Sequence record: LR745206.1
Strand: one strand, 5' to 3'
Length of the DNA stretch: 64,000 nt
Part shown: positions 1-64,000 of the stretch, piece after piece
How positions within the stretch are numbered: the stretch's first letter is position 1
How the letters are laid out: each line of letters opens with the position of its first letter
The notes under the pieces: model-generated
Database searches by the model: none
Seen by the model: only the letters and a program-made list of their open reading frames with translations
Told to the model about the DNA's origin: nothing
Made by a program: the position numbers and the translations under genes

Positions 1-39
1 ACCATAAGTAAAAGATATATGTATTTCATTAAGTATATA

Positions 40-765
40 TTAATAATTGGATATTATATACTCTGTGCCTGTAAAAGTATTCTTGGATTCAAATTTACAC
101 TTTGGGTATAATTCTTCAATACCATCAAAATAAAAATAGCTTAATATAAATCTACCTTTTATATTATTTAATACCTCTGATAATTCTTTATGAGATTCCC
201 TGTTAAAGTTATGATTAATATGATAACATTCTCTACCCATGTATGGTGGATCTAAATAAAAGAAAGTGGATTCAGAATCGTGTATATTTATCACTTCTCT
301 GTAATCTAAATTAGATATCTCAGATATTTTATCTACTAGGTAATGATAAGCTTTCCACTTCATTTTAAATATCTCAAATTCTTTATCACCTCTCCAAGAG
401 TCTTTACCTATTTCATTTGGTGCTGAACAGTTTAATATTACTAACCAATCTAGTGCTAGTAGTTCATCATCCTTCTCTTTGAAAATTTCTTTTAATGATT
501 GTTGATAAAATTCTTTATCAACTGTTGTTGATTTTACCAAATCTATGAAATAATCATTATTCCTTAATTGATTGAATAAGTTATAGTTAAGATAATTGAT
601 ATCATTATAAATAAACTTAGTTTCTTTATATTTTGAGAAGTTTAGTGAAAAATAAACACCAAACATACCTCCGAATGGCTCTACGTATGTAGATATATCT
701 CGTGGGATGTTTGGTGTTATGAAGGTTGAAACCTTCGACTTTTCTCCAAAATAGGGGATCAGCAT
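40..765 (-). CDS. DNA adenine methyltransferase (Dam/D12-class)
   Basis: Motif I YVEPFGGMFGV and catalytic FYLDPPY. Confidence 0.9.
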   Translation of the reverse strand: MLIPYFGEKSKVSTFITPNIPRDISTYVEPFGGMFGVYFSLNFSKYKETKFIYNDINYLNYNLFNQLRNNDYFIDLVKSTTVDKEFYQQSLKEIFKEKDDELLALDWLVILNCSAPNEIGKDSWRGDKEFEIFKMKWKAYHYLVDKISEISNLDYREVINIHDSESTFFYLDPPYMGRECYHINHNFNRESHKELSEVLNNIKGRFILSYFYFDGIEELYPKCKFESKNTFTGTEYIISNY

Positions 766-1875
766 TTATTTTTTAAATTCTTTTTTATCATTTGATATGT
801 AGAAATTATCAAAATTAAAATATTTCTTATATACTTCTTTTATTTTTTTAAGATTCACTTCATCTAAAATCTCATATACTGACCAACCTTCTGGTTGAAT
901 CCATTGATTGACATTTTTATATCTAAGTATTTCATCTTTTTGCATTCTAACTTTATAAAAATCTTTAACTAGATTAAGTCTTTCTTTTGTTAAGTATTTA
1001 TCTGGTTTAGATAAAACCTCTTTAACAGAATCAATAACAGCTTTGAAATTCTTATTTGATGTTAGTGTAGATATTGTAGATATTCCTTGGTTATTTATTC
1101 TACTTTGATAACAATGTATATAATAAACCAATCCTTTCTTTTCTCTTATTTCTTGATAAAGTGGTGACATCAAACCTAATGAAAGCATCGCATTTATAAA
1201 ATTAACATAAGCAAAATCCTCATCAATTACTGGTGATAATAAAACAATTGATGTCTTATCCTTGAACTCATTATTCAACTCTAGTGTAGTTTCATAATTC
1301 CCAAAAGTTACTGGTTTAATAATCTCTCTTTTAGCAAAATCAATAGTATTGTTTTTATAGTCTTTAGCTTTGGATACATTGATTATCTTTGTTGGTTTTG
1401 AATATTGTAATTCAAAATAATTAAGACAGTCCATGAATTTCAATTTCTCTAAATCTTCTTTTAAACCAATAGGATCAAAGTCATTGAATAATTTACGAGA
1501 AAGATTTAAGCTATGTGATTCTGTTTGGTTATTGAAGCAATCCATATATTCTTCAAGAACAATATTTCTCTCATTCTCAAACTGTTCTTTTGTTACATTA
1601 AATTGACCAAGTAATTTTATAAATTCATGTTTCCATTTATCTACTTTTTCTTCAAGACCTTGTATGTAGAAAACTATCTCATTTGATGATGTGTAAGCAT
1701 TCCAATCAATACCATCTCTATCAAAATCCTCTTGTAGGTGGTCGAAATTTTTACACATTAGGTGTTCCATCAAATGTGATATTCCGTACCATCCTGGCTT
1801 CTCTAAGTTAGTTGATCCTTCATATACTACATAGAAACTAGATAGTTCGGTTTGAGATTTTAAATTTATTATCAT
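766..1875 (-). CDS. M16 (insulinase-family) zinc peptidase
   Basis: Inverted zinc motif HLMEH, NAYTS motif, downstream E in ERNIVLEE, C-terminal LREKKGLVY-like motif. Confidence 0.9.
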   Translation of the reverse strand: MIINLKSQTELSSFYVVYEGSTNLEKPGWYGISHLMEHLMCKNFDHLQEDFDRDGIDWNAYTSSNEIVFYIQGLEEKVDKWKHEFIKLLGQFNVTKEQFENERNIVLEEYMDCFNNQTESHSLNLSRKLFNDFDPIGLKEDLEKLKFMDCLNYFELQYSKPTKIINVSKAKDYKNNTIDFAKREIIKPVTFGNYETTLELNNEFKDKTSIVLLSPVIDEDFAYVNFINAMLSLGLMSPLYQEIREKKGLVYYIHCYQSRINNQGISTISTLTSNKNFKAVIDSVKEVLSKPDKYLTKERLNLVKDFYKVRMQKDEILRYKNVNQWIQPEGWSVYEILDEVNLKKIKEVYKKYFNFDNFYISNDKKEFKK

Positions 1876-1926
1876 AATTAAAAATTAGTTTATTTATTAA
1901 GTATATCAAAAAACGATATGTTTGTT

Positions 1927-2403
1927 TTAATTTAAATCCCATGGATCAAATGTGTCAAATTCAACATCCGGATAAGCTTCTTCAATTCTATTATAGATAT
2001 CTGATTGATAATCTACTGCTTCTAGATCACCATTGTTTTTAACAACGATAGAAAATGTAACATGTAGTTTAATTTTATTTGATTTAATATCATCATTAAT
2101 CTTGCTTAGCCTTTCTATATCATTACTTTCCCAATAGATATCACTATCTTCATTATATGTTTCCATATTTTCGAAGTGAGTACCTAATAAGCTTTCTGTA
2201 TCACCATTTTCTCTTTCTATACTAACACCAATAACAATTGACTTAGGTAAAGTTATATTTTCATCATTTCTAACACCTGTATCTAAAAAGTCTAGTGATG
2301 TGTGTATGATATCATTAATAATATTAATTATTTTAGGATATAAAATTTCCTTTTTAATATTATCAATAGAATGACTTTCGAATAGTCTAAGATATATCAT
2401 CAC
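1927..2403 (-). CDS. Hypothetical protein with YLRLFES N-terminal motif
   Basis: 158 aa ORF; TTAATATATA motif upstream on the minus strand. Confidence 0.7.
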   Translation of the reverse strand: MMIYLRLFESHSIDNIKKEILYPKIINIINDIIHTSLDFLDTGVRNDENITLPKSIVIGVSIERENGDTESLLGTHFENMETYNEDSDIYWESNDIERLSKINDDIKSNKIKLHVTFSIVVKNNGDLEAVDYQSDIYNRIEEAYPDVEFDTFDPWDLN

Positions 2404-2440
2404 TAATTATAGTTTAATTTTATATATTAAAAAAAATTAG

Positions 2441-2448
2441 TATATTTG
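2441..2448 (+). promoter_or_regulatory. Bacteroidota sigma70 -7 box (TAnnTTTG), representative copy
   Basis: TATATTTG 20 nt before ATG; same box at 15645, 25475, 27971, 32145, 32314, 33602, 35030, 54986, 55962, 59280. Confidence 0.75.
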
Positions 2449-2468
2449 TATATTAAAAGAATAATATT

Positions 2469-3104
2469 ATGATTTATATAGGGTTATCGGGAAATAGATA
2501 TTCGGGAAAAGATAGAATTGCTAGACTTTTCAAACAAATACATATTCCTGTTTTTGATGCTGATCTTATTCTGAGGTTTGCTATACACTATAATGTTGAG
2601 CTTTTGCAGAAAATTAGGAAAGAGTGGGGAGATTACTATTTCAATGATGGTACTAATCTTGATATGGAAGCTATACAAAGAGATAATAAATTCGGTGAGT
2701 TGGTTAAGTATTTTGAAAGAGATATATTCCAAGCTTATAATAAATTCAACAAAAAGAATAAAAATTCAGTTTATACAATATTTCATTCATCTATTTTGTT
2801 TGAGGCAAATTGGTATAAAAGAATGAGTCAAAATATTTCTGTTTTTTCACCTAATAATGATAGGATTGAAAGATGTAGATTTTTAACAGATTATAAAGTA
2901 TCTGAAATATATACTCTTATTCAAACAGAAATGGAAGATTTGGAGAAGAATAATAAATCAGATTTTGTTATACATAATTATGATAATTATGAGAATGGTT
3001 CTGGTAAAGATGTTTTGAATACTATTTGTGAAATCGATAAAAAAGTAATAGATTTATATCTATACAGTAAAATATCAATAAAATGTTCTGATGAAGAGGA
3101 ATAA
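2469..3104 (+). CDS. coaE: Dephospho-CoA kinase-like P-loop kinase
   Basis: N-terminal IGLSGNRYSGKD P-loop, IPVFDAD, C-terminal KSDFVIHN pattern. Confidence 0.75.
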   Translation: MIYIGLSGNRYSGKDRIARLFKQIHIPVFDADLILRFAIHYNVELLQKIRKEWGDYYFNDGTNLDMEAIQRDNKFGELVKYFERDIFQAYNKFNKKNKNSVYTIFHSSILFEANWYKRMSQNISVFSPNNDRIERCRFLTDYKVSEIYTLIQTEMEDLEKNNKSDFVIHNYDNYENGSGKDVLNTICEIDKKVIDLYLYSKISIKCSDEEE

Positions 3105-3555
3105 TATTAGAGTAAAACTTAGAAGTGAGGTAAGTAGTAAATTAGCATTTGTTAAATTAATTAAAGAATGTACTAATCTTGGTCTTAAAGACGCTAAATG
3201 GACTTGTGATACCCTTCATGAAAACCTCAGAAAAGGTTTGGATAAATCGATTGATATAGAGTTAATTGGTGGTGTAGATGGTCTTGGAAATTCTTATCTA
3301 AAAGTATTCCAACAAGGTATTTTAGATATAGGAGTTAATGCTTTTGTTAATGGTGGTGTAGCATGGGAGAGAAATTTTAAAATGTTATCAATCGGTATAG
3401 GAGAAAAGAAAGATTATTCTGATTTTATTTCTGAATATGTTAATACTGTTGATTTGGAACATGGTAAAGATATTATTAATTTGTTGATAGATAAATTATC
3501 ACAAAATGATTTAGAGGAAATATTTGAAATTATAAGTAAAGAAATTAAGATATGA
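3091..3555 (+). CDS. Protein with ribosomal L7/L12 C-terminal-like segment
   Basis: KLAFVKLIKECTNLGLKDAK resembles the L7/L12 CTD K-x-x-VIK-x-x-R-x-x-TGLGLKEAK signature. Confidence 0.5.
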   Translation: MKRNNIRVKLRSEVSSKLAFVKLIKECTNLGLKDAKWTCDTLHENLRKGLDKSIDIELIGGVDGLGNSYLKVFQQGILDIGVNAFVNGGVAWERNFKMLSIGIGEKKDYSDFISEYVNTVDLEHGKDIINLLIDKLSQNDLEEIFEIISKEIKI

Positions 3556-4274
3556 TAGTTATTTGTAGAAGACCAACCAAAAGGTTGATTAAGGGTCATA
3601 GGTATGAAGTTCAAAATCTATGGAATGATGGAACATCACAAAGGTGGAGAGAGGGTAAAGTTCAGATAAAAGACATAGGATTATTTACCGTCTCTGGATT
3701 TACCGATACAGATGGTAAAGATCTTCCAAAAACTATATTCTCATCACCACCAATTGCACATGAACAACGTATAAGATTTGAAGATTTGAAAGAAGGTGAT
3801 ATATTGGTGTGTAAAAGTGACCGATATAAGACTTTTGTTCAAAATGGAATGTATAAAATTGAAAAGTTAATAACAAAATCAGAACAAAAGACTGGGTGGA
3901 ATGGTAATACTAATACCATAGTAACAAATTCTATTAAATTTGTTGGTATTGGTCGTAGAATGAAATTTAATGCTTGGGTTTTTAGAAAATTAAATCCAAC
4001 AGAATTAAGAGAAATATCATTAAATCATATCTTACATGGTGAAGAGGTAAAGGTAATAACTAATAAAGATATTAAAAATATTGACCTTGTTGAAGATAAA
4101 GATGATGTATTATTGAAAAATTTAGCTAAGTCTATATTAGATATTAATAGACATCACCTTAGTATAGTTGAGTGGGCATCACTTAAAGTTGGTGATAAGT
4201 TAGATGTTGATCCTAAAGATTATAATCATCTTATGAATTTAACTCTTGCTCAGATATTGGAGAAGATTAAATAA
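3552..4274 (+). CDS. Hypothetical protein
   Basis: 240 aa ORF overlapping the previous stop (ATGA-type coupling). Confidence 0.75.
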   Translation: MIVICRRPTKRLIKGHRYEVQNLWNDGTSQRWREGKVQIKDIGLFTVSGFTDTDGKDLPKTIFSSPPIAHEQRIRFEDLKEGDILVCKSDRYKTFVQNGMYKIEKLITKSEQKTGWNGNTNTIVTNSIKFVGIGRRMKFNAWVFRKLNPTELREISLNHILHGEEVKVITNKDIKNIDLVEDKDDVLLKNLAKSILDINRHHLSIVEWASLKVGDKLDVDPKDYNHLMNLTLAQILEKIK

Positions 4275-4284
4275 TATATACAAT

Positions 4285-5052
4285 ATGTATAATAAAATAT
4301 ATGATTTTTGTAAAGTTAGAAACATTGGTAATGTTCATAAAAATGATACAGAAATACCAACACCTAGAGTTAAATTCCTAATTGATTTATTAGAATCAGA
4401 GGGTATAGAATATGAATTAGATAAATTCCCAACAAAAGGTGGTTGGTTGTCCACCACTCCTGGTGTTGGATATAATATAATAATGAAGGGTACATCAAAT
4501 AAGATGGTAGTTGCTCATCATGATATTAATAATCCTAATATAGATAATGCAAATGATAATTCAGCTTCTGTTATAAATGCTATAATGGTTAAGAAGTTGA
4601 TGCCAAATATCAATGTTGTTCTTCTTGATGGTGAGGAATTTGGTGGTTTAGGATCACAAAGAGTTTCTGATCAAATAAATGAAGGATATTATGGTGATAT
4701 AGAATGGGTATTAAATTTAGAATTAACTGGTAAAGGTGGTAAGCATTTTTTTATTGGTAATTATCCAGGTAAATTATTTGATCATATAAAATCATTATTT
4801 GATTGTCCTGTAACACAAACACCTTATAATGATTCAGTTACCATTAGAAGAAATGGAATTGATTCTTGTGTTATTAACCCATTACCTCCACTAACTGAGG
4901 GTAAAAAATCTAGCGTTAAGTGGGGTGAAGACGTATATCTTGATTATAACATGTTATTTAATTGCCATAATGCAAAAGATAATATTGATTCTATCGATAT
5001 TAATGATATGAAAGAATTCGTAGAAGAAGTAGTTATAAAGATACTTTCCTAA
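4285..5052 (+). CDS. M28 family peptidase
   Basis: VVAHHD, NANDNSAS, DGEE, LNLE metal-ligand motifs; start placed at ATG 4285. Confidence 0.85.
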   Translation: MYNKIYDFCKVRNIGNVHKNDTEIPTPRVKFLIDLLESEGIEYELDKFPTKGGWLSTTPGVGYNIIMKGTSNKMVVAHHDINNPNIDNANDNSASVINAIMVKKLMPNINVVLLDGEEFGGLGSQRVSDQINEGYYGDIEWVLNLELTGKGGKHFFIGNYPGKLFDHIKSLFDCPVTQTPYNDSVTIRRNGIDSCVINPLPPLTEGKKSSVKWGEDVYLDYNMLFNCHNAKDNIDSIDINDMKEFVEEVVIKILS

Positions 5053-5067
5053 AAAAATATATAATGT

Positions 5068-5259
5068 GTGAAATACTTAAAACTATATGAAAATTTCGAC
5101 ATTGATGAGGTTCAAGTAGAAGAACCAATAGTCCTATCCGATAAAACAATAGATGATGTTTTGGGTGGTAATTTCTTTGATGATATTGAAGAAGATGAAG
5201 ACGAATCTTATCTAGATTCAAAGGGTATTGCTCATATAAAAAATTGGACTATCTATTAA
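5068..5259 (+). CDS. Small acidic protein with MKYLKLYE N-terminal motif
   Basis: 63 aa ORF, shared N-terminal motif. Confidence 0.65.
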   Translation: MKYLKLYENFDIDEVQVEEPIVLSDKTIDDVLGGNFFDDIEEDEDESYLDSKGIAHIKNWTIY

Positions 5260-5663
5260 TGAATTTTCAAGAGTTTTTAATATTAGAAAAAAGAATCTCA
5301 CAGATTGTTTCAAAAATCGAAATCACATTTTCACTAGATGTTATAAAGACATCACATGCCGAAGATAGATCTAACTTTGATAAAAGGGGATTACCCGGAT
5401 TTAATCAAAGACACATATCAAATGCTGAAATGTCAGAATTTGTTAATTTCTTTAAGCGTGAAATATCGGAAGGTATTGCTATTGGTGATATAGTAGATAA
5501 AACAGAATTTGTTATAAGAAGTGTTGATAGAGAACTATCTATGGCTATTATAGCGGATGAAGTATCTAATACCTATTGGAAGTTAATAATTAAAACTGTT
5601 TTTAGGGAATCTCATGAGAATAGTCTGAAAACAGGAATTGACCAATTAGTATATGATAAATAA
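5259..5663 (+). CDS. Hypothetical protein
   Basis: ORF 5244..5663; coupled ATG at 5259 preferred. Confidence 0.7.
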   Translation: MNFQEFLILEKRISQIVSKIEITFSLDVIKTSHAEDRSNFDKRGLPGFNQRHISNAEMSEFVNFFKREISEGIAIGDIVDKTEFVIRSVDRELSMAIIADEVSNTYWKLIIKTVFRESHENSLKTGIDQLVYDK

Positions 5664-5673
5664 TATTTAAAAT

Positions 5674-5703
5674 AAAAAGACCCAGATAAATCTGGGTCTT
5701 TTT
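5674..5703. terminator. Bidirectional intrinsic terminator
   Basis: AAAAGACCCAGA-TAAA-TCTGGGTCTTTT between convergent genes. Confidence 0.85.
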
Positions 5704-5717
5704 GTTGGTAGTAACTA

Positions 5718-6809
5718 TTATTCTAATGTTAAGAATATTTTTCTACTCATTCTATCAACAGAAAGTACCTTAACACTTACTGTATCACCTGATGAGAACT
5801 TCTTGTTCAACTTAGCCATCTCAGATGTGTGTATGAGACCAACAGTCTCTTCATCTAAGTTAACAAGTGTTCCAAACTGTTTAACATCTTTAATAGTTCC
5901 TTCTATCAATTGACCATTTTTGATAGTGTCCCAAAGAGTCTCTCTCAAAATTTGTGTTAGAATAATCTTATTCTTGATTATTTCTTTAACATAAAATTCA
6001 ATTTGGAATCCAGGATCAATTTGTGATATTTTATCCTGCCACTCTGGGTTTATATTAGCCTTATGAATCATACCAGTTAAACATTCGTTGAATTCAACAA
6101 ATACTCCAAATGGGGCGGTTCCTGTTACGGTTCCTGTGTATGATTCATCAAAAACCAATTCTTTGATAGCTGATGGTATCAAGCTTTGTAGATACTTACG
6201 TCTGCTCACAATGTAAGTCCCTTCTCGTTCAGCATAAGATTCTATCATAACTTGGAAAGTGTCTCCAACGATAGAATTTGGGTCAGATAACTTGTTAATA
6301 CCCGCTAATGTGTTTGGCATAAATGCCGGAAGAACAACACTACCATGTAACAAATCAACATCATATCCAGCTGGATTTGTCGATTTTATACAAGCTTTAA
6401 CTGATTCACCTTCTTTCAAAGATTTAAGTTTTATATGAGCCATACTTTCGTATAGGGCTGATAAACTTCCTTTGATGAAAAAGTCATCATGATTTATATT
6501 AACTATTAATACTTCAATCATGTCACCTTTTTCAGCATTTACCAAGTATTTAGATTCTCCAGGTTTAACATCTATTCTGATGTCATCTTTAAATCCTCTT
6601 ACTGAGAAAATGTATTGGTCAGATAATATTCCTTGGAATTCAGCTTCTACCACTTGACCAGTTTTTGGCATTTCTACCATAGTTGATTCATATAGTTTAC
6701 ATAAATCATCATACTCTTTATTCTTTACTCTTTTTCCATTGAATTTATCATCTTCAAATAATAAATCAAAGTCTGGGTTACCCATTTGTTTTGTTTCTGT
6801 CATATTCAT
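5718..6809 (-). CDS. Ribosomal protein S1-like multi-S1-domain protein
   Basis: Repeated S1 motifs (GTVTGTAPFGVFVEF..GMIH; GTIKDVKQFGTLVNL..GLIHTSE; YIVSRRKYL). Confidence 0.85.
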   Translation of the reverse strand: MNMTETKQMGNPDFDLLFEDDKFNGKRVKNKEYDDLCKLYESTMVEMPKTGQVVEAEFQGILSDQYIFSVRGFKDDIRIDVKPGESKYLVNAEKGDMIEVLIVNINHDDFFIKGSLSALYESMAHIKLKSLKEGESVKACIKSTNPAGYDVDLLHGSVVLPAFMPNTLAGINKLSDPNSIVGDTFQVMIESYAEREGTYIVSRRKYLQSLIPSAIKELVFDESYTGTVTGTAPFGVFVEFNECLTGMIHKANINPEWQDKISQIDPGFQIEFYVKEIIKNKIILTQILRETLWDTIKNGQLIEGTIKDVKQFGTLVNLDEETVGLIHTSEMAKLNKKFSSGDTVSVKVLSVDRMSRKIFLTLE

Positions 6810-6858
6810 AATTTTTTAGTTCCGTTTGTTTTATTCAAATATTTTGTGAAAGTTGTTA

Positions 6859-7248
6859 TTATTTCTTTCTTTTAATTTTATTTTTAGACATGTAATCTCT
6901 TAAACTAGCCGCTTCTTCAAACTTCTCATCCATGATAAGTTTGTCCATTTTCTCATTTAATTCTTTATATAGTTCTTCTAAGTCTTTTTTATCAGATATT
7001 TGTGAAAGTGAGTTATAAAATTCTTGCATTTTACTAATATCTGGGAAATAGACAGGTGTTAGTTTATAACCATCACCATCTATTTGTTCTTGTAATTCTT
7101 TTAACTTATCACTTTTTAAGATTTTATCAACAAAGTTCTTATCGAGAGCAGAGTTCTCAATTAAATATTTACTTAGGTGATATGGTCTATTTTTGAAAAG
7201 TTTTAGTAGAGTTACTAAGTTGTTATACAATTCATCATCATTATTCAT
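6859..7248 (-). CDS. Hypothetical protein with C-terminal UVR-like motif
   Basis: EKFEEAASLRD matches the UvrB/UvrC coiled-coil motif. Confidence 0.6.
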   Translation of the reverse strand: MNNDDELYNNLVTLLKLFKNRPYHLSKYLIENSALDKNFVDKILKSDKLKELQEQIDGDGYKLTPVYFPDISKMQEFYNSLSQISDKKDLEELYKELNEKMDKLIMDEKFEEAASLRDYMSKNKIKRKK

Positions 7249-7278
7249 AAACTATTTATGTTTAAAATGTGAAAAGGT

Positions 7279-7977
7279 TTATAGTTTTTCAAAGAAAATG
7301 TTGAAATAATATTCAAAGTTATAAGTAGAGCTTGTCTTTTCTTGATTAAATAGTAGTCTTATAGATGAATCATCAAATGAGGACTCTGTTTGTATCTTTG
7401 TGAATTTTGTAGATATTGGTGTATTTAAATTCCAAGTATTTTTATATCTCAATAGAGATTGATCCCTCATATCTTTATAATTAATATATAAATCAATTGA
7501 CTTATATTTATATCTATTAACTACATTAAAATCAATGTAGTTTTTTATTGCTACATTGACATCATTATATCTATTCATTTCATTCTTAACACCCTCAAAT
7601 GTTCTATATCTTTTAAGAGTTGCGAATAGGTAGTTGGATAAAATTTGTTTAAGATTTATATCCATAATCCATCTTGTATTATTTTCCAATTGATATTTAG
7701 GTTGACTATCATCTATTATAAGTTTATGACCATTCAATTTATCAATTGATGACGAATAAACATATGATTCTAGTGAAGATTCTAGTGAAGATTCTATTGA
7801 GAAATCTATTTGCTCATTATTTAATTTTTGATAATAAATTATATCCTGATTTTTGATATCTATATTATCTTCGATTTCTAACATTTTAGCACCAAAGAAA
7901 TTACTCTCTTCAACCATATTAAACGTACCATATACATTATTATTGAAATATTCTGGTGATATATAAGTCCTTCTCAT
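7279..7977 (-). CDS. Hypothetical protein (possibly virion)
   Basis: 232 aa, co-directional with two large structural-type ORFs. Confidence 0.65.
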   Translation of the reverse strand: MRRTYISPEYFNNNVYGTFNMVEESNFFGAKMLEIEDNIDIKNQDIIYYQKLNNEQIDFSIESSLESSLESYVYSSSIDKLNGHKLIIDDSQPKYQLENNTRWIMDINLKQILSNYLFATLKRYRTFEGVKNEMNRYNDVNVAIKNYIDFNVVNRYKYKSIDLYINYKDMRDQSLLRYKNTWNLNTPISTKFTKIQTESSFDDSSIRLLFNQEKTSSTYNFEYYFNIFFEKL

Positions 7978-7981
7978 TATA

Positions 7982-10900
7982 TTATAAGTTAAAATTTTGT
8001 ATTTGTAATAACTGTGGTTGACCTATGTTAGTAGGAACTATTGTTGGTGCTGTTATTTGTATATCTAGTCTTCTTACTTGAAGTATTATTGTTTCGATGT
8101 GGTATCTATAATCCCATGTAGATGAGAATATAAAAAAGTCTTTTATAGCATATCCAAACTCATCAACCATAGGGTATATAGATTTTATATCCTTTTCTTC
8201 TTTTAACTTCAACACAGATCCCTTTCTATTTATCTTTCTAACCTTTCTTTCTTTAATCAACCCAAAGTCAGTCAGTGATATATCAAATTTATAGTTACCC
8301 GCTTCCTTAAATTCACTATCCTTTTCGAACAATTGTAAATCATAGAATAGAGGCATGTAATATCCACTGAACCTATAAATAGGATTAGATACTATATTCT
8401 TATTTCCGTGATAATTTTCAAATACTTTTGGTTGGAAAACGTTTTCTACTATACTAGCACCAATTGGTATATTATTGAAATAATTCAATTGTGTGTTACT
8501 ACTTATTTTACCATCAATTAATGTTTTAGTCAATTTTAATTGATTTGATAACATAATAGGGTTTTTTTCTAAAGAATTAACCTTTGTGGAGAATTCATCA
8601 GGTCCATTACACTTAATCATATATGGTAGTCCTGTTATGTTATTTTTGTAATTATATTTTGATATGGAATCATCTTCTTCTATTATAACATAAGTAACAT
8701 AATCAGTATATCCATTTTTATTTGAAATATCATTTATAGACTCTATCGTATTATAAGCTGTTATCTTTTTATATAAATCATCATAAAGATCATCTCTATC
8801 AGCTTCTGATATATTTGGTAATGTATTATCAGCAATATTTATATTTACTAATATATTTTTCCATTTTTTATTAATATAGATAACTATCCCATTATCCAAT
8901 GTGGAACCGGATGTATTAGATGAACATAGATAGTATCTATTATTCATACTTATTATAGGATTATTTGATGATGAATATATCAAATCTGTGTCTGGTTCTA
9001 GGCTATATTGTCTAGACCATAGAGTAGATACACCTGGTTCATCACCTGGGCTTCCAACTCCTGACCATATAATATCATTGTGTATAATACGCACTGTGGT
9101 GGTGTAACTTTTACTTGGGTTCCAAAGTTCGATTGGACTCCATTTAGGATTACTTGACTGTGTTGCTACCCAATATCCGAAATTTTTATATTGATTTAAT
9201 GCTATAAACGGTCTTCTATAATTTGGATCATAATGATTACTACTTGTCATTGACATGTAGTATTTTCCTTGATATAAAACAACTTCACCCTGGTTATATC
9301 CAGTTGTTGATGCTGTTGAAGGATTCCAAAAATCTTCTGTTCCGGATACATTATAATCATAATACTCACCGTGGTTATAAACATAATTAGTTGAACTATA
9401 TGATATAGTAGGTGACCAAAAAATATTAGCAGTTGGGTTATATAAATCCCATTCTACTTGGTTATAAGGAGCAGACTTTATTTGTTTTAAACTTAGTAAC
9501 TTTACTGGGTTATTAGTAACTACATCAGTATTTGCTTGGTATAAAACATCATTAAATATAACAATTGAACTGGATGCGTAGTTTTTATCCATCTTCCAAT
9601 TATCTATTATATTCCATTGCATTAGGTTATTAGATGGTGTTAGGTTATTATTACTATCAATAGAGAAATCATTATCCGATAATAAAATAGAGAATTTATA
9701 ATCATTAAACTCATTGGATGTTTGTAGATTGATAGTATCAACTTCCTCAGAGCTATTTAATGTTATACTCTCAACATCATATATTGAAAATTCTATCCCT
9801 CTGAATAAAGTAGTGTTTGGTATTGAATTATCACCAATGTTAAACTCTGAATGCTTTTTCAAATTTTTCTTAATCTTGGAATTATTAAAATAGGCATTTT
9901 TATGAAATATTGATGTGAAGTAATCAAAAGAATATGTGGCTGATGATGTTCCTACTGAATAAGTAGCAACATTCAAATATTTATCTAACTCAAATTTAAA
10001 AGTATTGTCTATATCACCATTACCATCTAGTTTTTCTAAATGTAAACTATGATGTAGATATGATGATGTTGATGAATTAATAGTATAGAAGTAATCTAAA
10101 TTTCTTTCAATTCTTTTTGGATCAGGATCAGTTGGATTACTTGTTCTATTAAAATCCTCGAAAATACCAGAATTATTTAATAAGTAAGGATAATCATTTG
10201 ATGATATAGAATTTTGATATGCCCATCTACAATAAACTGGATTTTTTCTCCAAATATCAGATAGATTATTATTTTCTATTTTGAAAGTTTCATAATTAGC
10301 TGTGTATTCTGATGATACTGGTATATTAACAATATTATCATTTAGTATAAAATCATCCAATTCTTTAGGATTTGAATCACTAACTAGATTCTCAACATAC
10401 ATCTTTGTTTCATCAGTAAAAGTTAATTCAAATTCTTTCTCATACTCATATTTTGAATATTCGGTATCTATTATCTTATCATCAAAATCTTTTATATCAC
10501 TGAATTTCAATTTATAGATATTGAATTTCTTAGGAGCATTGTCAAAATCAACTATTGTACTAATAGTAGTTACAACACCAGCAACCTTATATTGAAAATC
10601 ATTTTGATTAAATTCAAAAGAATAATCTGTTAATACTTTAATACTTCCATTATCATTAACTAAATTATGTAGAATCCCATCAATTTCAATTAACCAAACA
10701 TCAGCATCATCAAATTCTTCGATTTGAAAATCATTGATATTATAATCAATTAATTTATTATCTTCATCAATGATACCAAAATTCTTATTTAAACCTTTTT
10801 CCTTTCCAGTTAAATCAATATCAGATATTATTCTATATCTAGTTACAATTGTTTCTTGGTATTCCTCTGTTACAAATTGACTTACTGAAAGACCACCACT

Positions 10901-11977
10901 TTTTTTACCCTTTTTTACCGGTTGTAAAGTTGTTCCAATTGTCTCTGTGTATCTCTCAACTCTATAATAATTACCATTATATTCAACATAGAATGGTCTA
11001 GTTGAAACCCAACCTTCATTACCTCGTTCTTCATCACCAAATGGATCACCATATGGTGAGTATAGGATATTACCAGTTTGTATGATTACATCATCCCTTA
11101 AAAATGGAGTTATATATGGTGACATTGTTTTAACTAATTCCATATCATCTAAATAGAATCCAAAATATCTATTTAATGACCATTTTCTTTTTATTTCTGG
11201 TGTAGATGGCTCATCATCAAATAAGAAAGAAAAGTTAAGTATATTTGGAAATACGACCTTATTATCCTTATATGAGTCAAAGATGAACTTTTCCAATTCA
11301 AATATTTCTTTTTCCTCATCAATAATATCATCAATAAATCTAGATTTAGATGTGTATCCACCAGTTTTATAATCTATTCCATTCCAAATAGAAAATTCTA
11401 AATTTCTAAAATCCATTTCTAATGGTGTTTTAGGAAAATAATCATTATTTATAAAATTGATATCTAACCATTCTCCTAATGGAGATTGATTTGTTAGATC
11501 AAATAGTTTTACAACCTTTAAGTTATTGATTATATCAGTTTTAAAAACATCCTTTGATAAGACACCTAATCCTGGTCCATCAACTCTAAAAATAATGAAC
11601 TTTTTAGGTGGTATTTTTGTAATGTATAATGGTGCAAAGTATTCAAATTCTTCTTTATAATTTTTATTATTAATTATATTTCTAGCACCATATTGATATA
11701 TCTCATCATATTGTTCTTTGAAATCATCTGACATTGAATCAACATCATTATCAAATTTAATTTGATATGCTGTTTCACTTGGTAAATCCTTATAGAAATA
11801 AGGTATTAATTCATCATAATAATTTTTCTTTGTGAAGGAAACTTTCTTAAACTTACTCAATGATAAATCCTCAACAGAGTCGATACTATCAAGACTAAGT
11901 TGATATGTTGAATCAACCATTATTTTAATATTGGTTGTTAATCCTACATTTGTTCTAAGTATACCAAAACTTTTCAT
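7982..11977 (-). CDS. Large putative virion structural protein
   Basis: 1331 aa, aromatic/Asn/Ser-rich, repeated W-x-P-S-x-x-Y motifs; function inferred. Confidence 0.6.
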   Translation of the reverse strand: MKSFGILRTNVGLTTNIKIMVDSTYQLSLDSIDSVEDLSLSKFKKVSFTKKNYYDELIPYFYKDLPSETAYQIKFDNDVDSMSDDFKEQYDEIYQYGARNIINNKNYKEEFEYFAPLYITKIPPKKFIIFRVDGPGLGVLSKDVFKTDIINNLKVVKLFDLTNQSPLGEWLDINFINNDYFPKTPLEMDFRNLEFSIWNGIDYKTGGYTSKSRFIDDIIDEEKEIFELEKFIFDSYKDNKVVFPNILNFSFLFDDEPSTPEIKRKWSLNRYFGFYLDDMELVKTMSPYITPFLRDDVIIQTGNILYSPYGDPFGDEERGNEGWVSTRPFYVEYNGNYYRVERYTETIGTTLQPVKKGKKSGGLSVSQFVTEEYQETIVTRYRIISDIDLTGKEKGLNKNFGIIDEDNKLIDYNINDFQIEEFDDADVWLIEIDGILHNLVNDNGSIKVLTDYSFEFNQNDFQYKVAGVVTTISTIVDFDNAPKKFNIYKLKFSDIKDFDDKIIDTEYSKYEYEKEFELTFTDETKMYVENLVSDSNPKELDDFILNDNIVNIPVSSEYTANYETFKIENNNLSDIWRKNPVYCRWAYQNSISSNDYPYLLNNSGIFEDFNRTSNPTDPDPKRIERNLDYFYTINSSTSSYLHHSLHLEKLDGNGDIDNTFKFELDKYLNVATYSVGTSSATYSFDYFTSIFHKNAYFNNSKIKKNLKKHSEFNIGDNSIPNTTLFRGIEFSIYDVESITLNSSEEVDTINLQTSNEFNDYKFSILLSDNDFSIDSNNNLTPSNNLMQWNIIDNWKMDKNYASSSIVIFNDVLYQANTDVVTNNPVKLLSLKQIKSAPYNQVEWDLYNPTANIFWSPTISYSSTNYVYNHGEYYDYNVSGTEDFWNPSTASTTGYNQGEVVLYQGKYYMSMTSSNHYDPNYRRPFIALNQYKNFGYWVATQSSNPKWSPIELWNPSKSYTTTVRIIHNDIIWSGVGSPGDEPGVSTLWSRQYSLEPDTDLIYSSSNNPIISMNNRYYLCSSNTSGSTLDNGIVIYINKKWKNILVNINIADNTLPNISEADRDDLYDDLYKKITAYNTIESINDISNKNGYTDYVTYVIIEEDDSISKYNYKNNITGLPYMIKCNGPDEFSTKVNSLEKNPIMLSNQLKLTKTLIDGKISSNTQLNYFNNIPIGASIVENVFQPKVFENYHGNKNIVSNPIYRFSGYYMPLFYDLQLFEKDSEFKEAGNYKFDISLTDFGLIKERKVRKINRKGSVLKLKEEKDIKSIYPMVDEFGYAIKDFFIFSSTWDYRYHIETIILQVRRLDIQITAPTIVPTNIGQPQLLQIQNFNL

Positions 11978-11980
11978 TTA

Positions 11981-14900
11981 TTATCTAACTGCTGTATTTA
12001 TAGCCGGTGCTGTTTTCTTAACAATGACTTTGTTTCTATTTAAATTAAATTTAATAGTAAATATAAATGGTCTATTTTCTGCTTCATTTTCTAAGAAAAA
12101 TCTAACCTTTTTGATATGTTTAACAGTTTGATTTTGTCTGTTTAGATTTATATATTGATAATTTAAACCATCTTGATTATTATCCAATGCGTTCATTTTA
12201 AAGTAAATACTAAGTGGTATAATAGTTGAATTTCTATCACCAGCGCTTATAACCTTAACCTTGTCGCTATTTGTTTCTACAACAGATTCTAAATCTTTTA
12301 CAACTGGATGAATACTTGATAATAATTTTGTTGTTGATGCTACTGAAACAGTTGAATCAACCCATTTTGATGGATCCAATAAAGATTTATTGTTACCAAC
12401 AAATGATAGTATTGTAGTTTCATTATATCCAATATTATATTCTGTTGAGCTCAATATAGATGTAATTGAGTTGTTTGAATTTGGACCAAATGAATTTCCT
12501 ATGTTTTCAGAAACTTTAGCAACTGATGTATCATTTATGGAATCATAATTAACCATCCAAACAAATTGATTGTTTAATTGTGTTCTTGTTAATCCTGATA
12601 TATCTGATGTTAATAACTCATCTTGATCATTAACCCAGAATGTTTGAGGAGCTCCTGTATTATAAACATCATTATTTTGTAAATATGTTCTATTTGATAA
12701 AAGTCCAAGTGGTGATTCAGATGCTTTGTTCTTAATTTTTATAACAAAATCTTTAATAACATATATATCATTAGCATAAACTCTACCAGTTGGTATACCT
12801 TGACCACTAAATGAATTTAAATAATCTTCACACTCAACATTAAATACAGTCTCAGCTCCATTATTTATAACAAATTCTTGATTATTTCTAAGTATAATAA
12901 CTTCAAGTTCACCTTTAGCTCTTTTGATTTTTTCTTCAAGACCTCTTATTCTGTCTTCAAGACCTCTCATATATTCAAATAAATCAAGTGATACACCATT
13001 CTCATCTTTGAATCCAGATAATATCTTCGTTGAATCATGGTGATATGTTTTAGCATTAACAGTTACCGTATCTGATAAATGCTCATCCAAACCTTTAGCT
13101 GATAACTCATTATCCATACTCACCTTTAAATCTTCCTTAGTAGCTTCTTGTAGAATGAAATCATTTTCATTCAATACATTATTCAAATCATCAGGAAACT
13201 CAACAGTCATTATTTCAGACCAATCAGATTCAACTGGTGATTCTGGCCAACCAACTTCTGAGATTGATTTTATTCTCATCTCAACTCTTTCACCAGTTTG
13301 TATTGAAATATCAATTTGATTGATATTTGGTGTGTCAGCACTCTCTAAATCCTCTATTTGCCAATAGTATTCACCTGTTTGTGGATCAAATATTCTTTTT
13401 CTAGCATCTGTTTTGAATTCATTCCAATTTGAAAAACTAGCTTCTTTTTTAACACTTGTATTTAGAGCATCAAGTTTGAATGTCTCAATTGGGGTTTCTT
13501 TACCATCCTTACTCACATATCTATATTGGATACGGAATTGCACAATCTCTTGTGGTTTTGTACCTCTTGTAACAACAGCTTCTGGCATATCCCAAAATCC
13601 TCTTACTCTAAATTTAGGATCAACTTTTGTCTTTGGACTTCTTGATAAATCAATAATCTCTTTTGTGACAGAAGCTAATAATTTAGACTTACTAGTTTTC
13701 TTCTTTGTTAAATCATCAACTTCTAATTGTGATTGCTTCTTAGAAGATTCTGATTTAAATTTAGTAACCTTTAATTTCTTATTTCTATCTAAGATAGCAT
13801 CTTGTATTTGTTGAACTTCCGACTTTAAAGAAACTTGATAGTTATGCTTTTGTTTTATTAAATTGGAATCTGGTGTATCAGTTAAATGTTTATTAACTTG
13901 TACAACTTTGAAATTATCTAATATAAGTGTAGGTGATATCGGTGTACCAGCTAGTTTATTTGGTGTTTTTTTAGCAACTAAATCTTGTAAAACTTCACCA
14001 TAATCATAAACATAATCAATATAGAATTGTTCCATCGATAAACCATTAGATGGTGAATCAGAATCAAGTCTTAAATCATTTGTGTAAAATCCAGTACCTA
14101 AACTCCACTTTTTAGCAACCAAGTGATTTTCTGTATTTATTGGTTTTAAGAATATAATGTTTCTCTCATTATAACCAATACTAACTCTTACTTTTTTAGT
14201 GTATATAACTGGTGAGTATATTTTTAATGCACCAATAGCCACAGGTATTGGTTCTAGTCCTTCAATTCTTTCGAATCTAACTCTTGGATTTGATTCAACT
14301 GTTGAAACTTCTATAACTTTATATCTAGTTGATGTTTTATCACTATTTATGATAACCTCATCACCTATTGTTAGTGTTTTTACTTCTGTTGTTTCAACCA
14401 CAATATATTCTAATGTATCTAGTACATACCATAATTTTCTATTCAATCTATCCTCTTGTATTCTTAATACTGAGAATTGACCATCATATAATAAATTATT
14501 TGGTTCTAAATCAAATAATTGTTCGTCATATCTTGGATTTAATGGTTCAACTAATCCAGATGTTGTTTGGTGCCAATTTTCAAATTCAGAAAATACAATA
14601 TTAGAGTTACCTCTAAATAATGAATTAAAACTATTAAGAGCTGATTGACCTAGATTTGTTAGATTACCATCCACATCCTTTGCAAAATCAACAATATATC
14701 TTCTAGATAAACATTTCCTAACATCATTTTCTATCTTACCTGATAAATCAAGTTCGATTGATAATAATGGATCAAGTAAACTATCAAAAAACCAATTTGT
14801 GTTAGATTTAAAATTAGATATACTACCTAAACTATTAATAGCAACCGGTTCCCTATTTAAATCAACAGTTATTATTTTCTTAAATTTGTTTTGACTACTT

Positions 14901-15160
14901 GTTTGTATAAGTGAGCTACCACCGTCTATACTATAAAGTGAATTTATATTATTATTTAACCTATCAATCTCAGCTTTTAATGAAGTGAATGATGGTAATG
15001 TGAAGTTTCTCAATACTCCATTCTCATCATATATCTGTATATTTACAGTTGAGTCAGTTGTAGTTGTAAGAGCATTGATCTTTGATAAGATATCAACAAT
15101 ATTCTTATTAAATGTTATTATTTGATCAGCTACTTTAGGAAATGATGATTGTATCGGCAT
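11981..15160 (-). CDS. Large putative virion structural protein
   Basis: 1059 aa with coiled-coil segments; TTAATATATA motif upstream. Confidence 0.6.
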   Translation of the reverse strand: MPIQSSFPKVADQIITFNKNIVDILSKINALTTTTDSTVNIQIYDENGVLRNFTLPSFTSLKAEIDRLNNNINSLYSIDGGSSLIQTSSQNKFKKIITVDLNREPVAINSLGSISNFKSNTNWFFDSLLDPLLSIELDLSGKIENDVRKCLSRRYIVDFAKDVDGNLTNLGQSALNSFNSLFRGNSNIVFSEFENWHQTTSGLVEPLNPRYDEQLFDLEPNNLLYDGQFSVLRIQEDRLNRKLWYVLDTLEYIVVETTEVKTLTIGDEVIINSDKTSTRYKVIEVSTVESNPRVRFERIEGLEPIPVAIGALKIYSPVIYTKKVRVSIGYNERNIIFLKPINTENHLVAKKWSLGTGFYTNDLRLDSDSPSNGLSMEQFYIDYVYDYGEVLQDLVAKKTPNKLAGTPISPTLILDNFKVVQVNKHLTDTPDSNLIKQKHNYQVSLKSEVQQIQDAILDRNKKLKVTKFKSESSKKQSQLEVDDLTKKKTSKSKLLASVTKEIIDLSRSPKTKVDPKFRVRGFWDMPEAVVTRGTKPQEIVQFRIQYRYVSKDGKETPIETFKLDALNTSVKKEASFSNWNEFKTDARKRIFDPQTGEYYWQIEDLESADTPNINQIDISIQTGERVEMRIKSISEVGWPESPVESDWSEIMTVEFPDDLNNVLNENDFILQEATKEDLKVSMDNELSAKGLDEHLSDTVTVNAKTYHHDSTKILSGFKDENGVSLDLFEYMRGLEDRIRGLEEKIKRAKGELEVIILRNNQEFVINNGAETVFNVECEDYLNSFSGQGIPTGRVYANDIYVIKDFVIKIKNKASESPLGLLSNRTYLQNNDVYNTGAPQTFWVNDQDELLTSDISGLTRTQLNNQFVWMVNYDSINDTSVAKVSENIGNSFGPNSNNSITSILSSTEYNIGYNETTILSFVGNNKSLLDPSKWVDSTVSVASTTKLLSSIHPVVKDLESVVETNSDKVKVISAGDRNSTIIPLSIYFKMNALDNNQDGLNYQYINLNRQNQTVKHIKKVRFFLENEAENRPFIFTIKFNLNRNKVIVKKTAPAINTAVR

Positions 15161-15206
15161 TTGTCTATTATTGATTTTGTTTATATATTAATTTTCACTC
15201 ATTTCT

Positions 15207-15629
15207 TTGGGTATTTGTTTTTTTATTTTTATTTTTGTATTTATGAAAGTATTCAAAGCGCTCGAAACTTGCACAATTTCCTGGAGAGATCCAAATGGTA
15301 GAGCTAATGATTTTGTTTTATATGAGGGTGATTTCTTTTTCATAGAGGAGAATGTTGGCTGGTTGAGAAAAAACGACAAAATACAAAACTCAATGGGTGG
15401 ATTTGATAATGAGTATGGATCATTTGATATGTTGGTTAAGATATATCACAACAAAATGATTGATATTGATGGTAATCGTGAATGGACTTGGTTACACAAT
15501 CTTAATTTAATCGAACCACTTATAAATAGTGATATTCATATTAGTCGTTGGGAAAAGCTTTGTCCAAATACATTAGAGGATGTTAGTATTTCTTGGGATA
15601 GAGATGAAAAATTAAATAAATTATTATAA
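15207..15629 (+). CDS. Hypothetical protein with C-terminal RDEKLNKLL motif
   Basis: ORF; true start may be ATG 15243. Confidence 0.6.
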   Translation: MGICFFIFIFVFMKVFKALETCTISWRDPNGRANDFVLYEGDFFFIEENVGWLRKNDKIQNSMGGFDNEYGSFDMLVKIYHNKMIDIDGNREWTWLHNLNLIEPLINSDIHISRWEKLCPNTLEDVSISWDRDEKLNKLL

Positions 15630-15658
15630 ATGAAAATTAATACGTATATTTGTAGAAT

Positions 15659-17533
15659 ATGATAGAACAATTAAAAGAAACTATAATTAAGGCTAATGAG
15701 TCTTATAGAAAAGGTAACCCACTTATGTCTGATTCTGAGTATGATACATTACTCGAAGAATTAGCTTTACTATCACCAGATGATGATTTACTATCTTTAG
15801 TAGGTCATATCGTTATTGATGAATCTCGTAAAAGGAGACTTCCTATTGATATGGCATCAATGAATAAAATTAAATCTATGGATGATATCGATGATTGGTG
15901 TCGTCTTAAAGGTATATCAAAATCCGAAACAGTTATCATAACTCCTAAATTTGACGGTCTTTCACTTTGTGTTAATGAATTAGATAATTCAGCATCTACA
16001 AGAGGTGATGGAACTTTCGGTCAACAATCAGATGAACATTATAAATTAATTGGTAATCACTTATATGAGGATATATGGGAACAAGAAGGTAGGATGGAAA
16101 ATACTGGATTTGCGCCTTTACCATTCACATACACTTATGGTGAAGTTATGATGTCTAAGAAGAAGTTCTTAGATGATTACTCAAATGATTTTGCTAATCC
16201 AAGAAATCTTGTTGCTGGTTTGTTAAATTCGAAAACTGTTACTGAATCACTAAAAGATTGTAACTATATTAAATATGGTGCTATTTGTGTATCTAAATTT
16301 AACACAAAACAAGAAATAATTGATGAATTAAATAGCGGTCAAAGAGTAAAGGTTAATTATCACTTATGTGCTATTGAGGATCTAACAGAAGATTTACTTA
16401 TTAGTCTTTTTCACACCTTATCACCAGACTATGAAATTGATGGTGTTATCATTGAAATTAATGATATCTCTGTTCAAAATAGATTAGGTAGAGAAACCTC
16501 TTCAAACAATCCTGTTTGGGCAAGAGCTTTCAAACATCCAAGTTTCGAACAAACTGCTGAATCAGAAGTTATCGGGATATCTTGGAACATTTCAAAACAA
16601 GGTTTATTAAAACCTATCTTACATATTACTCCTATTAAACTAGATGGTGTTACCGTTTCTAATGTAACTGGTAACAATGCTCGTTTCGTAAAAGATATGG
16701 GTATTGGTATCGGTGCTAAAGTATTGGTAAAACGTAGTGGTATGGTTATACCATTGATAGTTGATGTTATTGAAACTGTTGATTTCAAACTTCCAGTAAT
16801 TGATGGTGTTGAAATTGATTGGAATGAAGCTGGAATTGAATTAATCACTTTGACTGAGACAGACGATCAAAAATTAAAAAAGAATATTGCTTTCTTTGAA
16901 ATACTTGAAGCTGATAATGTTTCAGAGGGTGTAATTACTCAATTATGGGAAGCTGGTTATAAAACAATTAAAGATATTCTAAATCTTACTACAAGTGATT
17001 TAGAGAAGATTGACCGATTCGGAAAAAGAAAGGCGAGTATTGTATTCAACTCTATTCAAAAGTCTGTTAAAGGTGTTCAATTAAGTAAACTACAACATGC
17101 TACGGGTATCTTTAGAGGTCTCGGTAGTAAAAAACTAGTATTATTAGAACAATTTACAGAGAAACCAACCATTGATAAAATTATGGATATTGAAGGATTT
17201 GCTGAAATCTCAGCAAAAACCTATATTGATTCTTATGATGAATTTTTTGAATTTGTTAAAGACCTACCAATTACTATCGAGGAAAAAGTTGAAGCCGTTA
17301 AAGTTGGCACTGATTTAGATGGTAAAGCATTTGTATTCACTGGTGTCAGAAGAAAAGATTTAGAAGATATTATTGAATCTCGTGGAGGTAAAATTGGTGG
17401 TTCTGTATCAAAGAACACAACACATTTAATTATGAAAGCTAAAGGAAGTGGATCTTCTAAGGAGAACAAGGCTATTGATTTGGGTGTTGAGATATTAACT
17501 GTTGAAGAATTAGAAAACTTATTAAAAAAATAA
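15659..17533 (+). CDS. ligA: NAD-dependent DNA ligase
   Basis: MxSMxK, adenylation motif TPKFDG, EIDGVII, HhH repeats, C-terminal BRCT (FVFTG..LEDIIESRGGK..SVSKNT). Confidence 0.93.
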   Translation: MIEQLKETIIKANESYRKGNPLMSDSEYDTLLEELALLSPDDDLLSLVGHIVIDESRKRRLPIDMASMNKIKSMDDIDDWCRLKGISKSETVIITPKFDGLSLCVNELDNSASTRGDGTFGQQSDEHYKLIGNHLYEDIWEQEGRMENTGFAPLPFTYTYGEVMMSKKKFLDDYSNDFANPRNLVAGLLNSKTVTESLKDCNYIKYGAICVSKFNTKQEIIDELNSGQRVKVNYHLCAIEDLTEDLLISLFHTLSPDYEIDGVIIEINDISVQNRLGRETSSNNPVWARAFKHPSFEQTAESEVIGISWNISKQGLLKPILHITPIKLDGVTVSNVTGNNARFVKDMGIGIGAKVLVKRSGMVIPLIVDVIETVDFKLPVIDGVEIDWNEAGIELITLTETDDQKLKKNIAFFEILEADNVSEGVITQLWEAGYKTIKDILNLTTSDLEKIDRFGKRKASIVFNSIQKSVKGVQLSKLQHATGIFRGLGSKKLVLLEQFTEKPTIDKIMDIEGFAEISAKTYIDSYDEFFEFVKDLPITIEEKVEAVKVGTDLDGKAFVFTGVRRKDLEDIIESRGGKIGGSVSKNTTHLIMKAKGSGSSKENKAIDLGVEILTVEELENLLKK

Positions 17534-17538
17534 ATATT

Positions 17539-17763
17539 ATGGCAAGATATGCAGTAAAACACAAACCATCAGGTAAATTCTTTTATGAGGATGAAGGTGG
17601 TGCCTTTTTATTAGATGAAAAGGATGGAGTATTTTCATACGGTAGAAAATCTGATGCGGAAGAGGTTTTAAAATACCTTAAAGAGTATATGGTTGATGGG
17701 TCAATATTCACCGAAGATGGTGATTTTCCATTTGATGAATTTGAAGTTGGTGAATTAAAATAA
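17539..17763 (+). CDS. Hypothetical protein
   Basis: 74 aa ORF in operon. Confidence 0.65.
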   Translation: MARYAVKHKPSGKFFYEDEGGAFLLDEKDGVFSYGRKSDAEEVLKYLKEYMVDGSIFTEDGDFPFDEFEVGELK

Positions 17764-17769
17764 AATATT

Positions 17770-18162
17770 ATGATAGAATTTATAATTGGGTTGGTAGTTG
17801 GATTAACCCCAACATTAGTATTGCTTATTAAAAAGTTTTTTGCTAAAAAACCACCAGAAATACCTAGATATAGCAGACGCGGGTTATACACCAATGAATA
17901 TGCTGTTAGTTCTATGGGTGTAAAAAAATATGATGTTACTGTTCAATTTGAAGTGGGTGAATTAGAATCAACCGATGATTTATCAAAGATTGAGGTTATA
18001 TCCTGCATTGCTAGTCAATCTTCTTCAAATAGTGAAAAGGATAGAAAAGAGTTTTCGGATATGGTTAATAATTCTTGGGTATCCTCTAATCAGATTAAAT
18101 GGATAACAACTACTGCGAGTAAAAGAAATGATAAAATTGACCAAATATTGAATAATGGTTAA
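17770..18162 (+). CDS. Hypothetical protein with N-terminal transmembrane anchor
   Basis: Hydrophobic MIEFIIGLVVGLTPTLVLLI; C-terminal RNDKIDQIL. Confidence 0.7.
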   Translation: MIEFIIGLVVGLTPTLVLLIKKFFAKKPPEIPRYSRRGLYTNEYAVSSMGVKKYDVTVQFEVGELESTDDLSKIEVISCIASQSSSNSEKDRKEFSDMVNNSWVSSNQIKWITTTASKRNDKIDQILNNG

Positions 18163-18192
18163 GAGATATAGTAAACTTGTAAAAATATTAAG

Positions 18193-18921
18193 ATGATATA
18201 CACAAGTCAATTTTTTAATGGTGATTATGGTAATGTTGATAACGCCTCCTTCGACATAACAGAAGATGATATACAAAAAATAAAAAATCTAAAATCTTAT
18301 CGCAGTGATCAATCAGGGTATTATAATTTAATGCTCCAATGGAGATTATCTGATAATTTAGATGTGGTTAAGGACAAGGAAGAACTTAGTAGATTATTTG
18401 TTTGTATGCAATTAATATCAGCTACTGCTATTATTAAAGATTATTTTATTAAAGATTATAATAATAAAAAAGCTCCTTATTTCATTGAAGATTATCACAA
18501 GTTTCTACTAAGGAGATTATATTTAGATTATGATGATTATGATGATACTTGTATTACAATGGCATTTAAAAGACCATTTGGTAATTCACATGTGTTGGGT
18601 GATATAAGAGAAGAGATTGATAATGTTTATAAAATGTCTCATGATGAATATGAATCTGGTGATTATGAAAGAGAGGAGAAAGTTTTGTGTGAATTTATTG
18701 ATTTTCTGGAATTATTTTATAAAGGAGGATTTGAAACTAAGTGTAATTACTTCGTTTATGAAAATCCATATAGTATCGAACCAAGAAGAAAATACAGCGA
18801 ACTTTTATTAGATGATAAATGGGGTTATTTAGAGGGAAGACCACATTCATATTTAATGTCTTGGAATTTTAACCCTAGTGAAATTAGAAATATTAAAATA
18901 GAAAAAATATTAGATATATGA
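18193..18921 (+). CDS. Hypothetical protein
   Basis: 242 aa; C-terminal RNIKIEKIL. Confidence 0.7.
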   Translation: MIYTSQFFNGDYGNVDNASFDITEDDIQKIKNLKSYRSDQSGYYNLMLQWRLSDNLDVVKDKEELSRLFVCMQLISATAIIKDYFIKDYNNKKAPYFIEDYHKFLLRRLYLDYDDYDDTCITMAFKRPFGNSHVLGDIREEIDNVYKMSHDEYESGDYEREEKVLCEFIDFLELFYKGGFETKCNYFVYENPYSIEPRRKYSELLLDDKWGYLEGRPHSYLMSWNFNPSEIRNIKIEKILDI

Positions 18922-19526
18922 TATATTCCATACAAGATGGAGACAAAATAAAAATACTACCATTTATAGATAAAAACAACAAGGTAACTTGGGGTAAGCA
19001 ATATGATATTGTTGTGACCGATGGTGGTCCTGTTTATGATGATAAGGGATATTTAAAGAAAATGTACTGGAATGTACGTAATCAAAGTGATGGTTATAAT
19101 AAAAATAATAATATAGCAACAAGAACTATGTTCCATGTTTATATTGGTGGTGAATCGGTTTTGATAGCTGTTGGTAGAAAGATATTGGATATAGTATCAG
19201 AAAATAAAACCTTATTTGATATAAGGAGTAATGATCATTTATTTATAGTTAAGGAACTTGTAACAGTTCCTAATGGTATGAAACTACCAAGTTATGATAA
19301 AACACATATTATAACCAGTGAATGGGATGCCCCAGTAACAGATATAGATTCTAAAGAAGAGTGGTTAGAATATTTAAATAATAATCAACCGGATATAGAA
19401 TCTTATGTTGATAGATATTCAATATCTAAAAACAGAGAGAATTTAATAAAATTATTTGGATCGGATTTGTTGAGTGAGATAATACAAAAAGAAAGAAATG
19501 AAAAATTAGAGGAAATACTAAAATAA
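18918..19526 (+). CDS. Hypothetical protein, weak gp32-like ssDNA-binding resemblance
   Basis: KILPF, VGRKI, LFD, PSYDK spaced as in T4 gp32-type SSBs; weak. Confidence 0.35.
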   Translation: MIYSIQDGDKIKILPFIDKNNKVTWGKQYDIVVTDGGPVYDDKGYLKKMYWNVRNQSDGYNKNNNIATRTMFHVYIGGESVLIAVGRKILDIVSENKTLFDIRSNDHLFIVKELVTVPNGMKLPSYDKTHIITSEWDAPVTDIDSKEEWLEYLNNNQPDIESYVDRYSISKNRENLIKLFGSDLLSEIIQKERNEKLEEILK

Positions 19527-19531
19527 CATAT

Positions 19532-19822
19532 ATGGGAAGTAAAATGGAAGAACGCAAAGTGGTTGCGGCACAACAGTATGCTCTTGATAAATGTCAATCT
19601 GATCCTAGTCAGTTGATAAAGGTTAAGAGTGCTTGGGAGAATGGATTCGAGACAGGATTCACCGCTAAATATGGTGAACTATTTATAAAGGGTCAATCAT
19701 TGGATGATTGGGAAAATTGGATAAATGGTGAATTAACACCACCACTAGCTCCAATAATGACAGATGAAGTGGTTTATACAATGGAAGCATTTCTTGAATT
19801 AATTAAAATGATAAAAAATTAA
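19532..19822 (+). CDS. Hypothetical protein
   Basis: 96 aa ORF in operon. Confidence 0.65.
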   Translation: MGSKMEERKVVAAQQYALDKCQSDPSQLIKVKSAWENGFETGFTAKYGELFIKGQSLDDWENWINGELTPPLAPIMTDEVVYTMEAFLELIKMIKN

Positions 19823-19936
19823 AAACGTTTAAATATGTGATGATATAATGATGAGATTGGTGGATAGTTATCCTTCAAAGTTAATGTGTGTTTTTTCTTC
19901 AAAAATTGAGAAATTAAGAAAGAAAAGAGACAACTT

Positions 19937-19946
19937 TTAATATATA
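19937..19946 (+). promoter_or_regulatory. Putative phage-specific promoter motif TTAATATATA, representative copy
   Basis: Plus strand at 19937, 32363, 52260, 54842, 56582, 62174; minus strand at 2421, 15182, 25435, 31457, 52264, 62155, 63973; always upstream of gene starts. Confidence 0.65.
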
Positions 19947-19988
19947 CAAAGTATAATTATAAGTACACAATTAACGGCAATAAAAGAA

Positions 19989-20642
19989 TTGACAGGCAAA
20001 AAATGTCTAGTCAATATAAAAAAAGTAAACGGCAATATGATATTGAAAGCAACAACTATGTTCTCTGAACAAGAAAAACTGTTCAAGGAACGAACTGGTA
20101 AAGATTTTACCACACTCTACACAAAGTACTATCCAAAATTAATTTATTTTACAGCAAGAATTTGTAATGACCCTCAAAAAGCTGAGGATATTTCAACTGA
20201 TTCTTTTATGATAGCACTAGAAAAGATTGAAAAATATGATAGGGAAAAATCGCAATTCTCTACTTGGCTTTTCACAATCGCGAAAAATCTAACCTTACAA
20301 GATATAAAAAATCAGAAGAAATCAGTATCATTGGATGTTGAATTTGATAAGGAAGGAACAACAATGAAAGATTTCATTGAAGAAAAAGAAGAAAACGATA
20401 CACTTTTAAATGATGTTTTTGATAAGAAAGCATTTATAATGAAGAATCGTATAAACAAACTAAAAGAACCATATAAAACGGTTATCGAAATGAGGGAAAT
20501 CAATAGGATGGCATATAAAGATATTGCTGACAAACTTGGTAAGAACTTATCAACAATCAAATCACAAATTAGAAATGGTCGTCATATTCTTATAGAACAA
20601 ACTAAGAAAGAATTTGATGATATAGATGAAATGTATTTATAA
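19989..20642 (+). CDS. ECF-type sigma-70 factor
   Basis: Region 2 (AEDISTDSF, FSTWLFTIAKN) and region 4 HTH (YKDIADKLGKNLSTIKSQIRNGR); true start probably downstream of the TTG given. Confidence 0.9.
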   Translation: MTGKKCLVNIKKVNGNMILKATTMFSEQEKLFKERTGKDFTTLYTKYYPKLIYFTARICNDPQKAEDISTDSFMIALEKIEKYDREKSQFSTWLFTIAKNLTLQDIKNQKKSVSLDVEFDKEGTTMKDFIEEKEENDTLLNDVFDKKAFIMKNRINKLKEPYKTVIEMREINRMAYKDIADKLGKNLSTIKSQIRNGRHILIEQTKKEFDDIDEMYL

Positions 20643-21934
20643 TGGATATCGAACAACTTGGTAGAAAAGCCATAGACCTAATTAGGTCTGAGTGGGGATT
20701 ACCTAAAAGAGGTTTTGTAGCCGGAGGATCAATTGCTAATATAATTTGGGAATTGGTTTCCGGAAACAAAGCTGTTGTTAATGATATTGATATTTTTGTC
20801 TTTGATAAAAAGATTGATGTGATCGATGAGAATGATAAATCAACGCTATTCAAATATAAAGAACATGGTATAAAATACTATGAAGATTATAGTGGTATCT
20901 CTTTCACTTCTTATACAAAAGACTTTTATACAATTTGTGAATCTTTAAGAGAAGGTATATTTAATACCATTTCATATCAATCAAATACTAGTGATCCACT
21001 ACTTGTAATTGGATCTTTCGATATCAATGCTACTAGAATAGGATATTCTATCGAAGAAGATAAATTTTATTGGACAAAAGACTTTGAATATTTCCTAGAG
21101 ACTGGTAAACTAGAGGTTTCCAATCTAAGAACACCATCACACACCGCTGTTAGATTATCAAAAAAATCTAAAGAATTAAATGTTAATCTAACTAATTTTG
21201 AATTTAATTTAATACAATATGCACTTTATTATAAATTTAGTGATATGATTAAATTAAGATTTAAAGAACGATATTTTAATATGTATGTTGATAATAAAGA
21301 AACACTTGATAAATATTTCATATTATGTCGTGATGAGGAAATGGAGAAATATATTTTTGATAAATTTGGTGAGAAAACCGAATTGAGATACTTTAAGAGT
21401 ATAGAATCGGAGGGTAAGGATGATATTGAATCTATGATGGATAGAAGACCAAATATTTTCTCAGAGGATACAAACTTAAATCTGGTGTTCTTATCGGATA
21501 TATTTCTATTTTATATGAGAAATATTTATGGTGATATTGATAAAGTAAAACTTTGGAGTAAACTGAGTTATTTTTTCGGTGACCCAAACTATTTTGATAA
21601 GGAAGTTAAACCAGAAGATATTGATCTATTGGAACGTCTTTGTAAATATGCTCCTAGTTCAATAGAAAACCTCAAAGGTCTTAAATTATCCGAACAGGTA
21701 AAGATTACTAAAATGCTTTTGGATAAGTTTAAGGATGATCCAATAATAGCAATTTCAATCCTAGAGAAGATTAAGGTAGATAAAGATATTGAATTGGATG
21801 AACAAACATTATTAATATTGGAGTTATCAGTTCGTAAAGAGAATTTTAATGACACTAGAGGTAAAGTTAGTAAAATAGTAGAATATATGAATGTGGAAGA
21901 AGACATCACCAACAACCAACAATGGGATTTATAA
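20642..21934 (+). CDS. Nucleotidyltransferase (CCA-adding/poly(A) polymerase-like)
   Basis: AGGS...NDIDIF Pol-beta motif and SFDINA segment. Confidence 0.6.
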   Translation: MDIEQLGRKAIDLIRSEWGLPKRGFVAGGSIANIIWELVSGNKAVVNDIDIFVFDKKIDVIDENDKSTLFKYKEHGIKYYEDYSGISFTSYTKDFYTICESLREGIFNTISYQSNTSDPLLVIGSFDINATRIGYSIEEDKFYWTKDFEYFLETGKLEVSNLRTPSHTAVRLSKKSKELNVNLTNFEFNLIQYALYYKFSDMIKLRFKERYFNMYVDNKETLDKYFILCRDEEMEKYIFDKFGEKTELRYFKSIESEGKDDIESMMDRRPNIFSEDTNLNLVFLSDIFLFYMRNIYGDIDKVKLWSKLSYFFGDPNYFDKEVKPEDIDLLERLCKYAPSSIENLKGLKLSEQVKITKMLLDKFKDDPIIAISILEKIKVDKDIELDEQTLLILELSVRKENFNDTRGKVSKIVEYMNVEEDITNNQQWDL

Positions 21935-21979
21935 ACTTTTAAATATAAAGTTTATATAAATAAATAAATATTTAATATT

Positions 21980-22300
21980 ATGATAGTTTTTATAACAGAA
22001 TTAAATGATAATAACTTCAAGGATTTTATACAAAATGATTTAGTATTAATTGATGTGTGGGCTGATTGGTGTGCACCTTGTAAAGCTATTTCACCTATCA
22101 TTGATGAGTTATCAGTTGAATTTCATGGTACATTATCAGTAGGTAAACTTGATGCTGACTCTAACAGAGATATAGTATCTGAGTTAAGTGTTAGAAATAT
22201 TCCAGCTATATTTCTTTATAAGAATGGTGAAGTAGTTGATAAATCGGTTGGTAGTACTACTAAAGAAGAGTTAATTGATATGATTAATACACATAAATAA
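21980..22300 (+). CDS. trxA: Thioredoxin
   Basis: WADWCAPC active site and cis-Pro IPAI. Confidence 0.92.
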   Translation: MIVFITELNDNNFKDFIQNDLVLIDVWADWCAPCKAISPIIDELSVEFHGTLSVGKLDADSNRDIVSELSVRNIPAIFLYKNGEVVDKSVGSTTKEELIDMINTHK

Positions 22301-22968
22301 TGAAAACTATTACACATTTATACGAACTTCTTGAAAAATCAGATATATCTATGATAGGATATACGTATAAGAATGAAATATTAAAAGATCAAATTATTTC
22401 TAAAATACCACATATGTCTGTTGGTGAAGTTGATATAGATTCATTTAATATAAAACAATATCTACGTGATATTAAAATCAACCAAATATTAGAAAATCGT
22501 GAACCTTATAAATGGTTGGTTTTGGATATTGGTCAAATGAAATTTTCATCAAAGGATAATATGGAATTTTCTAAATCTCTTAGTTTTTTAATCGGAACTA
22601 TAAGATCTGAATTGTATAGAGCATGGAGTGAGCATCAAAGAACAAGCATTGGTCTTGATTTTGATGATCCAGAAAGTCATAAACAAGAAGAGGAGAAATT
22701 TAAAACTCCATTTAAATTGTTAATAACAACTCCAATATATAAGAGCTCACCCGAATTTGAAATTAGTAATTTCACAGGCGGGAGTTCCACTATATACACT
22801 TCTGATTTAGTATTTGTGATACAAGATAGTAGTATATCTGATAAATTTCTTGGAAAAAAACCAAGAATTAAAGTTGTAAAAAATAGATTTGATATTGATA
22901 ATATTGATATATCATTTGATGAATTGGAAAATTATAATTATATTTGTGATTATGAGTATAGTAAATAA
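22300..22968 (+). CDS. Hypothetical protein, degenerate DnaB/RecA-like C-terminus
   Basis: SDLVFVI and IKVVKNRF motifs; no Walker A seen. Confidence 0.45.
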   Translation: MKTITHLYELLEKSDISMIGYTYKNEILKDQIISKIPHMSVGEVDIDSFNIKQYLRDIKINQILENREPYKWLVLDIGQMKFSSKDNMEFSKSLSFLIGTIRSELYRAWSEHQRTSIGLDFDDPESHKQEEEKFKTPFKLLITTPIYKSSPEFEISNFTGGSSTIYTSDLVFVIQDSSISDKFLGKKPRIKVVKNRFDIDNIDISFDELENYNYICDYEYSK

Positions 22969-23386
22969 CAGAAAAGCATATTATGAATACCACGTATTAG
23001 TAGAATACGAGGCTGGGATAATGCTTGTTGGTAGTGAAGTTAAATCCATTAGAATGGGTAATGTTACCCTAAGTGATTCGTTTATCTATTTAAAGAATGG
23101 TGAAGTTTGGGTTAAGAATCTAAAAGTAGCTAGATATAGTCAATCACATGTATCTGAACCTCATGATGAAAATCGTGATAAGAAATTGTTATTAACAAAG
23201 AAAGAGATTTCTAAGATAAGTAGAAGTTTGGAAGACCAAGGTATAACTTGTATTCCACTTTCGATATTCAGTAAAAGAAATAAGCTTAAGATAAAGATTG
23301 GTGTTGTTAAGGGTAAAAAGCTTTATGATAAAAGGGCGACTATAAAGGAAAGGGATTTGAAAAGAGACCTTCAACGAAGTCTATAA
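22952..23386 (+). CDS. smpB: SsrA-binding protein
   Basis: NRKAYYEY, EAGIMLVGSEVKS, RDKKLLL, GKKLYDKR; start moved to ATG 22952. Confidence 0.95.
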   Translation: MSIVNNRKAYYEYHVLVEYEAGIMLVGSEVKSIRMGNVTLSDSFIYLKNGEVWVKNLKVARYSQSHVSEPHDENRDKKLLLTKKEISKISRSLEDQGITCIPLSIFSKRNKLKIKIGVVKGKKLYDKRATIKERDLKRDLQRSL

Positions 23387-23402
23387 AAAATTAAGTTTAT
23401 TT

Positions 23403-23774
23403 ATGTCAATAAAGGAAGAGTTTAATTTTCTATTTGAAAAATTAGAAAAATCAAAAAATGAGGAAGAAGTTTATCAGAACTTAAAAAAAATACTCAAGGA
23501 GTCGAACTCTAAATTTTATAAAAACAAAATTTTAGAAAATCCTTATTTTAGATCTTTGATAGTTGATGTAAAGGAAGATGTATTAAATGAGATATCTCTT
23601 ATACGTGAAGCTTTAAATGAAGAAGTTAAATCAATAGATTCTGAAATATTCAAATTATTATCTAAGGATAATAAAAATCCGGACATAGATAAGTTAAAAG
23701 AATTAAAAAGAGATTGTATTTCGTTGGTGTATGAGGTTGATGAGCGTAGAAAGGATATAGTTAATTCAATATAG
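23403..23774 (+). CDS. Hypothetical protein
   Basis: 123 aa helical ORF ending in TAG. Confidence 0.65.
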   Translation: MSIKEEFNFLFEKLEKSKNEEEVYQNLKKILKESNSKFYKNKILENPYFRSLIVDVKEDVLNEISLIREALNEEVKSIDSEIFKLLSKDNKNPDIDKLKELKRDCISLVYEVDERRKDIVNSI

Positions 23775-25428
23775 ACTTAACATATTTTTCGATCTTTTTT
23801 AATTTAATAATATCATTTTTCAAGTCAAGTGATGATCTTCTACTTAAATAAGATTCAACATCTCTTTTTACTAATCTATAAGAAAATTCAGATAGTAAGT
23901 TTCTAAGGTTGGAAGAACTTGGTGTTAGAAGGTTATCATGAAATACATTATGTATTGATGCTATTTTATGATAGGTGAAATTGATATCTTCTATTGTGTT
24001 TATATTTTGTTTACTGATGTAATCCTTTATATAAGTTCCTATACTAAACATCAATTCAAAATATTCTAAAATATCTTCATGATCTGATCCAATATATGAC
24101 CTTACTATACTTAAATTTGATATCATATTATTTTTGATATCATTATATTCTTTTGTATTACTTTGATAAAAATCAACTAGTTTATTGAAATAATATTCTT
24201 TATCATCACTACCAGTCTTCATTATATTATTTATATTTTCACCAAACCTGAAAATGCCAATAACTCTGGGTCTATCTCCGTATAGAGAAAAGGCTGAATA
24301 ATCTCCACATAAAATAGTTGATATGAATTTTTGTAGATTTCTTAAATCCATAGTATCTTTAGATATACCCATTTTATTAATCAATTTTCTCAAATATCTA
24401 TCTATGTTTTGCTTTTTAATATCAGCATCGGTCATTAATTTTGTTGCTCCTTCTTTATCTTCTGATCTTTGTTTAGATATTTGTGAAGGTTTTTCATAAA
24501 AGGATGCTTTATCTGGATCCAACATATTATCTAAATAAAATACAATACAGAAATCTGAGTTTTCAATAGGTTCCCAATCATAACTACCACCTAGTGAATG
24601 ATTATCATCACCCCAATTTACTAACTCACCTCTTGATGTCATTGGTAAATTAAAATCAAATGGTGATGGATCATCACTATTGTTTATATCAAAGCCTTCG
24701 ATAGAAAGTGGATTATTATCCGGTGTGTATTTATATAAACATCGATGATCACTATTTGGTGAATATCTATCACCTATTGACCAAGAATATCTACCCCAAT
24801 CTCTCCAGTTTGTTTCATCTATTGATATATGATCATATTGTGGATCGGTACCAGATGATACACCTTGTATAGCATACATTAGATCACCATCTAAAAATAT
24901 TTTAGCTTTATCTAGAGTTCTTCTACTTCTAGATTCATTAAAGAATCCAATTACTTGGTCACCGTGTCGTATATTCCTATAATCATCATATTTTAATCTC
25001 TTCAATTTTCCAGTTTTTACATTTAATGTGTTTTTTATATAATCAATATCATCAATGGTGAAATGTTCGGTATCTCTATTTCTATTTCCTCTATTATTCT
25101 TATATTTGTTGAATTCCATTCTTTTATCACCAACACCAGTATATCCTATATATCCTTTATCTAAAGAAAACCAAAATTTAACACAAAAAACTCCCCAAGT
25201 ATTAAATATTTCTTTTCTATTATCTATTTTTAATGCTTTTTTGGTGCTGATATATTCTACAACATCCTCTGATATTTTATCAATGGGAAAATCATAAATT
25301 GATTTTAATTTCTTTAATGAATTAACGAATTTTTTAGAATCATTTTTACTAATTTTATTAGTTAAGTATTTAACAATTTTAGAAATTGTAGATGATTCAA
25401 ATGCTTCGTATAGTGAAATATATCTCAT
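23761..25428 (-). CDS. Hypothetical protein with MRYISLYEAFES N-terminal motif
   Basis: 555 aa ORF; TTAATATATA upstream. Confidence 0.75.
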   Translation of the reverse strand: MRYISLYEAFESSTISKIVKYLTNKISKNDSKKFVNSLKKLKSIYDFPIDKISEDVVEYISTKKALKIDNRKEIFNTWGVFCVKFWFSLDKGYIGYTGVGDKRMEFNKYKNNRGNRNRDTEHFTIDDIDYIKNTLNVKTGKLKRLKYDDYRNIRHGDQVIGFFNESRSRRTLDKAKIFLDGDLMYAIQGVSSGTDPQYDHISIDETNWRDWGRYSWSIGDRYSPNSDHRCLYKYTPDNNPLSIEGFDINNSDDPSPFDFNLPMTSRGELVNWGDDNHSLGGSYDWEPIENSDFCIVFYLDNMLDPDKASFYEKPSQISKQRSEDKEGATKLMTDADIKKQNIDRYLRKLINKMGISKDTMDLRNLQKFISTILCGDYSAFSLYGDRPRVIGIFRFGENINNIMKTGSDDKEYYFNKLVDFYQSNTKEYNDIKNNMISNLSIVRSYIGSDHEDILEYFELMFSIGTYIKDYISKQNINTIEDINFTYHKIASIHNVFHDNLLTPSSSNLRNLLSEFSYRLVKRDVESYLSRRSSLDLKNDIIKLKKIEKYVKSILN

Positions 25429-25489
25429 ATAATTTATATATTAAATTTTATTTTGTAAATCGAAACTTTATTACTATTTTTGTCTAAGA

Positions 25490-25920
25490 ATTAAGAGTCA
25501 TTAAAATAATATGTCGTGAGACAAGCAATAGCTTTCCTACCAGAGACCGATTAAAAGGATTTGGATAAAATAAAATGTGGATGAGTTTTAGTGAAATTAT
25601 GGTGGTAAGTAGCTGTTAAATAAGTTAACATCTTTAATAAACCCAGTGAACCACCTTGTATAACTATATAAGAATATGTAAAGATGTAGGTGCTTAAATT
25701 GTGTTGGTGATAAAGTACTTCAAATTACTAGAAAAGATAAATCCAACTCTATGGAGATTTTAACGAGCAGAATGGTAACACTGCTTAACCAAGGCAGTAA
25801 CGTACATAAGTCCATTAAAAGGTAATCCTAAGTGATGAGGTCACTAAAAGTCAAGGAATAAGGTTCTAGGGTTCCGACCATACTTGACAGAAGTTCCCAA
25901 ATCTTCATATTTGAAGTAAA
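25490..25920 (+). ncRNA. Candidate large structured ncRNA
   Basis: No ORF of 60 aa or more, TAnnTTTG promoter at 25475, many local hairpins (GTC-GTGA-GAC, AAGC-AATA-GCTT, ACTGC/GCAGT, AGTGA/TCACT, GTCAAG/CTTGAC). Confidence 0.5.
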
Positions 25921-25936
25921 TTATGAAAAGTATAAA

Positions 25937-26095
25937 ATGATGGAAATTGAGTGGAGTGAAGAGAGATTAAAATCTCTGTATATTGGGTATTGTAATATGT
26001 GTTCTGTATTAACAATAAAACCAATATTGATTGATGATTTTAATGAGAGTGAGTATAAAAGAGTGAAAGAAACCTATCTCGCATTTAGGAGATAA
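25937..26095 (+). CDS. Small hypothetical protein (52 aa, below the ORF-track cutoff)
   Basis: MMEIEWSEERLKSLYIGYC...LAFRR, translated by hand. Confidence 0.5.
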   Translation: MMEIEWSEERLKSLYIGYCNMCSVLTIKPILIDDFNESEYKRVKETYLAFRR

Positions 26096-26110
26096 AAATT
26101 TAAAATAAAG

Positions 26111-26512
26111 ATGAAATTAAGAGAAAAAATTAGCAAAGACTACATGACAGCTTTCAAAGCAAGAAATACTGTGGCAAAGAACATACTTTCTGTTGTTAAA
26201 AGTGATATACAAACAATTGAGAAAAACAAATGTAAAGAACTATCTGATGAAGAAGTTATGGCTATTCTATTAAAAACAGCTAAGTCTTTAAAGGAGACTA
26301 TTAAATTTGGAGGTGAACAAGCTAAAATTGAATTAGAGATAGTTGAGTCTTACTTACCAAAACAAATGTCAAGAGAAGAGGTTACCGAGAAGATATCTAG
26401 TCTTGTTGATTCAGGAGTTACAAAAATTGGTGACATTATGAAAGAATTTGCTGGATTCAATGATAAAAAAATGGTTTCCGAAATAATTAGAGAGGTGATA
26501 ACTAATATATAA
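26111..26512 (+). CDS. GatB/YqeY domain protein
   Basis: KDYMTAFKAR, LSDEEV, ELEIVESYLPKQMS. Confidence 0.9.
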   Translation: MKLREKISKDYMTAFKARNTVAKNILSVVKSDIQTIEKNKCKELSDEEVMAILLKTAKSLKETIKFGGEQAKIELEIVESYLPKQMSREEVTEKISSLVDSGVTKIGDIMKEFAGFNDKKMVSEIIREVITNI

Positions 26513-26523
26513 TATATAATATT

Positions 26524-26586
26524 ATGAAGAATATAAGATTAAATGATGATAGATTTTTATTAACTAACTGCAAAGCAGATTGGTAA
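26524..26586 (+). CDS. Putative attenuator leader peptide (Asn/Asp) MKNIRLNDDRFLLTNCKADW
   Basis: 3 Asn + 3 Asp in 20 aa directly upstream of a terminator and AspRS. Confidence 0.7.
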   Translation: MKNIRLNDDRFLLTNCKADW

Positions 26587-26611
26587 TAGAAAGTTATTAT
26601 CTAAATCTTGA

Positions 26612-26642
26612 AACCCAGTTAGTAACTAACTGGGTTTTTTTT
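26612..26642 (+). terminator. Attenuator terminator before AspRS
   Basis: AACCCAGTTAG-TAA-CTAACTGGGTT followed by T-tract. Confidence 0.85.
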
Positions 26643-26669
26643 ATGCAAAAAATTAAAAAAATAGAAATT

Positions 26670-27944
26670 ATGAAACGAACAAATGTAAATGAATTAGGAA
26701 ACTTTATTAATGAGAGAGTATTGGTAAAGGGTTGGGTGTCTCAATTTAGAGAGCTCAAAAAAATGTCTTTCCTAATATTAAGAGAAAGAACAGGGTATTG
26801 TCAAATAATAATACCAAAAGAAATATCACAATCTATTTCACCAGAATCGGTTGTTGAAATTATAGGTATTGTGAAAAAAGAAGAGCAATCTAGATATGGT
26901 GGATATGAAATAGTAGCTGAGTCCATTAATGTTGTATCAAATGCTCAACTATTACCATTTCCTATCAATAGGGAAGAAGGTATACCACAATTTAATGTTT
27001 TGAATAATTATAGACCTTTGACTTTGAGAAAAGAAAAAGAAAGATGTATATTTAAAATACAATCTGAGATTATATGGGCATATCGTGAGTATTTAAGATC
27101 ACAAGGATTTACAGAGATACAGTCAACAAAATTATCATCTGCTGGATTAGAAGGTGGATCTGAAATGTTTGAAATAGAGTATTTTGGTGAGAAAATGTAT
27201 TTAACACAAAGTCCACAATTCTACAAACAAATGATGGTTGGTGTTTATGAGAGAGTATTTGAAGTTGGTAAAGTCTATCGAGCAGAGGGATCAAATAGCA
27301 ATAGACATTTAACAGAGTTTGTTGGATTTGAATTTGAAATGGGATTCATAGAATCTGTTGAGGAGGTTATGCAAATGGAAGAGAATGTATTTGAGTATAT
27401 TTTCAACCATCTAAAATCTTTTTGTGTAAAAGAATTAGAATATTTTGGTATTAATTTAGAATTCAATCCAATACCAAGAATAACGTATCAAGAATCATTA
27501 GAGATTATTAAAAATTCTGGATTAAACTATGAGAAGATAGGGTTAAATGCTGAAGCAGAAAAAATAATTGGTGAGTATGTCTTAGAACATATGAAATCTG
27601 AATTCGTTTTTATAACAAAATATCCTTTATCAGAAAGACCATTCTATGCAATGCCATCTATTGAAGAGGGATGTTCTGAAACATTTGAACTATTATATAA
27701 AGGTATTGAGGTAACATCTGGTGGTCAAAGAATACACAATTATGAAGAATTGGTTAAATCAATTGAATCAAAGGGTTTGAATCCTGAGAATTTTGAAAGT
27801 TATTTGATGGCTTTTAAATATGGTATGCCAACACATGGAGGTATGGGTATAGGTTTAGAAAGAATACTAAAACAGATGCTTAATTTGAATTCTGTTGAAG
27901 AAGCATCACTAATTCCACGAACAAAAGAAAAAAATATACATTAA
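26670..27944 (+). CDS. aspS: Aspartyl-tRNA synthetase, archaeal/eukaryote-like type (possibly non-discriminating)
   Basis: OB-fold N-terminus, LTQSPQFYKQ, YRAEGS..RHLTEF, EVTSGGQRIH, GMPTHGGMGIGLER; start ATG 26670. Confidence 0.88.
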   Translation: MKRTNVNELGNFINERVLVKGWVSQFRELKKMSFLILRERTGYCQIIIPKEISQSISPESVVEIIGIVKKEEQSRYGGYEIVAESINVVSNAQLLPFPINREEGIPQFNVLNNYRPLTLRKEKERCIFKIQSEIIWAYREYLRSQGFTEIQSTKLSSAGLEGGSEMFEIEYFGEKMYLTQSPQFYKQMMVGVYERVFEVGKVYRAEGSNSNRHLTEFVGFEFEMGFIESVEEVMQMEENVFEYIFNHLKSFCVKELEYFGINLEFNPIPRITYQESLEIIKNSGLNYEKIGLNAEAEKIIGEYVLEHMKSEFVFITKYPLSERPFYAMPSIEEGCSETFELLYKGIEVTSGGQRIHNYEELVKSIESKGLNPENFESYLMAFKYGMPTHGGMGIGLERILKQMLNLNSVEEASLIPRTKEKNIH

Positions 27945-28006
27945 TATTTGGGGGAACAAAACTTTTTATATATATTTGTATAAGATAAATAATAATAAGA
28001 AAAACA

Positions 28007-28054
28007 ATGATGTAGATTAATACATATTATAATTTTGTAGTGGTTCCTCCTTAA
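28007..28054 (+). CDS. Putative leader ORF MM*INTYYNFVVVPP with in-frame TAG
   Basis: ATG ATG TAG ATT AAT ... CCT CCT TAA after the TAnnTTTG promoter; 3' end lies in a 9-bp stem. Confidence 0.5.
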
Positions 28055-28120
28055 TGAGAGAATACTGATAAACCGACTAGCCAAAGATGCACTCGGTCAG
28101 TATTTAACTTGTAAGGAGGA
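28045..28120 (+). promoter_or_regulatory. Nested stem-loop leader RNA
   Basis: TCCTCCTTA/TAAGGAGGA, AATACTG/CAGTATT and ACCGA/TCGGT nested helices. Confidence 0.65.
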
Positions 28121-28154
28121 TTTATATTTTAAACAAAAAATTAACACAAAAATT

Positions 28155-28514
28155 ATGAACAATTAGATTAATGAAACAAAATTAATAGTTATCACAAGAA
28201 GTGATATCTCACCTGGATACCAAGCTGTCCAATCAACACACTCTATCGCAGATTTTGCATTTGAATTTCCCGATACTTTTACTAAGTGGAAAATGGAATC
28301 AAACTCTATTATCTGCCTTTCCGTAAAAAACGAATTTGAATTAGAAAGACTCTATGAAAAGTTCAAAGATATAACACCTTCTGTTATTTTCTATGAACCT
28401 GATGTGGATGAAAGGACATCTCTTTGCCTTTATGGAACTCCTGATATTAGAAAAAAGTTAAGAAGTCTTCCACTTCTATTAAAAAATAAAATCAACGAAA
28501 ATGAAACTGTTTAA
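28155..28514 (+). CDS. Pth2-like peptidyl-tRNA hydrolase family protein with in-frame TAG at codon 4
   Basis: MNN*INETKLIVITRSDISPGYQAVQSTHS...W...IICLSVKNE in one frame with track ORF 28293..28514; the Pth2-type N-terminal motif lies upstream of the track start. Confidence 0.7.
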
Positions 28515-29160
28515 GAAAAAAGAGGAAGATCCTCAAATAAAACCAATACAATTCTCTATTAATAATAGAGATTACATAGCTGAATATGATACGACCTTTA
28601 AGGTACAATCAGTAGCAGAAGATGTAAATGTTTATGGGTGGGTGTTGGAAACTAGATATAAATTTGATGGAAAATGGACACATTGGATATCATATTATAA
28701 TAATCGAATTTATCATAGTAGAGAATCAGCAGTTGATGCTTCTATGAAAATAAGATCTATGTATCGAGATAGTGGTGATGCTTGGAGAATATCACCAATA
28801 TACAAAATGAATGAACCACAATATAGAGATTATAAGATCAATAAAATTTTGGGTGATGATAAAAAACCAAACACATTTGAGATAAAAGGTTGGAGATTGA
28901 ATGAAAGATTTAAATACCATTCTACAAAAGATAAAGATTTTTATTATGAAAAGGGTACCGTATTTATTCAATTGGAAAATGGTAGTGTTATAATAAGTGG
29001 TACATCTATGGAAAGTCATAAATATATTCATTATAGAAAAAGATTTTTTGATGAGATATTACCAAATGCTGAAATCGAAGAAATAGAAATAACAGATGAA
29101 AAGTGGTTACACCCACATCTATTAAAAGAATTAAAAGTTAAACTAAAAATAAAAAACTAA
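28501..29160 (+). CDS. Hypothetical protein
   Basis: 219 aa ORF. Confidence 0.75.
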   Translation: MKLFKKKEEDPQIKPIQFSINNRDYIAEYDTTFKVQSVAEDVNVYGWVLETRYKFDGKWTHWISYYNNRIYHSRESAVDASMKIRSMYRDSGDAWRISPIYKMNEPQYRDYKINKILGDDKKPNTFEIKGWRLNERFKYHSTKDKDFYYEKGTVFIQLENGSVIISGTSMESHKYIHYRKRFFDEILPNAEIEEIEITDEKWLHPHLLKELKVKLKIKN

Positions 29161-29163
29161 ATT

Positions 29164-29754
29164 ATGAATACTTAGATTACATTTAAACAACTAATTAAAG
29201 ATATGATGAATTGTCAACAGACTAAAGATCAATCTGTTTTACAACATGGTATCTCTGTTAAAAATTACACATTTGATTTAATCAATCATTTAAAGTGTGA
29301 AACTCCATTGAAGTATGAATGGAAATTACCTGATTGGTTATATGAAAATAAAGAACTAATTATTTCAAATCTACCATCAGATAGAACTTTGAAGTATTAC
29401 ACAATCTTACATGATTGTGGGAAGCCTTATTGTCTAGAAATTGATAGTGATGGTAAAAGACATTTCCCAAATCATTCTGATGTATCTTGTGAAATATTTT
29501 GTGAAATATTTGATGATGAGATAGCTTCAAATTTAATTAAACATGATATGGATATCCATTTGTTAAAATCAGATGGTGTAGAGGAATTTTGCCAAAATCC
29601 ATATTCATTAACATTATTATTAGTAGGATTATCTGAAATACATTCCAATTCAAAAATGTTCGGTGGTCTTGATTCAACCTCTTTCAAGATCAAGTGGAAA
29701 TCAATAAATCAAAGAGGTAAACAAATTATTAAATTATTAACTAAAAAAAAATAA
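29164..29754 (+). CDS. HD-domain phosphohydrolase with in-frame TAG at codon 4
   Basis: MNT*ITFKQLIKDMMNCQQ..LQHG..ILHDCGKP; in frame with track ORF 29203..29754. Confidence 0.75.
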
Positions 29755-29759
29755 AAATT

Positions 29760-30128
29760 ATGAAAACAACAGAAGAAAACAAAGCAGAAGTATTAAATTA
29801 CTTAAACAAATCATCTAAACATTTATTTACAATAAATGATGTAGAACACAAAGTATTGGTAGAAGGAGACTTCTATATTAATATAAGTGGTAGTGATGTA
29901 ACAGTCAGAAATATAAATGATAAGATTACTTATTATGGATCAAATGCTAAATGTGTTATTAAACATGAATTATTTTTGAATCCTAGATATTATGCTAAGG
30001 AGTTAAAAACAATAAAAAATTATAAATTAGCTAGACAGAAATATTCTGAAATTTCAGAAGCTATCAAAGGTAAAACCGATAAAAATGAAATTCAAAAAAT
30101 AATCCTTGGTATTATCAATAAAAAATAA
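29760..30128 (+). CDS. Hypothetical protein
   Basis: 122 aa ORF. Confidence 0.7.
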   Translation: MKTTEENKAEVLNYLNKSSKHLFTINDVEHKVLVEGDFYINISGSDVTVRNINDKITYYGSNAKCVIKHELFLNPRYYAKELKTIKNYKLARQKYSEISEAIKGKTDKNEIQKIILGIINKK

Positions 30129-30133
30129 TATAT

Positions 30134-30601
30134 TTGTTAGATATGAAAGCTATAATGTTCTTGAAAACAAAAGAAGGTGAATACCTATTTAAGGGTGACT
30201 CTTTCTGGTCAAAAGGTAAAGATCCGGATTTTGCCAAAATTTATTCAGATGATAATATTGATCAAGTGAATAGTTGGTTAAGAAATGGAATATTTCCATG
30301 GAATATCTATAAAGATAAAATTGATGTGGTTATTGATAGATATCATGATGGTATACTTGGATATTTTACACCTGATGAAAGTAAGTATGATGGTAGACAT
30401 AATCTAAAAAAAGGAACTAAAATTGATGAATTGGGTAAACCAACTTATCTTTGGATAATTAAATTATATCCACAATCAGATTGGGTAATAGAAAAGCAAG
30501 ATGAAAATTCTATTAATCCTAGTAATATGGGATATTTTGAAAATTATACCGAATATCATCGTGATGAAATATTAAAAGATGTATTAAAAGACTCAGAGTA
30601 A
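30134..30601 (+). CDS. Hypothetical protein
   Basis: 155 aa ORF; C-terminal RDEILKDVL. Confidence 0.7.
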   Translation: MLDMKAIMFLKTKEGEYLFKGDSFWSKGKDPDFAKIYSDDNIDQVNSWLRNGIFPWNIYKDKIDVVIDRYHDGILGYFTPDESKYDGRHNLKKGTKIDELGKPTYLWIIKLYPQSDWVIEKQDENSINPSNMGYFENYTEYHRDEILKDVLKDSE

Positions 30602-30613
30602 TCTGAGTCTTTT
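30586..30613. terminator. Bidirectional intrinsic terminator
   Basis: AAAAGACTCAGA-GTAA-TCTGAGTCTTTT between convergent genes. Confidence 0.85.
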
Positions 30614-30815
30614 ATTTTTTATCAGAACAACAACATCCACAGTCACAGTTCTCTTCATCACAGTTATCACAATCACAATCTTTACAATCACACTTTTTAG
30701 TAGATTCTGCTGCTTTTCTCTCAGCTGCTTTTTTCATGATCTCCTCACTGGATTTTCTCATTTCCATTTCAGCTCTATCATTTTTCCAACCTTCAAACGT
30801 TCTTACATTTTTCAT
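30612..30815 (-). CDS. Small Cys-rich (metallothionein-like tail) protein
   Basis: CDCKDCDCDNCDEENCDCGCCC. Confidence 0.6.
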   Translation of the reverse strand: MKNVRTFEGWKNDRAEMEMRKSSEEIMKKAAERKAAESTKKCDCKDCDCDNCDEENCDCGCCCSDKK

Positions 30816-30823
30816 AATTTTAA

Positions 30824-31435
30824 TTATTTTTTAAGTATAAATTTTGCATGAGTGGCTATTTGACCACCACCTTTTATTATTTCTTCTTTGCTAAATAAAC
30901 CAATTGTTGAATTTGGTTTACTAGCAATTTCTTTTAGTTCTTCTTCTATATCTTTTTTGAATGAAACTTCAAATATTTCAAATACTCTTTCTGATATAAC
31001 ATCGAACCTTTCACTTTTATCTCTTATTGTATCTATTTTTCTTTCAGTAACATCAGACTCTTCTAAATTAGAAAGAACATTTTCTTCAATAACCAACTCC
31101 TCAATAACTTCCCTTTTACAAGATTTTTCTCTATCATTAGTAACATCAAACCAATTTAAGAATTCTGGTAATTTACCATTACTAATAGTGAATCTTAGAT
31201 CTGGTGTTTTTCTTTCAAACTCAGCTCCCAGTTTAAGAAGAAATTCCTCAGCTTCTGGTAGATATTCTAATGCTCCACCTAACGGACCATATGATATTAT
31301 ACCTTTACTTCTAGATCTTTTATTTTGGACCAATAGATATTTATCATCAATAGTAATTGATGCTAATCCAGCACAGCTAACTCTTATAGTGTTAACCTTT
31401 GATTCATTAATAAATGATAGAAAATCTAATATCAT
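30824..31435 (-). CDS. NUDIX-fold protein resembling SMODS-associated NUDIX domain
   Basis: IRVSCAGL, KYLLVQN, YGPLGGA, DLRF, REVIEEL NUDIX-type box. Confidence 0.6.
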   Translation of the reverse strand: MILDFLSFINESKVNTIRVSCAGLASITIDDKYLLVQNKRSRSKGIISYGPLGGALEYLPEAEEFLLKLGAEFERKTPDLRFTISNGKLPEFLNWFDVTNDREKSCKREVIEELVIEENVLSNLEESDVTERKIDTIRDKSERFDVISERVFEIFEVSFKKDIEEELKEIASKPNSTIGLFSKEEIIKGGGQIATHAKFILKK

Positions 31436-31483
31436 AAAACTTTTTCACCTTTTAATTATATATTAAAAAAAGAATAGTTAAAA

Positions 31484-31696
31484 ATGAGTAAACTTAGAAA
31501 TGGTGGTATGATAACCGAAAGAGATTATACTAATAAAACTTTAGAAGAAGCAGTAGAATATGCTGAGGCTGGTGGATTCGTAACAAGAATTGTTGAAAAA
31601 GACGGTAAACCAATTAGTTTAGATATGTCTGTTAGAGCAGATAGAATAAATTTTAGAGTCGTTAATGATAGAGTAACTGCCGCTTTTGGAGGCTAA
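31484..31696 (+). CDS. Small protein resembling I78/I13 protease-inhibitor fold
   Basis: LDMSVRADRINFRVVNDRVTAAFGG resembles the T-M-D-x-x-x-D-R-x-N loop. Confidence 0.45.
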   Translation: MSKLRNGGMITERDYTNKTLEEAVEYAEAGGFVTRIVEKDGKPISLDMSVRADRINFRVVNDRVTAAFGG

Positions 31697-31698
31697 TT

Positions 31699-32133
31699 AT
31701 GGATAAGATAAACAAAATACAAGCATATCATTCCTTTACAGTTATGCCAAAAGATTGTAATTTCAATAAACGAAAGAACAGTGATCTTAATGATACATTA
31801 TTTGGTGGTAAGTTAATGTATGAGATGGACTATGCCGGTGCTAAAATAGCAAGAAGAGCTACTTATGGTATAGATATCGATATGATAGTTACCGCATCAA
31901 CTGATAGAATTAATTTTGAAAAACCAGCTTTTATTGGTGATTTAATAACTATGGAAGCTACTATAAAAGCTTTTGGTAGATCATCTATACAAATAAGGAT
32001 AAAGGTTAGACGAGAGGATTTAAAGGGTGATGTAGAACAAATTTGCTCAGCTAATATGACATTTGTTACTATAAAGGATGGTAAACCGATACAACATGGA
32101 TTATCTTTTGATAAATTAAATTTGGAGAATTAA
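31699..32133 (+). CDS. Acyl-CoA thioesterase (hotdog fold)
   Basis: VMPKDCN..TLFGGKLM, VTASTDRINFEKPAFIGD, GRSS, MTFVTI. Confidence 0.88.
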   Translation: MDKINKIQAYHSFTVMPKDCNFNKRKNSDLNDTLFGGKLMYEMDYAGAKIARRATYGIDIDMIVTASTDRINFEKPAFIGDLITMEATIKAFGRSSIQIRIKVRREDLKGDVEQICSANMTFVTIKDGKPIQHGLSFDKLNLEN

Positions 32134-32154
32134 ATATATATAACTATATTTGTA

Positions 32155-32265
32155 TCATATTGATGGTTGTGTGAGTTGCGTAGTGACAAGAACACAGGCT
32201 ATACAACATAGGTTCACAGTTCAAAGATTCAATAATCTACTTCTTAGAGCGACCTTTCCCACAAT
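32155..32265 (+). ncRNA. Possible small structured RNA
   Basis: Own TAnnTTTG box at 32145, no ORF, end-to-end pairing TTGTG/CACAA and GTTGC/GCGAC. Confidence 0.3.
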
Positions 32266-32379
32266 ATTTTATAAATAAATTAAAATAAATTAGGTAGATA
32301 TAAAACTTTTATCTATATTTGTATAAAATAATAACAAAAACGAAAAAAGGGACAATTCCTTTTTAATATATAAGAAATA

Positions 32380-32475
32380 ATGACAACAAATAGTACACAT
32401 AAGAATTTTAGTAAATCGCATAAATGGTTTAGCAACCAATCGTTCGGTACTGAAAGTGTATTGTCATTAAATTAA
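32380..32475 (+). CDS. Putative attenuator leader peptide (His/Phe/Trp) MTTNSTHKNFSKSHKWFSNQSFGTESVLSLN
   Basis: 2 His, 3 Phe, 1 Trp; followed by a terminator and His/Phe/Trp tRNAs. Confidence 0.75.
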   Translation: MTTNSTHKNFSKSHKWFSNQSFGTESVLSLN

Positions 32476-32508
32476 TGTAGAAGTTAAATTAATAAACAAC
32501 AATATTTC

Positions 32509-32538
32509 AATCCGAACTCAAAAGTTCGGATTTTTTTT
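32509..32538 (+). terminator. Attenuator terminator, His/Phe/Trp tRNA block
   Basis: AATCCGAAC-TCAAAA-GTTCGGATT plus T-tract. Confidence 0.85.
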
Positions 32539-32552
32539 GTTTAAAAATATAT

Positions 32553-32627
32553 GGTGTGTGAAGGGAAAATGGTTGACCCGTCACTCTGTGAAAGTGAAGA
32601 TAGCGGGATCGTTACCCGTCATACACC
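32553..32627 (+). tRNA. tRNA-His (GTG)
   Basis: TCACT-CT-GTG-AA-AGTGA; encoded G-1 and C73; T-loop ATCGTTA. Confidence 0.85.
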
Positions 32628-32634
32628 CAAATAA

Positions 32635-32707
32635 GGAACCTAAGCTAATCAGGTGAAAGCACTGGACTGAAAATCCAGGGAGCCCGGATCGTTACCGGGA
32701 GGTTCCA
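32635..32707 (+). tRNA. tRNA-Phe (GAA)
   Basis: CTGGA-CT-GAA-AA-TCCAG; acceptor GGAACCT/AGGTTCC. Confidence 0.88.
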
Positions 32708-32714
32708 CAAACAT

Positions 32715-32788
32715 GGTGAATGTAGCTCAATTGGGAGAGCGTCTGGTTGTGAACCAGAAGGTAGTCGGATCAAAACCGACCTTTCACA
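32715..32788 (+). tRNA. tRNA-His (GTG), atypical
   Basis: TCTGG-TT-GTG-AA-CCAGA; T-loop ATCAAAA, A at position 73. Confidence 0.75.
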
Positions 32789-32794
32789 CAAAAT

Positions 32795-32866
32795 GGAGGC
32801 TTAGCTGAGACGGTTTAGCGTTGGTGTGAAGTACCAAAGAGGTCGGTTCGATTCCGGCAGTCTCCA
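32795..32866 (+). tRNA. tRNA-Phe (GAA)
   Basis: TTGGT-GT-GAA-GT-ACCAA; canonical T arm. Confidence 0.8.
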
Positions 32867-32881
32867 CAAAATAACTAACAC

Positions 32882-32953
32882 GCGGATGAGCGTAGGTTTA
32901 GTCGGCAGGATTCCAACCCCTCGCCCGTTAGAGTTCGAATCTCTACATCCGCG
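32882..32953 (+). tRNA. Degenerate tRNA-like gene (CCA/Trp or TCC/Gly register)
   Basis: Perfect acceptor GCGGATG/CATCCGC and T arm TAGAG-TTCGAAT-CTCTA; D and anticodon stems poorly paired. Confidence 0.45.
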
Positions 32954-32959
32954 CAAATA

Positions 32960-33027
32960 ACAAGTAGTGACTAAGAGGGTTACTTCGATTTTAACGACAA
33001 ACAATACTCTCTTTATTTTTCTCTTGT
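32960..33027 (+). other. Hairpin element homologous to the flanks of the permuted tRNA-Cys
   Basis: Shares CAAG-TAGT...GAG...GTTACTTCGA.T...CGAC...AATAC..CTC with 59031-59158; ACAAG/CTTGT closing pair. Confidence 0.5.
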
Positions 33028-33032
33028 TAAAC

Positions 33033-33103
33033 ACGGGTATGGTGAAATGGTATCATTACGGTCTCCAAAACCGCAGTTCTGAGTTCGAATCTTGGTACCC
33101 GTG
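33033..33103 (+). tRNA. tRNA-Trp (CCA)
   Basis: ACGGT-CT-CCA-AA-ACCGC; G73. Confidence 0.88.
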
Positions 33104-33135
33104 CAAATTATTAAAAATTGAAAAAGGAAGAAATT

Positions 33136-33165
33136 ATGAAAACTAAATTAAAATATAAACGATAG
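33136..33165 (+). CDS. Putative leader peptide (Lys) MKTKLKYKR
   Basis: 4 AAA Lys codons in 9; same GAAGAAATTATGAAAACTA 5' context as the leader at 33630; followed by four tRNA-Lys. Confidence 0.7.
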   Translation: MKTKLKYKR

Positions 33166-33195
33166 GGTTAGTAACCAATTGAAAGTTACTAACCC
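33165..33195 (+). promoter_or_regulatory. 11-bp hairpin starting at the Lys leader stop codon
   Basis: GGGTTAGTAAC-CAATTGAAA-GTTACTAACCC; no long T-tract. Confidence 0.7.
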
Positions 33196-33208
33196 ATTTA
33201 GAAAAAAT

Positions 33209-33281
33209 GCGTTCGTAGCTCAATTGGTAGAGCTTCCGGCTTTTAACCGGAAGGTTGTGGGTTCGATTCCCTCCGGGCGTA
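33209..33281 (+). tRNA. tRNA-Lys (TTT)
   Basis: TCCGG-CT-TTT-AA-CCGGA. Confidence 0.88.
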
Positions 33282-33292
33282 CTAGTAAATAT

Positions 33293-33378
33293 CCGTCCGT
33301 GGGTGAATGGCTGAAACCACCAGACTTTTAATCTGACGAGAGAGATCTCCATTGTAGGTTCGAATCCTACCGGGCGGA
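33293..33378 (+). tRNA. tRNA-Lys (TTT), long variable arm
   Basis: CCAGA-CT-TTT-AA-TCTGA; extended variable region. Confidence 0.75.
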
Positions 33379-33382
33379 CAAG

Positions 33383-33465
33383 GCACCTGTCGCTTAGCGG
33401 CTATAGCAACTGGCTTTTAACCAGTCGAGTTTTCTCAATCGTGGGTTCGAGTCCCACCAGGTGCA
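33383..33465 (+). tRNA. tRNA-Lys (TTT), long variable arm
   Basis: ACTGG-CT-TTT-AA-CCAGT; variable CGAGTTTTCTCAATC. Confidence 0.8.
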
Positions 33466-33471
33466 CAAAAT

Positions 33472-33557
33472 GACTCCGTTCCCGTAGTTGGCCGAACGGT
33501 CCAGACTCTTAATCTGGCGACGAAAGTCCACCGTGGGTTCGAATCCCACCGGGGTCA
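33472..33557 (+). tRNA. tRNA-Lys (CTT), long variable arm
   Basis: CCAGA-CT-CTT-AA-TCTGG; variable GAC-GAAA-GTC hairpin. Confidence 0.8.
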
Positions 33558-33629
33558 CAAGAATAAAAGTTAAAAAATTAGGAATTGACAAAAACAAACA
33601 TTACATTTGTAATATATAAAGAAGAAATT

Positions 33630-33704
33630 ATGAAAACTATTAACAACACATCGAAAAGTTCTAGTCGCTCATCAAGTATGAGTGAGATTCGATTGTATTC
33701 GTAA
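33630..33704 (+). CDS. Putative attenuator leader peptide (Ser/Arg) MKTINNTSKSSSRSSSMSEIRLYS
   Basis: 9 Ser + 2 Arg in 24 aa; own TACATTTG promoter; terminator then Arg/Ser tRNAs. Confidence 0.82.
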   Translation: MKTINNTSKSSSRSSSMSEIRLYS

Positions 33705-33726
33705 TAGTCAAGTATAGATATTTATG

Positions 33727-33757
33727 AAACCTCGAATCTAACGATTTGAGGTTTTTT
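33727..33757 (+). terminator. Attenuator terminator, Ser/Arg tRNA block
   Basis: AAACCTCGAATC-TAAC-GATTTGAGGTTT plus T-tract. Confidence 0.85.
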
Positions 33758-33767
33758 GTTTTAAAAT

Positions 33768-33839
33768 GGTTCCATCGTTCAACGGATAGGACACTCGGCT
33801 ACGAACCGAGAAATTGGGGTTCGAATCCCTATGGAATCA
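33768..33839 (+). tRNA. tRNA-Arg (ACG)
   Basis: CTCGG-CT-ACG-AA-CCGAG. Confidence 0.9.
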
Positions 33840-33844
33840 CAAAT

Positions 33845-33931
33845 GGAAGAGTAATTAAGCTGGCGCTTGACCTAGTCTTGAAAACTAGTGGTACTGAAAG
33901 GTATGGGGATCGATACCTCACTCTTCCGCCA
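33845..33931 (+). tRNA. tRNA-Ser (TGA)
   Basis: CTAGT-CT-TGA-AA-ACTAG; long variable arm, G73, encoded CCA. Confidence 0.85.
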
Positions 33932-33935
33932 AATT

Positions 33936-34022
33936 GGAAAAATAAGAGCAGTTGGTCTAAGCTCGGCGGTTTTGAAAACCGTAGGCCCTAGTGGTGTGTG
34001 AGTTCGAGTCTCACTTTTTCCG
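33936..34022 (+). tRNA. tRNA-Ser (TGA)
   Basis: GCGGT-TT-TGA-AA-ACCGT; long variable arm, G73. Confidence 0.85.
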
Positions 34023-34031
34023 CAAAAATTT

Positions 34032-34118
34032 GGAGAGCAATCTAATCTGGTGATTAGGGCCGCCTGCTAAGCGTGTCGCACCTTCGGGTGTGGGGTTCAA
34101 TTCCTCTGTTCTCCGCCA
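34032..34118 (+). tRNA. tRNA-Ser (GCT)
   Basis: CGC-CT-GCT-AA-GCG; variable GCACC-TTCG-GGTGT; encoded CCA. Confidence 0.8.
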
Positions 34119-34121
34119 AAT

Positions 34122-34205
34122 GGAAGGCAATCTAACTTGGTAGTTAGCCACGCTTGGAAAGCGTCGGGCACCTTCGGGTGTGGGTTTCGATTACTCTGTC
34201 TTCCG
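34122..34205 (+). tRNA. tRNA-Ser (GGA)
   Basis: ACGC-TT-GGA-AA-GCGT; same variable arm as the preceding gene. Confidence 0.8.
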
Positions 34206-34210
34206 CAAAT

Positions 34211-34291
34211 GCCTCTGTATCGTCCTCGTCTTCGAAACGAGAGTAGCGTAACGGATAATGAAAAATGTAGGTTCGAATCCTACCAGGGGTA
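34211..34291 (+). tRNA. Rearranged tRNA-Arg (TCG)-like gene: no D arm before the anticodon, D-arm-like hairpin after it
   Basis: GCCTCTG/CAGGGGT acceptor, CTCGT-CT-TCG-AA-ACGAG, CGT-AACGGATA-ATG, GTAGG-TTCGAAT-CCTAC. Confidence 0.6.
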
Positions 34292-34295
34292 CAAA

Positions 34296-34598
34296 ATGAA
34301 TGAAATAATTATAGGAGATTGTCCGATTTGTGATCGTGAAATGTGGAGAGGTAGCTTTGTCGATAGGCATCACTTTTACCCTAAGTGTAAAGGTGGTAAA
34401 GAAACAGAGTATCTACATAAAGTGTGTCACCGAAAGATACATTCTGTTTTTACAGAAAATGAATTGGCAAAAGAATATAATAATGCTGAGATTGTTAAAT
34501 CTCATCCAGAAATAATTAAATTCATAAAATGGGTATCTAAGAAAGATCCTGATTTTTATGATAGTACAGTAACACATAATAGGAAAAGGAGAAGGTAA
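34296..34598 (+). CDS. HNH-family nuclease-like protein
   Basis: CPIC...DRHHFYPKCKGG...LHKVCHRKIH; start ATG 34296 (the track extension overlaps tRNAs). Confidence 0.8.
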   Translation: MNEIIIGDCPICDREMWRGSFVDRHHFYPKCKGGKETEYLHKVCHRKIHSVFTENELAKEYNNAEIVKSHPEIIKFIKWVSKKDPDFYDSTVTHNRKRRR

Positions 34599-34906
34599 TG
34601 GAAAGAGAAGAAATTTACAGAAGACATATAAGGTATGGTACATCGTCTGAGGGTACACTTATGTTGATGCAAAGTTTATTAACTGAAATATTGAGACCGG
34701 AGTATAGAAAAATTTGGGTTCAAGGTTCCTCAAGAGGTAGTCTATGTTTTACTATATTTGATAGAAACTCATATACAATGAGATTTTTCAACACTGGTGG
34801 ACTAAGACAATTCAGGGTGGATGCTCCATTGGAAGAAGAGATAGTTGCTATGGAAAGATTAATAGAGATATTCCGACAAGGTGTTCTATCTGAATTTATA
34901 GATTAG
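34598..34906 (+). CDS. Hypothetical protein
   Basis: 102 aa, coupled to the previous stop. Confidence 0.6.
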   Translation: MEREEIYRRHIRYGTSSEGTLMLMQSLLTEILRPEYRKIWVQGSSRGSLCFTIFDRNSYTMRFFNTGGLRQFRVDAPLEEEIVAMERLIEIFRQGVLSEFID

Positions 34907-35084
34907 GAGAGAGGATATGTGATATATAAGATATGAAGAAAGTATTTAAATTTATCACATATCCTTTAAGTAGATATATAAAAAATAGAATTAAATCTAG
35001 ATTAAATTGGTAATAATGAAAATTATTCCTATATTTGTAATTAATAATTAAAACATAAACGAAAAATATAATATATAAATAATA

Positions 35085-35129
35085 ATGAGAGCTTTACATA
35101 CATACAAAATTACGATTGACTTGGGTTAA
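35085..35129 (+). CDS. Putative attenuator leader peptide MRALHTYKITIDLG (His)
   Basis: Single His codon; 3' end complementary to the terminator 5' arm; upstream of HisRS operon. Confidence 0.55.
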   Translation: MRALHTYKITIDLG

Positions 35130-35154
35130 CCCAGCTGTATTTTATATGTATATA

Positions 35155-35185
35155 GCCCAGTCAATCTTTTGACTGGGTTTTTTTA
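35155..35185 (+). terminator. Attenuator terminator before HisRS operon
   Basis: GCCCAGTCAA-TCTTT-TTGACTGGGT plus T-tract. Confidence 0.85.
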
Positions 35186-35207
35186 TGCAAAAAAATAAAG
35201 TAAAGTT

Positions 35208-35411
35208 ATGAAAACAAAAGATGATAGCTGGTACGAGCAAAAAGTTGAAAGTATCAGAAAGAGGAAAAGAAAACTCCATCTTATCCAAGAGCCAAAGGTT
35301 AGAAAGAGAATTAAGGCGGATTTAAAACGTGAGCAAAGAGGGGCTAAAAGATCTTCTAAAAACTCATTAAAGAAATGGATGGAAAACGAAATAAATAAAT
35401 TAAACGATTAA
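35208..35411 (+). CDS. Small basic helical protein
   Basis: 67 aa Lys/Arg-rich ORF. Confidence 0.6.
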   Translation: MKTKDDSWYEQKVESIRKRKRKLHLIQEPKVRKRIKADLKREQRGAKRSSKNSLKKWMENEINKLND

Positions 35412-35424
35412 AAAAATTATAAAA

Positions 35425-36060
35425 ATGGAAATTAAAATTGATAGTACTTATAAAGGAACAAGAATCCTTTTTGCGGAAACAGCTAAGAGTAAACGTGTTT
35501 TACTAAATGATATGATTGAAATACTTGAATCTTATGGATATCAAGAAATAATGATACCAATCATACAAAAACAAGAAACTTTCGCTTCAAAGGTGGGTGA
35601 TGAAAATCAAAACATGATGTATAACTTTAAAGATAGAGGTAATCGTGATTTATGTTTATCACCAGAGTACACAGCAATTGTTCAACAATTAGCCTCTGAT
35701 AGAATGAAGTTTGATAAAGATGTTAAAATGTTCTACATAGGAGAATGTTTTAGAGGAGAAAATACACAAGCTGGAAGATGGAGACAATTCACACAATTTG
35801 GTGTTGAAGTCTTAAATCCATCTAAAGACTACTCTGATGAAATGATAGAAATTGCTACTAAACTAATTGAATTAGTTACAAAAAATTATGAATTAAACAC
35901 AGACGCAACAAGAGGTCTTGACTACTACAATGGTGGAAAGGGATTTGAAATTGCTTGTCCTGAGTTGGGAGCTGCTAAACAAATTTGTGGGGGAGGTTCT
36001 TATGAAGGAGGTATTGGTTTTGCCGTTGGTGTGGACAGATTACTATTATGCAACAGATAA
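35425..36060 (+). CDS. hisS: Miniature histidyl-tRNA synthetase (catalytic core only)
   Basis: YKGTR, LCLSPEYTA, FRGENTQAGRWRQFTQFGVE, RGLDYY, GGGSY, GFAVGVDR; ends with no anticodon-binding domain. Confidence 0.85.
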   Translation: MEIKIDSTYKGTRILFAETAKSKRVLLNDMIEILESYGYQEIMIPIIQKQETFASKVGDENQNMMYNFKDRGNRDLCLSPEYTAIVQQLASDRMKFDKDVKMFYIGECFRGENTQAGRWRQFTQFGVEVLNPSKDYSDEMIEIATKLIELVTKNYELNTDATRGLDYYNGGKGFEIACPELGAAKQICGGGSYEGGIGFAVGVDRLLLCNR

Positions 36061-36323
36061 GATATTTAAATTTTAATAAAATAGGTGATAGATTTGCATC
36101 AGTTGGTGATAATACCACTGATGTAAAAATAACATTTAAAACAGGAAATGAATTGAGTAATTTCATTAACAGCAATGAATCTATATTTAAGAATATGGAT
36201 TATAAATGTGACACCTCACTATTTAAAATAGTGAAGATTGAAAAAATAAAACACTTTTCTATAATAGCAAAGATAGAAAGAATAACTCTAAGAGAGTATA
36301 ACCTAGAAAGATTATTAACATGA
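36048..36323 (+). CDS. Hypothetical protein
   Basis: 91 aa; C-terminal REYNLERLL. Confidence 0.6.
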   Translation: MQQIRYLNFNKIGDRFASVGDNTTDVKITFKTGNELSNFINSNESIFKNMDYKCDTSLFKIVKIEKIKHFSIIAKIERITLREYNLERLLT

Positions 36324-37033
36324 AAACAAAACAAAGAATAAAAAATTTAAGAAGTATAGCTCCTGATTATCCGAGGATACCTCATTTTTCAAAAGCTATA
36401 TCAAATATGACTCACGATGATATATTAACTGAGTCGAATATACAATTCCCCTTATCTGGTTGGGTACAGGAGAAAGTTGATGGTGCTAATATGGGTATAT
36501 CCTGGACAAGTGGTCCACTTATTAGAAACAGAAATAATATTTTAAAGAAAGGATATATTGATACTGATACACCAGCTAAATTACAATTCAGGCCTGCTTG
36601 GAATTGGATACATGAACATGGACAAGATATTAGAAATATTTCTAAAGAGTTGATGTCTCCTGTGACAATTTATGGTGAGTGGATGTTAGCAAAACATTCA
36701 TTGGAATATGACAAATTAACTGATTGGTTTTTAGCTTATGATATTTATTTATCAGAAGAAAGAAGATTTTTGGCTCCTGATATTTTTGAGGAATTAATGT
36801 CTAAGACTAATATCAAATATATCAAACCAAAGAAGATAATATTTAATAATTTAGATGAGGTTGTTAGATATTCTGAGAAAAATTCAGATTTTAGAAATGG
36901 TAAACAAGAGGGTATCGTTATTAAAATATCTGATGGTAGTTCAGTAACAGATTCTTATAAAGTAGTTAATAAACACTTTATAAGAAGAGAAGATTTTAAT
37001 AAGGAATTAATAAAAAATAAGATTAAGAAATAA
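36320..37033 (+). CDS. ATP-dependent RNA ligase family protein
   Basis: Motif I QEKVDGAN, YGEW, AYDI, EGIVIK. Confidence 0.8.
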   Translation: MKTKQRIKNLRSIAPDYPRIPHFSKAISNMTHDDILTESNIQFPLSGWVQEKVDGANMGISWTSGPLIRNRNNILKKGYIDTDTPAKLQFRPAWNWIHEHGQDIRNISKELMSPVTIYGEWMLAKHSLEYDKLTDWFLAYDIYLSEERRFLAPDIFEELMSKTNIKYIKPKKIIFNNLDEVVRYSEKNSDFRNGKQEGIVIKISDGSSVTDSYKVVNKHFIRREDFNKELIKNKIKK

Positions 37034-37275
37034 TGGCAAATTGGTGGAATAATGTTAAAAGAGTAGATCAGTCTAAAAATGGTAAAAGGTTTTATACTTC
37101 CTTTGATATGTCAGAGGCTAAGAGAATGGAATCAATTCTTAACTCTAGAATAAAAAGAGGTGAAATACCTGCTAAGTTTAATCAATATATGTGTGATTGT
37201 GGATGTGGTGCAAGTGGATGTATAATTGTTAGTCAGTATGGTGAAATTATAAATAATTATGAAAACATATCCTAA
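37033..37275 (+). CDS. Hypothetical protein with CDCGC..C motif
   Basis: 80 aa ORF. Confidence 0.6.
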   Translation: MANWWNNVKRVDQSKNGKRFYTSFDMSEAKRMESILNSRIKRGEIPAKFNQYMCDCGCGASGCIIVSQYGEIINNYENIS

Positions 37276-37909
37276 AATAGAATATTATAATAAAGGTTTC
37301 TTTGGAGATACTGTTTATGCCTTTGATAAATTAGATGGATCTAATATAAGAGCTGAATGGAATAAAAAAAGAGGTTGGTATAAGTTTGGTACAAGAAAAC
37401 AAATGATAGATGAGAATGATCCAAACTTTGGAGATGCTATACCTATCTTCTTAAATAAGTATGGTGATGATTTAGAAAAGGTGTTTAGAAAGACATATTC
37501 TAACATACAGAATGTTGTCATTTTTGGTGAGTATGTAGGTGAGAATTCATTCAGTGGTCAACACAAAGAAGAGGATGAAAAGGACGTAGTTTTGTTTGAT
37601 GTGAATCTATATAAGAAAGGATTTATATCACCTAAGGATTTTTACAACAACTTTGGACATTTACATATACCTAATTTGGTTTATAAAGGTGTGTATGATG
37701 AAGACTTAATTAAAGATATTAGGAATAATAAAACTTTAAAAGAAGGTGTTATTTGTAAAGGAATTAGGAAAACAAAAGGTGATGAAATTGTTTGGATGAC
37801 TAAAATAAAAACTATTGATTGGTTAAATAAAGTTAAATCACTTTATGGTGAAAAAGCATTATTGGAAGAATTAAATAGTGATAAAAATTTACTATCTGAT
37901 TGTTTTTAA
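37259..37909 (+). CDS. RNA ligase family protein (second copy)
   Basis: Motif I FDKLDGSN, FGEY, LFDV, EGVICK, TKIK. Confidence 0.8.
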   Translation: MKTYPKIEYYNKGFFGDTVYAFDKLDGSNIRAEWNKKRGWYKFGTRKQMIDENDPNFGDAIPIFLNKYGDDLEKVFRKTYSNIQNVVIFGEYVGENSFSGQHKEEDEKDVVLFDVNLYKKGFISPKDFYNNFGHLHIPNLVYKGVYDEDLIKDIRNNKTLKEGVICKGIRKTKGDEIVWMTKIKTIDWLNKVKSLYGEKALLEELNSDKNLLSDCF

Positions 37910-38490
37910 TATTGTACAGTTGGTACCCAATATGTTGATTGGTTAAAATACCCATTAGTATCTGGTGTTACTGAAATACTATTAAATGATACGACTCCGT
38001 TCTGTATGCTATAAGCATTATTATTACCAGAATCATTATAATAAGTCATTTTACCACCTGGTTTAATATGTTCTAATGCAAAGGTTTTCATAAAATATGT
38101 AATATCTTCATCATGTATACCATCATAAAATATACCATCGTACTGTCCTAATGTATCTTTTACAGCAAACCAATCATCATGTATAATTGTAACATTATTT
38201 TTACCAACTGCCCAATCTACTAAATTTGTGTGAACTTGTGGATGTAATTCTATAATTGTATGTGAAGATGGACTTAATCCTTGTATATAGTCTGATGCTA
38301 TTCCCATACCAAATCCTATTTCTAAAATATCCCCACCGTTATGACAAACAATATTTGCATGTTGTTCCATTATAGAACTTTCCCAATCCATCATAACCTC
38401 ATATGGTTCAATATCACTTGTTATTTTATTTTCATAAAAAGTTAGTGTTGAGTTCTTAAAATCTTCTTTTGATAATTGTATTCCTGCCAT
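37906..38490 (-). CDS. SAM-dependent methyltransferase, GAMT/Rmt2-like
   Basis: VMMDWE, GGDILEIGFGMGI, HTIIELHPQV, DGIFYD. Confidence 0.8.
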   Translation of the reverse strand: MAGIQLSKEDFKNSTLTFYENKITSDIEPYEVMMDWESSIMEQHANIVCHNGGDILEIGFGMGIASDYIQGLSPSSHTIIELHPQVHTNLVDWAVGKNNVTIIHDDWFAVKDTLGQYDGIFYDGIHDEDITYFMKTFALEHIKPGGKMTYYNDSGNNNAYSIQNGVVSFNSISVTPDTNGYFNQSTYWVPTVQY

Positions 38491-38505
38491 TTTATTTTTT
38501 ATTTT

Positions 38506-40794
38506 TTATACTTGATACCATCTTGTTATTGAGCCATCTAATATAAATCGATATGATGAATTTTCAGAAAGTGATATAGAAGAGGTTGCTGATGAGGTTC
38601 CTAACATTTTAATTGTTGCGCCACCAGAAGCTGCTAAATCAACTGAACTACCACCACTAAGTGTTGTTGTTACAAATACAATCTCCTTCCCTGATGGACA
38701 TGGTAAATCAGGAAGTGAGTATGTAAATGAGCCCCCAGTTGGATCTGGTATTCTTACATAGTATGAACTTTGTTCTAATGTTTGTGGTTGTCCTAAATCT
38801 GGTACTTGGTAATTGTGTACATCATCAGGTCCAGTAGTAATTTCTAAATAATACCCAAATGTATTATTATATACGAAACTTCTTGATCTCCAGGGGGTTA
38901 ATAATATAGAAGATGTTGCCGCAACTTGTGATCCATCTAATAAAATACCAAGATCAGATTGTATATCAATACTACCAGATACTATATTTAGTGTTTTGAA
39001 TGTTATTACATGACCATCTTGTATACCATCAGTGGATGCGTCTGGTAAGTAATAATTTATTACTGATGTACCTCTACTTCCAATAGCTTGAGCCATTATA
39101 ACCTGTTCTTTTACTGTTAAATTAATACCAAATGTACCATTACCAACATTATCAGTACGTATATTATACGTTTGTCCAGTAGTTTTTGTATTTCCATATT
39201 TATTAATTGTTAAAGCATCAACCGGATCGGAAACACCATTACTAACACCAAATGCCAATTCACCAGATACTACATCAGTACCACTATGGTTATAATTATA
39301 TCCTTTAATTCTAGCAGCTGGATATTCAGTACCACCAAAATCAACAGTGCTAAAATCAATTCTGAAATCATTAGCACCTGCTCCGCTTGGGTTATATAAA
39401 ACTAAACCAGTGTTATTAGCTGGAGCTAATGGTTTTTCTATTTTTATTTTTCCATCATAGACATGTAAGGTTTCACTAGGTGATGTAAGTCCATACCCAA
39501 TACCAACATTTCCATTACTAATAGTTTGTAGTAAAACAGGGCCTGTGGAACCTGAGCTTTGACCACCACCCCCATTTATAAATAGAATTCCTCCTGTCCC
39601 TAAGTTAGTAGCCGATCCAGCTTTTATATGAATATTTCCTCCTGTTACACCAGCGGCTGTTGATGATCCACCTTGTATTATTAAACCATACCCATTACCC
39701 TCGGTAACATCATCTGAAGCAATAGACCTATCATTACCTGTTAAGAAGTTAATATTACCATCAATAGATAATTTCTCTGTTGGTTCTATTGTATTAATAC
39801 CTATATTACCAGTTCCAGGAGCAATGTATAAATAAGTTGATGTTCCACCATCTTCTGTGAGTTGGAATCCAGATCCATCAGAAGCAAAGTCTATACGTGA
39901 TGACATATAAATATTACCAATTCTATTTGAACCAGTTATACCTATATCTTGACCATCTGTATTTGGATATAAAACTCCTGTATCATTTATAAACCAATCT
40001 GATGATTGTATAGTATTTGTTCCATCCCATCGTGTAATTCTGTTATCAACCCCGGATCCACCTACTGAAATATCAGATAATAGAGCAATAGTACCACTAG
40101 CATCTTGTAATGTTTGTGTTCTATCAGCACTAGCAGTCGCATGTTCAATAATGGTTTCAAATGATCCACCCTTATTAAATCCCAATTGTGCAACATAACC
40201 AGTAAAATTTGTTTTTACTATAATATCAGCACCACCAAGAGAAGCAGAATTTAACACGTCTTGGTTTAATGTAACATTTCTAGTGGAAATAGCAGTTGGC
40301 CATTTGTTAGTTGTAAGGTTAGTTTTTGATGATAGGTCTGTATTGGCGATAAAAATACTATGCGGACCATTATTATAAGCAGGTGCTATATCACTTAGAC
40401 CCATAGAAATAGAATCATCCGTTATTTGAAGTTTACCATTCTTTGATAATAAACCAACTTTTAATTGTATAGCACTATCTGCATTATAAGTAGATAAAAC
40501 AACACTATTTGTTCCTACATAAATATCAGAATCGGATCCAAATCCTAACCATGTACTTTCGGTATCTCCATAATACCAAGATTCTCCATAAACCCCATTA
40601 TCACTCGTTATATCAAAAATATTATCACCACCAACTCTAAGATTTAGTTGACTTCCCCCGCTAAGAGCTTTTATAGTTCCAGATATACCAATATCATCAT
40701 TAACCTCTAAAATATTAGAAGTTAATGATGATGTAAATGATCCAATTGAAACTGTTCCTCCACTTAATCTTATGTCTTGTAAATACTTTGCCAT
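38506..40794 (-). CDS. Putative tail fibre / long virion fibre protein
   Basis: 762 aa Gly/Ser/Thr-rich, GNIGINTIEP and GNVGIG..PSETLHV beta-repeat motifs. Confidence 0.7.
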   Translation of the reverse strand: MAKYLQDIRLSGGTVSIGSFTSSLTSNILEVNDDIGISGTIKALSGGSQLNLRVGGDNIFDITSDNGVYGESWYYGDTESTWLGFGSDSDIYVGTNSVVLSTYNADSAIQLKVGLLSKNGKLQITDDSISMGLSDIAPAYNNGPHSIFIANTDLSSKTNLTTNKWPTAISTRNVTLNQDVLNSASLGGADIIVKTNFTGYVAQLGFNKGGSFETIIEHATASADRTQTLQDASGTIALLSDISVGGSGVDNRITRWDGTNTIQSSDWFINDTGVLYPNTDGQDIGITGSNRIGNIYMSSRIDFASDGSGFQLTEDGGTSTYLYIAPGTGNIGINTIEPTEKLSIDGNINFLTGNDRSIASDDVTEGNGYGLIIQGGSSTAAGVTGGNIHIKAGSATNLGTGGILFINGGGGQSSGSTGPVLLQTISNGNVGIGYGLTSPSETLHVYDGKIKIEKPLAPANNTGLVLYNPSGAGANDFRIDFSTVDFGGTEYPAARIKGYNYNHSGTDVVSGELAFGVSNGVSDPVDALTINKYGNTKTTGQTYNIRTDNVGNGTFGINLTVKEQVIMAQAIGSRGTSVINYYLPDASTDGIQDGHVITFKTLNIVSGSIDIQSDLGILLDGSQVAATSSILLTPWRSRSFVYNNTFGYYLEITTGPDDVHNYQVPDLGQPQTLEQSSYYVRIPDPTGGSFTYSLPDLPCPSGKEIVFVTTTLSGGSSVDLAASGGATIKMLGTSSATSSISLSENSSYRFILDGSITRWYQV

Positions 40795-40851
40795 TTATTG
40801 TCTTTTTCACTTTAATTTTAATTATGTAATCAATTACAAATTACGACAACC

Positions 40852-43800
40852 TTATGACTGTACTATTACATCAACTGTTATACTTTCTGATGATAAAACA
40901 TCAACAGAGTTTGTCGTTCTATTTTTAAATGTTACTATAACAACTTCACCAGTTGTTGTGTCCCATGCTTGTGCTATTATACCAGTTGATCCTAAATTAT
41001 GTGTTACTGTCGAGACAACATCTGCTGTTAAAGATAATGCTGATTCTGTATATTTAGTTATACCATAGTTAGGATCAAATATTATGTTATCTCCTGAGAA
41101 GGTTAAACCTCCATCAATTCCAAGATTAACATCTAATGTCACAAACCCTTGTGTTCCACCACCAGATAAACCAGCCCCAGCAGTAACTCCTGTTATATCA
41201 CCTAATGTTGATATAGAGTTATCAACATATTGTTTAGTAACCATTGTTAGGTCATTAAAACCTGGTAATGTACTAGGTTGTACTGTATATTTAGATAGTC
41301 CACCAGATACTTTAAAGTTATTTGTATATAAAGTATTACTTTCGGTAGCTATTATACTATCACCTGCTACAATAACTGAATAAGTAACACCAGATCTTAT
41401 ACTAGAATTCACGGAATTAAGTAAAAGAGCCATACTTACACCACCACCGGCACCAACAGAAGCTGTTAAACTTGCATTTTCTTGTAGGAAGAATTTATTT
41501 GTTGCTCCAGCCATACCCATAGTTATAAGACCAGCATTTCCACCCAAGACAGAAGCATTACTTAGAAGTTTTAGACTAATAGAATCTGAACCAATGCTAG
41601 TAGCCCATTGGTTATTATCCATAGAGACATTACTATCATTAGTTTCAAAATCAATTTGACCATTCGATCCATAATCATGATAAACATTATAACCATCACT
41701 TATTACAAAACCAGCTCCGGAGTATAGTGTATCGGTTGACATACCACTATTACCACCAGCATCAATATTTATTATTGAGAATTCTTTAGCTGATCCACTA
41801 GAAGTTGCATTAATAACAGTATTTTGTATTAATGATCCACCAAGTTGTATATTATCAGATGAAATACTTAAACCATTATTAGCTTGAGCATCTATTGTTA
41901 TAAATCCACTAGAACCTCCACCAGTTAAACCAGCCCCAGCAGTAACTCCAGATATAGTACCAATTGTTGTTGCTTCAAGCTCACCAGTTATTGGGTTTAT
42001 TGTAATTGTTGACCCATCAACAAGTGCTGTAATTTCATTTCCTGAGAAGGTTAAACCACCATTTGGTAGTAAGTCAACATCTATAACTGATCCATTAGCG
42101 ATAAGACCAACACCATCTAAGTTAGAGGCTGCTGATGCAAAATCTATTGATAATTCGTTATTCGTTTTTGTTAAACCAGTTCCAGCTTCTGTAATAATTA
42201 TAGATTCTGATCCAGAAAGTCCAGCTGACCAATAATCAGTTACTTCATCCCATACTAATGCTGCTGAAGCCGAAGAACCTCTACTAACTTCAATACCAGC
42301 ATCTAGGAAAGGTGATCCTGTACTATAAGTAGCATTTAATGTTATTATATTATCAGCAACATATAAGTCTTCTGTGTTAACATAAGTTGCTGTTCCAGAT
42401 ATTGTTAAATTTCCTGATACATAAATTGAATCAGTAAATGTTCTATCACCAGTAATTGTATTTTTCAATCTAACAACATCATTAAGTATTTCTAATGAAT
42501 CAGCGTTCACATTAACATCAAGAACTCCTGAGTTAGCAGTTAGACCATTTCCTTGTAAGTTAGTTGCTATTGTTGTATAAGCTAAATTAGCTTCATCAAC
42601 TTCTAAAGTACCAGCATCACCAGATGTTGAGAATGTTAAACCACCATTTGGTGTTAATTCAACATCAAGTTGAACATAACTTGAAGTACTACCAGCACCT
42701 CCACCAACTAAACCAGCTCCGGCTGTAATACCAGTAACTAATGTAGCTTTTCCAGCATCAACATATCCTTTATCAACTAAAGTTCTATTTGTGAACCCCG
42801 CTGAGTAATCAGCATTATATTCTAATCCAGCGGTGGTTGATCTAGAATCAATTATTCTAGCATTTCCTAAACCACCAAGAGTTAGACTAATTGATTCATT
42901 ACCACCAGCTTGTAGTCCAAAGTCTAATAACATAAGCTGTCCTCCAATTGATGCGTCAAACTCATCAACATAAACTCCACCACCAGTATGTCCAATAAAA
43001 ACTCCACCACCATCAGTTGGTGTAATATCCCATTCGATACCATCTACGATTACTTCGGAAGTAGCACCATTATCAATTGTCCCACCTATACCAATGAAAT
43101 CACTTGTAATATTCAAACCTTGATTTACATTAACATCTAATGTAACAAATCCTGATGCTCCACCACCAGATAAACCAGCTCCCGCTGTAACCCCTGTGAT
43201 GTCTCCTGTTGAAACGGCTGTTGGTACAAATTTCACACCATCAAATATAAGTGCTTGACCAGTTGTTGCTGATGTTGGGTCTATCTCGACTGCGTTTACA
43301 GAGAACGAAGAGCCAACAACATAAACACCACCAGTAGATAATAAGTCAAGATCTCCACCGGAAGATAATGTGGTATCACCACCAGATAATATCTGAGTAG
43401 ATCCTGTACCGGAATCTAGACTAACAAAATTACTCTCAACATCAAATGCTGATGAAGCAGTAAATAACATATAATCAAAATTACCAAGTGTTAAGTCAAA
43501 TGTTGCACCATCTATTGTTGTATTTTGTACTAAAGTTCCTCCTAATCCAACTGCATCTGAGATAATACTTAAACCATTTGTGGTATTAACATCCAATGTA
43601 ACAAATCCAGTAGAACCACCACCAGATAAACCATCTCCTGCTGTAACACCAGATATATCACCAGATGTCGTAGCTTCAAGTTCACCAGTTGTTGGATTTA
43701 TTGTTATAGTAACACCATCAACAAGTGCTGTAATAGAGTTTCCTGAGAAGGTTAGACCTCCATTATCTAATAGGTCAACTTCTAATGTAGTACCATCATT

Positions 43801-44361
43801 TGTTACTAAACCAGTACTTGCGATAGGAATTGCATCAAATACGATATTATCTCCTGAGAAAGTTAAACCTCCATTAACACCAAGATTAACACCAAGATCA
43901 ATAGATCCTTGTGTACCACCACCAGCTAAACCAGTACCAGCTATAATCCCAGTTATGTTACTAGTTGATGCTTGCCAAGTCGCATCACCACTACCATTTG
44001 ATGTTAAGATATACCCTGATGCTTCTGTTCCGTCTGTTAATTTAAATCCACCAACTCTTAATCCTGAATAGTTAGATATATTAACATCACCGATTATTTC
44101 CGATGAATCATTAGTTGATATGAATGCAAATTCATCAGCCGATTCATCCCATATAAATGCTTGTGTTGCTCCAGTTCCACGGTTAATAAAGAAACCTGAG
44201 TCTAATGCTGGGGTTCCAGATTGACTACCCGCAAGTAATATTATTGGGTCACTGACCAATAAGTTTGTTGTGTTGATAACTGATGCAGATCCTAAAACCG
44301 AAAACGATCCGTGAACTAATAAATCATCAAATATTTCTGTGTATCCGTAAATTCTTGGCAT
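40852..44361 (-). CDS. Putative tail fibre protein with GVTAGAGLSGGG repeats
   Basis: 1169 aa; repeated DITGVTAGAGLSGGG-x-GFVTLDV and GGLTFSG; terminal HNLG motif. Confidence 0.7.
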   Translation of the reverse strand: MPRIYGYTEIFDDLLVHGSFSVLGSASVINTTNLLVSDPIILLAGSQSGTPALDSGFFINRGTGATQAFIWDESADEFAFISTNDSSEIIGDVNISNYSGLRVGGFKLTDGTEASGYILTSNGSGDATWQASTSNITGIIAGTGLAGGGTQGSIDLGVNLGVNGGLTFSGDNIVFDAIPIASTGLVTNDGTTLEVDLLDNGGLTFSGNSITALVDGVTITINPTTGELEATTSGDISGVTAGDGLSGGGSTGFVTLDVNTTNGLSIISDAVGLGGTLVQNTTIDGATFDLTLGNFDYMLFTASSAFDVESNFVSLDSGTGSTQILSGGDTTLSSGGDLDLLSTGGVYVVGSSFSVNAVEIDPTSATTGQALIFDGVKFVPTAVSTGDITGVTAGAGLSGGGASGFVTLDVNVNQGLNITSDFIGIGGTIDNGATSEVIVDGIEWDITPTDGGGVFIGHTGGGVYVDEFDASIGGQLMLLDFGLQAGGNESISLTLGGLGNARIIDSRSTTAGLEYNADYSAGFTNRTLVDKGYVDAGKATLVTGITAGAGLVGGGAGSTSSYVQLDVELTPNGGLTFSTSGDAGTLEVDEANLAYTTIATNLQGNGLTANSGVLDVNVNADSLEILNDVVRLKNTITGDRTFTDSIYVSGNLTISGTATYVNTEDLYVADNIITLNATYSTGSPFLDAGIEVSRGSSASAALVWDEVTDYWSAGLSGSESIIITEAGTGLTKTNNELSIDFASAASNLDGVGLIANGSVIDVDLLPNGGLTFSGNEITALVDGSTITINPITGELEATTIGTISGVTAGAGLTGGGSSGFITIDAQANNGLSISSDNIQLGGSLIQNTVINATSSGSAKEFSIINIDAGGNSGMSTDTLYSGAGFVISDGYNVYHDYGSNGQIDFETNDSNVSMDNNQWATSIGSDSISLKLLSNASVLGGNAGLITMGMAGATNKFFLQENASLTASVGAGGGVSMALLLNSVNSSIRSGVTYSVIVAGDSIIATESNTLYTNNFKVSGGLSKYTVQPSTLPGFNDLTMVTKQYVDNSISTLGDITGVTAGAGLSGGGTQGFVTLDVNLGIDGGLTFSGDNIIFDPNYGITKYTESALSLTADVVSTVTHNLGSTGIIAQAWDTTTGEVVIVTFKNRTTNSVDVLSSESITVDVIVQS

Positions 44362-44409
44362 AATTTAATTTTTTTTTGTTTATATTTGTATATTATATAT
44401 TATTTTCAA

Positions 44410-47400
44410 TTATCCGATTATTACTGTTTTGACACTCGAAAGTGTTCGGCTTAACTGTATATCAACAGATCCCGTTCCTGTAATTTGAACGCTACCTGGT
44501 ATTATTTGTATTCCTGTTGAATCATATGTCTGTATTAAAAGATCCTCAGTATTTAAGTTATGTAATATTGTTTCTGTTACACTAGATGTAAATGATCTAA
44601 TATCTGTTACTTTTTTTGATAATCCTAATGTTGATGGTATTGAATCAACATAAGCTTTGTCTGGTATCCATCTGTCCCCGAAGTAAGATATACCATTAAC
44701 TTTATAATTATCATCATATCCAGCTCCTCTTAAATTAAGAGTATCTGTTATTAAAATTCCATTTGTGTCTGTTAGTATAGAGCTTTGACTACCACCAACA
44801 CCATCATACCAATATAATTGTGATCCAAATTGATCTACTGTTACATTAGCTGAGTCAAATGTTGCACCATCTTCCCACAACATGTATATGTGGTCAACCA
44901 TACTTTCTATCTTAGAATTATCACCAGTAGTTGATGATACTTTTGTCTCGATTATTGAATTATTTGGATCAATATTCAACTCTGTTGTTACAATACCACG
45001 AACCCCAGTGAATAATAAAAATTTATCAGTTTGGTTTACGGTAGTATCAGTTATTAAATAACCACTACCTCCATAAATACCACCATATCCAGTATCAACT
45101 ATAATATCATTTCCAGAGAAAGTTAAACCACCATCAATACCAAGATTAACATCTAATGTAACATATCCAGATGCTCCACCACCAGATAAACCAGCTCCTG
45201 CTGTAACACCAGTTATATCACCTGCTGATGCTACTGATACAAGTTCACCATTTATGATTTGTATTGTTGAGTTATCAACTAAAACTTCAATTGTTCCTGA
45301 TCCAGAGAAAGTTAAACCACCATCAATTGTTAAATCAGCATCTAATGTCACCGCTCCTGATGATCCACCACCAGTTAAACCTAAACCAGCACTAACATCA
45401 GTAATATCACCAGTAGTTGATAAAGGGTCATACCAGAAAAATTGTCCGGATGCTGTATATCCTAAAAGTAAACCTGGTGAAGCGGAATTACCAATATCGA
45501 ATCTTGAAGATGTTAATGATCCAAGTGTAACCTCAGCACTAACAGCAGTTGCTCCTAAAACTGTAAAATCAACAGTTGATCCATCAATAAAATTTGAATT
45601 ATCAAATATAACAGAATCAACAGAAGTGTTAAAGTCGGATATTTGGTTTGATGTTATTGAGATAGATTGTGTATATGCGTCTGTTAACTGACCTTGTGAA
45701 TTTACTGTAAAAACAACAGCTTCATTTGACGATCCATATGTACTACTTGTTACTCCCGTATTGTCTATTGATAAATAATTTCCAGATTTAGTTAATCCAA
45801 TTCCAGCTTCTGTTATTATAGTAGATTCTGATCCGGAAAGTCCGATTTGCCAATAGTCAAGTGTTTCATTCCATAATAATTTAGAATATGTTCCAGTTCC
45901 TCTATTAACTTCTATACCGGAATCTAATATAGGTGATCCACTATAAGTGGCATTTAATGTAATAATATTATCTCTTACATAAAGATTTTCTGTATTTACA
46001 TAGGTTGCTGTTCCGGATATTGTTAAATCACCCAATACTGTTAAATCACCTGATACTGTACCACCAGCAAGAGGTAAATAAGAACCAAAATCAGAAATAT
46101 CTGATTCTGATATAAATGACCAGTTAGCTTCACCAATAGATGTTACTGATTTTAGGAATTTACCTTGTGCTTGACTACCATCGTTTAGTCTAAGTGAATA
46201 GTTATTAGTTCCACCACCTGAGTTAATAAATATACCAATCGAATCACCCGTTGGATCAGCAGTTGATTGAACTACTATACCAGTTGAGCTACTAGCACCA
46301 AGACCTAATTGATATGATGCTGATATTCTAGCACCATATGATATTTCAGATGCGATTGGTACTAAAAATCCATCACCATTATTTATATTGAAGATTACTC
46401 TTCCACCTCCACCTAATCCATAATCACCTCCTATATCAATAACATTACCATCATATCTAAATATTGATGATGATGTTATAGATGATGTCCCAGTGAAGAA
46501 AGCTACTTGGCTAGCAGTACCATTACCAGAACCACTTGATACTAGGTTATCAACATATAACTTACTAACAAGTGAATTATTAACAAATGTCGATGAATAA
46601 TCAAATCCATATACTAATCCTTGTAGATTATCTATGACGACTGATCCAGTGGATGCTCCTATATTTAATGAACCACTAGCATCTATTATTATATCAGAAT
46701 TATCTAAAATTAAATATGACTTTAAGAATGATCCATTATCCGTTGATAATGATATTGAACTTGTTGAACCATAATCTAAATCTATTCGACCTTCACCATT
46801 AGAAGATAGTATAGATGTTGCTGTTCCCATTACAATAGAATTAACACCAGAATTATTATCGATGAATAAAACATCACTTAAACCAGCACCGGATGGTGCT
46901 CCCCAAGATAAATTACCTGATCCATCTGTTATTATTGACTGACCAACAGTTCCATCATAGTTTGGTAATGTATAAACATTATTTACATTAACATTATTAC
47001 CTAAGTAAACAGTATTAGATTGGGTTGCTGATAAATTTAAACCACCAATTATTACAGAGTTTATAACACCAGAATCAAATGAACCATTTGATGTGTTTAG
47101 ATATAAACCACTTCTAGATAATGATCCATTAGATGTTGATTGTGTTGAATTTTGAAGAGCTTGTATGTTATATCCACCACTAATACCTAATTCAAGTAAT
47201 AATTGCCCACTTACTCGTATAGATTCAGAGTCTATATAAGCGAATCCACCACTTTGATTATTGAACATTTGCACAACTGACCCATTTGAATATCCTCTAA
47301 ATCCAATTTGTGCTGTTGAATCACTAGCAAGTACGAATATATCTGTATCACCAAAATCATCTAATGATAAAAAGGCACTACCAGTTGCAGAAGTAAGAAC

Positions 47401-47637
47401 TTGATTTTCTGATAATACTATATCATTTGGACCAGAAATATTATCAGTGCTTAAAACCGCTGATAATGATGGAGTTACTCCTATACCACCGGTTGGACCT
47501 CCCCCAATTTCAGTAATAACACCGAATATATCTTTCTGTTTTAGTATTCCATCTAAATCATAAGCAACAAAATATCCACTTGATGGAGTACCTGCGCTTA
47601 ACATATCTAAAGTATTACCAAATAATATTGAACCCAT
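44410..47637 (-). CDS. Putative tail fibre protein paralogous to 40852..44361
   Basis: 1075 aa; shared LTISGTATYVNTE-x-LYV-x-DNIITLNATY module, same repeats, terminal HNLNT. Confidence 0.7.
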   Translation of the reverse strand: MGSILFGNTLDMLSAGTPSSGYFVAYDLDGILKQKDIFGVITEIGGGPTGGIGVTPSLSAVLSTDNISGPNDIVLSENQVLTSATGSAFLSLDDFGDTDIFVLASDSTAQIGFRGYSNGSVVQMFNNQSGGFAYIDSESIRVSGQLLLELGISGGYNIQALQNSTQSTSNGSLSRSGLYLNTSNGSFDSGVINSVIIGGLNLSATQSNTVYLGNNVNVNNVYTLPNYDGTVGQSIITDGSGNLSWGAPSGAGLSDVLFIDNNSGVNSIVMGTATSILSSNGEGRIDLDYGSTSSISLSTDNGSFLKSYLILDNSDIIIDASGSLNIGASTGSVVIDNLQGLVYGFDYSSTFVNNSLVSKLYVDNLVSSGSGNGTASQVAFFTGTSSITSSSIFRYDGNVIDIGGDYGLGGGGRVIFNINNGDGFLVPIASEISYGARISASYQLGLGASSSTGIVVQSTADPTGDSIGIFINSGGGTNNYSLRLNDGSQAQGKFLKSVTSIGEANWSFISESDISDFGSYLPLAGGTVSGDLTVLGDLTISGTATYVNTENLYVRDNIITLNATYSGSPILDSGIEVNRGTGTYSKLLWNETLDYWQIGLSGSESTIITEAGIGLTKSGNYLSIDNTGVTSSTYGSSNEAVVFTVNSQGQLTDAYTQSISITSNQISDFNTSVDSVIFDNSNFIDGSTVDFTVLGATAVSAEVTLGSLTSSRFDIGNSASPGLLLGYTASGQFFWYDPLSTTGDITDVSAGLGLTGGGSSGAVTLDADLTIDGGLTFSGSGTIEVLVDNSTIQIINGELVSVASAGDITGVTAGAGLSGGGASGYVTLDVNLGIDGGLTFSGNDIIVDTGYGGIYGGSGYLITDTTVNQTDKFLLFTGVRGIVTTELNIDPNNSIIETKVSSTTGDNSKIESMVDHIYMLWEDGATFDSANVTVDQFGSQLYWYDGVGGSQSSILTDTNGILITDTLNLRGAGYDDNYKVNGISYFGDRWIPDKAYVDSIPSTLGLSKKVTDIRSFTSSVTETILHNLNTEDLLIQTYDSTGIQIIPGSVQITGTGSVDIQLSRTLSSVKTVIIG

Positions 47638-47715
47638 CTATATAAAAAATTATTTATTACTCTATATATTATTTTACCAAATGCTTTTTATTTATTACCT
47701 TTGTAAAAAAGTAAT

Positions 47716-48123
47716 ATGGGACATTGTATATCAGTATATTTAATTAATAAATCAGATTTAAGAGATGATAAGATCAATTCTATAATTGATGGTGAAAAAA
47801 TGATAGATTCTGATGAAATAGAATGGGTTGAATTAAAAGAAGGAATTTTAGCAACAACCAATATTCCAAATATTAGAAAATTCGGAAAAGATAAAACAAT
47901 ATCATCAATTTCAACAGATTACTTTGGTGGTCCTGGTAATCAATCAGCTAAAGTTTTTATAAATAATAAAAAAGTTTTAGACCAAGATGATGAATTTGAT
48001 TGGAATCTAAAACCAATCAATTCAGCTCTTAAACTATTGGGTGTAGAAAAGAAAGGTGGTATGGATGAATTCGATACAATCGGATTAGGAAATTATAGAA
48101 GTAATTCAGATTTTCATAAATGA
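47716..48123 (+). CDS. Hypothetical protein
   Basis: 135 aa ORF. Confidence 0.7.
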   Translation: MGHCISVYLINKSDLRDDKINSIIDGEKMIDSDEIEWVELKEGILATTNIPNIRKFGKDKTISSISTDYFGGPGNQSAKVFINNKKVLDQDDEFDWNLKPINSALKLLGVEKKGGMDEFDTIGLGNYRSNSDFHK

Positions 48124-48641
48124 TTTATAATACAAAAGAAGAAGCATTATTAACGAGAGAGAAGTTCATCATACCAGAAGACTCTCCGGAATTCCTTGCG
48201 CATTGTAAAAAATATTATTTTTATACTGTTAATGATAAATATAAACACCGAAAATTTGGGAAATATTTTTTATATGAAAAGGAAATTGGTAATAGTAAAT
48301 TATATTATCCAGAATTAGCAATCTATTTAAATGAATTACCATGTGATCAAACAACAGAAGTTGAATATGTTAATTGTAGAAGGACTTGGGAATGGCAAAC
48401 AGAATATAAATATACCTACACTGATAAAGATGGTGTATCAAAAGAATTTACAAATTATATTGCTGAGTTACCAAGTGAGGTAAATAGAACGATACTTTGG
48501 TCTGATTCTATGTATGTTTATGGTAGTTGGGATAAGATGCCTTCTTGGAAAGAATTAAGACAAGCTTATGAAAGAACTTGGTGGTTTCATAGAACTACTG
48601 ATGAATTAAGAGATATCCAATTAAATAGATTATTAGTATAA
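48120..48641 (+). CDS. Hypothetical protein
   Basis: 173 aa; C-terminal RDIQLNRLL. Confidence 0.7.
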   Translation: MIYNTKEEALLTREKFIIPEDSPEFLAHCKKYYFYTVNDKYKHRKFGKYFLYEKEIGNSKLYYPELAIYLNELPCDQTTEVEYVNCRRTWEWQTEYKYTYTDKDGVSKEFTNYIAELPSEVNRTILWSDSMYVYGSWDKMPSWKELRQAYERTWWFHRTTDELRDIQLNRLLV

Positions 48642-48925
48642 TGGGTTGGGATGGTATTTATTCAAAAGATAGGAATTACCCTATATTTAATGTTGGTGAT
48701 GAAGTCTATACTGAGAATGGATCTTGGAGTGGAATACGACCGAGAATACCATATACCGTTTTGAAATGCTTCAAAAAACCTGGTATGATTGAGAGTTGTA
48801 AAATCATTATGTTGGAGTTACAAACTGATATTGGATATAAATCATCATATGCAACTTACCATTTCAAGAAAACTGAAAGACAATTAAGAGAAGATAAGAT
48901 AAAAGAAATTTTAGATGAAAAGTGA
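48641..48925 (+). CDS. Hypothetical protein
   Basis: 94 aa; C-terminal REDKIKEIL. Confidence 0.65.
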   Translation: MGWDGIYSKDRNYPIFNVGDEVYTENGSWSGIRPRIPYTVLKCFKKPGMIESCKIIMLELQTDIGYKSSYATYHFKKTERQLREDKIKEILDEK

Positions 48926-49211
48926 TATAGAAAAAGCTGAAAATCTATCAAACAGATTCAAAAGAATGAATATGTTTAGTGATATAAATAGATATGCTTT
49001 TGATAAAAAACAATATGAATTATTGTCTTATGTTAGGGATGTTGATCGTGAATTTGAAAAGAATCATGATTTTGATAATGAAGTACCACTTGTTGTTGTT
49101 TTTGAGAAACTACAAGAGATATTACCAAAAGTTAGTAAAGAAGAATTTGATGTTTTGAATAGTGTTTTGAGAGAATATAAATTGGAAAAGATATTAAAAA
49201 AGCCACTCTAG
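48915..49211 (+). CDS. Hypothetical protein
   Basis: 98 aa; C-terminal REYKLEKIL. Confidence 0.65.
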   Translation: MKSDIEKAENLSNRFKRMNMFSDINRYAFDKKQYELLSYVRDVDREFEKNHDFDNEVPLVVVFEKLQEILPKVSKEEFDVLNSVLREYKLEKILKKPL

Positions 49212-49224
49212 AGTGGCTTTTTTT
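49196..49224. terminator. Bidirectional intrinsic terminator
   Basis: AAAAAGCCACTC-TA-GAGTGGCTTTTT between convergent genes. Confidence 0.8.
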
Positions 49225-49225
49225 G

Positions 49226-50296
49226 TTATGAGTTATATTTGAAATTGTGATTTTCTTCAATATTAAGTAGTGTTTGATATATTAACTTAATAACATTCTT
49301 AACATCCTCTTTGTGAACTGTTTCACAGGTTGTGTGCATATATTTCAAAGGTAATGATATAAGTGCTGATGGTACTCCTCCATTAGAGAATGCAAAGGCA
49401 TCAGTATCAGTCCCAGTAGATCTTGATGAAGCTGATAATTGATAAGGAATTTTCTTCTTATCACCCGTATCTAAAATCAATTTTCTTAATTTGTTATGAA
49501 CAGCAGGTGCTCTTGTTACAACACCACCATTTCCAGCAATATGTTCACCTTGTTTACTTGCGGTATAACAAGGTGAAGAAGTTTCGTGACAGACATCTGT
49601 TATGATTGCTACATTTGGTTTTATAGTCTGAGCAATCATTTCAGCTCCTCTTAATCCAATTTCCTCTTGAACTGAATTAACAATGTATAGTTTAAATGGT
49701 AATTCTTTACCTTTTTCTTTTAATTTTCTAGCAACTTCTGCTATCATAACACCTCCAATTCTATTATCAAGTGCTCTACCAGTATAGTAATCATCACCAA
49801 GTTTCATAAAGTTATCTTTGAATGTGATTACTGTTCCAACTTTTATACCAAGTTTATCAACATCTTCTTTAGAAGAAGCACCAACATCAATAAAGATTGA
49901 ATCTAAATCGGCTGATGTTTTTCTATCATGTATATGAATTGCTGGGTGACCGAATATACCATCAATTGGCCCATTTTCACCCCAGAGTGTAACTCTCATA
50001 GACGGTGCGATAGTTGTATCTGACCCACCATTACGGATTACTTTGATATATCCTTTAGAGTCTATATAATTGACAAACCAAGATATTTCATCCGCGTGAG
50101 CTTCAATGACAACTTTGAAATCAGAATCCATATTACCCATTATTCCATAGGCGGTTCCGTAATTATCAATTTCTACTTCATTAACAAATTTTGAGATGTA
50201 GTCCATCCAGACCTTTTGACCACCTAATTCATATTCGAATCCGGTTGGTGAGTTAGAGTTTAAGTAATTCTCTAAGAATTTTTCGTTTATTTTCAT
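49226..50296 (-). CDS. M42 family aminopeptidase
   Basis: EAHADEI, GRALDNR, QEEIGLRGA, DVCHE, GTDTDA, KYMHT. Confidence 0.92.
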   Translation of the reverse strand: MKINEKFLENYLNSNSPTGFEYELGGQKVWMDYISKFVNEVEIDNYGTAYGIMGNMDSDFKVVIEAHADEISWFVNYIDSKGYIKVIRNGGSDTTIAPSMRVTLWGENGPIDGIFGHPAIHIHDRKTSADLDSIFIDVGASSKEDVDKLGIKVGTVITFKDNFMKLGDDYYTGRALDNRIGGVMIAEVARKLKEKGKELPFKLYIVNSVQEEIGLRGAEMIAQTIKPNVAIITDVCHETSSPCYTASKQGEHIAGNGGVVTRAPAVHNKLRKLILDTGDKKKIPYQLSASSRSTGTDTDAFAFSNGGVPSALISLPLKYMHTTCETVHKEDVKNVIKLIYQTLLNIEENHNFKYNS

Positions 50297-50334
50297 ATTT
50301 TAGATATTTAAATGACAATATCTTATATGAGTTA

Positions 50335-50697
50335 TTACTTAGGAAGTTTCATATCTGTTGATATTTCGATCTTAAATCCGAAACCTAATTCATCATCTGA
50401 TCCATACTTTACCTCAGTCTCGTAACCATTATCACCATTAAATGTAATTGGTTTTGGTCCATTTAATTTAGCATTCTTTCTATCAAGTTCAGCTTTTCTT
50501 TTAGCTTCTTCTTGAGCAACCATTTCTTCAAATGTTTGAGCTGGTTGTGGTGGTTGTATAGTATCTTGGTGTGTTGAAAATCTTTGTGGTTGAGCGTGTC
50601 CATACTTACGTAGAATTTCTTCTGCTTCTGATCCAGTTATTTCTCTTTCAGATTCAACTCTTTGTCCTTCTATTTGTGTTACATGTGGTCTATTCAT
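50335..50697 (-). CDS. Hypothetical protein
   Basis: 120 aa ORF. Confidence 0.7.
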   Translation of the reverse strand: MNRPHVTQIEGQRVESEREITGSEAEEILRKYGHAQPQRFSTHQDTIQPPQPAQTFEEMVAQEEAKRKAELDRKNAKLNGPKPITFNGDNGYETEVKYGSDDELGFGFKIEISTDMKLPK

Positions 50698-51004
50698 AAT
50701 AGTATGTTATTTTTTCCTTTTTTAATACCTCATTGAAATGTGGGTTAATTTCTCTCTCACCTCTTCCCCAATCCTCTCCATATCCTTCAAAATATTTACC
50801 ATCAGATTCTCTTTGTATTATTAATCTATAACTAACATATCCTTTCTCACCATCAAAATCTGTTTGTTCTTTAGAAACCATTAAATAAGTTTCGTTATTG
50901 AATTCTACATATTCTTCATATAGTAAGTCCAATAATCTTGGTGCTCCTGTTAAATCTAACTTTTCTCTAGATTCTGATTCATTTAACTTTGAAAACTTTT
51001 TCAT
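50690..51004 (-). CDS. Hypothetical protein (MKKFSKLNES motif)
   Basis: 104 aa ORF. Confidence 0.7.
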   Translation of the reverse strand: MKKFSKLNESESREKLDLTGAPRLLDLLYEEYVEFNNETYLMVSKEQTDFDGEKGYVSYRLIIQRESDGKYFEGYGEDWGRGEREINPHFNEVLKKEKITYYYE

Positions 51005-51345
51005 ATTCTATTTATTTTATTAAGTAGTCTTCTACCCTCTTCGTCCAATTGTAAATCTTTACAAACATCATTTACAACATCGGTTGGATTTTCACCTTCA
51101 CTAATTCTATACATAAATCCCTTATAATCATTCTCATCCATAATAAATTTAATCTCACCTTTCAAAGCATTGAATGTAGACCAATATTCACTATCATCAC
51201 CCATTAAACCACCAACTACAATTTCGGAGAATTGTTTTTCTAATCTAGTTTGTTTACCAAATAACTCTTCACTTCTTGTTAGTGGTTCGTTATCATAAGG
51301 GTTATGTTCAGATTCAAATAATTTATATGTGGTTAAGTATTTCAT
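51001..51345 (-). CDS. Hypothetical protein (MKYLTTYKLFES motif)
   Basis: 114 aa ORF. Confidence 0.7.
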   Translation of the reverse strand: MKYLTTYKLFESEHNPYDNEPLTRSEELFGKQTRLEKQFSEIVVGGLMGDDSEYWSTFNALKGEIKFIMDENDYKGFMYRISEGENPTDVVNDVCKDLQLDEEGRRLLNKINRI

Positions 51346-51368
51346 ATACTATTTATTAATTTATAAAA

Positions 51369-51815
51369 TTAAGTAATTGTTATTCCTATAAAACTAGGTT
51401 TCTTACCTACTAATTTATCCAAATCAAAATCAATATCTCTTCCTAAAAACCCATCATAAATATTGAAATTTATATCATATTTCTTTTCACCATTTGTGTT
51501 TACTTGATTTATATAATCTATACATCTTTTTAATGACTCTACTATATCTTCTGTTATTATAAAATAATCATATCCCTCTACCCAAACATTACCATCACCA
51601 CTTCTAACCTCATTGTTTGGGTTAGATACTATTTCTATCATTAATCCACCTTTACCATGTAATCTTTTATTATACATAGCATCTTGTAAATATATTTTAC
51701 CATTATCAGATATATCATATAATATTTCATTGATATTATCTCCTATTTCTACAAATTCATTTGGTGCATCATCACCATATTTATTTAACTCTTCAAATAA
51801 CTTTAAATGTTTCAT
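51369..51815 (-). CDS. Hypothetical protein (MKHLKLFEE motif)
   Basis: 148 aa ORF. Confidence 0.7.
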   Translation of the reverse strand: MKHLKLFEELNKYGDDAPNEFVEIGDNINEILYDISDNGKIYLQDAMYNKRLHGKGGLMIEIVSNPNNEVRSGDGNVWVEGYDYFIITEDIVESLKRCIDYINQVNTNGEKKYDINFNIYDGFLGRDIDFDLDKLVGKKPSFIGITIT

Positions 51816-52258
51816 AACTTTGTTAAATTAATTCTATTACCATGATGTGATAATTTATATCCGTTTATATTATTTCTTTCTAAATATCTAACATACATTT
51901 TTGTTCTTTGTGATACATAACTCCTTTCTTTATCTTTAGATAGTCCATTTATTACTATTTTCTTAGGATTTTTCTTCTTAATAAAGTCATTTAATATATC
52001 ACCAAAAACAGTTTGTAATATTTTATATGGGTTAGTGTTAACAACCTTACTAACACTATAATAATCTTTATCATGTACATAATATGTTAACTCATAAGTC
52101 ATATCATAACTGTTTTTGGTAAATGCTACTTTGTATTTATTATCTGATATATCAGTGAATTTATACTCAATCATCTTACCATTATCTGATATATTTTTCC
52201 ATTGGTATGAGTCAACACCTTCGAATATTAAATTATATACTGAGTTTAAATATTTCAT
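51812..52258 (-). CDS. Hypothetical protein (MKYL...IFEG motif)
   Basis: 148 aa ORF. Confidence 0.7.
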   Translation of the reverse strand: MKYLNSVYNLIFEGVDSYQWKNISDNGKMIEYKFTDISDNKYKVAFTKNSYDMTYELTYYVHDKDYYSVSKVVNTNPYKILQTVFGDILNDFIKKKNPKKIVINGLSKDKERSYVSQRTKMYVRYLERNNINGYKLSHHGNRINLTKL

Positions 52259-52259
52259 T

Positions 52260-52273
52260 TTAATATATATTAA
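52260..52273. promoter_or_regulatory. Palindromic back-to-back TTAATATATA motif at a divergent junction
   Basis: TTAATATATATTAA fills the 20-nt gap between divergent genes. Confidence 0.6.
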
Positions 52274-52278
52274 ATTCT

Positions 52279-52608
52279 ATGGATATATTTAAAGATATAC
52301 AAGGTGAGGTTGAGTTTTTCTTTGATGATTTAAACTGGACATACATATTAATATATGTGTTTGTTTTATATGGTATTAAACATAAAGAAGAGTTTCAATG
52401 GTTTAATGATTTATTTGATAAGAATAAATACATAAAATCATTTAAAGTTTGGATTGCTGGGTTGATAATTATACTCATATTTACTATATTCAAAGGATTG
52501 GAGAGCGGACTTGAAGTTTCATATATTTCACAAATATTAAGATCCTGGATAGTAGTAATTGTTTTTAATTCTGTTTTTTCAAAAAAGATAAGCCAAATAG
52601 ATAAATGA
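52279..52608 (+). CDS. Small membrane protein (possible holin)
   Basis: Three hydrophobic segments in 109 aa; holin role is a guess. Confidence 0.55.
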   Translation: MDIFKDIQGEVEFFFDDLNWTYILIYVFVLYGIKHKEEFQWFNDLFDKNKYIKSFKVWIAGLIIILIFTIFKGLESGLEVSYISQILRSWIVVIVFNSVFSKKISQIDK

Positions 52609-53369
52609 TATATTTAAAAACGTATGAGGATCTAGATATAGATAAGTATAAAGCTTTTATTAAGAAATATAAAAAGAGTGATTATATATCCACGAAGACT
52701 ATCAAAACAATGAAAGAATTGGGTATAAAAAACGCCTTTAATGAAATAGAAAAGAAAGTTTCTGACTGTTATAAATTTTTTAATAAACAAAATAATGAAT
52801 TATTGAATGATTTATTTTTATATGTAGAAGATGATTTTAATGCTAAAGTTGTATATAGTTGGTTTTCTTTGAAAATATATCCAGATTTTCCACTAAAAAG
52901 TTTTAATCTTACTATAACTAAAGATGATTCTGGTTTACCATCAAAAGCTGGTAAAATACTAGATGATGAAATTAATGTTGTTGATCATATAATTAGAAAT
53001 ATTGATTCTATTGTGGATGATGAAAATAGAAAAATAAAAGATAGTGATAGAAGTGATAGTTGGGTAAGATATACTTCATCGAGGATGAGAGGTAGAAACT
53101 TTCTTGAGAAGGTTAAAATATATCCAGTTATATCACTACAAATTCAACTAAATGAGGATGCAGAAAATGACTTCGGTAATGAAGAATATGAACAAAAGAA
53201 AATAGATTTTCGTAAAAAGAGAGAAGAATTGAAAAAATTCTTAAAAGAAGACATTATTGATAGGTATTTTAGAGCGATGGGGTATAATATAGATTTTGAA
53301 ATTAGTGAAACTAACTCAAGTTATTATCTAACCAATAATTTAAGTTATGATATAATGTGTAAATTATGA
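52605..53369 (+). CDS. Hypothetical protein (MIYLKTYE motif)
   Basis: 254 aa ORF. Confidence 0.7.
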   Translation: MIYLKTYEDLDIDKYKAFIKKYKKSDYISTKTIKTMKELGIKNAFNEIEKKVSDCYKFFNKQNNELLNDLFLYVEDDFNAKVVYSWFSLKIYPDFPLKSFNLTITKDDSGLPSKAGKILDDEINVVDHIIRNIDSIVDDENRKIKDSDRSDSWVRYTSSRMRGRNFLEKVKIYPVISLQIQLNEDAENDFGNEEYEQKKIDFRKKREELKKFLKEDIIDRYFRAMGYNIDFEISETNSSYYLTNNLSYDIMCKL

Positions 53370-53947
53370 TAATTAAGAAATATATAAAATTTATAAATGA
53401 AGAGTTTGATCATTTAAAAAGTAGAGGTGTTGATCCAGAACGCACATACTTTGTTCATGATACTGAATCAAATAATACTTATTTTTTCCTTTATAATTTA
53501 AGTGGTGAGAGTATTGGTTATCAAAAGTATAATCCTGATAATGAAAAGGCAGGTGGTTTAGGTTGGATGGGTAGATATTTCACCAAGGTGAGAAAAGAAG
53601 CAACTGGTCATAGTAAGATAGCTGTATATGGATTAGAAACATATCAAATAGATAAAGACTACTTTTTTATAACAGAAGGTATATTTGATGTTATTAAAGT
53701 TCATAATACCGGTGAACCTGGTATTGCAAATTTAGGATGTTCGGTATCAAAACAAGCTAAAAATTGGTATAATAGTTTACCACAAAGAAAAATAGTAATA
53801 CAAGATAGAGATGATGCTGGTACAGAATTGGGAACAATAGGTGATTATGTTTATACTGTACCAGAACCTTATAAAGACTTAGGTGAGATGCCTCAGGAAG
53901 AAGTCAACAAATTAATAAAGAATATTAAAAAAGAAATAGGATTGTGA
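53366..53947 (+). CDS. TOPRIM-domain (primase-like) protein
   Basis: FFITEGIFD and IVIQDRDDAG motifs. Confidence 0.7.
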   Translation: MIIKKYIKFINEEFDHLKSRGVDPERTYFVHDTESNNTYFFLYNLSGESIGYQKYNPDNEKAGGLGWMGRYFTKVRKEATGHSKIAVYGLETYQIDKDYFFITEGIFDVIKVHNTGEPGIANLGCSVSKQAKNWYNSLPQRKIVIQDRDDAGTELGTIGDYVYTVPEPYKDLGEMPQEEVNKLIKNIKKEIGL

Positions 53948-54366
53948 AGTATTTGAAAAGATTTAATGAATCATTGGATGAAACAGTAATTATAGATTTT
54001 ATCAGTGATATATTTTTGGAATTAAAAGATAATAACAATAACATTGATATTGAGATAATCCCAAGATATAAATATAGTTCGTCTAATATGTACACAATAC
54101 CGGATAAAACAAAGATAGTTGGATTTGATATCAGAATATCATCACAAAAATATCCTTTTAAGTTAAGTGATATTTATGATAATGTTTTAGTATGTATGGA
54201 TTATATGAGAAGTAATAATATGTTTTTAAAATCATTTGATTCACTAGATATATCAAATAATAATAGTGTAGTAGATATTAATTATTTTTATGACTATATG
54301 ATGGGTGTTGAGAAAGATGTATCAAGTAAATACTTTTCTATTAGATTTAACTTGAAAGTTATATGA
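53944..54366 (+). CDS. Hypothetical protein (MKYLKRFNES motif)
   Basis: 140 aa ORF. Confidence 0.7.
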   Translation: MKYLKRFNESLDETVIIDFISDIFLELKDNNNNIDIEIIPRYKYSSSNMYTIPDKTKIVGFDIRISSQKYPFKLSDIYDNVLVCMDYMRSNNMFLKSFDSLDISNNNSVVDINYFYDYMMGVEKDVSSKYFSIRFNLKVI

Positions 54367-54824
54367 AACATTTAAAAACATATAAAATATTTGAATCTAA
54401 TTTAGATGATACGTATTATGATGTAGAATCTATCTTTTACTCTTTGAGAGATTATGGATATGATATTTATGTTGATAAGGAAGAAATACAATTGGATAAT
54501 TATGTTGAAGAAACAATTGCTTTTCATATAGGTAAGAATAATGATAATTCATCATTAGCTTCTACATCTGGTGATCCTTTTGTGATAGAAGGTGAATCCG
54601 AGGATATTAATGAATTAAAAGATTGTATATTAAGAGTTAAAGATTTTTTAAGTGATTGGGTTTGTTATATGGAGATAAGATATAATAAAGAAAGGTTTAT
54701 ATCTATTAATAAAGATGTGAAAATAGAAAATGATTCTTTTTTTGAAATTAGAGATAATAAACTAGTTGATTTCCCTATTATAAGATTAAAAGTATTTTTT
54801 ATAAGAAAAATTAAAAATATTTAA
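54363..54824 (+). CDS. Hypothetical protein (MKHLKTYKIFES motif)
   Basis: 153 aa; first 12 aa identical to ORF 60202..60651. Confidence 0.7.
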   Translation: MKHLKTYKIFESNLDDTYYDVESIFYSLRDYGYDIYVDKEEIQLDNYVEETIAFHIGKNNDNSSLASTSGDPFVIEGESEDINELKDCILRVKDFLSDWVCYMEIRYNKERFISINKDVKIENDSFFEIRDNKLVDFPIIRLKVFFIRKIKNI

Positions 54825-54869
54825 AAAGGGAGACAACCTTTTTAATATATACACGTATAATAAAGACAT

Positions 54870-54941
54870 CGCGGGGTAGAGCAGTGGCAGCTCGCAAGGC
54901 TCATAACCTTGAGGTCGTTGGTTCGAATCCAGCCCCCGCTA
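54870..54941 (+). tRNA. tRNA-fMet (CAT), initiator type
   Basis: CGCGGGG 5' end with unpaired C1, CAAGG-CT-CAT-AA-CCTTG; no leader or terminator upstream. Confidence 0.85.
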
Positions 54942-55028
54942 CTAAAAAATATTAAAATAAATTAGGTAGATTAGAAAAAACTACTTATATTTGTAAAAGA
55001 ATTAATAAACAAGATAATAAATAAACAA

Positions 55029-55115
55029 ATGAACACAATTACTAACATAGCGTCTTACGAATCTTATTATGAAGAGGGTAACCTAGTCAGACGAAATAAC
55101 TATGTCGTAATGTAA
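55029..55115 (+). CDS. Putative attenuator leader peptide (Tyr/Glu) MNTITNIASYESYYEEGNLVRRNNYVVM
   Basis: YESYYEE core (4 Tyr, 3 Glu in total); terminator then Tyr/Glu tRNAs. Confidence 0.82.
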   Translation: MNTITNIASYESYYEEGNLVRRNNYVVM

Positions 55116-55139
55116 GTAATTATATAAACGAATATTTAT

Positions 55140-55173
55140 ACCCAGTCTGACAAATGTTAGACTGGGTTTTTTT
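55140..55173 (+). terminator. Attenuator terminator, Tyr/Glu tRNA block
   Basis: ACCCAGTCTGAC-AAAT-GTTAGACTGGGT plus T-tract. Confidence 0.85.
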
Positions 55174-55187
55174 ATGTCAAAAAATTC

Positions 55188-55255
55188 GGGATGAATTATG
55201 GTGATAGCCGGGTCTGTAAAACCCTAGCAGGTGAGTTCGAGTCTCACACATCCCA
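55188..55255 (+). tRNA. tRNA-Tyr (GTA), atypical short form
   Basis: GGGT-CT-GTA-AA-ACCC; truncated D arm, short variable loop. Confidence 0.65.
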
Positions 55256-55266
55256 CTAAAACAAAT

Positions 55267-55338
55267 GGTCCTATCGTCTAAAGGTTAGGATAACAGACTT
55301 TCAATCTGTTGATACGGGTTCGAGCCCCGTTAGGACTA
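55267..55338 (+). tRNA. tRNA-Glu (TTC)
   Basis: ACAGA-CT-TTC-AA-TCTGT. Confidence 0.88.
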
Positions 55339-55343
55339 CAAAT

Positions 55344-55415
55344 GCTCTATTCGTCTAGTGGCAAGGACATCACCCTCTCAAGGTGAAGACGCGGGTTCGA
55401 CTCCCGTATAGAGTA
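55344..55415 (+). tRNA. tRNA-Glu (CTC)
   Basis: TCACC-CT-CTC-AA-GGTGA. Confidence 0.88.
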
Positions 55416-55426
55416 CAAAATTAAAT

Positions 55427-55498
55427 GCTCCGTTCGACAAGCGGTTAAGTCGTTGCCCTTTCAAGGCAAAGTCACGGGTTCGAATCCCGTACGGAGTA
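55427..55498 (+). tRNA. tRNA-Glu (TTC)
   Basis: TTGCC-CT-TTC-AA-GGCAA. Confidence 0.88.
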
Positions 55499-55523
55499 CA
55501 AACAGACATCAACGTAATGTCTG

Positions 55524-55647
55524 GGTGATGTAGAGCAATTGGTAGCTCATCTGCTAGTTAAATGATGGAATAATCATAATCCTGAAGCTATTATAAAATA
55601 GGCGACACGGTTGGTTCTTGGTGTAGGTTCGAGTCCTATCATCACTA
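55524..55647 (+). ncRNA. tRNA-like RNA with a large insertion replacing the anticodon arm
   Basis: Acceptor GGTGATG/CATCACT, D arm GAGC-AATTGGTA-GCTC, T arm GTAGG-TTCGAGT-CCTAT; about 70 nt insert with small hairpins. Confidence 0.6.
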
Positions 55648-55653
55648 ATACCT

Positions 55654-55736
55654 GGGATGTTATACCGTAGGGGTAGCGGGACAGACTGTAAATCTGTTAT
55701 CTTCGGATTCGGGTGGTTCGACTCCATCACGTCCCA
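55654..55736 (+). tRNA. tRNA-Tyr (GTA)
   Basis: ACAGA-CT-GTA-AA-TCTGT; long variable arm. Confidence 0.85.
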
Positions 55737-55745
55737 CAAAAATAT

Positions 55746-55817
55746 GGTCCATTCGTCTAATGGTTAGGACGCTAGGTTTTCAACCTAGAAATACGGGTTC
55801 GATCCCCGTATGGACTA
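55746..55817 (+). tRNA. tRNA-Glu (TTC)
   Basis: CTAGG-TT-TTC-AA-CCTAG. Confidence 0.88.
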
Positions 55818-55822
55818 CAAAT

Positions 55823-55906
55823 GGGGATATAGAGCGTAATTGGTAGCGTCCCGGGCTGTAAACTCGGTGTCTTTTGATCTTGTAGGTTCGAGTCCTGCTA
55901 GCCCCA
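55823..55906 (+). tRNA. tRNA-Tyr (GTA)
   Basis: CCGGG-CT-GTA-AA-CTCGG; long variable region. Confidence 0.82.
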
Positions 55907-56080
55907 CAAAAAGAAATAATATAATATATTTGGTTTATTTGGTTTATTGAAATATTATATTTATATTTGTAAAAGAATCGTAATCCCAAGTAACCCCTTG
56001 GTCGATTTTTTAACAAATTAAAAAAGATTAAAAGGGAAGGTAAAACTTTTTATATATACATACATATAATAGGAACGAAA

Positions 56081-56164
56081 ATGAAAAATTTAAATAACAT
56101 ATCAATAGCAGTAATCGGGAACGGCGCGGGAGCGATACGTGAGTGGCTGAGTTATGGTATTTAA
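56081..56164 (+). CDS. Putative attenuator leader peptide (Ile/Gly/Ala) MKNLNNISIAVIGNGAGAIREWLSYGI
   Basis: 5 Ile (3 ATA), 4 Gly, 3 Ala; terminator then Ile/Gly/Ala tRNAs, GlyRS and AlaRS. Confidence 0.82.
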   Translation: MKNLNNISIAVIGNGAGAIREWLSYGI

Positions 56165-56183
56165 TTAAATTAAAATATTTCAA

Positions 56184-56215
56184 AAACCCAGTCACGAAAA
56201 TGACTGGGTTTTTTT
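56184..56215 (+). terminator. Attenuator terminator, Ile/Gly/Ala block
   Basis: AAACCCAGTCA-CGAAAA-TGACTGGGTTT plus T-tract. Confidence 0.85.
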
Positions 56216-56227
56216 GTTTTTAAAAAC

Positions 56228-56301
56228 TGGTGAGTAGCTTAGATGGTAAAAGCATCTGTCTTATATACAGAAGATAATGGGATCGTTACCCATCTCACCA
56301 A
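56228..56301 (+). tRNA. tRNA-Ile (TAT)
   Basis: TCTGT-CT-TAT-AT-ACAGA; T-loop ATCGTTA. Confidence 0.8.
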
Positions 56302-56305
56302 CAAC

Positions 56306-56376
56306 GCGAGATGTAGCTTAATGATAAAGCGTCTGCCTTCCAAGCAGAAGACGGAGTTTGATTCTCACATTTCGCT
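56306..56376 (+). tRNA. tRNA-Gly (TCC), atypical T arm
   Basis: TCTGC-CT-TCC-AA-GCAGA; U73. Confidence 0.72.
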
Positions 56377-56381
56377 CAAAT

Positions 56382-56455
56382 AGTCCCTTAGCACAATTGG
56401 TTAGTGCACCTCGCTCATAACGAGAAGGTTATCGGTTCGAATCCGGTAGGGACTA
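56382..56455 (+). tRNA. tRNA (CAT), probably Ile2 (lysidine type)
   Basis: CTCG-CT-CAT-AA-CGAG; C4-G69 and C5-G68 pairs as in TilS substrates; elongator Met not excluded. Confidence 0.7.
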
Positions 56456-56501
56456 CAAAATGAGAAAACATTAAAACCATCTCACCAGGATGTAAAATAC
56501 C

Positions 56502-56573
56502 GCAGTAATGGTGTTAATGATAGCACATGAGACTTCCAATCTCAAGGTGTCGGTTCGAGTCCGATTTACTGCT
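56502..56573 (+). tRNA. tRNA-Gly (TCC)
   Basis: TGAGA-CT-TCC-AA-TCTCA; U73. Confidence 0.85.
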
Positions 56574-56634
56574 CAAGTATTTTAATATATATTCCAATCC
56601 AATTTATGGTTGGAAGATAAAATTAGAATTTATT

Positions 56635-57072
56635 ATGATTTGTAGAATTTGTGAAATTGATAAAGTAGAAGAAGATTTTCATTATCAAACAAAAAAGAAA
56701 GATAAGAGGAAAAAGTATTGTAAAGAATGTGCTAAGGGATATAGGAAGAAGTATTATGAAGCGAATAGAGAAAAATCTATCGAGTATTCCAAAAATACCA
56801 ATAAAAGTTTTAAGATAAAACTACAACAGTATATATGGGATTATCTAACAATTAATAATTGTATAATATGTGGTGAAAATGATCCAATTGTATTAGAATT
56901 TGACCATAGAGATTCGAGTGAGAAGTATATGGGTGTTTGTAATATGGTTAATACTAGACATTCGTTGAAAAAAATAATGAAAGAAATTGAAAAGTGTGAT
57001 GTTTTGTGTAGTAATTGTCATAAAAGAAAAACGGCTATTCAGTTTGATTGGTATAGTAAAATTATAAAATAA
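56635..57072 (+). CDS. HNH endonuclease with N-terminal Zn-ribbon
   Basis: CRIC..CKEC, CIIC..LEFDH..LCSNCH; start ATG 56635. Confidence 0.85.
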   Translation: MICRICEIDKVEEDFHYQTKKKDKRKKYCKECAKGYRKKYYEANREKSIEYSKNTNKSFKIKLQQYIWDYLTINNCIICGENDPIVLEFDHRDSSEKYMGVCNMVNTRHSLKKIMKEIEKCDVLCSNCHKRKTAIQFDWYSKIIK

Positions 57073-57079
57073 AAAATAT

Positions 57080-57155
57080 GGGGGCACATGTTCCAAGGCT
57101 TTGGCGAGTTTGACTTGCAATCAGACTGAGGTGGATTCGATTTCCACTGTCTCCA
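57080..57155 (+). tRNA. tRNA-Ala (TGC)
   Basis: TTTGA-CT-TGC-AA-TCAGA; G3.U70 pair. Confidence 0.8.
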
Positions 57156-57171
57156 CAAAAATTAAAAAGAA

Positions 57172-57912
57172 ATGGAAACATTATATAACATAAATAGTTT
57201 AGTAATCTGGGAAGAAAAGGATCTTAGGATTAGAAAGTTCATAGAGGATACTATGAAAGAGGAAATTAAAACAATATTACTCTCTCAGAATCCAGCTTGG
57301 AAATTCTATCAGATTGAAGCTCCTTGTCTTATACCAAGAGATTTGGTTAATGAGAATTATACCAATGAAGATATTTGGGTACAAGAAACAAAAGATGATG
57401 AAGTTGAATTGGTATTAAAACCTGAAACAACACCAAGTTCTTATGTATATGCTCAACACTTGTTAAATACAAATAGATGTCTACCACCACTTGTTGTTTG
57501 GCAAACATCTAAATCTTTTAGAAGAGAACAAGACCAAGTGATGAAGAATATGAGATTGAAAGAGTTTTATCAACAAGAGTTTCAATGTGTTTATTCAGCA
57601 AGTACACTGAATGATTATCAAGAAAATGTTCTTGAACCAATCAGAAAAATGTTGGAAGATATAATCGCTCTACCAACAAGGATAGTTGAGAGTGATAGAT
57701 TACCTTCTTATAGCCTAAGAACAATGGATATAGAAGTTTATAATGATGATAAATGGATGGAGATTTGTTCAATATCAAAAAGAACCGATTTTCCACAAAA
57801 AGCAGTATTTACTGTTAAGAACAAAGTTATCGAGACTGATTTATTGGTACTTGAAATAGCATTGGGTGTTGATAGAGTATTGTATAATTATATGAAACGA
57901 ATAAATAAATAA
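57172..57912 (+). CDS. Miniature glycyl-tRNA synthetase-like class II catalytic core
   Basis: LKPETT, motif 2 KSFRRE..MRLKEFYQQEFQ, WMEICS, motif 3 LGVDR; ends with no anticodon-binding domain. Confidence 0.75.
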   Translation: METLYNINSLVIWEEKDLRIRKFIEDTMKEEIKTILLSQNPAWKFYQIEAPCLIPRDLVNENYTNEDIWVQETKDDEVELVLKPETTPSSYVYAQHLLNTNRCLPPLVVWQTSKSFRREQDQVMKNMRLKEFYQQEFQCVYSASTLNDYQENVLEPIRKMLEDIIALPTRIVESDRLPSYSLRTMDIEVYNDDKWMEICSISKRTDFPQKAVFTVKNKVIETDLLVLEIALGVDRVLYNYMKRINK

Positions 57913-57929
57913 AAATAAAAAATAAAGAT

Positions 57930-58804
57930 ATGAAAAGGCTGGACGCATTTTAGTCACAGAAGAATATAAATCTTACTGTGACGTTAATAAAATTAAATTT
58001 AAAGTAGAAGAAAGTGTTAAATCTTATGATGATACGACATTATTTTGTCCATCAGGGATGCAACAATTCAAATCTAATTTCAAGGACGAGAATTATAAAG
58101 GAACAATATCCAATATTCAATCTTGTTTGAGATTGAATGATATAGATGAAATAGGTGATGGAACACACCTACTATATTTTAATATGATTGGATTCTTCTC
58201 ATTTAGAGAGTGGACTGTTCCACAAACAATTGATTATTGGATGGAATTCCTTAACTTAATAGGAATTAAACCTGATTATGTTACAATACACCCAACTAAA
58301 CCAGAATGGAGTGAGTGGTATAAAAAATATGAAGTTGAAGTAAGGTTTGATGAAGAGTGTAAATGGACAGATGGTGATATTGGTGGATATTGTACCGAAT
58401 TTTATAAAGATGATATAGAAATAGGTAATATTGTTAATCCACTTGGTACCTGTATAGATGTCGGATTCGGCTTAGAAAGATTGAAAATGGTTTTAGACAA
58501 CCAAATAGTTAGTAAAGAAGATACTCTAAAAGAAAGTATTATGAAAATAATAGAGAGTGGATTCAGACCAGGAAATAATAAACAAGGATATATTTTAAGA
58601 AAACTTCTTAGATTATGTCACCAAAATAAAATAGAAATAGAACATCCGTTTTATATGGATGAAGTAAAAAGACAGGAGAAGATATTAGAGAAGTGGGGTA
58701 AGTTAAAAAATAAACACAATGATAAATCAAAGGAATGGTGGTGGGACACACATGGTATTGATTTAGATTTTATAAAAGAAATTGAAAAAAATGAAAATAT
58801 TTAA
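57930..58804 (+). CDS. alaS: Miniature alanyl-tRNA synthetase (N-terminal catalytic domain), start uncertain
   Basis: YDDTTLFCPSGMQQFK, QSCLR..D, H..YFNMIG, EIGNIV, IDVGFGLERL, GYILRKLLR; the conserved motif lies upstream of the track start 58058. Confidence 0.8.
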
Positions 58805-58946
58805 AAATATAAAAGATGGTGAATTATATATCTTGGTTGAATTAAAACCAGGGATATACACAGCTATCCCAATAAATAGCGGTGATAAACCGATTAGTAA
58901 TTGTAATATGATTGATTTCGTACCAACAATTATAAACCGAAATTAA
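58791..58946 (+). CDS. Small hypothetical protein (51 aa)
   Basis: MKIFKNIKDGELYILVE...NRN, translated by hand. Confidence 0.45.
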   Translation: MKIFKNIKDGELYILVELKPGIYTAIPINSGDKPISNCNMIDFVPTIINRN

Positions 58947-58957
58947 TTTCGGTTAAT

Positions 58958-59030
58958 GCGAGAATAGCTCAGTTGGTAGAGCGCCACCTTGCCAAGGTGG
59001 AGGTCGCGGGTTCGAGCCCCGTTTCTCGCT
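58958..59030 (+). tRNA. tRNA-Gly (GCC)
   Basis: CCACC-TT-GCC-AA-GGTGG; canonical cloverleaf. Confidence 0.92.
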
Positions 59031-59045
59031 CAAGATAGTAGTAAT

Positions 59046-59157
59046 GAGAAGTGTTACTTCGACTGCAATTCGACTAGTCCAGGTTCGAATCCTGGCACCG
59101 GCTCAAATAAATAATGTCGGTGTGGTGTAATGGTAGCACAGTAATAACACACTTCTC
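59046..59157 (+). tRNA. Circularly permuted tRNA-Cys (GCA) gene candidate
   Basis: 3' half (59059-59103) precedes 5' half (59116-59141); acceptor GTCGGTG/CACCGGC, U73, flanks GAGAAGTGT/ACACTTCTC. Confidence 0.7.
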
Positions 59158-59175
59158 AAATTTTCTCTATCTAAT

Positions 59176-59249
59176 GGGGGATTAGCTCAGTTGGCTAGAG
59201 CGCCTGCCTTGCACGCAGGAGGCCATCGGTTCGAATCCGATATCCTCCA
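59176..59249 (+). tRNA. tRNA-Ala (TGC)
   Basis: CCTGC-CT-TGC-AC-GCAGG; G3.U70. Confidence 0.92.
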
Positions 59250-59375
59250 CAAAATATTAGGATATGTGGAAAATATTCTTATATTTGTATAAATAATTTA
59301 TAAACTATCATTTTTCTTTGTCAAAAGGAGAATAAAAAATTTCAAAGAGATTTGAAAAAAAAGAAAAATGTAGTT

Positions 59376-60191
59376 ATGAAAAAAGACAACTTCGGAGACC
59401 GTATGAAAATGTACGAATCTCAAACCTGTGGAATTAAACTTATTCCCAGAATTCCTGTAATCGCTCGTTTAGATGGAAAAGGATTTTCCAAATTTACAAA
59501 AGGACTAAAAAGACCTTATGACGAGAGACTATCCAATCTTATGATTGAAACTGTTAAGTATCTTGTAAAAGAGACTAATGCTAATTGTGGTTATACTCAA
59601 TCTGATGAGATCACTCTGGTTTGGTATACTGATAAGATAGATGCTTCAATTTATTTTGATGGTAGACTTTTCAAGATGTTAAGTGATTTATCTGCTATGG
59701 CTTCTGTTTATTTCAATAGAAGACTTGGTGAATTTCTTCCAGAAAAAATTGATAAGATGCCTAGATTTGATGCTCGTGTTTATAATGTTCCTACTTTAGA
59801 TGAGGCAGTTAACTCTTTCCTTTGGAGAGAACAAGATGCTACTAAAAACTCTATTAGTATGGCGGCACAAGCTTTCTATTCTCACAAGCAACTAATGGGT
59901 AAGAACGGAAGTGATAAACAAGAGATGCTTTTTGAAAAAGGTGTTAATTGGAATGATTACCCATCATTCTTCAAAAGAGGAACTTATATTCAAAGAAAAA
60001 GAATTGTAACTCCTTTCAGTATTGAGGAAATTGAGAAACTTCCACCTAAACACAATGCTAGAAAGGATCCAAATTATTGTGTTGAAAGATGGGTTATTGA
60101 TAAAATCAATCTACCACCACTTTCTAAAATTGATAATAAAATTGGTGTTATTGTTTTTGGTGAAGATGTAAAATTAAAAAGTCCAGTTTAA
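59376..60191 (+). CDS. Thg1-like tRNA(His) guanylyltransferase / 3'-5' polymerase
   Basis: ARLDGKGFSKF, KRPYD, YTQSDEI, FDARV, WREQDA.KNSI; start ATG 59376. Confidence 0.92.
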   Translation: MKKDNFGDRMKMYESQTCGIKLIPRIPVIARLDGKGFSKFTKGLKRPYDERLSNLMIETVKYLVKETNANCGYTQSDEITLVWYTDKIDASIYFDGRLFKMLSDLSAMASVYFNRRLGEFLPEKIDKMPRFDARVYNVPTLDEAVNSFLWREQDATKNSISMAAQAFYSHKQLMGKNGSDKQEMLFEKGVNWNDYPSFFKRGTYIQRKRIVTPFSIEEIEKLPPKHNARKDPNYCVERWVIDKINLPPLSKIDNKIGVIVFGEDVKLKSPV

Positions 60192-60203
60192 CTGGACTTT
60201 TTT
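60176..60203. terminator. Bidirectional intrinsic terminator
   Basis: AAAAAGTCCAGT-TTA-ACTGGACTTTTT. Confidence 0.85.
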
Positions 60204-60651
60204 ATTCGCTTTTGTTTATAAAAAGTTCTATTCTTAATATCTCCGGAAACATATCTGAGATTATCGTATCTAACTCACTTAATGTTACTTGTTCTCTGTT
60301 TCCACCACCATTTATCCAAATAAAGAATTGATAATCTTTTGGTATCATATCACTTAGTCTATCAATATAATAATCTTTTAGGTAAACTAATGATTCATAG
60401 TCCATATTATTATATTTACCATTTTTATCTGATAGTATAATTTGTAATGATCCTAAATCTTCTATTGGGAAATAAAGTTCATCTTTCCATCCATTTGGAT
60501 CACGTGGACTATCTTTATCATCATCTTTATACCACCTTATTAATGGTTTGTAATTTTCATCATCACTAAGACTATTCATTAAGTCAATGAAATCATTAGT
60601 GAAATTTTCATCAAATGATTCAAATATTTTATATGTTTTTAAATGCTTCAT
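60202..60651 (-). CDS. Hypothetical protein (MKHLKTYKIFES motif)
   Basis: 149 aa ORF. Confidence 0.7.
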   Translation of the reverse strand: MKHLKTYKIFESFDENFTNDFIDLMNSLSDDENYKPLIRWYKDDDKDSPRDPNGWKDELYFPIEDLGSLQIILSDKNGKYNNMDYESLVYLKDYYIDRLSDMIPKDYQFFIWINGGGNREQVTLSELDTIISDMFPEILRIELFINKSE

Positions 60652-61133
60652 CTTTGATACCTTTTAGATAAGTTTGATATAGTCATACTTAAAGTAATTG
60701 ATGATTTATTAGTTATAGAGAAATCACCCTTTGTATAAATTTTGGAATACTTTTTATTAATATTAATATTAATATTATCGATTCTACAACTAGTCATGGA
60801 ATTTAATCGATTAGTGAAGCTTTCCAATTCATCATTGAAATCACCTTCATCACCGTCATCAATAGTAGCACTTATATTATAAGTTAATGTTTTTATTTCT
60901 ATATCGATTCTATCATTTATAAATTTACCAAAATCTTCTAAGGTAAGTCTATTACCTCCAGATAAAGAAACTAAAAAATAAGGATCTTTCTCTCCATAAG
61001 ATTTAAATCCCATATCTTTTAGATACTCTTCAAATGATTGAAGTATATCTATATCATTAAAGATAGTTTTATTTATTTCTAATACCTCTTCATCAGTGAT
61101 ACCAACCGATTCATATTTCTTTAAGTATTTCAT
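60648..61133 (-). CDS. Hypothetical protein (MKYLKKYES motif)
   Basis: 161 aa ORF. Confidence 0.7.
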   Translation of the reverse strand: MKYLKKYESVGITDEEVLEINKTIFNDIDILQSFEEYLKDMGFKSYGEKDPYFLVSLSGGNRLTLEDFGKFINDRIDIEIKTLTYNISATIDDGDEGDFNDELESFTNRLNSMTSCRIDNINININKKYSKIYTKGDFSITNKSSITLSMTISNLSKRYQR

Positions 61134-61135
61134 AA

Positions 61136-62125
61136 TTAATTTATTCTAAATATATGATAATCAACACCATTATAATACTCAACATATTCTTTTCCATCAT
61201 AACTAGATAATGTGTGTCCTAAACCATCAGCTTCTACTAATCCATTTGTCATTCTTTCTAACCAATCACTATTAAGGTTTTGTTTTATTATTTTCAATGA
61301 GTCTTCTTCGCCAAAATTACTTACTAATTCGGTAGATATATCATTCTTATAAGACTCTATTTCATTTTTCAAATAAGCTTCAAAACTTTCTTCATCCATA
61401 TCACCATTTTCATCAGCCTTTATATCATCTATATACTCCCAATCTTCCCTATACTGATCACCATCACCAATCATTTCCTTAGCAAGTCCATCTTCATCAA
61501 CACAACCGAACCTAAAGTATAATTTAACCATTAATAAGTCCTGTTCATCCAAACCACTAACATATTCTTTAGCTATTTTCATAGCAGTCTCTATATCACA
61601 AGATATAAAATCCATATCCTCAAATTCATAAATAGTTGCTAAATCATAATGTTTATATAATTGACTTGAGATACTATAAATATCATCCTCTTCCATACCA
61701 TAATCCCTTAGATGAATTCTTAAAGCTTGAACCTCATCATAATCACTCCATCTATCTTCAACAATATTAAGATATGGATATATTTCTTTTAAAGTATTGG
61801 TTAATTCCTTACTTAAATCACCATAATTAACATAATCACCATTTTTATTATAATAAAAACAATAAATCAACTTATCACTATCTAATTCCACATCATATTT
61901 AAACTTACTTCCGCTCCAAGTTTCTTTATCTTTAATATGAGAATATCTACCAGATAATACAGTAAGTTTATTATAATCTAATTTATATTCTAATTCTAAC
62001 CCAGCATCAAGATGCTCTAAAGCTAAGTCTTTTGCGGTATTTATAACTTCCCAATCAATTGACGTATTATTTAAATATGACTCATTATTTGATTCAAATA
62101 AATTATACTCAATTAAATATTTCAT
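61136..62125 (-). CDS. Hypothetical acidic protein (MKYLIEYNLFES motif)
   Basis: 329 aa ORF. Confidence 0.75.
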   Translation of the reverse strand: MKYLIEYNLFESNNESYLNNTSIDWEVINTAKDLALEHLDAGLELEYKLDYNKLTVLSGRYSHIKDKETWSGSKFKYDVELDSDKLIYCFYYNKNGDYVNYGDLSKELTNTLKEIYPYLNIVEDRWSDYDEVQALRIHLRDYGMEEDDIYSISSQLYKHYDLATIYEFEDMDFISCDIETAMKIAKEYVSGLDEQDLLMVKLYFRFGCVDEDGLAKEMIGDGDQYREDWEYIDDIKADENGDMDEESFEAYLKNEIESYKNDISTELVSNFGEEDSLKIIKQNLNSDWLERMTNGLVEADGLGHTLSSYDGKEYVEYYNGVDYHIFRIN

Positions 62126-62202
62126 AACTTTTTTATGTTCTTGTATTATAATCTTATATATTAAACTCAGACTTTAATATATAAGAAAAACATATTTTAA
62201 AA

Positions 62203-62802
62203 ATGTCAACAGTAAAAGATTTAAAAGATTCTCTAAACTTAGAAGGATTAGTAAAAGATAGTTTAATAATAGTTGTTAAAGACGGTAAATTTGCTATCCC
62301 GCAAGAAAACAGATTTGGTTATTTAAATGTGGATGGTCATTATGGATATAAAATAGATGATGAAGTTGTTTACTCTGATAAAAAATATGGTGATGTATTT
62401 TCATTATGGTCAATATTACAAGGTGATATTGAGTTTAATTATAGAAATGATATTGAAAGGATGGGTGGTATGTTTGATTTGGAATCTAATATGAATTTTG
62501 ATGGATTTAATTCTTCATACTTAACTGTTGGTAAGGCTAAGAAACAATTAGATAGGTATAATGATGATGCTGATATTGTAAATATTGGAATGAATGATGA
62601 TCCATTTATTACGATAGATTCCATGGAAGTTATAAATAATGTTTATTTAGATACAACTGATAGTTATGGTCATAAGAAAAAACTAAATTATAAGTTTCCT
62701 TGTTTAATTCTTAATTATGGTAAATCTATTGATAGATTTTTTGATCCTAAAGAAAAGACTAATGAATCGAGAATAATAAAGAAGTTTAATAAATTTAAAT
62801 AG
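62203..62802 (+). CDS. Hypothetical protein with C-terminal NESRIIKKFNKF
   Basis: 199 aa ORF. Confidence 0.7.
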   Translation: MSTVKDLKDSLNLEGLVKDSLIIVVKDGKFAIPQENRFGYLNVDGHYGYKIDDEVVYSDKKYGDVFSLWSILQGDIEFNYRNDIERMGGMFDLESNMNFDGFNSSYLTVGKAKKQLDRYNDDADIVNIGMNDDPFITIDSMEVINNVYLDTTDSYGHKKKLNYKFPCLILNYGKSIDRFFDPKEKTNESRIIKKFNKFK

Positions 62803-63463
62803 TCTTCTTAGTTATCTTAGTATGTATATTTTCCTCTTCCTCCTTTGAAAGGATTTTATCAAGGTACATATAAATATACTTTCTATATCTTTTTATAATA
62901 TTTTCCTCACATACTCTATTAATAGTACCCCATATTTGTTTCCATTGAGATTGTTCAAATCCTCTTGTATCTAATCTATGAATAGCATCTTCGACTGTTT
63001 GACTCTTCTTTGAAAGATCATTAGCTATTGTCCAAGAGAAAGCCATTATTTCTTCTTTATTAGAAAAATACTTATTTTGTTCGATAGGATTTGGTAAGGA
63101 GTATTCCACATCACCTTTTCTCATTGATTGCTCATAATGTATTTTCTCATGTCCAATTATATCATTTACTATTTCTTTGAAATTTGGAATTCTGTTAATT
63201 ATTTTCCTATCACAGATAACAAACATTGGTTTTTTTCTCTCTGGGTGAAAAAGTGCAAAGAATGGTACACCTTTATTTGGTGGTGCATTTTTTTTATCAG
63301 CATCACTAAGTGATGTATAGAAGGCATCATATTCAACAACATCAAAATCATTTTGATTTCCATATTCAACCAAATTATCAAATGTGTTGATTTCGAAATC
63401 ACTCTCTAGTTTAGATGGTATGATAACCGCCTCGAATGTCTTATACTTTTTAATATGTTTCAT
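62795..63463 (-). CDS. HExxH zinc metalloprotease-like protein
   Basis: IIGHEKIHYEQ with downstream YFSNKEEIMA. Confidence 0.6.
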   Translation of the reverse strand: MKHIKKYKTFEAVIIPSKLESDFEINTFDNLVEYGNQNDFDVVEYDAFYTSLSDADKKNAPPNKGVPFFALFHPERKKPMFVICDRKIINRIPNFKEIVNDIIGHEKIHYEQSMRKGDVEYSLPNPIEQNKYFSNKEEIMAFSWTIANDLSKKSQTVEDAIHRLDTRGFEQSQWKQIWGTINRVCEENIIKRYRKYIYMYLDKILSKEEEENIHTKITKKTI

Positions 63464-63472
63464 AATTATCTT

Positions 63473-63967
63473 TTATATTTCAAAGTGATGTGAATCCCAA
63501 AAATCTCCAAAAATCTCACCACCCCATTTAAATCCCCTATTTTTAAAAATATCAATGATATCTTTTGTTATTTTTCCCTTATTTATACTTTCATCATAAA
63601 CATGACTTATTTTACTAGGTTTTGCTGGATTAACTTTTGGGTTTAAGTCAATAGCATAACCCATTGCATGTTTCGATAATTTGTCAGTACCCATAACAAA
63701 TCTAAAGTTATATGCTGTTGTTATATTATCCATTATAATATCAGCATCATTTCTTTGGTGGCTTTTGTCTATTTTATTAATTGGGAATCTTATTTCATAT
63801 AAATCGTTGAATACGTCCTTTGTATTTTGTTCAATATTTTTATTAACTTCCAAGGTTCCTATTTTATGATTTCCATCATAATCAATATAATCTATTGACA
63901 ACTCAACAATATCATTCTCTATATCTATTTTTGTGACTGATTCATTAAACCCTCTTAAATATTTCAT
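63473..63967 (-). CDS. M15 family peptidoglycan peptidase
   Basis: YNFR, SKHAMGYAIDLNP, WGG, DSHHFE. Confidence 0.85.
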   Translation of the reverse strand: MKYLRGFNESVTKIDIENDIVELSIDYIDYDGNHKIGTLEVNKNIEQNTKDVFNDLYEIRFPINKIDKSHQRNDADIIMDNITTAYNFRFVMGTDKLSKHAMGYAIDLNPKVNPAKPSKISHVYDESINKGKITKDIIDIFKNRGFKWGGEIFGDFWDSHHFEI

Positions 63968-64000
63968 ACTTGTATATATTAAATAGTTTTATTATATTTG

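What the first reader, a model, noticed from the sequence alone, without database searches (positions are those of the whole stretch)
56081..59249. Ile/Gly/Ala leader controlling a mixed tRNA plus GlyRS plus AlaRS operon
Seen: ISIAVIGNGAGAI with three rare ATA codons. Downstream are Ile(TAT) and a probable Ile2(CAT), both AUA readers, plus Gly(TCC) x2, Gly(GCC), Ala(TGC) x2, GlyRS-like and AlaRS. GTGGCTGAGTT (56143-53) pairs at 10 of 11 positions with AACCCAGTCAC (56185-95). tRNAs and their synthetases thus sit behind one sensor.
Basis: partly seen in the sequence, partly recalled or inferred. Interest (0 to 1): 0.87.

Follow-up and report, generated by a model that had tools for sequence, protein, structure and literature searches.

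The report
Leader-peptide switches controlling phage tRNA genes
A giant phage places a short "test" reading frame and a transcription stop signal in front of each block of its own tRNA genes, and each frame is rich in the amino acids those tRNAs carry, so the phage probably makes more tRNA when decoding of those codons slows; I found no earlier report of tRNA genes or viruses controlled this way.

Summary
At 56081-56164 there is a 27-codon ORF (MKNLNNISIAVIGNGAGAIREWLSYGI). A strong intrinsic terminator follows at 56182-56215. tRNA-Ile(TAT), Gly(TCC), a CAT tRNA and Gly(TCC) start 6-12 nt later. The proposed antiterminator pairing (56143-53 with 56185-95) exists.

It is one of five or six such units in the window (His/Phe/Trp, Lys, Ser/Arg, Glu/Tyr, Ile/Gly/Ala, and one before a HisRS-like gene). 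At least three more lie just downstream in the same phage, LR745206.1 (634 kb, uncultured).

Across 37 unique leaders from related huge-phage contigs:
- 38.7% of leader residues match the downstream tRNAs' amino acids, against 19% expected and 17-20% in other frames; 0 of 20,000 permutations reach this.
- Arg codons track the array's own Arg anticodons, 16 of 16.
- Antiterminator strands co-vary with terminator arms.

Best reading: ribosome-mediated attenuation that raises tRNA-array transcription when the cognate codons are decoded slowly.

- ATA is the phage's commonest Ile codon, not a rare one.
- The "GlyRS" and "AlaRS" are truncated catalytic-core-like ORFs.
- An internal promoter-like motif at 56582 leaves their dependence on the leader unproven.

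Eight literature searches found no prior description. It is a new variant of a known mechanism and of high interest. There is no experimental evidence yet.

The parts
55938..55969 (+). Promoter-like site of unit D: TTTG (55938-41), a 20-nt spacer, then TATATTTG (55962-69). This is the Bacteroidetes sigma-ABfr type (-33 TTTG / -7 TAnnTTTG).
   Evidence: The same tetramer, 20-nt spacer and TAnnTTTG precede units A, B, C and F. The consensus is taken from PMC7366714. Promoter function is inferred.
56049..56058 (+). Second upstream motif, TTTATATATA, a candidate phage-specific promoter 23 nt before the leader ATG.
   Evidence: TTWATATATA occurs 17 times against 4.95 expected, mostly just upstream of gene starts on both strands. 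Function is inferred.
56081..56164 (+). Leader ORF of unit D: 27 codons plus stop, MKNLNNISIAVIGNGAGAIREWLSYGI. The sensing codons are 56099-56137 (Ile x4, Gly x3, Ala x3).
   Evidence: Each anticodon species of the array has at least two cognate codons in the leader: ATA x3; GGG+GGA; GGC+GGT; GCA+GCG x2. Homologous leaders occur in 8 other contigs.
56143..56154 (+). Upstream strand of the antiterminator (GTGGCTGAGTTA), inside the 3' end of the leader ORF and 10 nt before the end of the stop codon.
56182..56221 (+). Intrinsic terminator (attenuator): stem 56182-56194 with 56201-56213, loop CGAAAA, T-run 56209-56215, then G and TTTTT.
   Evidence: -18.1 kcal/mol.
56228..56574 (+). First tRNA block: Ile(TAT) 56228-56302, Gly(TCC) 56306-56377, CAT (probably Ile2) 56382-56456, Gly(TCC) 56502-56574.
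   Evidence: It begins 6-12 nt after the terminator T-run, which leaves no room for a promoter of its own.
56582..56591 (+). Internal TTAATATATA motif, a possible leader-independent promoter for the genes downstream.
56635..57072 (+). 145-aa ORF with CxxC and HNH-like motifs seen by eye, probably a homing endonuclease inserted among the tRNA genes.
   Evidence: no Pfam or NCBIfam hit. A 60%-identical homologue sits between tRNAs in L002 and L054.
57082..57156 (+). tRNA-Ala(TGC)-like gene, a weak prediction.
   Evidence: relaxed ARAGORN only. One search gives a weak hit to the tRNA/tmRNA clan.
57172..57912 (+). Class II aminoacyl-tRNA-synthetase catalytic-core-like ORF (246 aa), closest to GlyRS. 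It has no anticodon-binding domain.
57930..58804 (+). AlaRS N-terminal-domain-like ORF. The start codon and 'GAC GCA' are in one frame (57930-57953); the AlaRS homology is in the -1 frame (57950-58804).
   Evidence: The same frame break is present in L002, L003 and L025.
58958..59250 (+). Distal tRNA block: Gly(GCC) 58958-59031, weak Cys(GCA)-like 59033-59104, Ala(TGC) 59176-59250. The Ala tRNA carries G3:U70, read by eye.
32290..32540 (+). Unit A: promoter-like site (TTAG 32290-93, TATATTTG 32314-21); leader 32380-32475 MTTNSTHKNFSKSHKWFSNQSFGTESVLSLN; antiterminator strand 32441-32448; terminator 32509-32532 plus T-run. It is followed by tRNA His, Phe, His, Phe, Trp-like and Trp (32554-33104).
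   Evidence: The L001 homologue shows compensatory change: GTTCGG:CCGAAC versus ATTCGA:TCGAAT.
33136..33195 (+). Unit A2: mini-leader MKTKLKYKR (33136-33165) whose stop codon abuts an 11-bp hairpin (33165-33195) that lacks a T-run. Four tRNA-Lys follow (33209-33558).
   Evidence: The L001 homologue is MKTKRKYKR. The mechanism here is uncertain.
33578..33761 (+). Unit B: promoter-like site (33578-81, 33602-09); leader 33630-33704 MKTINNTSKSSSRSSSMSEIRLYS; antiterminator strand 33685-33701; terminator 33726-33755 plus T-run. It is followed by Arg(ACG), Ser(TGA) x2, Ser(GCT), Ser(GGA) and an Arg(TCG)-like tRNA (33768-34291).
35006..35186 (+). Unit F: promoter-like site (35006-09, 35030-37); leader 35085-35129 MRALHTYKITIDLG; antiterminator strand 35115-35128; terminator 35154-35179 plus T-run. 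It is followed by a 67-aa ORF and a HisRS-core-like ORF (35425-36060), not by tRNAs.
   Evidence: (duplex -13.6, reached by 0 of 300 shuffles).
54962..55175 (+). Unit C: promoter-like site (54962-65, 54986-93); leader 55029-55115 MNTITNIASYESYYEEGNLVRRNNYVVM; antiterminator strand 55085-55093; terminator 55140-55167 plus T-run. It is followed by a Tyr-like tRNA, Glu x3, a tRNA with an insertion, Tyr, Glu and Tyr (55186-55907).

Best explanation
Region 55938-56221 is a ribosome-mediated (leader-peptide) transcription attenuator. It gates transcription of the phage's Ile/Gly/Ala tRNA array.

Proposed mechanism:
1. Transcription starts at a host-type promoter (55938-69), at a phage-type motif (56049-58), or at both.
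2. The 27-codon leader is translated.
3. If the Ile, Gly and Ala codons at 56099-56137 are decoded quickly, the ribosome reaches the stop codon. There it covers 56143-56154, so the terminator hairpin (56182-56213) forms and the transcript ends before the tRNAs.
4. If decoding of any of these codons is slow because the cognate charged tRNA is scarce, the ribosome stalls upstream. Then 56143-56154 pairs with the terminator's 5' arm as it emerges, the terminator cannot form, and RNA polymerase reads into tRNA-Ile(TAT), Gly(TCC), CAT and Gly(TCC). With no further terminator until 60176, it probably continues into the aaRS-like genes and the distal Gly and Ala tRNAs.

The unit belongs to a paralogous set (A, A2, B, C, D and F in the window; E, G and H just downstream). 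Together they split almost all of the roughly 60 phage tRNA genes by amino acid. The result would be a codon-family-resolved, demand-driven tRNA supply.

Shown here: the anatomy, the match between leader composition or codons and the downstream tRNAs, the co-variation of the antiterminator, and conservation. Inferred: translation of the leader, the direction of control, the promoters, and the extent of the operon.
For: 1. The anatomy repeats. In the window a promoter-like site, a short ORF and a strong terminator precede the first tRNA, which begins about 6-22 nt after the T-run, four times. There is also a Lys mini-unit and a unit before a HisRS-like gene. Three more units lie in the next 36 kb of the same phage.

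2. Each leader matches its own array:
- HKFW leader before His/Phe/Trp/Lys tRNAs
- S/R leader before Ser/Arg
- Y/E leader before Glu/Tyr
- I/G/A leader before Ile/Gly/Ala
- N/L/T/V/I/M/R leader before a 20-tRNA array of those amino acids
- P/D leader before Pro/Asp
- QQIQQQQ leader before Gln x3
- L003, where the Glu/Tyr and Gly/Ile/Ala arrays are merged, has IYIGYIAEGGYEAG
- L023, whose array is Glu/Ser/Tyr/Gly/Cys, has SYSYCYYGSSSSSVSYGYESEEGS

3. A blind pipeline found 46 terminator-to-tRNA junctions, 45 of them with a 10-50 aa ORF, giving 37 unique leaders. Of 1018 leader residues, 394 match (38.7%) against 19.3% expected and 16.5-20.3% in the other frames. The permutation test gives a sum-z of 106.7 against 4.1 +/- 9.4, reached by 0 of 20,000 permutations.

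4. The match holds at codon level. All 16 Arg codons are readable by the array's own Arg anticodons: CGN in Ser/Arg leaders with ACG, GCG or TCG tRNAs, and AGA in leaders with TCT tRNAs. The phage itself uses AGA for 78% of Arg codons. In L023, 25 of 25 matched codons are decodable.

5. The antiterminator is supported. Cognate leader:arm duplexes beat non-cognate ones (mean quantile 0.228, Wilcoxon P=1.1e-4); the four window units score 0.00, 0.03, 0.06 and 0.06. Three different terminator arms in homologous E-type units (CCCTCAG, CCCGAAC, CCCCTAG) are each matched by a perfectly complementary in-ORF segment. The D-type TG(G/A)CTG strand is conserved in 9 leaders and read in three frames.

6. 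Constrained folds agree with the model. With a ribosome stalled at the sensing codons and RNA made up to the terminator loop, the 5' arm pairs with the ORF's 3' part in A, B, C and D. With a ribosome at the stop codon the arm is free.

7. No T-box or known Rfam leader family matches.
Against: - There are no transcript, ribosome-profiling or reporter data, and the phage is uncultured.
- For unit D alone the antiterminator is modest (-9.2 against -18.1 kcal/mol for the terminator) and not significant against shuffles (P about 0.11).
- Several related units show no convincing antiterminator (L002 6959, L044 7739, unit H). Unit A2 lacks a T-run.
- Each amino acid has only 2-5 codons in a mixed leader, so sensitivity per amino acid is unknown.
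- Extra tRNA relieves slow decoding only if tRNA abundance is limiting, not if the amino acid is.
- The internal promoter-like motif at 56582 may make the aaRS-like genes independent of the leader.
- The statistics treat homologous units as separate, so the effective sample is smaller than 37.
Confidence: 0.78

Rival explanations
1. Same parts, opposite polarity. Efficient translation of the leader would promote read-through, for example by a ribosome melting the terminator. Array transcription would then rise when the cognate tRNAs are plentiful (positive feedback or a check on translation competence).
For: The composition match does not itself give the sign of control. In mini-unit A2 the stop codon abuts the hairpin, so a ribosome near the 3' end of that ORF could occlude it.
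Against: - In A, B, C and D the stop codon lies 17-33 nt before the terminator's 5' arm. That is beyond the reach of a terminating ribosome.
- The strand complementary to the arm lies inside the last 3-27 nt of the ORF, where a terminating ribosome masks it.
- This geometry is that of classical attenuators that switch on when decoding is slow.
Confidence: 0.08
2. The promoter, short ORF and terminator units are independent small genes (sRNAs or micropeptides) that happen to lie upstream of tRNA arrays. The arrays would be expressed by constitutive leak through the terminators or from unseen promoters.
For: - Each unit has the layout of a typical sRNA gene.
- There are weak sub-threshold Rfam hits to sRNA families over the terminators (Qrr, Spot42, CyaR, AgvB).
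- Unit F precedes protein genes, not tRNAs.
Against: - It does not explain the link between leader composition and the downstream tRNAs, or the codon-to-anticodon match.
- It does not explain why that link follows array content when arrays merge or differ (L003, L021, L023).
- It does not explain the co-variation of an in-ORF segment with the terminator arm.
- The first tRNA starts about 6-22 nt after the T-run, leaving no space for a promoter.
- The Rfam hits are far below the gathering scores.
Confidence: 0.05
3. Chance or artefact. The short ORFs are untranslated, they are accidents of an AT-rich genome, and the terminators merely end upstream operons.
For: - Short ORFs are easy to find.
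- There is no Shine-Dalgarno sequence.
- The pairing in D alone is not significant.
Against: - Other frames of the same DNA match at 16.5-20.3% against 38.7% for the ORF frame, and 0 of 20,000 permutations reach the observed score.
- The leaders share a conserved N-terminus (MKT/MNT-I-N-N) and are conserved across contigs of 28-50% G+C.
- Unit D has its own promoter-like sites after the end of the preceding tRNA array.
- Bacteroidetes mRNAs normally lack Shine-Dalgarno sequences (PMC7366714).
Confidence: 0.03

Closest known systems
Multivalent leader-peptide attenuators of amino-acid operons (E. coli ilvGMEDA/ilvBN leaders with Ile/Leu/Val codons, thr leader with Thr/Ile, his, trp, leu and pheA leaders); from established knowledge
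   Same: A short translated leader enriched in codons for several amino acids, an intrinsic terminator, and an antiterminator that competes for the terminator's 5' arm. The stop codon is placed so that a ribosome finishing the leader favours termination.
   Different: - The regulated genes are tRNA genes (plus aaRS-like ORFs), not biosynthetic enzymes.
- The element is encoded by a virus.
- A whole set of paralogous leaders partitions the tRNA genes.
- No clear 1:2 'pause' hairpin was identified.
- There is no sequence or structure match to the Rfam leader families.
pheM leader of the E. coli pheST operon (attenuation control of an aminoacyl-tRNA synthetase); from established knowledge
   Same: A leader peptide that senses charged tRNA and controls a component of the charging and decoding machinery. 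Unit F (before a HisRS-like gene) and possibly unit D (GlyRS-like and AlaRS-like ORFs) resemble it.
   Different: Here the first and main products are the tRNAs themselves. The synthetase-like ORFs are truncated cores of unknown activity.
T-box riboswitches
   Same: The same physiological variable (supply of a specific charged tRNA) is read out through a terminator/antiterminator choice upstream of translation-related genes.
   Different: T-boxes bind uncharged tRNA directly through Stem I, a specifier codon and the T-box motif, without translation. No T-box match is found here, and the specificity here is written in a translated ORF.
tRNA gene clusters of large phages (T4, T5, and huge phages as catalogued by Al-Shayeb et al. 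2020, PMC7162821)
   Same: Arrays of phage tRNA genes interspersed with homing-endonuclease-like ORFs and tRNA-related enzymes (aaRS, Thg1).
   Different: I know of no leader-peptide control described for them. The huge-phage paper does not contain the word 'leader'.

Membership tests
Ribosome-mediated (leader-peptide) transcription attenuator | A short ORF lies in the transcribed leader between the promoter and the first regulated gene. | tested here: met
   ORF 56081-56164 lies downstream of promoter-like sites at 55938-69 and 56049-58. Translation itself was not tested.
Ribosome-mediated (leader-peptide) transcription attenuator | The ORF is enriched in codons of the amino acid(s) tied to the regulated genes. 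| tested here: met
   Unit D: 12 of 26 residues, P=0.0036. Family: 38.7% against 19.3% expected, reached by 0 of 20,000 permutations. Arg codons match Arg anticodons 16 of 16.
Ribosome-mediated (leader-peptide) transcription attenuator | An intrinsic terminator lies between the leader ORF and the first regulated gene. | tested here: met
   A 13-bp stem, -18.1 kcal/mol, and a run of 7 T at 56182-56215. The tRNA starts at 56228.
Ribosome-mediated (leader-peptide) transcription attenuator | A mutually exclusive antiterminator uses the terminator's 5' arm and is placed so that a stalled ribosome permits it and a terminating ribosome blocks it. | tested here: met
   - Unit D: 56143-54 pairs with 56184-94 at -9.2 kcal/mol. 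This is weak alone (P about 0.11).
- Family swap control: P=1.1e-4.
- Compensatory variants are seen in E-type and A-type units.
- The motif is conserved and read in three frames.
- Constrained folds agree.
Ribosome-mediated (leader-peptide) transcription attenuator | The regulated genes are amino-acid biosynthesis, transport or aaRS genes (the classical targets). | tested here: not met
   The first regulated genes are tRNAs. aaRS-like ORFs lie further downstream. This is the point of novelty, not a failure of the mechanism.
Ribosome-mediated (leader-peptide) transcription attenuator | Read-through rises when the cognate charged tRNA is limiting. | not testable with these tools
   This needs reporter assays, in vitro assays or Term-seq data.
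Rfam leader families (His_leader, Thr_leader, Trp_leader, Leu_leader, etc.) | A match to the family covariance model. | tested here: not met
   No such hit at E<=1 in 54000-60000 or 31500-35500.
T-box riboswitch | Stem I with a specifier codon and the conserved T-box sequence (Rfam RF00230). | tested here: not met
   No hit at E<=1.
Glycyl-tRNA synthetase | A full-length protein that reaches the family score and has an anticodon-binding domain. | tested here: not met
   The ORF is 246 aa. NCBIfam PRK04173 scores 57.4 against a cut-off of 312. Pfam finds only the tRNA-synt_2b core. PDB GlyRS chains match at E=7e-8 over residues 75-208. A homologue is annotated 'serine-tRNA synthetase' in phage Phosso.
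Alanyl-tRNA synthetase | A full-length protein that reaches the family score. | tested here: not met
   The piece is 284 aa. TIGR00344 scores 77.2 against a cut-off of 457. There is a frame break at the 5' end.
tRNA-Ile2 (lysidine CAU) for the tRNA at 56382-56456 | A CAU anticodon on an Ile-type tRNA body, with C34 modified by TilS. | tested here: inconclusive
   The anticodon is CAT. The tRNA is 71% identical without gaps to the phage's tRNA-Ile(GAT), against 57-62% to the phage's other CAT tRNAs. The D-type leaders have no internal Met. The modification cannot be tested here.

The most novel reading that the evidence does not exclude
A virus carries a codon-resolved sensor network. At least eight paralogous leader-peptide attenuators each read the decoding speed of the very codons served by the tRNA genes behind them, and together they gate almost all of the roughly 60 phage tRNA genes and some aaRS-like genes. 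This would be the first case of tRNA genes under ribosome-mediated attenuation, and the first such system in a virus. It would let the phage top up exactly those tRNAs that become limiting during infection, for instance when its AT-rich mRNAs outrun the host pool or when the host depletes or cleaves particular tRNAs as a defence.
Probability: 0.65. Interest if true: 0.92.

Novelty: new variant of a known kind. Interest (0 to 1): 0.88.

Why it matters
- tRNA genes are textbook examples of growth-rate and stringent control at promoters. Feedback from the ribosome's own decoding speed to transcription of the matching tRNA genes has, as far as I could find, not been described in cells or viruses.
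- It would explain how huge phages use their large tRNA sets: on demand and per codon family, rather than constitutively.
- It gives a direct computational handle. The leader's composition predicts the identity of ambiguous tRNAs, such as CAT as Ile2 rather than Met, and of neighbouring aaRS-like genes.
- It offers compact, natural multi-amino-acid sensors for synthetic biology.
- It makes one hypothesis testable: that phage tRNAs respond to host tRNA depletion.

Tried and rejected
- T-box or a known Rfam leader or riboswitch: no hits at E<=1.
- 'Rare ATA' as the sensing principle: ATA is 50% of the phage's Ile codons.
- Shuffle test of the single D pairing: not significant, so I moved to cross-unit swap controls and comparative evidence.
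- sRNA reading: only sub-threshold Rfam hits over the terminators.
- Cultured relatives for an experimental handle: Sinorhizobium phage Phosso and Xanthomonas phage XbC2 carry the class II aaRS-like gene. Within +/-20 kb of it their tRNAs are scattered singly, with no arrays in the annotation tables; the leader pipeline was not run on these two loci.
- HisRS-like protein as bait: it gave only 4 loci.
- Formal pair counting on an E-type MAFFT alignment: abandoned because the differing terminator arms were aligned out of register. The co-variation is documented from duplex predictions instead.
- Eight literature searches found no description of leader-peptide control of tRNA genes. The library lacks most subscription-journal papers, so this is not proof of absence.
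- My first automatic terminator parsing for units A and C picked the wrong helices. This was corrected.

Full report
**Source.** The window is identical to positions 310001-374000 of LR745206.1. This is a 634,780-bp uncultured 'huge phage'. Its G+C content is 29.7% and the window contains no N. Al-Shayeb et al. 2020 (PMC7162821) describe genomes of this size class as Mahaphage-clade phages predicted to replicate in Bacteroidetes. [quoted passage not shown] The paper never uses the word 'leader'.

**The observation.**
- ORF 56081-56164 encodes MKNLNNISIAVIGNGAGAIREWLSYGI.
- A 13-bp, -18.1 kcal/mol hairpin with a run of 7 T lies at 56182-56215.
- GTGGCTGAGTT (56143-53) pairs with AACCCAGTCAC (56185-95) by 9 Watson-Crick pairs, 1 G-U pair and 1 mismatch.
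- tRNA-Ile(TAT), Gly(TCC), a CAT tRNA and Gly(TCC) follow from 56228. Gly(GCC) and Ala(TGC) follow at 58958-59250. A second Ala(TGC) at 57082 is seen only at relaxed thresholds.
- Between them lie four ORFs: a 145-aa HNH-like ORF, a 246-aa class II synthetase-core-like ORF closest to GlyRS, a 284-aa AlaRS-N-terminal-like ORF, and a 51-aa ORF.

Two details are wrong. ATA is the commonest Ile codon of this phage, at 50%. Both 'synthetases' score far below their family cut-offs (57 against 312, and 77 against 457).

**The unit is one of a family.** Reading the other tRNA regions of the window shows the same layout each time. A TTTG-like tetramer is followed by a 20-nt spacer and TAnnTTTG; the tetramer is TTAG in A, B and C, TTTG in D and ATTG in F. 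Then come an A-rich 5' region, a short ORF, a strong terminator, and the first tRNA about 6-22 nt after the T-run. In each case the ORF is rich in the amino acids of the tRNAs that follow.
- A: MTTNSTHKNFSKSHKWFSNQSFGTESVLSLN, then His, Phe, His, Phe, Trp-like, Trp.
- A2: MKTKLKYKR, then Lys x4.
- B: MKTINNTSKSSSRSSSMSEIRLYS, then Arg(ACG), Ser(TGA) x2, Ser(GCT), Ser(GGA), Arg(TCG)-like.
- C: MNTITNIASYESYYEEGNLVRRNNYVVM, then Glu x4 and Tyr x2-3.
- D: the finding.
- F: MRALHTYKITIDLG, then a HisRS-core-like gene.

In the 36 kb after the window the same phage has three more units.
- E: MTTMNLNMTMNLTLNVVNITLCNIRPTEGSDLFREIVM, then 20 tRNAs for Asn, Leu, Val, Ile, Thr, Met and Arg(AGR).
- G: ...APVNPQPQDQDP..., then Pro, Asp x4, Ala, Pro.
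- H: MTTTQQIQQQQINQTD, then Gln x3.

Only one tRNA detected in this 100 kb, the CAT tRNA at 54870, lacks such a unit. It has just the TTAATATATA motif.

**Relatives.** The relative LR756502.1 has syntenic units with diverged peptides of the same composition. IMG/VR contigs were retrieved with the class II aaRS-like protein (45-91% identity) and with the D-type terminator pattern. These add many more units, including informative rearrangements.
- L003 has the Glu/Tyr and Gly/Ile/Ala arrays fused behind one leader, MNTLIYIGYIAEGGYEAGSF...
- L021 has a Gly/Thr/Glu(/Ile/Leu) array behind ...ILILGTEGTTEILEGI...
- L023 (50% G+C) has a 19-tRNA array of Glu, Ser, Tyr, Gly and Cys behind MFATSYSYCYYGSSSSSVSYGYESEEGSMGGKV. 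There, 25 of 32 residues match (P=4e-9) and 25 of 25 matched codons are decodable.

**Statistics.** A blind pipeline took every terminator of at most -10 kcal/mol with a tRNA within 200 nt, and the longest 10-50 aa ATG ORF ending within 100 nt upstream. It found 46 junctions, 45 with an ORF, and 37 unique leaders. Of 1018 residues, 394 (38.7%) match the amino acids of the array. The expectation from phage composition is 19.3%, and the other two frames and the reverse strand of the same DNA give 16.5-20.3%. Permuting leaders among arrays gives a summed z of 4.1 +/- 9.4 (maximum 44) against 106.7 observed, reached by 0 of 20,000 permutations. Homologous units are not independent. However, the block structure across unit types and the rearranged arrays argue against a purely phylogenetic artefact.

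The match also holds at codon level. In leaders whose arrays contain Arg tRNAs, 16 of 16 Arg codons are readable by those anticodons. They are CGN where the array has ACG, GCG or TCG, and AGA where it has TCT, although the phage uses AGA for 78% of Arg codons. In unit D every anticodon species of the array has at least two cognate codons in the leader.

**Antiterminator.**
- In each window unit the segment most complementary to the terminator's 5' arm lies in the last part of the ORF, ending 3-27 nt before the end of the stop codon.
- Cognate leader:arm duplexes are stronger than non-cognate ones, after excluding leaders whose own arm shares a 6-mer. The mean quantile is 0.228 (Wilcoxon P=1.1e-4). 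Window units A, B, C and D score 0.00, 0.03, 0.06 and 0.06.
- Homologous E-type units carry three different arm cores (CCCTCAG, CCCGAAC, CCCCTAG). Each faces a perfectly complementary in-ORF segment (CTGAGGG, GTTCGGG, CTAGGGG) at the same peptide position. A-type units show GTTCGG:CCGAAC against ATTCGA:TCGAAT.
- For D-type units the arm was fixed by my search pattern, so co-variation cannot be scored. The TG(G/A)CTG strand is nevertheless present in all 9 leaders and is read in three different frames (as W-L, N-G-C/N-D-C/N-G-L, or M-L). This points to selection on the RNA rather than on the peptide.
- Constrained folding gives the expected behaviour. With a ribosome stalled at the sensing codons and RNA synthesised up to the terminator loop, 6-12 bases of the 5' arm pair with the ORF's 3' part. 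With a ribosome at the stop codon the arm is free. At equilibrium the terminator wins, so the decision must be kinetic, as in classical attenuators.

**Mechanism proposed.** The mechanism is ribosome-mediated attenuation of the 'on when decoding is slow' type. Stop codons lie 17-33 nt upstream of the terminator arms, which argues against the opposite polarity.
- The promoter-like sites match the Bacteroidetes sigma-ABfr consensus, and Bacteroidetes mRNAs lack Shine-Dalgarno sequences and are A-rich upstream of start codons (PMC7366714). The missing Shine-Dalgarno sequence is therefore not an objection.
- The first tRNA starts too close to the terminator for a promoter of its own, so array expression must pass through the terminator.
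- The extent of the D transcription unit is open. No + strand intrinsic terminator lies between 56215 and 60176, and the array followed by the aaRS-like gene is syntenic in L002 and L003. Against this, the TTAATATATA motif occurs inside the array at 56582; it is enriched 17 against 5 expected and usually sits just upstream of genes.
- aaRS-like genes can sit behind such sensors. This is supported independently by unit F: the HisRS-core-like gene is preceded by leaders containing His in W (MRALHTYKITIDLG), in L071-73 (MKHLHTYKIMIDWG) and in L003 (MKTLNINTHFHFHFENLELGVH).

**Comparison with known systems.** The device works like the multivalent ilv and thr leaders and like pheM of pheST (established knowledge). 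It meets the anatomical criteria of that class. It differs in its targets (tRNA genes), in its bearer (a virus) and in its organisation as a genome-wide paralogous set. It matches no Rfam leader family and is not a T-box. Eight full-text searches found no prior description. I therefore rate it a new variant of a known kind.

**Limits.** All evidence is computational. Translation of the leaders, the promoters, the sign of control and the extent of the operon are inferred. Some related units lack a clear antiterminator, and A2 lacks a T-run. The physiological signal is unknown; it could be tRNA abundance, tRNA charging, or host tRNA depletion.

Noticed in passing
window 34-63982, e.g. 52260, 54842, 56049, 56582, 62155(-), 62174, 63973(-): The motif TT(A/T)ATATATA occurs 17 times against about 5 expected. 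It lies 6-45 nt upstream of start codons on both strands and before the lone CAT tRNA at 54870. It is a candidate phage-specific promoter, often preceded by AAAGGGA-like sequence.
   Followed up: partly
window 57930-58060; L002 ~11690-11720, L003 ~10765-10800, L025 ~9155-9180: The AlaRS-like gene has its start codon and a conserved 'GAC GCN' in one frame, while the AlaRS homology continues in the -1 frame. The same break occurs in four phages, so it looks like a conserved frameshift or unusual initiation rather than a sequencing error.
   Followed up: partly
window 35006-36060: Unit F has the same promoter, leader (MRALHTYKITIDLG) and terminator layout, with a strong antiterminator (-13.6 kcal/mol). 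It stands in front of a 67-aa Lys/Arg-rich ORF and a 211-aa HisRS-core-like ORF. Relatives have two His codons or an HFHFHF leader here.
   Followed up: partly
window 33136-33195: A nine-codon Lys-rich mini-leader (MKTKLKYKR) has a stop codon that abuts an 11-bp hairpin without a T-run, directly before four tRNA-Lys genes. It is conserved in LR756502.1 as MKTKRKYKR. It may act by direct ribosome occlusion.
   Followed up: partly
window 55524-55647: A tRNA-like gene (Rfam tRNA, 40.9 bits) carries an insertion. ARAGORN places a 31-nt intron next to the anticodon, and the 124-nt span implies about 50 nt of extra sequence. Its identity is unclear; ARAGORN's call of Ser(ACT) with an intron is doubtful.
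   Followed up: no
window 51812-63967, both strands: At least eight ORFs begin with near-identical N-termini (MKYLK..., MKHLKTYKIFES...) and then diverge. They appear to be a paralogous gene family of unknown function.
   Followed up: no
window 59280-60202: A Thg1-like tRNA-His guanylyltransferase gene (59376-60191; Pfam Thg1 at 2.8e-29) has its own TATATTTGTA promoter-like site and a bidirectional terminator at 60176-60202. It is another tRNA-maturation gene next to the arrays.
   Followed up: partly
window 56635-57072; L001 ~20585-21210: Homing-endonuclease-like ORFs are inserted between tRNA genes: HNH-like in the window and L002, and GIY-YIG-like in LR756502.1 (judged by eye). The window ORF has no Pfam or NCBIfam hit.
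   Followed up: partly
L075 (PV764938.1) 19594-20753; L076 (OP292654.1) 19893-20783: The cultured jumbo phages Sinorhizobium phage Phosso and Xanthomonas phage XbC2 encode the same 246-aa class II aaRS-like protein (61% and 53% identity), directly after a single tRNA (Ser(GCT) in XbC2). Their hosts are Proteobacteria, and no tRNA arrays appear in the annotation nearby; I did not run the leader search on these loci.
   Followed up: partly
window 32955-33032: A stretch of about 70 nt between the Trp-like tRNA and tRNA-Trp is not recognised as tRNA by any tool.
   Followed up: no

What the first reader, a model, noticed from the sequence alone, without database searches (positions are those of the whole stretch)
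59046..59157. Circularly permuted tRNA-Cys gene in a phage
Seen: the order is 3' half (TCGA-CT-GCA-AT-TCGAC-TAGT-CCAGG-TTCGAAT-CCTGG-CACCGGC-T), a 12-nt spacer, then the 5' half (GTCGGTG-TG-GTGT-AATGGTA-GCAC-A-G). Joining G59141 to T59059 completes a 5-bp anticodon stem and a 71-nt cloverleaf with U73 and a 4-nt variable loop as in bacterial tRNA-Cys. The flanks pair (GAGAAGT/ACTTCTC plus GTTACT/AGTAAT), holding the junction in a helix where the needed cuts are staggered by 2 nt with a 3' overhang. Established: permuted tRNAs are known from red/green algae and one archaeon, and two-piece permuted tmRNAs from bacteria. I know of none in phages. Inference: matured by an RNase III-like cut plus a phage RNA ligase, or functional as a two-piece tRNA.
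Basis: partly seen in the sequence, partly recalled or inferred. Interest (0 to 1): 0.87.

Follow-up and report, generated by a model that had tools for sequence, protein, structure and literature searches.

The report
tRNA-shaped Y RNA in huge phage
This is a real, conserved RNA gene laid out like a tRNA opened at the anticodon stem and closed at the acceptor end, but it belongs to the known family of tRNA-mimicking Y RNAs that partner the Ro60 protein (which this phage also encodes), and is not a scrambled tRNA-Cys gene.

Summary
Window 59059-59141 carries a tRNA 3' half, a 12-nt spacer and a 5' half. Joined, they give a 71-nt cloverleaf that ARAGORN calls tRNA-Cys(GCA).

The same permuted layout defines YrlA-type Y RNAs, described in bacteria and phages since 2014 as resembling "circularly permuted tRNAs with closed acceptor stems".

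- **Family match.** A covariance model built only from 10 viral-contig RNAs lying next to Ro60 (TROVE + vWA) genes hits window 59027-59172 at 89.9 bits (E 5e-21). Nothing else in the 634-kb genome scores above tRNA noise.
- **Partner protein.** The phage encodes its own Ro60 homologue 127 kb upstream.
- **Structure.** Covariation in 23 relatives supports every helix, including the single pair (G59141:C59074) that completes the anticodon-like stem.
- **Not a Cys identity.** The two closest orthologues carry UUC in that loop with the same U73. Other members carry at least 12 further triplets. The junction helix proposed as an RNase III site does not covary. A standard tRNA-Cys gene exists elsewhere in the genome.

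Best reading: a divergent Y RNA released from a tRNA-Gly/tRNA-Ala array, possibly cut by RNase P in its spacer-like acceptor loop. It is a new member of a known kind, of moderate interest.

The parts
58958..59031 (+). tRNA-Gly(GCC), upstream neighbour; its 3' processing would set the 5' end of the element
   Evidence: ARAGORN; Rfam tRNA 71.7 bits. A tRNA-Gly-like gene also sits directly upstream of the element in L153; in L183 only a tRNA-like 3' end is visible there.
59033..59038 (+). Outer-stem 5' strand AGATAG, pairing with CTATCT 59167-59172
   Evidence: Direct reading and the MFE fold. L190 and L181 have A(G/A)ACTG with CAGTTT at the same place, a compensatory change.
59035..59044 (+). 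AUAGUAGUAA with a GUAG core, at the place where YrlA has the Ro60-contact motif GNCGAA(N)G
   Evidence: Ro60-adjacent relatives have CCGTAGA, GCGTAGG or GTGTAGG, or canonical G(G/T)CGAAG, at the equivalent 5' position. Motif definition is from PMC4201824. That this is the binding site is inferred.
59046..59053 (+). Middle-stem 5' strand GAGAAGUG, pairing with CACUUCUC 59150-59157
   Evidence: L153 and L183 have GAGTG with CACTC, i.e. 3 bp shorter on both strands.
59054..59057 (+). UUAC, matching the conserved YUAY motif of YrlA; UUA can pair with UAA 59142-59144
   Evidence: GTTAYY is near-invariant in the 23-sequence alignment. YUAY is defined in PMC4201824. UUA/UAA is pairable in 16 of 23.
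59059..59074 (+). Anticodon-arm mimic (called the 'V' stem-loop in YrlA): UCGA / CUGCAAU / UCGA plus C59074, which pairs in trans with G59141
   Evidence: Hairpin stem: 4 of 4 pairs show changes on both sides. Trans pair is formed in 22 of 23 sequences with 4 pair types. Fourteen loops that I parsed by eye as 7 nt all have U at position 2, and 13 have a purine at position 6 (my reading), while the triplet varies.
59075..59078 (+). Variable loop UAGU; U59078 (position 48) can form the Levitt pair with A59130 (position 15)
   Evidence: TAGT is near-invariant. The A15:U48 alternative is noted for YrlA in PMC4201824.
59079..59095 (+). T arm CCAGG-UUCGAAU-CCUGG
   Evidence: 100% paired in relatives, with 3 of 5 pairs covarying.
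59096..59122 (+). Closed acceptor stem: CACCGGC, then loop U73-CAAAUAAAUAAU, then GUCGGUG
   Evidence: 7 bp. Seven of 7 pairs have compensatory changes in relatives. The loop begins N73-CAA, like 49 of this phage's 59 tRNA trailers (background CAA frequency 0.019), and ends ..AAU like its leaders.
59123..59141 (+). U8-G9, D arm GUGU-AAUGGUA-GCAC, A26, G27
   Evidence: The D arm is invariant or covarying in relatives.
59142..59172 (+). 3' strand of the stem: UAA, bulge UAACA (59145-59149), CACUUCUC (59150-59157), internal loop, CUAUCU (59167-59172)
   Evidence: The bulge is AAACA in L153 and L183. The motif AAUUUUCUC is conserved in L153, L183, L190 and L181.
59176..59250 (+). tRNA-Ala(UGC), downstream neighbour; RNase P cleavage at its 5' end would set the 3' end of the element
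   Evidence: ARAGORN; Rfam tRNA 72.4 bits. No + strand promoter-like or terminator-like site lies between the three genes.
59352..60191 (+). Thg1-like 3'-5' nucleotidyltransferase (tRNA 5'-end repair), next gene downstream. Context only, not part of the RNA.
   Evidence: Pfam Thg1 E 3.1e-29. 64-83% identical copies were used to find related phages.
36320..37909 (+). Two small RNA-ligase-domain ORFs (36320-37033 and 37259-37909). RNA-repair context, 22 kb away.
   Evidence: Pfam RNA_ligase E 3e-23 and 1.6e-10.

Best explanation
The element (about 59033-59175) is the phage's Y RNA of the YrlA type: a non-coding RNA whose effector module is a tRNA look-alike with permuted connectivity.

Proposed mechanism, with each step marked as shown or inferred:
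1. It is transcribed with tRNA-Gly(GCC) and tRNA-Ala(UGC). Its ends are set by the processing of those two tRNAs. (Inferred.)
2. Its 5' and 3' ends pair into a long bulged stem carrying a GUAG-type variant of the Ro60-contact motif. (The stem is shown; binding is inferred.)
3. The interior folds into an L-shaped tRNA mimic. It has a T arm, a D arm and a 7-bp acceptor stem closed by a loop. Its anticodon-arm mimic has a stem made of 4 local pairs plus one pair formed in trans. (The secondary structure is shown by covariation.)
4. The stem binds the phage-encoded Ro60 homologue at LR745206.1 241,087-242,538. The tRNA-like module then recruits a tRNA-binding partner. In characterised systems Y RNA tethers Ro60 to PNPase for decay or quality control of structured or damaged RNA. 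(Inferred by homology.)
5. The acceptor loop looks exactly like one of this phage's inter-tRNA spacers. RNase P probably can cut before G59116, and the 3' end could then be trimmed and receive CCA, as shown for M. smegmatis YrlA. That would give a two-piece molecule held together by the acceptor stem and the terminal stem. (Inferred.)

No cutting and religation into a linear tRNA-Cys is needed or expected.
For: **Family membership**
- The best Rfam match to the encoded order is YrlA, over the full model.
- Model R2 was built only from 10 RNAs lying directly next to TROVE + Ro60-vWA genes. It hits window 59027-59172 at 89.9 bits, E 5e-21, end to end. It is the only hit in the 634-kb genome above tRNA-level noise of at most 27.5 bits.
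- Model R1, built from 25 other viral elements, gives 68 bits.

**Partner protein**
- The phage encodes a Ro60 homologue: HMM E 5.8e-81, 35% identity to a Ro60 gene that sits beside such an RNA, and Pfam TROVE 61.6 bits against a cut-off of 23.

**Structure**
- 95% of cells are paired against 65.6% in shuffles and 39-49% in slid controls; 17 of 21 pairs have double changes.
- The YrlA hallmarks are present: YUAY, a V stem-loop, T and D arms, and a closed acceptor stem (PMC4201824; bioRxiv 10.1101/312249).

**The loop triplet is not conserved**
- The syntenic orthologues have UUC.
- Joined family members get 13 different three-base anticodons.

**Acceptor loops mimic tRNA 3' ends**
- N73-CCA opens the loop in L190, L181, L196, L188, L170, L080 and L091.
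- N73-CAA opens it in the window, matching 49 of 59 of its own tRNAs.

**Literature**
- Phage Ro60/Y RNA pairs and their complex with PNPase are documented (PMC12135203; PMC7824862).
Against: - The Rfam YrlA score is far below gathering (20.7 against 69 bits).
- The canonical Ro60-contact motif GNCGAA(N)G is absent; the window has AUAGUAG.
- The Ro60 gene is 127 kb away, not adjacent, and no Ro60 or DUF2828 gene is in the window.
- The relatives were fished with patterns taken from the window. The T arm, GTTAYY and TAGT parts of the match to R2 (about 21 nt) are therefore there by construction; only the D arm, acceptor stem, trans pair and 3' flank are independent.
- No expression, end-mapping or binding data exist for this uncultured phage.
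- The module is more tRNA-like than characterised YrlA. It has a full anticodon-arm mimic with U33 and R37, U73 with GCA, and a spacer-like acceptor loop. A tRNA-type activity is therefore not excluded.
Confidence: 0.8

Rival explanations
1. A true circularly permuted tRNA-Cys gene. The precursor is cut at U59058|U59059 and after G59141 by an RNase III-like enzyme and joined by a phage RNA ligase. It is then opened at the acceptor end by RNase P and 3' processing, giving a normal decoding tRNA-Cys.
For: - The joined sequence is a good 71-nt cloverleaf with GCA, U33, A37 and U73.
- Two RNA-ligase-domain ORFs and a Thg1-like gene are in the window.
- The acceptor loop resembles a tRNA spacer.
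- The only standard-order tRNA-Cys in the genome is odd: C33, no GG in the D loop, 47 bits.
Against: - The syntenic orthologues L153 and L183 keep U73 but have UUC, one of them with C37. Family triplets are unrelated to N73 (my own tally).
- The junction helix needed for the staggered cut is not conserved: 60.2% paired against 60.1% in shuffles. C59057 and G59141 can pair here, but the same two positions pair in only 5 of 19 relatives, whereas G27 pairs with N43 in 22 of 23.
- There is no bulge-helix-bulge motif.
- The terminal stem, its bulge and its flanking motifs are conserved, as expected for a retained protein-binding stem rather than a discarded leader and trailer.
- Relatives are linked to Ro60 genes.
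Confidence: 0.04
2. A two-piece tRNA-like molecule with a tRNA-type activity of its own. [quoted passage not shown] The RNA is then charged (here by CysRS), or it serves as a decoy or sensor for host tRNA-targeting nucleases. This could be with or without Ro60.
For: - M. smegmatis YrlA, which also has a 7-bp acceptor stem, is cut by RNase P and receives CCA (PMC4201824; bioRxiv 10.1101/312249).
- Seven relatives encode N73-CCA at the start of the loop, and the window encodes its own phage's N73-CAA trailer.
- Fourteen hairpin loops that parse as 7 nt all keep U33, and 13 keep R37, while the triplet varies freely.
- The window combination of U73 and GCA matches the main CysRS identity elements (established knowledge).
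Against: - The triplet and N73 agree with bacterial identity rules in only about a third of members, roughly chance level (my tally).
- Many members have 4-nt acceptor loops (UUCG, CCUG, GAAA) that cannot be good RNase P substrates.
- No charging has been reported for any YrlA.
- The retained stem would clash with ribosomal decoding.
Confidence: 0.1
3. A non-functional relic: two tandem tRNA copies that lost their outer halves, or a rearranged pseudogene.
For: Tandem duplication followed by loss is the textbook route to permuted tRNA genes. Duplicated tRNAs are common in this array.
Against: - The same architecture is kept across more than 40 viral contigs with compensatory changes in every helix.
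- Orthologues occur at the same position in two related huge phages.
- The fold is significantly stable, z = -4.75.
Confidence: 0.02

Closest known systems
[quoted passage not shown] 2014, PMC4201824; Wang et al. 2018, bioRxiv 10.1101/312249)
   Same: - The order of parts is identical: terminal stem, YUAY, V stem-loop, T arm, closed acceptor stem, UR, D arm, terminal stem.
- The tertiary-interaction nucleotides are tRNA-like, including the A15:U48 option.
- The partner is Ro60.
- The family was explicitly described as resembling circularly permuted tRNAs.
   Different: - The score is 20.7 bits against a gathering score of 69.
- The D arm is GUGU..GCAC, not GCUC..GAGC.
- GUAG stands in place of CGAAG.
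- S. Typhimurium YrlA 'lacks the anticodon loop' and its anticodon-equivalent stem runs straight into the Ro60 stem. Here a complete 5-bp/7-nt anticodon-arm mimic is present and the Ro60 stem branches off between positions 27 and 28.
- The gene sits in a tRNA array, 127 kb from the Ro60 gene.
Mycobacterium smegmatis YrlA
   Same: A 7-bp acceptor stem. It is shown to be cut by RNase P, trimmed and given CCA, which produces a two-piece tRNA-like RNA. This is the best precedent for what the spacer-like loop 59103-59115 suggests.
   Different: Processing here is only inferred. That gene is next to rsr in a bacterial chromosome.
Thermus phage phiLo Ro60 with Yrl1 and Yrl2 (PMC12135203); TROVE proteins with a tRNA-like partner in jumbo phages (PMC7824862)
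   Same: A phage-encoded Ro60 together with phage-encoded Y-like RNAs. The proposed role is RNA repair or quality control, or hijacking of host PNPase.
   Different: The phiLo Yrls are adjacent to the Ro60 gene and carry the CGAA motif. No tRNA-array context is described.
Circularly permuted tRNA genes of Cyanidioschyzon merolae, other algae and Thermofilum pendens
   Same: The 3' half lies upstream of the 5' half, and the joined product is a normal cloverleaf.
   Different: - Those genes use a bulge-helix-bulge motif, the splicing endonuclease, a circular intermediate and then RNase P/Z.
- Their anticodons are conserved and needed for decoding.
- None of these features is seen here.
Two-piece (permuted) tmRNA
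   Same: A permuted tRNA-like domain matured into two base-paired pieces.
   Different: The window element has no tag reading frame and no pseudoknots. ARAGORN in tmRNA mode reports nothing in the genome.

Membership tests
YrlA-type Y RNA | Nearly invariant tRNA-like T stem-loop (GGUUCGAnUCC) | tested here: met
   59079-59095. The stem is 100% paired in relatives.
YrlA-type Y RNA | tRNA-like D stem-loop after a UR dinucleotide | tested here: met
   59123-59139. This D-arm sequence type is shared with Ro60-adjacent members; the GCUC..GAGC type occurs in sibling copies.
YrlA-type Y RNA | Acceptor-like stem between the T and D arms, closed by a loop | tested here: met
   7 bp at 59096-59102 with 59116-59122. 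Seven of 7 pairs covary. Correct partners give 6.77 pairs on average against 3.87 for permuted partners.
YrlA-type Y RNA | Conserved YUAY ahead of a V stem-loop upstream of the T arm | tested here: met
   UUAC 59054-59057, then the hairpin 59059-59073.
YrlA-type Y RNA | 5' motif GNCGAA(N)G that contacts Ro60 | tested here: inconclusive
   The window has AUAGUAG at 59035-59041. Ro60-adjacent relatives range from GGCGAAG and GTCGAAG to CCGTAGA and GTGTAGG. The core G-A/U-A-G is shared but the exact motif is not.
YrlA-type Y RNA | Encoded next to a Ro60 (TROVE) gene | tested here: not met
   - No TROVE or DUF2828 hit was listed among the window ORFs of 150 aa or more. One search lists only 25 of its 30 families, so a weak hit could be hidden.
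- The phage's Ro60 gene is at LR745206.1 241,087-242,538, 127 kb upstream.
- Adjacency does hold for at least 10 of 14 related loci.
YrlA-type Y RNA | Reaches the Rfam RF02553 gathering score | tested here: not met
   20.7 bits against 69. Relatives beside DUF2828 genes also stay below it, at 30-46 bits. A family-specific model gives 89.9 bits.
YrlA-type Y RNA | Binds Ro60 and tethers an effector such as PNPase | not testable with these tools
   Needs EMSA or co-purification.
Circularly permuted tRNA gene (algal/archaeal type) | 3' half upstream of the 5' half; joined product is a cloverleaf | tested here: met
Circularly permuted tRNA gene (algal/archaeal type) | Bulge-helix-bulge motif (or another conserved cleavage helix) at the junction of the termini | tested here: not met
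There are no 3-nt bulges flanking a 4-bp helix.
Circularly permuted tRNA gene (algal/archaeal type) | Anticodon and identity elements conserved in orthologues | tested here: not met
   The window has GCA; L153 and L183 have UUC with the same U73. The family gives 13 different three-base anticodons.
Circularly permuted tRNA gene (algal/archaeal type) | Supplies a tRNA otherwise missing from the gene set | tested here: not met
   The 59 standard tRNAs cover all 20 amino acids and include tRNA-Cys(GCA) at 270,989-271,059.
Circularly permuted tRNA gene (algal/archaeal type) | Circular intermediate and ligated mature tRNA | not testable with these tools
   Needs RNA data.
Two-piece tmRNA | Tag-peptide reading frame and pseudoknots beside the tRNA-like domain | tested here: not met
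   ARAGORN with the tmRNA option finds none in the genome. The 144-nt segment has no room for them.

The most novel reading that the evidence does not exclude
In this viral branch of the Y RNA family the tRNA-like module may be a complete, permuted tRNA rather than a partial mimic.

- It has a 5-bp anticodon stem with one pair made in trans.
- It has a 7-nt loop with conserved U33 and R37, and a freely changing triplet.
- In many members the acceptor loop encodes N73-CCA, or the phage's own trailer.

If RNase P opens that loop in vivo, the products would be two-piece tRNAs tethered to Ro60. They could be charged. They could also act as bait or sensors for host anticodon nucleases, which would explain why the triplet diversifies. 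The window copy (U73 with GCA) would then be a Cys-type bait or acceptor.
Probability: 0.12. Interest if true: 0.8.

Novelty: new member of a known kind. Interest (0 to 1): 0.36.

Why it matters
- **It corrects the reading.** This is not the first permuted tRNA gene of a phage. It is the Y RNA partner of a huge phage's Ro60 protein.
- **Detection gap.** Rfam's YrlA model misses these RNAs, scoring 20-46 bits against a threshold of 69. Dozens of viral contigs nevertheless carry them inside tRNA arrays. One large group is linked to DUF2828 proteins and carries a CAGCAA motif instead of CGAAG. Two family-specific models are now available for annotating them.
- **Gene linkage.** The Y RNA gene can be unlinked from the Ro60 gene and embedded in a tRNA operon, so its ends would come for free from tRNA processing.
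- **Biological setting.** The context of tRNA arrays, Thg1-like and RNA-ligase genes, and truncated aaRS paralogues fits a phage RNA-repair and quality-control toolkit aimed at host attacks on tRNA.
- **An open question made testable.** The covarying trans pair and the tRNA-spacer-like acceptor loop give a concrete way to ask what the tRNA-like module of Y RNAs is for.

Tried and rejected
- **Synteny.** Of 7 phages with 64-83% identical Thg1, only L153 keeps the element. In L156 tRNA-Gly and tRNA-Ala are 5 nt apart, and L154 has a different odd tRNA-like sequence.
- **DUF2828 as the partner protein.** It is absent from the window genome by tblastn and by HMM (best E 0.11). The real partner turned out to be a TROVE protein.
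- **PDB sequence search with a DUF2828 protein.** No hit.
- **Listing all Pfam families of 86 genome ORFs at once.** Only 25 of 118 families are shown, so this could not settle whether TROVE was present.
- **GCA as a real anticodon.** An alternative was considered in which UGCAA is a GNRA-type tetraloop. In the DUF2828-linked cluster the loop is CU-GNRA-A in 4 of 5 variants, and L097 can form CUCUU-GCAA-AGGAG. In the window's own subgroup, however, the loops are YU-NNN-RA with non-GNRA triplets. Neither a fixed anticodon nor GNRA explains them all.
- **Identity rules.** Matching each triplet to its N73 gives agreement in only about a third of cases (my tally).
- **Standard-order tRNA-Cys.** One is present, though atypical. 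'Fills a gap in the tRNA set' is therefore rejected.
- **Odd tRNA at 55524-55647.** ARAGORN's intron mode gave an unconvincing tRNA-Ser(ACU) model. It is left unexplained.
Full report
**Source and observation**

The window is positions 310,001-374,000 of LR745206.1, an unannotated 634,780-bp 'uncultured phage' assembly. Its G+C content is 29.7% and it has no N.

The finding lies between tRNA-Gly(GCC) 58958-59031 and tRNA-Ala(UGC) 59176-59250. In order, it has an anticodon-type hairpin, a 4-nt variable loop, a T arm, the acceptor 3' strand with U73, 12 nt of A/T-rich spacer, the acceptor 5' strand, U8-G9, a D arm, then A and G.

Joining 59116-59141 to 59059-59103 gives a 71-nt cloverleaf that ARAGORN calls tRNA-Cys(GCA). 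In the encoded order neither ARAGORN nor the Rfam tRNA model sees it.

GAGAAGUG 59046-53 pairs with CACUUCUC 59150-57, and AGAUAG 59033-38 pairs with CUAUCU 59167-72. The whole inter-tRNA segment therefore folds as one rod with the tRNA-like module at its tip (-44 kcal/mol, z = -4.75, 0 of 200 shuffles as stable).

**What it resembles in the encoded order**

A narrow Rfam scan gives YrlA (RF02553, 'Y RNA-like') as the best match. It covers the whole model but scores far below threshold (20.7 bits, E 0.021, gathering score 69).

YrlA RNAs were described by Chen et al. 2014 (PMC4201824). They have a terminal stem with a 5' GNCGAA(N)G motif that contacts Ro60, and a conserved YUAY. A 'V' stem-loop lies upstream of a nearly invariant T stem-loop. 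An acceptor-like stem closed by a loop follows, and then a nearly invariant D stem-loop.

Wang et al. [quoted passage not shown] They also report that M. smegmatis YrlA, which has a 7-bp acceptor stem, is cut by RNase P, trimmed and given CCA.

Chen et al. found such RNAs next to Ro60 genes in bacteria and phages. A phage Ro60/Y-like RNA/PNPase complex has since been characterised (PMC12135203). TROVE proteins 'with a tRNA-like partner' are noted in jumbo phages (PMC7824862).

**Relatives, first round**

A pattern taken from the T loop and D arm found four viral contigs with the same permuted order. A looser pattern found 119 stretches. These split cleanly into two groups:

- About 30 stretches had 6-7 complementary acceptor pairs and no overlapping ARAGORN tRNA.
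- The rest were ordinary tandem tRNAs with 5 pairs or fewer.

All of the permuted elements lie inside phage tRNA arrays. Most sit 80-250 nt downstream of a sibling element with the YrlA-consensus D arm GCUC..GAGC.

Structure counts on 25 distinct sequences, without the window, give 91.9% of cells paired. Shuffles give 72.4% and slid controls about 46%. Compensatory changes occur in 20 of 28 pairs, including the terminal helix.

The acceptor stem occurs in 17 distinct versions. Correct partners give 6.77 pairs on average, against 3.87 for permuted partners.

In this group, at least 12 loci carry a protein of about 472 aa with DUF2828 and DUF7788 domains within 0.2-5 kb. That protein is found in 711 cultured-phage records, where RefSeq names it 'RNA-binding protein'. 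It is detectably related to Ro60 (E 4e-12 to 2e-4 against a Ro60 HMM).

**Relatives, second round (the window's own subgroup)**

A pattern from the 5' part (GTTAYY..TAGTNNNGGTTCGANTCC) was screened with model R1. This gave about 17 further elements.

In at least 10 of 14 such loci the neighbouring ORF is a TROVE + Ro60-vWA protein. Pfam shows this for L162, L182, L196, L177, L174, L191, L173 and L170. The HMM adds L169 and L188.

I built model R2 from only 10 of these Ro60-adjacent RNAs. It hits window 59027-59172 at 89.9 bits, E 5e-21, over all 142 model positions. Nothing else in the 634-kb genome, which I fetched as L123-L135, exceeds tRNA-level noise of 27.5 bits.

One caveat applies. About 21 nt of that match (GTTAYY, TAGT and the T loop) are shared by construction. 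The D arm, the acceptor stem, the trans pair and the 3' flank are independent.

**The phage has the partner protein**

A Ro60 HMM built from the relatives finds one strong hit in the genome, L127:41087-42538 (+), which is LR745206.1 241,087-242,538. The E-value is 5.8e-81, with 35% identity to the L196 Ro60. Pfam gives TROVE at 61.6 bits against a cut-off of 23, plus vWA.

No Y-like RNA lies beside that gene. The element in the window is the only candidate partner, 127 kb away.

**Structure in detail**

On the 23-sequence alignment made with R2, 95.0% of cells are paired. Shuffles give 65.6% and slid controls 39-49%. Seventeen of 21 pairs show changes on both sides.

Per helix, pairs showing changes on both sides:

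| Helix | Pairs with double changes |
|---|---|
| Acceptor stem | 7 of 7 |
| T stem | 3 of 5 |
| Hairpin stem | 4 of 4 |

The nucleotide two positions after the D stem (G59141) pairs with the nucleotide just after the hairpin (C59074). Across the family this pair is GC 12, CG 6, AU 3, UA 1, formed in 22 of 23 sequences.

The hairpin therefore forms a 5-bp stem, with 4 local pairs and 1 trans pair. Fourteen members parse by eye with a 7-nt loop. All 14 have U at loop position 2, and 13 have a purine at position 6 (my reading).

This is a more complete anticodon-arm mimic than in S. Typhimurium YrlA, which 'lacks the anticodon loop'. The terminal stem branches off between positions 27 and 28.

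It is 60.2% paired against 60.1% in shuffles. The C59057:G59141 pair it requires is formed in only 5 of 19 relatives.

**Why it is not a tRNA-Cys gene**

1. Two related huge-phage contigs carry the orthologue with the same 5' and 3' flanking sequences. These are L153/L160 (476 kb, Thg1 82% identical) and L183 (385 kb). In L153 it sits between a tRNA-Gly-like and a tRNA-Ala-like sequence. Both orthologues share the window's outer helix, bulge and U73-CAA. Their hairpin stem has changed in a compensatory way (UCGU/ACGA). Their loop is AUUUCCA or AUUUCAA, i.e. 'UUC', once with a pyrimidine at position 37. Their acceptor stem is entirely different (GCGGGAU/GUUCCGC).
2. Twenty-one of 23 family members, joined in the same way, are called tRNAs by ARAGORN. 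Eighteen get a standard three-base anticodon, 13 different ones: His, Pro, Leu, Arg, Gln, Ser (two), Ile, Cys, Glu, Gly, Asn, Thr and Met. These include the RNAs next to Ro60 genes. 'Cys' is one draw among many.
3. The triplet and N73 fit bacterial identity rules in only about a third of cases (my own tally).
4. The genome's 59 standard tRNAs cover all 20 amino acids. They include a tRNA-Cys(GCA) at 270,989-271,059, which scores 47 bits and is atypical (C33).
5. There is no bulge-helix-bulge motif.

**What may still be tRNA-like in its life cycle**

The acceptor loop is not arbitrary. In this phage 49 of 59 tRNA genes are followed by N73-CAA, where the background frequency of CAA is 0.019, and leaders typically end in AAU. 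The element's loop is U73-CAAAUAAAUAAU.

In phages whose tRNA genes encode CCA, several relatives begin the loop with N73-CCA. These are L190, L181, L196, L188, L170, L080 and L091. That is about 7 of roughly 18 loops of 4 nt or more, where about 0.3 would be expected by chance.

Together with the M. smegmatis precedent, this makes RNase P cleavage before G59116 plausible. It would yield a two-piece RNA. Other members have 4-nt loops (UUCG, CCUG, GAAA) and must stay closed.

There is no + strand promoter-like or terminator-like site between the three genes (Bacteroidota-type promoters are not covered by that scan). Co-transcription with the flanking tRNAs, and release by their processing, is therefore the simplest route to the RNA's ends. 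This step is inferred.

**Context**

The window is rich in translation and RNA-repair genes:

- 24 tRNAs.
- A Thg1-like gene directly downstream at 59352-60191.
- Truncated class II aaRS paralogues at 57172-57912, 58058-58804 and 35425-36060.
- Two small RNA-ligase-domain ORFs at 36320-37909.
- A full class II aaRS (tRNA-synt_2 family: D, K and N), an NAD-dependent DNA ligase and an S1-domain protein.

This matches the RNA-repair setting in which Ro60/Y RNA systems are discussed (PMC7790460; PMC7824862).

**Verdict**

It is a permuted tRNA-like RNA, and the two acceptor strands do covary. However, it is a divergent member of the YrlA Y RNA family, not a permuted tRNA-Cys gene matured by cutting and ligation.

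Confidence in the Y RNA reading is 0.8. The main gaps are the non-canonical Ro60 motif, the unlinked Ro60 gene, and the lack of any expression or binding data.

Noticed in passing
window 55524-55647 (+): The Rfam tRNA model matches at 40.9 bits with good acceptor, D and T arms, but about 62 nt sit where the anticodon arm should be. ARAGORN does not call it, and its intron mode gives an unconvincing tRNA-Ser(ACU) with a 31-nt intron. It could be an intron-containing or otherwise unusual tRNA.
   Followed up: partly
window 55188-55255 (+): A weak tRNA-like match (21.6 bits, below the gathering score) with a reduced D arm and a CUGUAAA loop, at the head of the Glu/Tyr tRNA array.
   Followed up: no
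whole genome LR745206.1 (L123-L135 plus the window): 49 of 59 tRNA genes are followed by N73-C-A-A (mostly CAAA) instead of CCA, so C74 is encoded but C75 is not. This suggests a uniform 3'-end processing or CCA-repair signal in this phage.
   Followed up: partly
L128:20989-21059 (LR745206.1 270,989-271,059): An isolated standard-order tRNA-Cys(GCA), far from all the arrays. It has C33 instead of U33 and no GG in the D loop (Rfam 47 bits).
   Followed up: partly
L130:33364-33437 and L130:45836-45923 (LR745206.1 about 407.4 kb and 419.8 kb): ARAGORN calls two tRNAs with irregular anticodon loops, a 4-base 'gtag' and a 2-base 'gt'. They may be frameshift-type or degenerate tRNAs.
   Followed up: no
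window 59280-59287, and similar sites near 54990 and 55965; L153-L156 upstream of Thg1: The motif TAnnTTTG (for example TATATTTG) recurs upstream of genes. From memory it resembles the Bacteroidota -7 promoter element. The gene next to the orthologue in L153 has a CHU_C type IX secretion sorting domain. Both hint at a Bacteroidota host.
   Followed up: no
window 57172-57912, 58058-58804, 35425-36060: Short (211-248 aa) catalytic-core fragments of class II aminoacyl-tRNA synthetases (Gly/His/Pro/Ser/Thr type, AlaRS type, HisRS type) next to tRNA arrays. They are stand-alone paralogues of unknown role.
   Followed up: no
L002-L122 (for example L003:5700-5925, L011:2097-2470, L028): A large group of paired tRNA-like RNAs sits in phage tRNA arrays, linked to DUF2828/DUF7788 proteins. 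They carry a conserved 5' YCAGCAA and a 3' CCUGUUA in place of the CGAAG motif, and a fixed acceptor loop UUGGUC. Their hairpin loop is CU-GNRA-A in 4 of 5 variants. Rfam YrlA scores them at 30-46 bits only. Several tRNAs in L028 are followed directly by the same TTTAGGAT start, so there may be many copies per genome.
   Followed up: partly
L097:9680-9990 (498-kb viral contig; same as L141): Tandem Y-like units start with GTCGAAGGATGG. One has the loop UUGCAAA (GCA, or a GCAA tetraloop), the next has CUGUAAA and an interrupted acceptor stem. A stray 5' half follows tRNA-Gln. A CysRS gene lies 6 kb upstream.
   Followed up: partly
L153:61-98: GCCGGAUGAUCCACCGUUGAAUCGCGGUGCCGGCUCCA looks like an acceptor/T-arm minihelix ending in U-CCA, lying between two tRNAs.
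   Followed up: no
L153:181-258 and L153:410-480; L154:3755-3835: The tRNA-Gly-like and tRNA-Ala-like sequences flanking the orthologue, and another sequence after tRNA-Ala in L154, are not called by ARAGORN. They have inserts or weak arms. Irregular tRNA-like genes seem common in this phage group.
   Followed up: no
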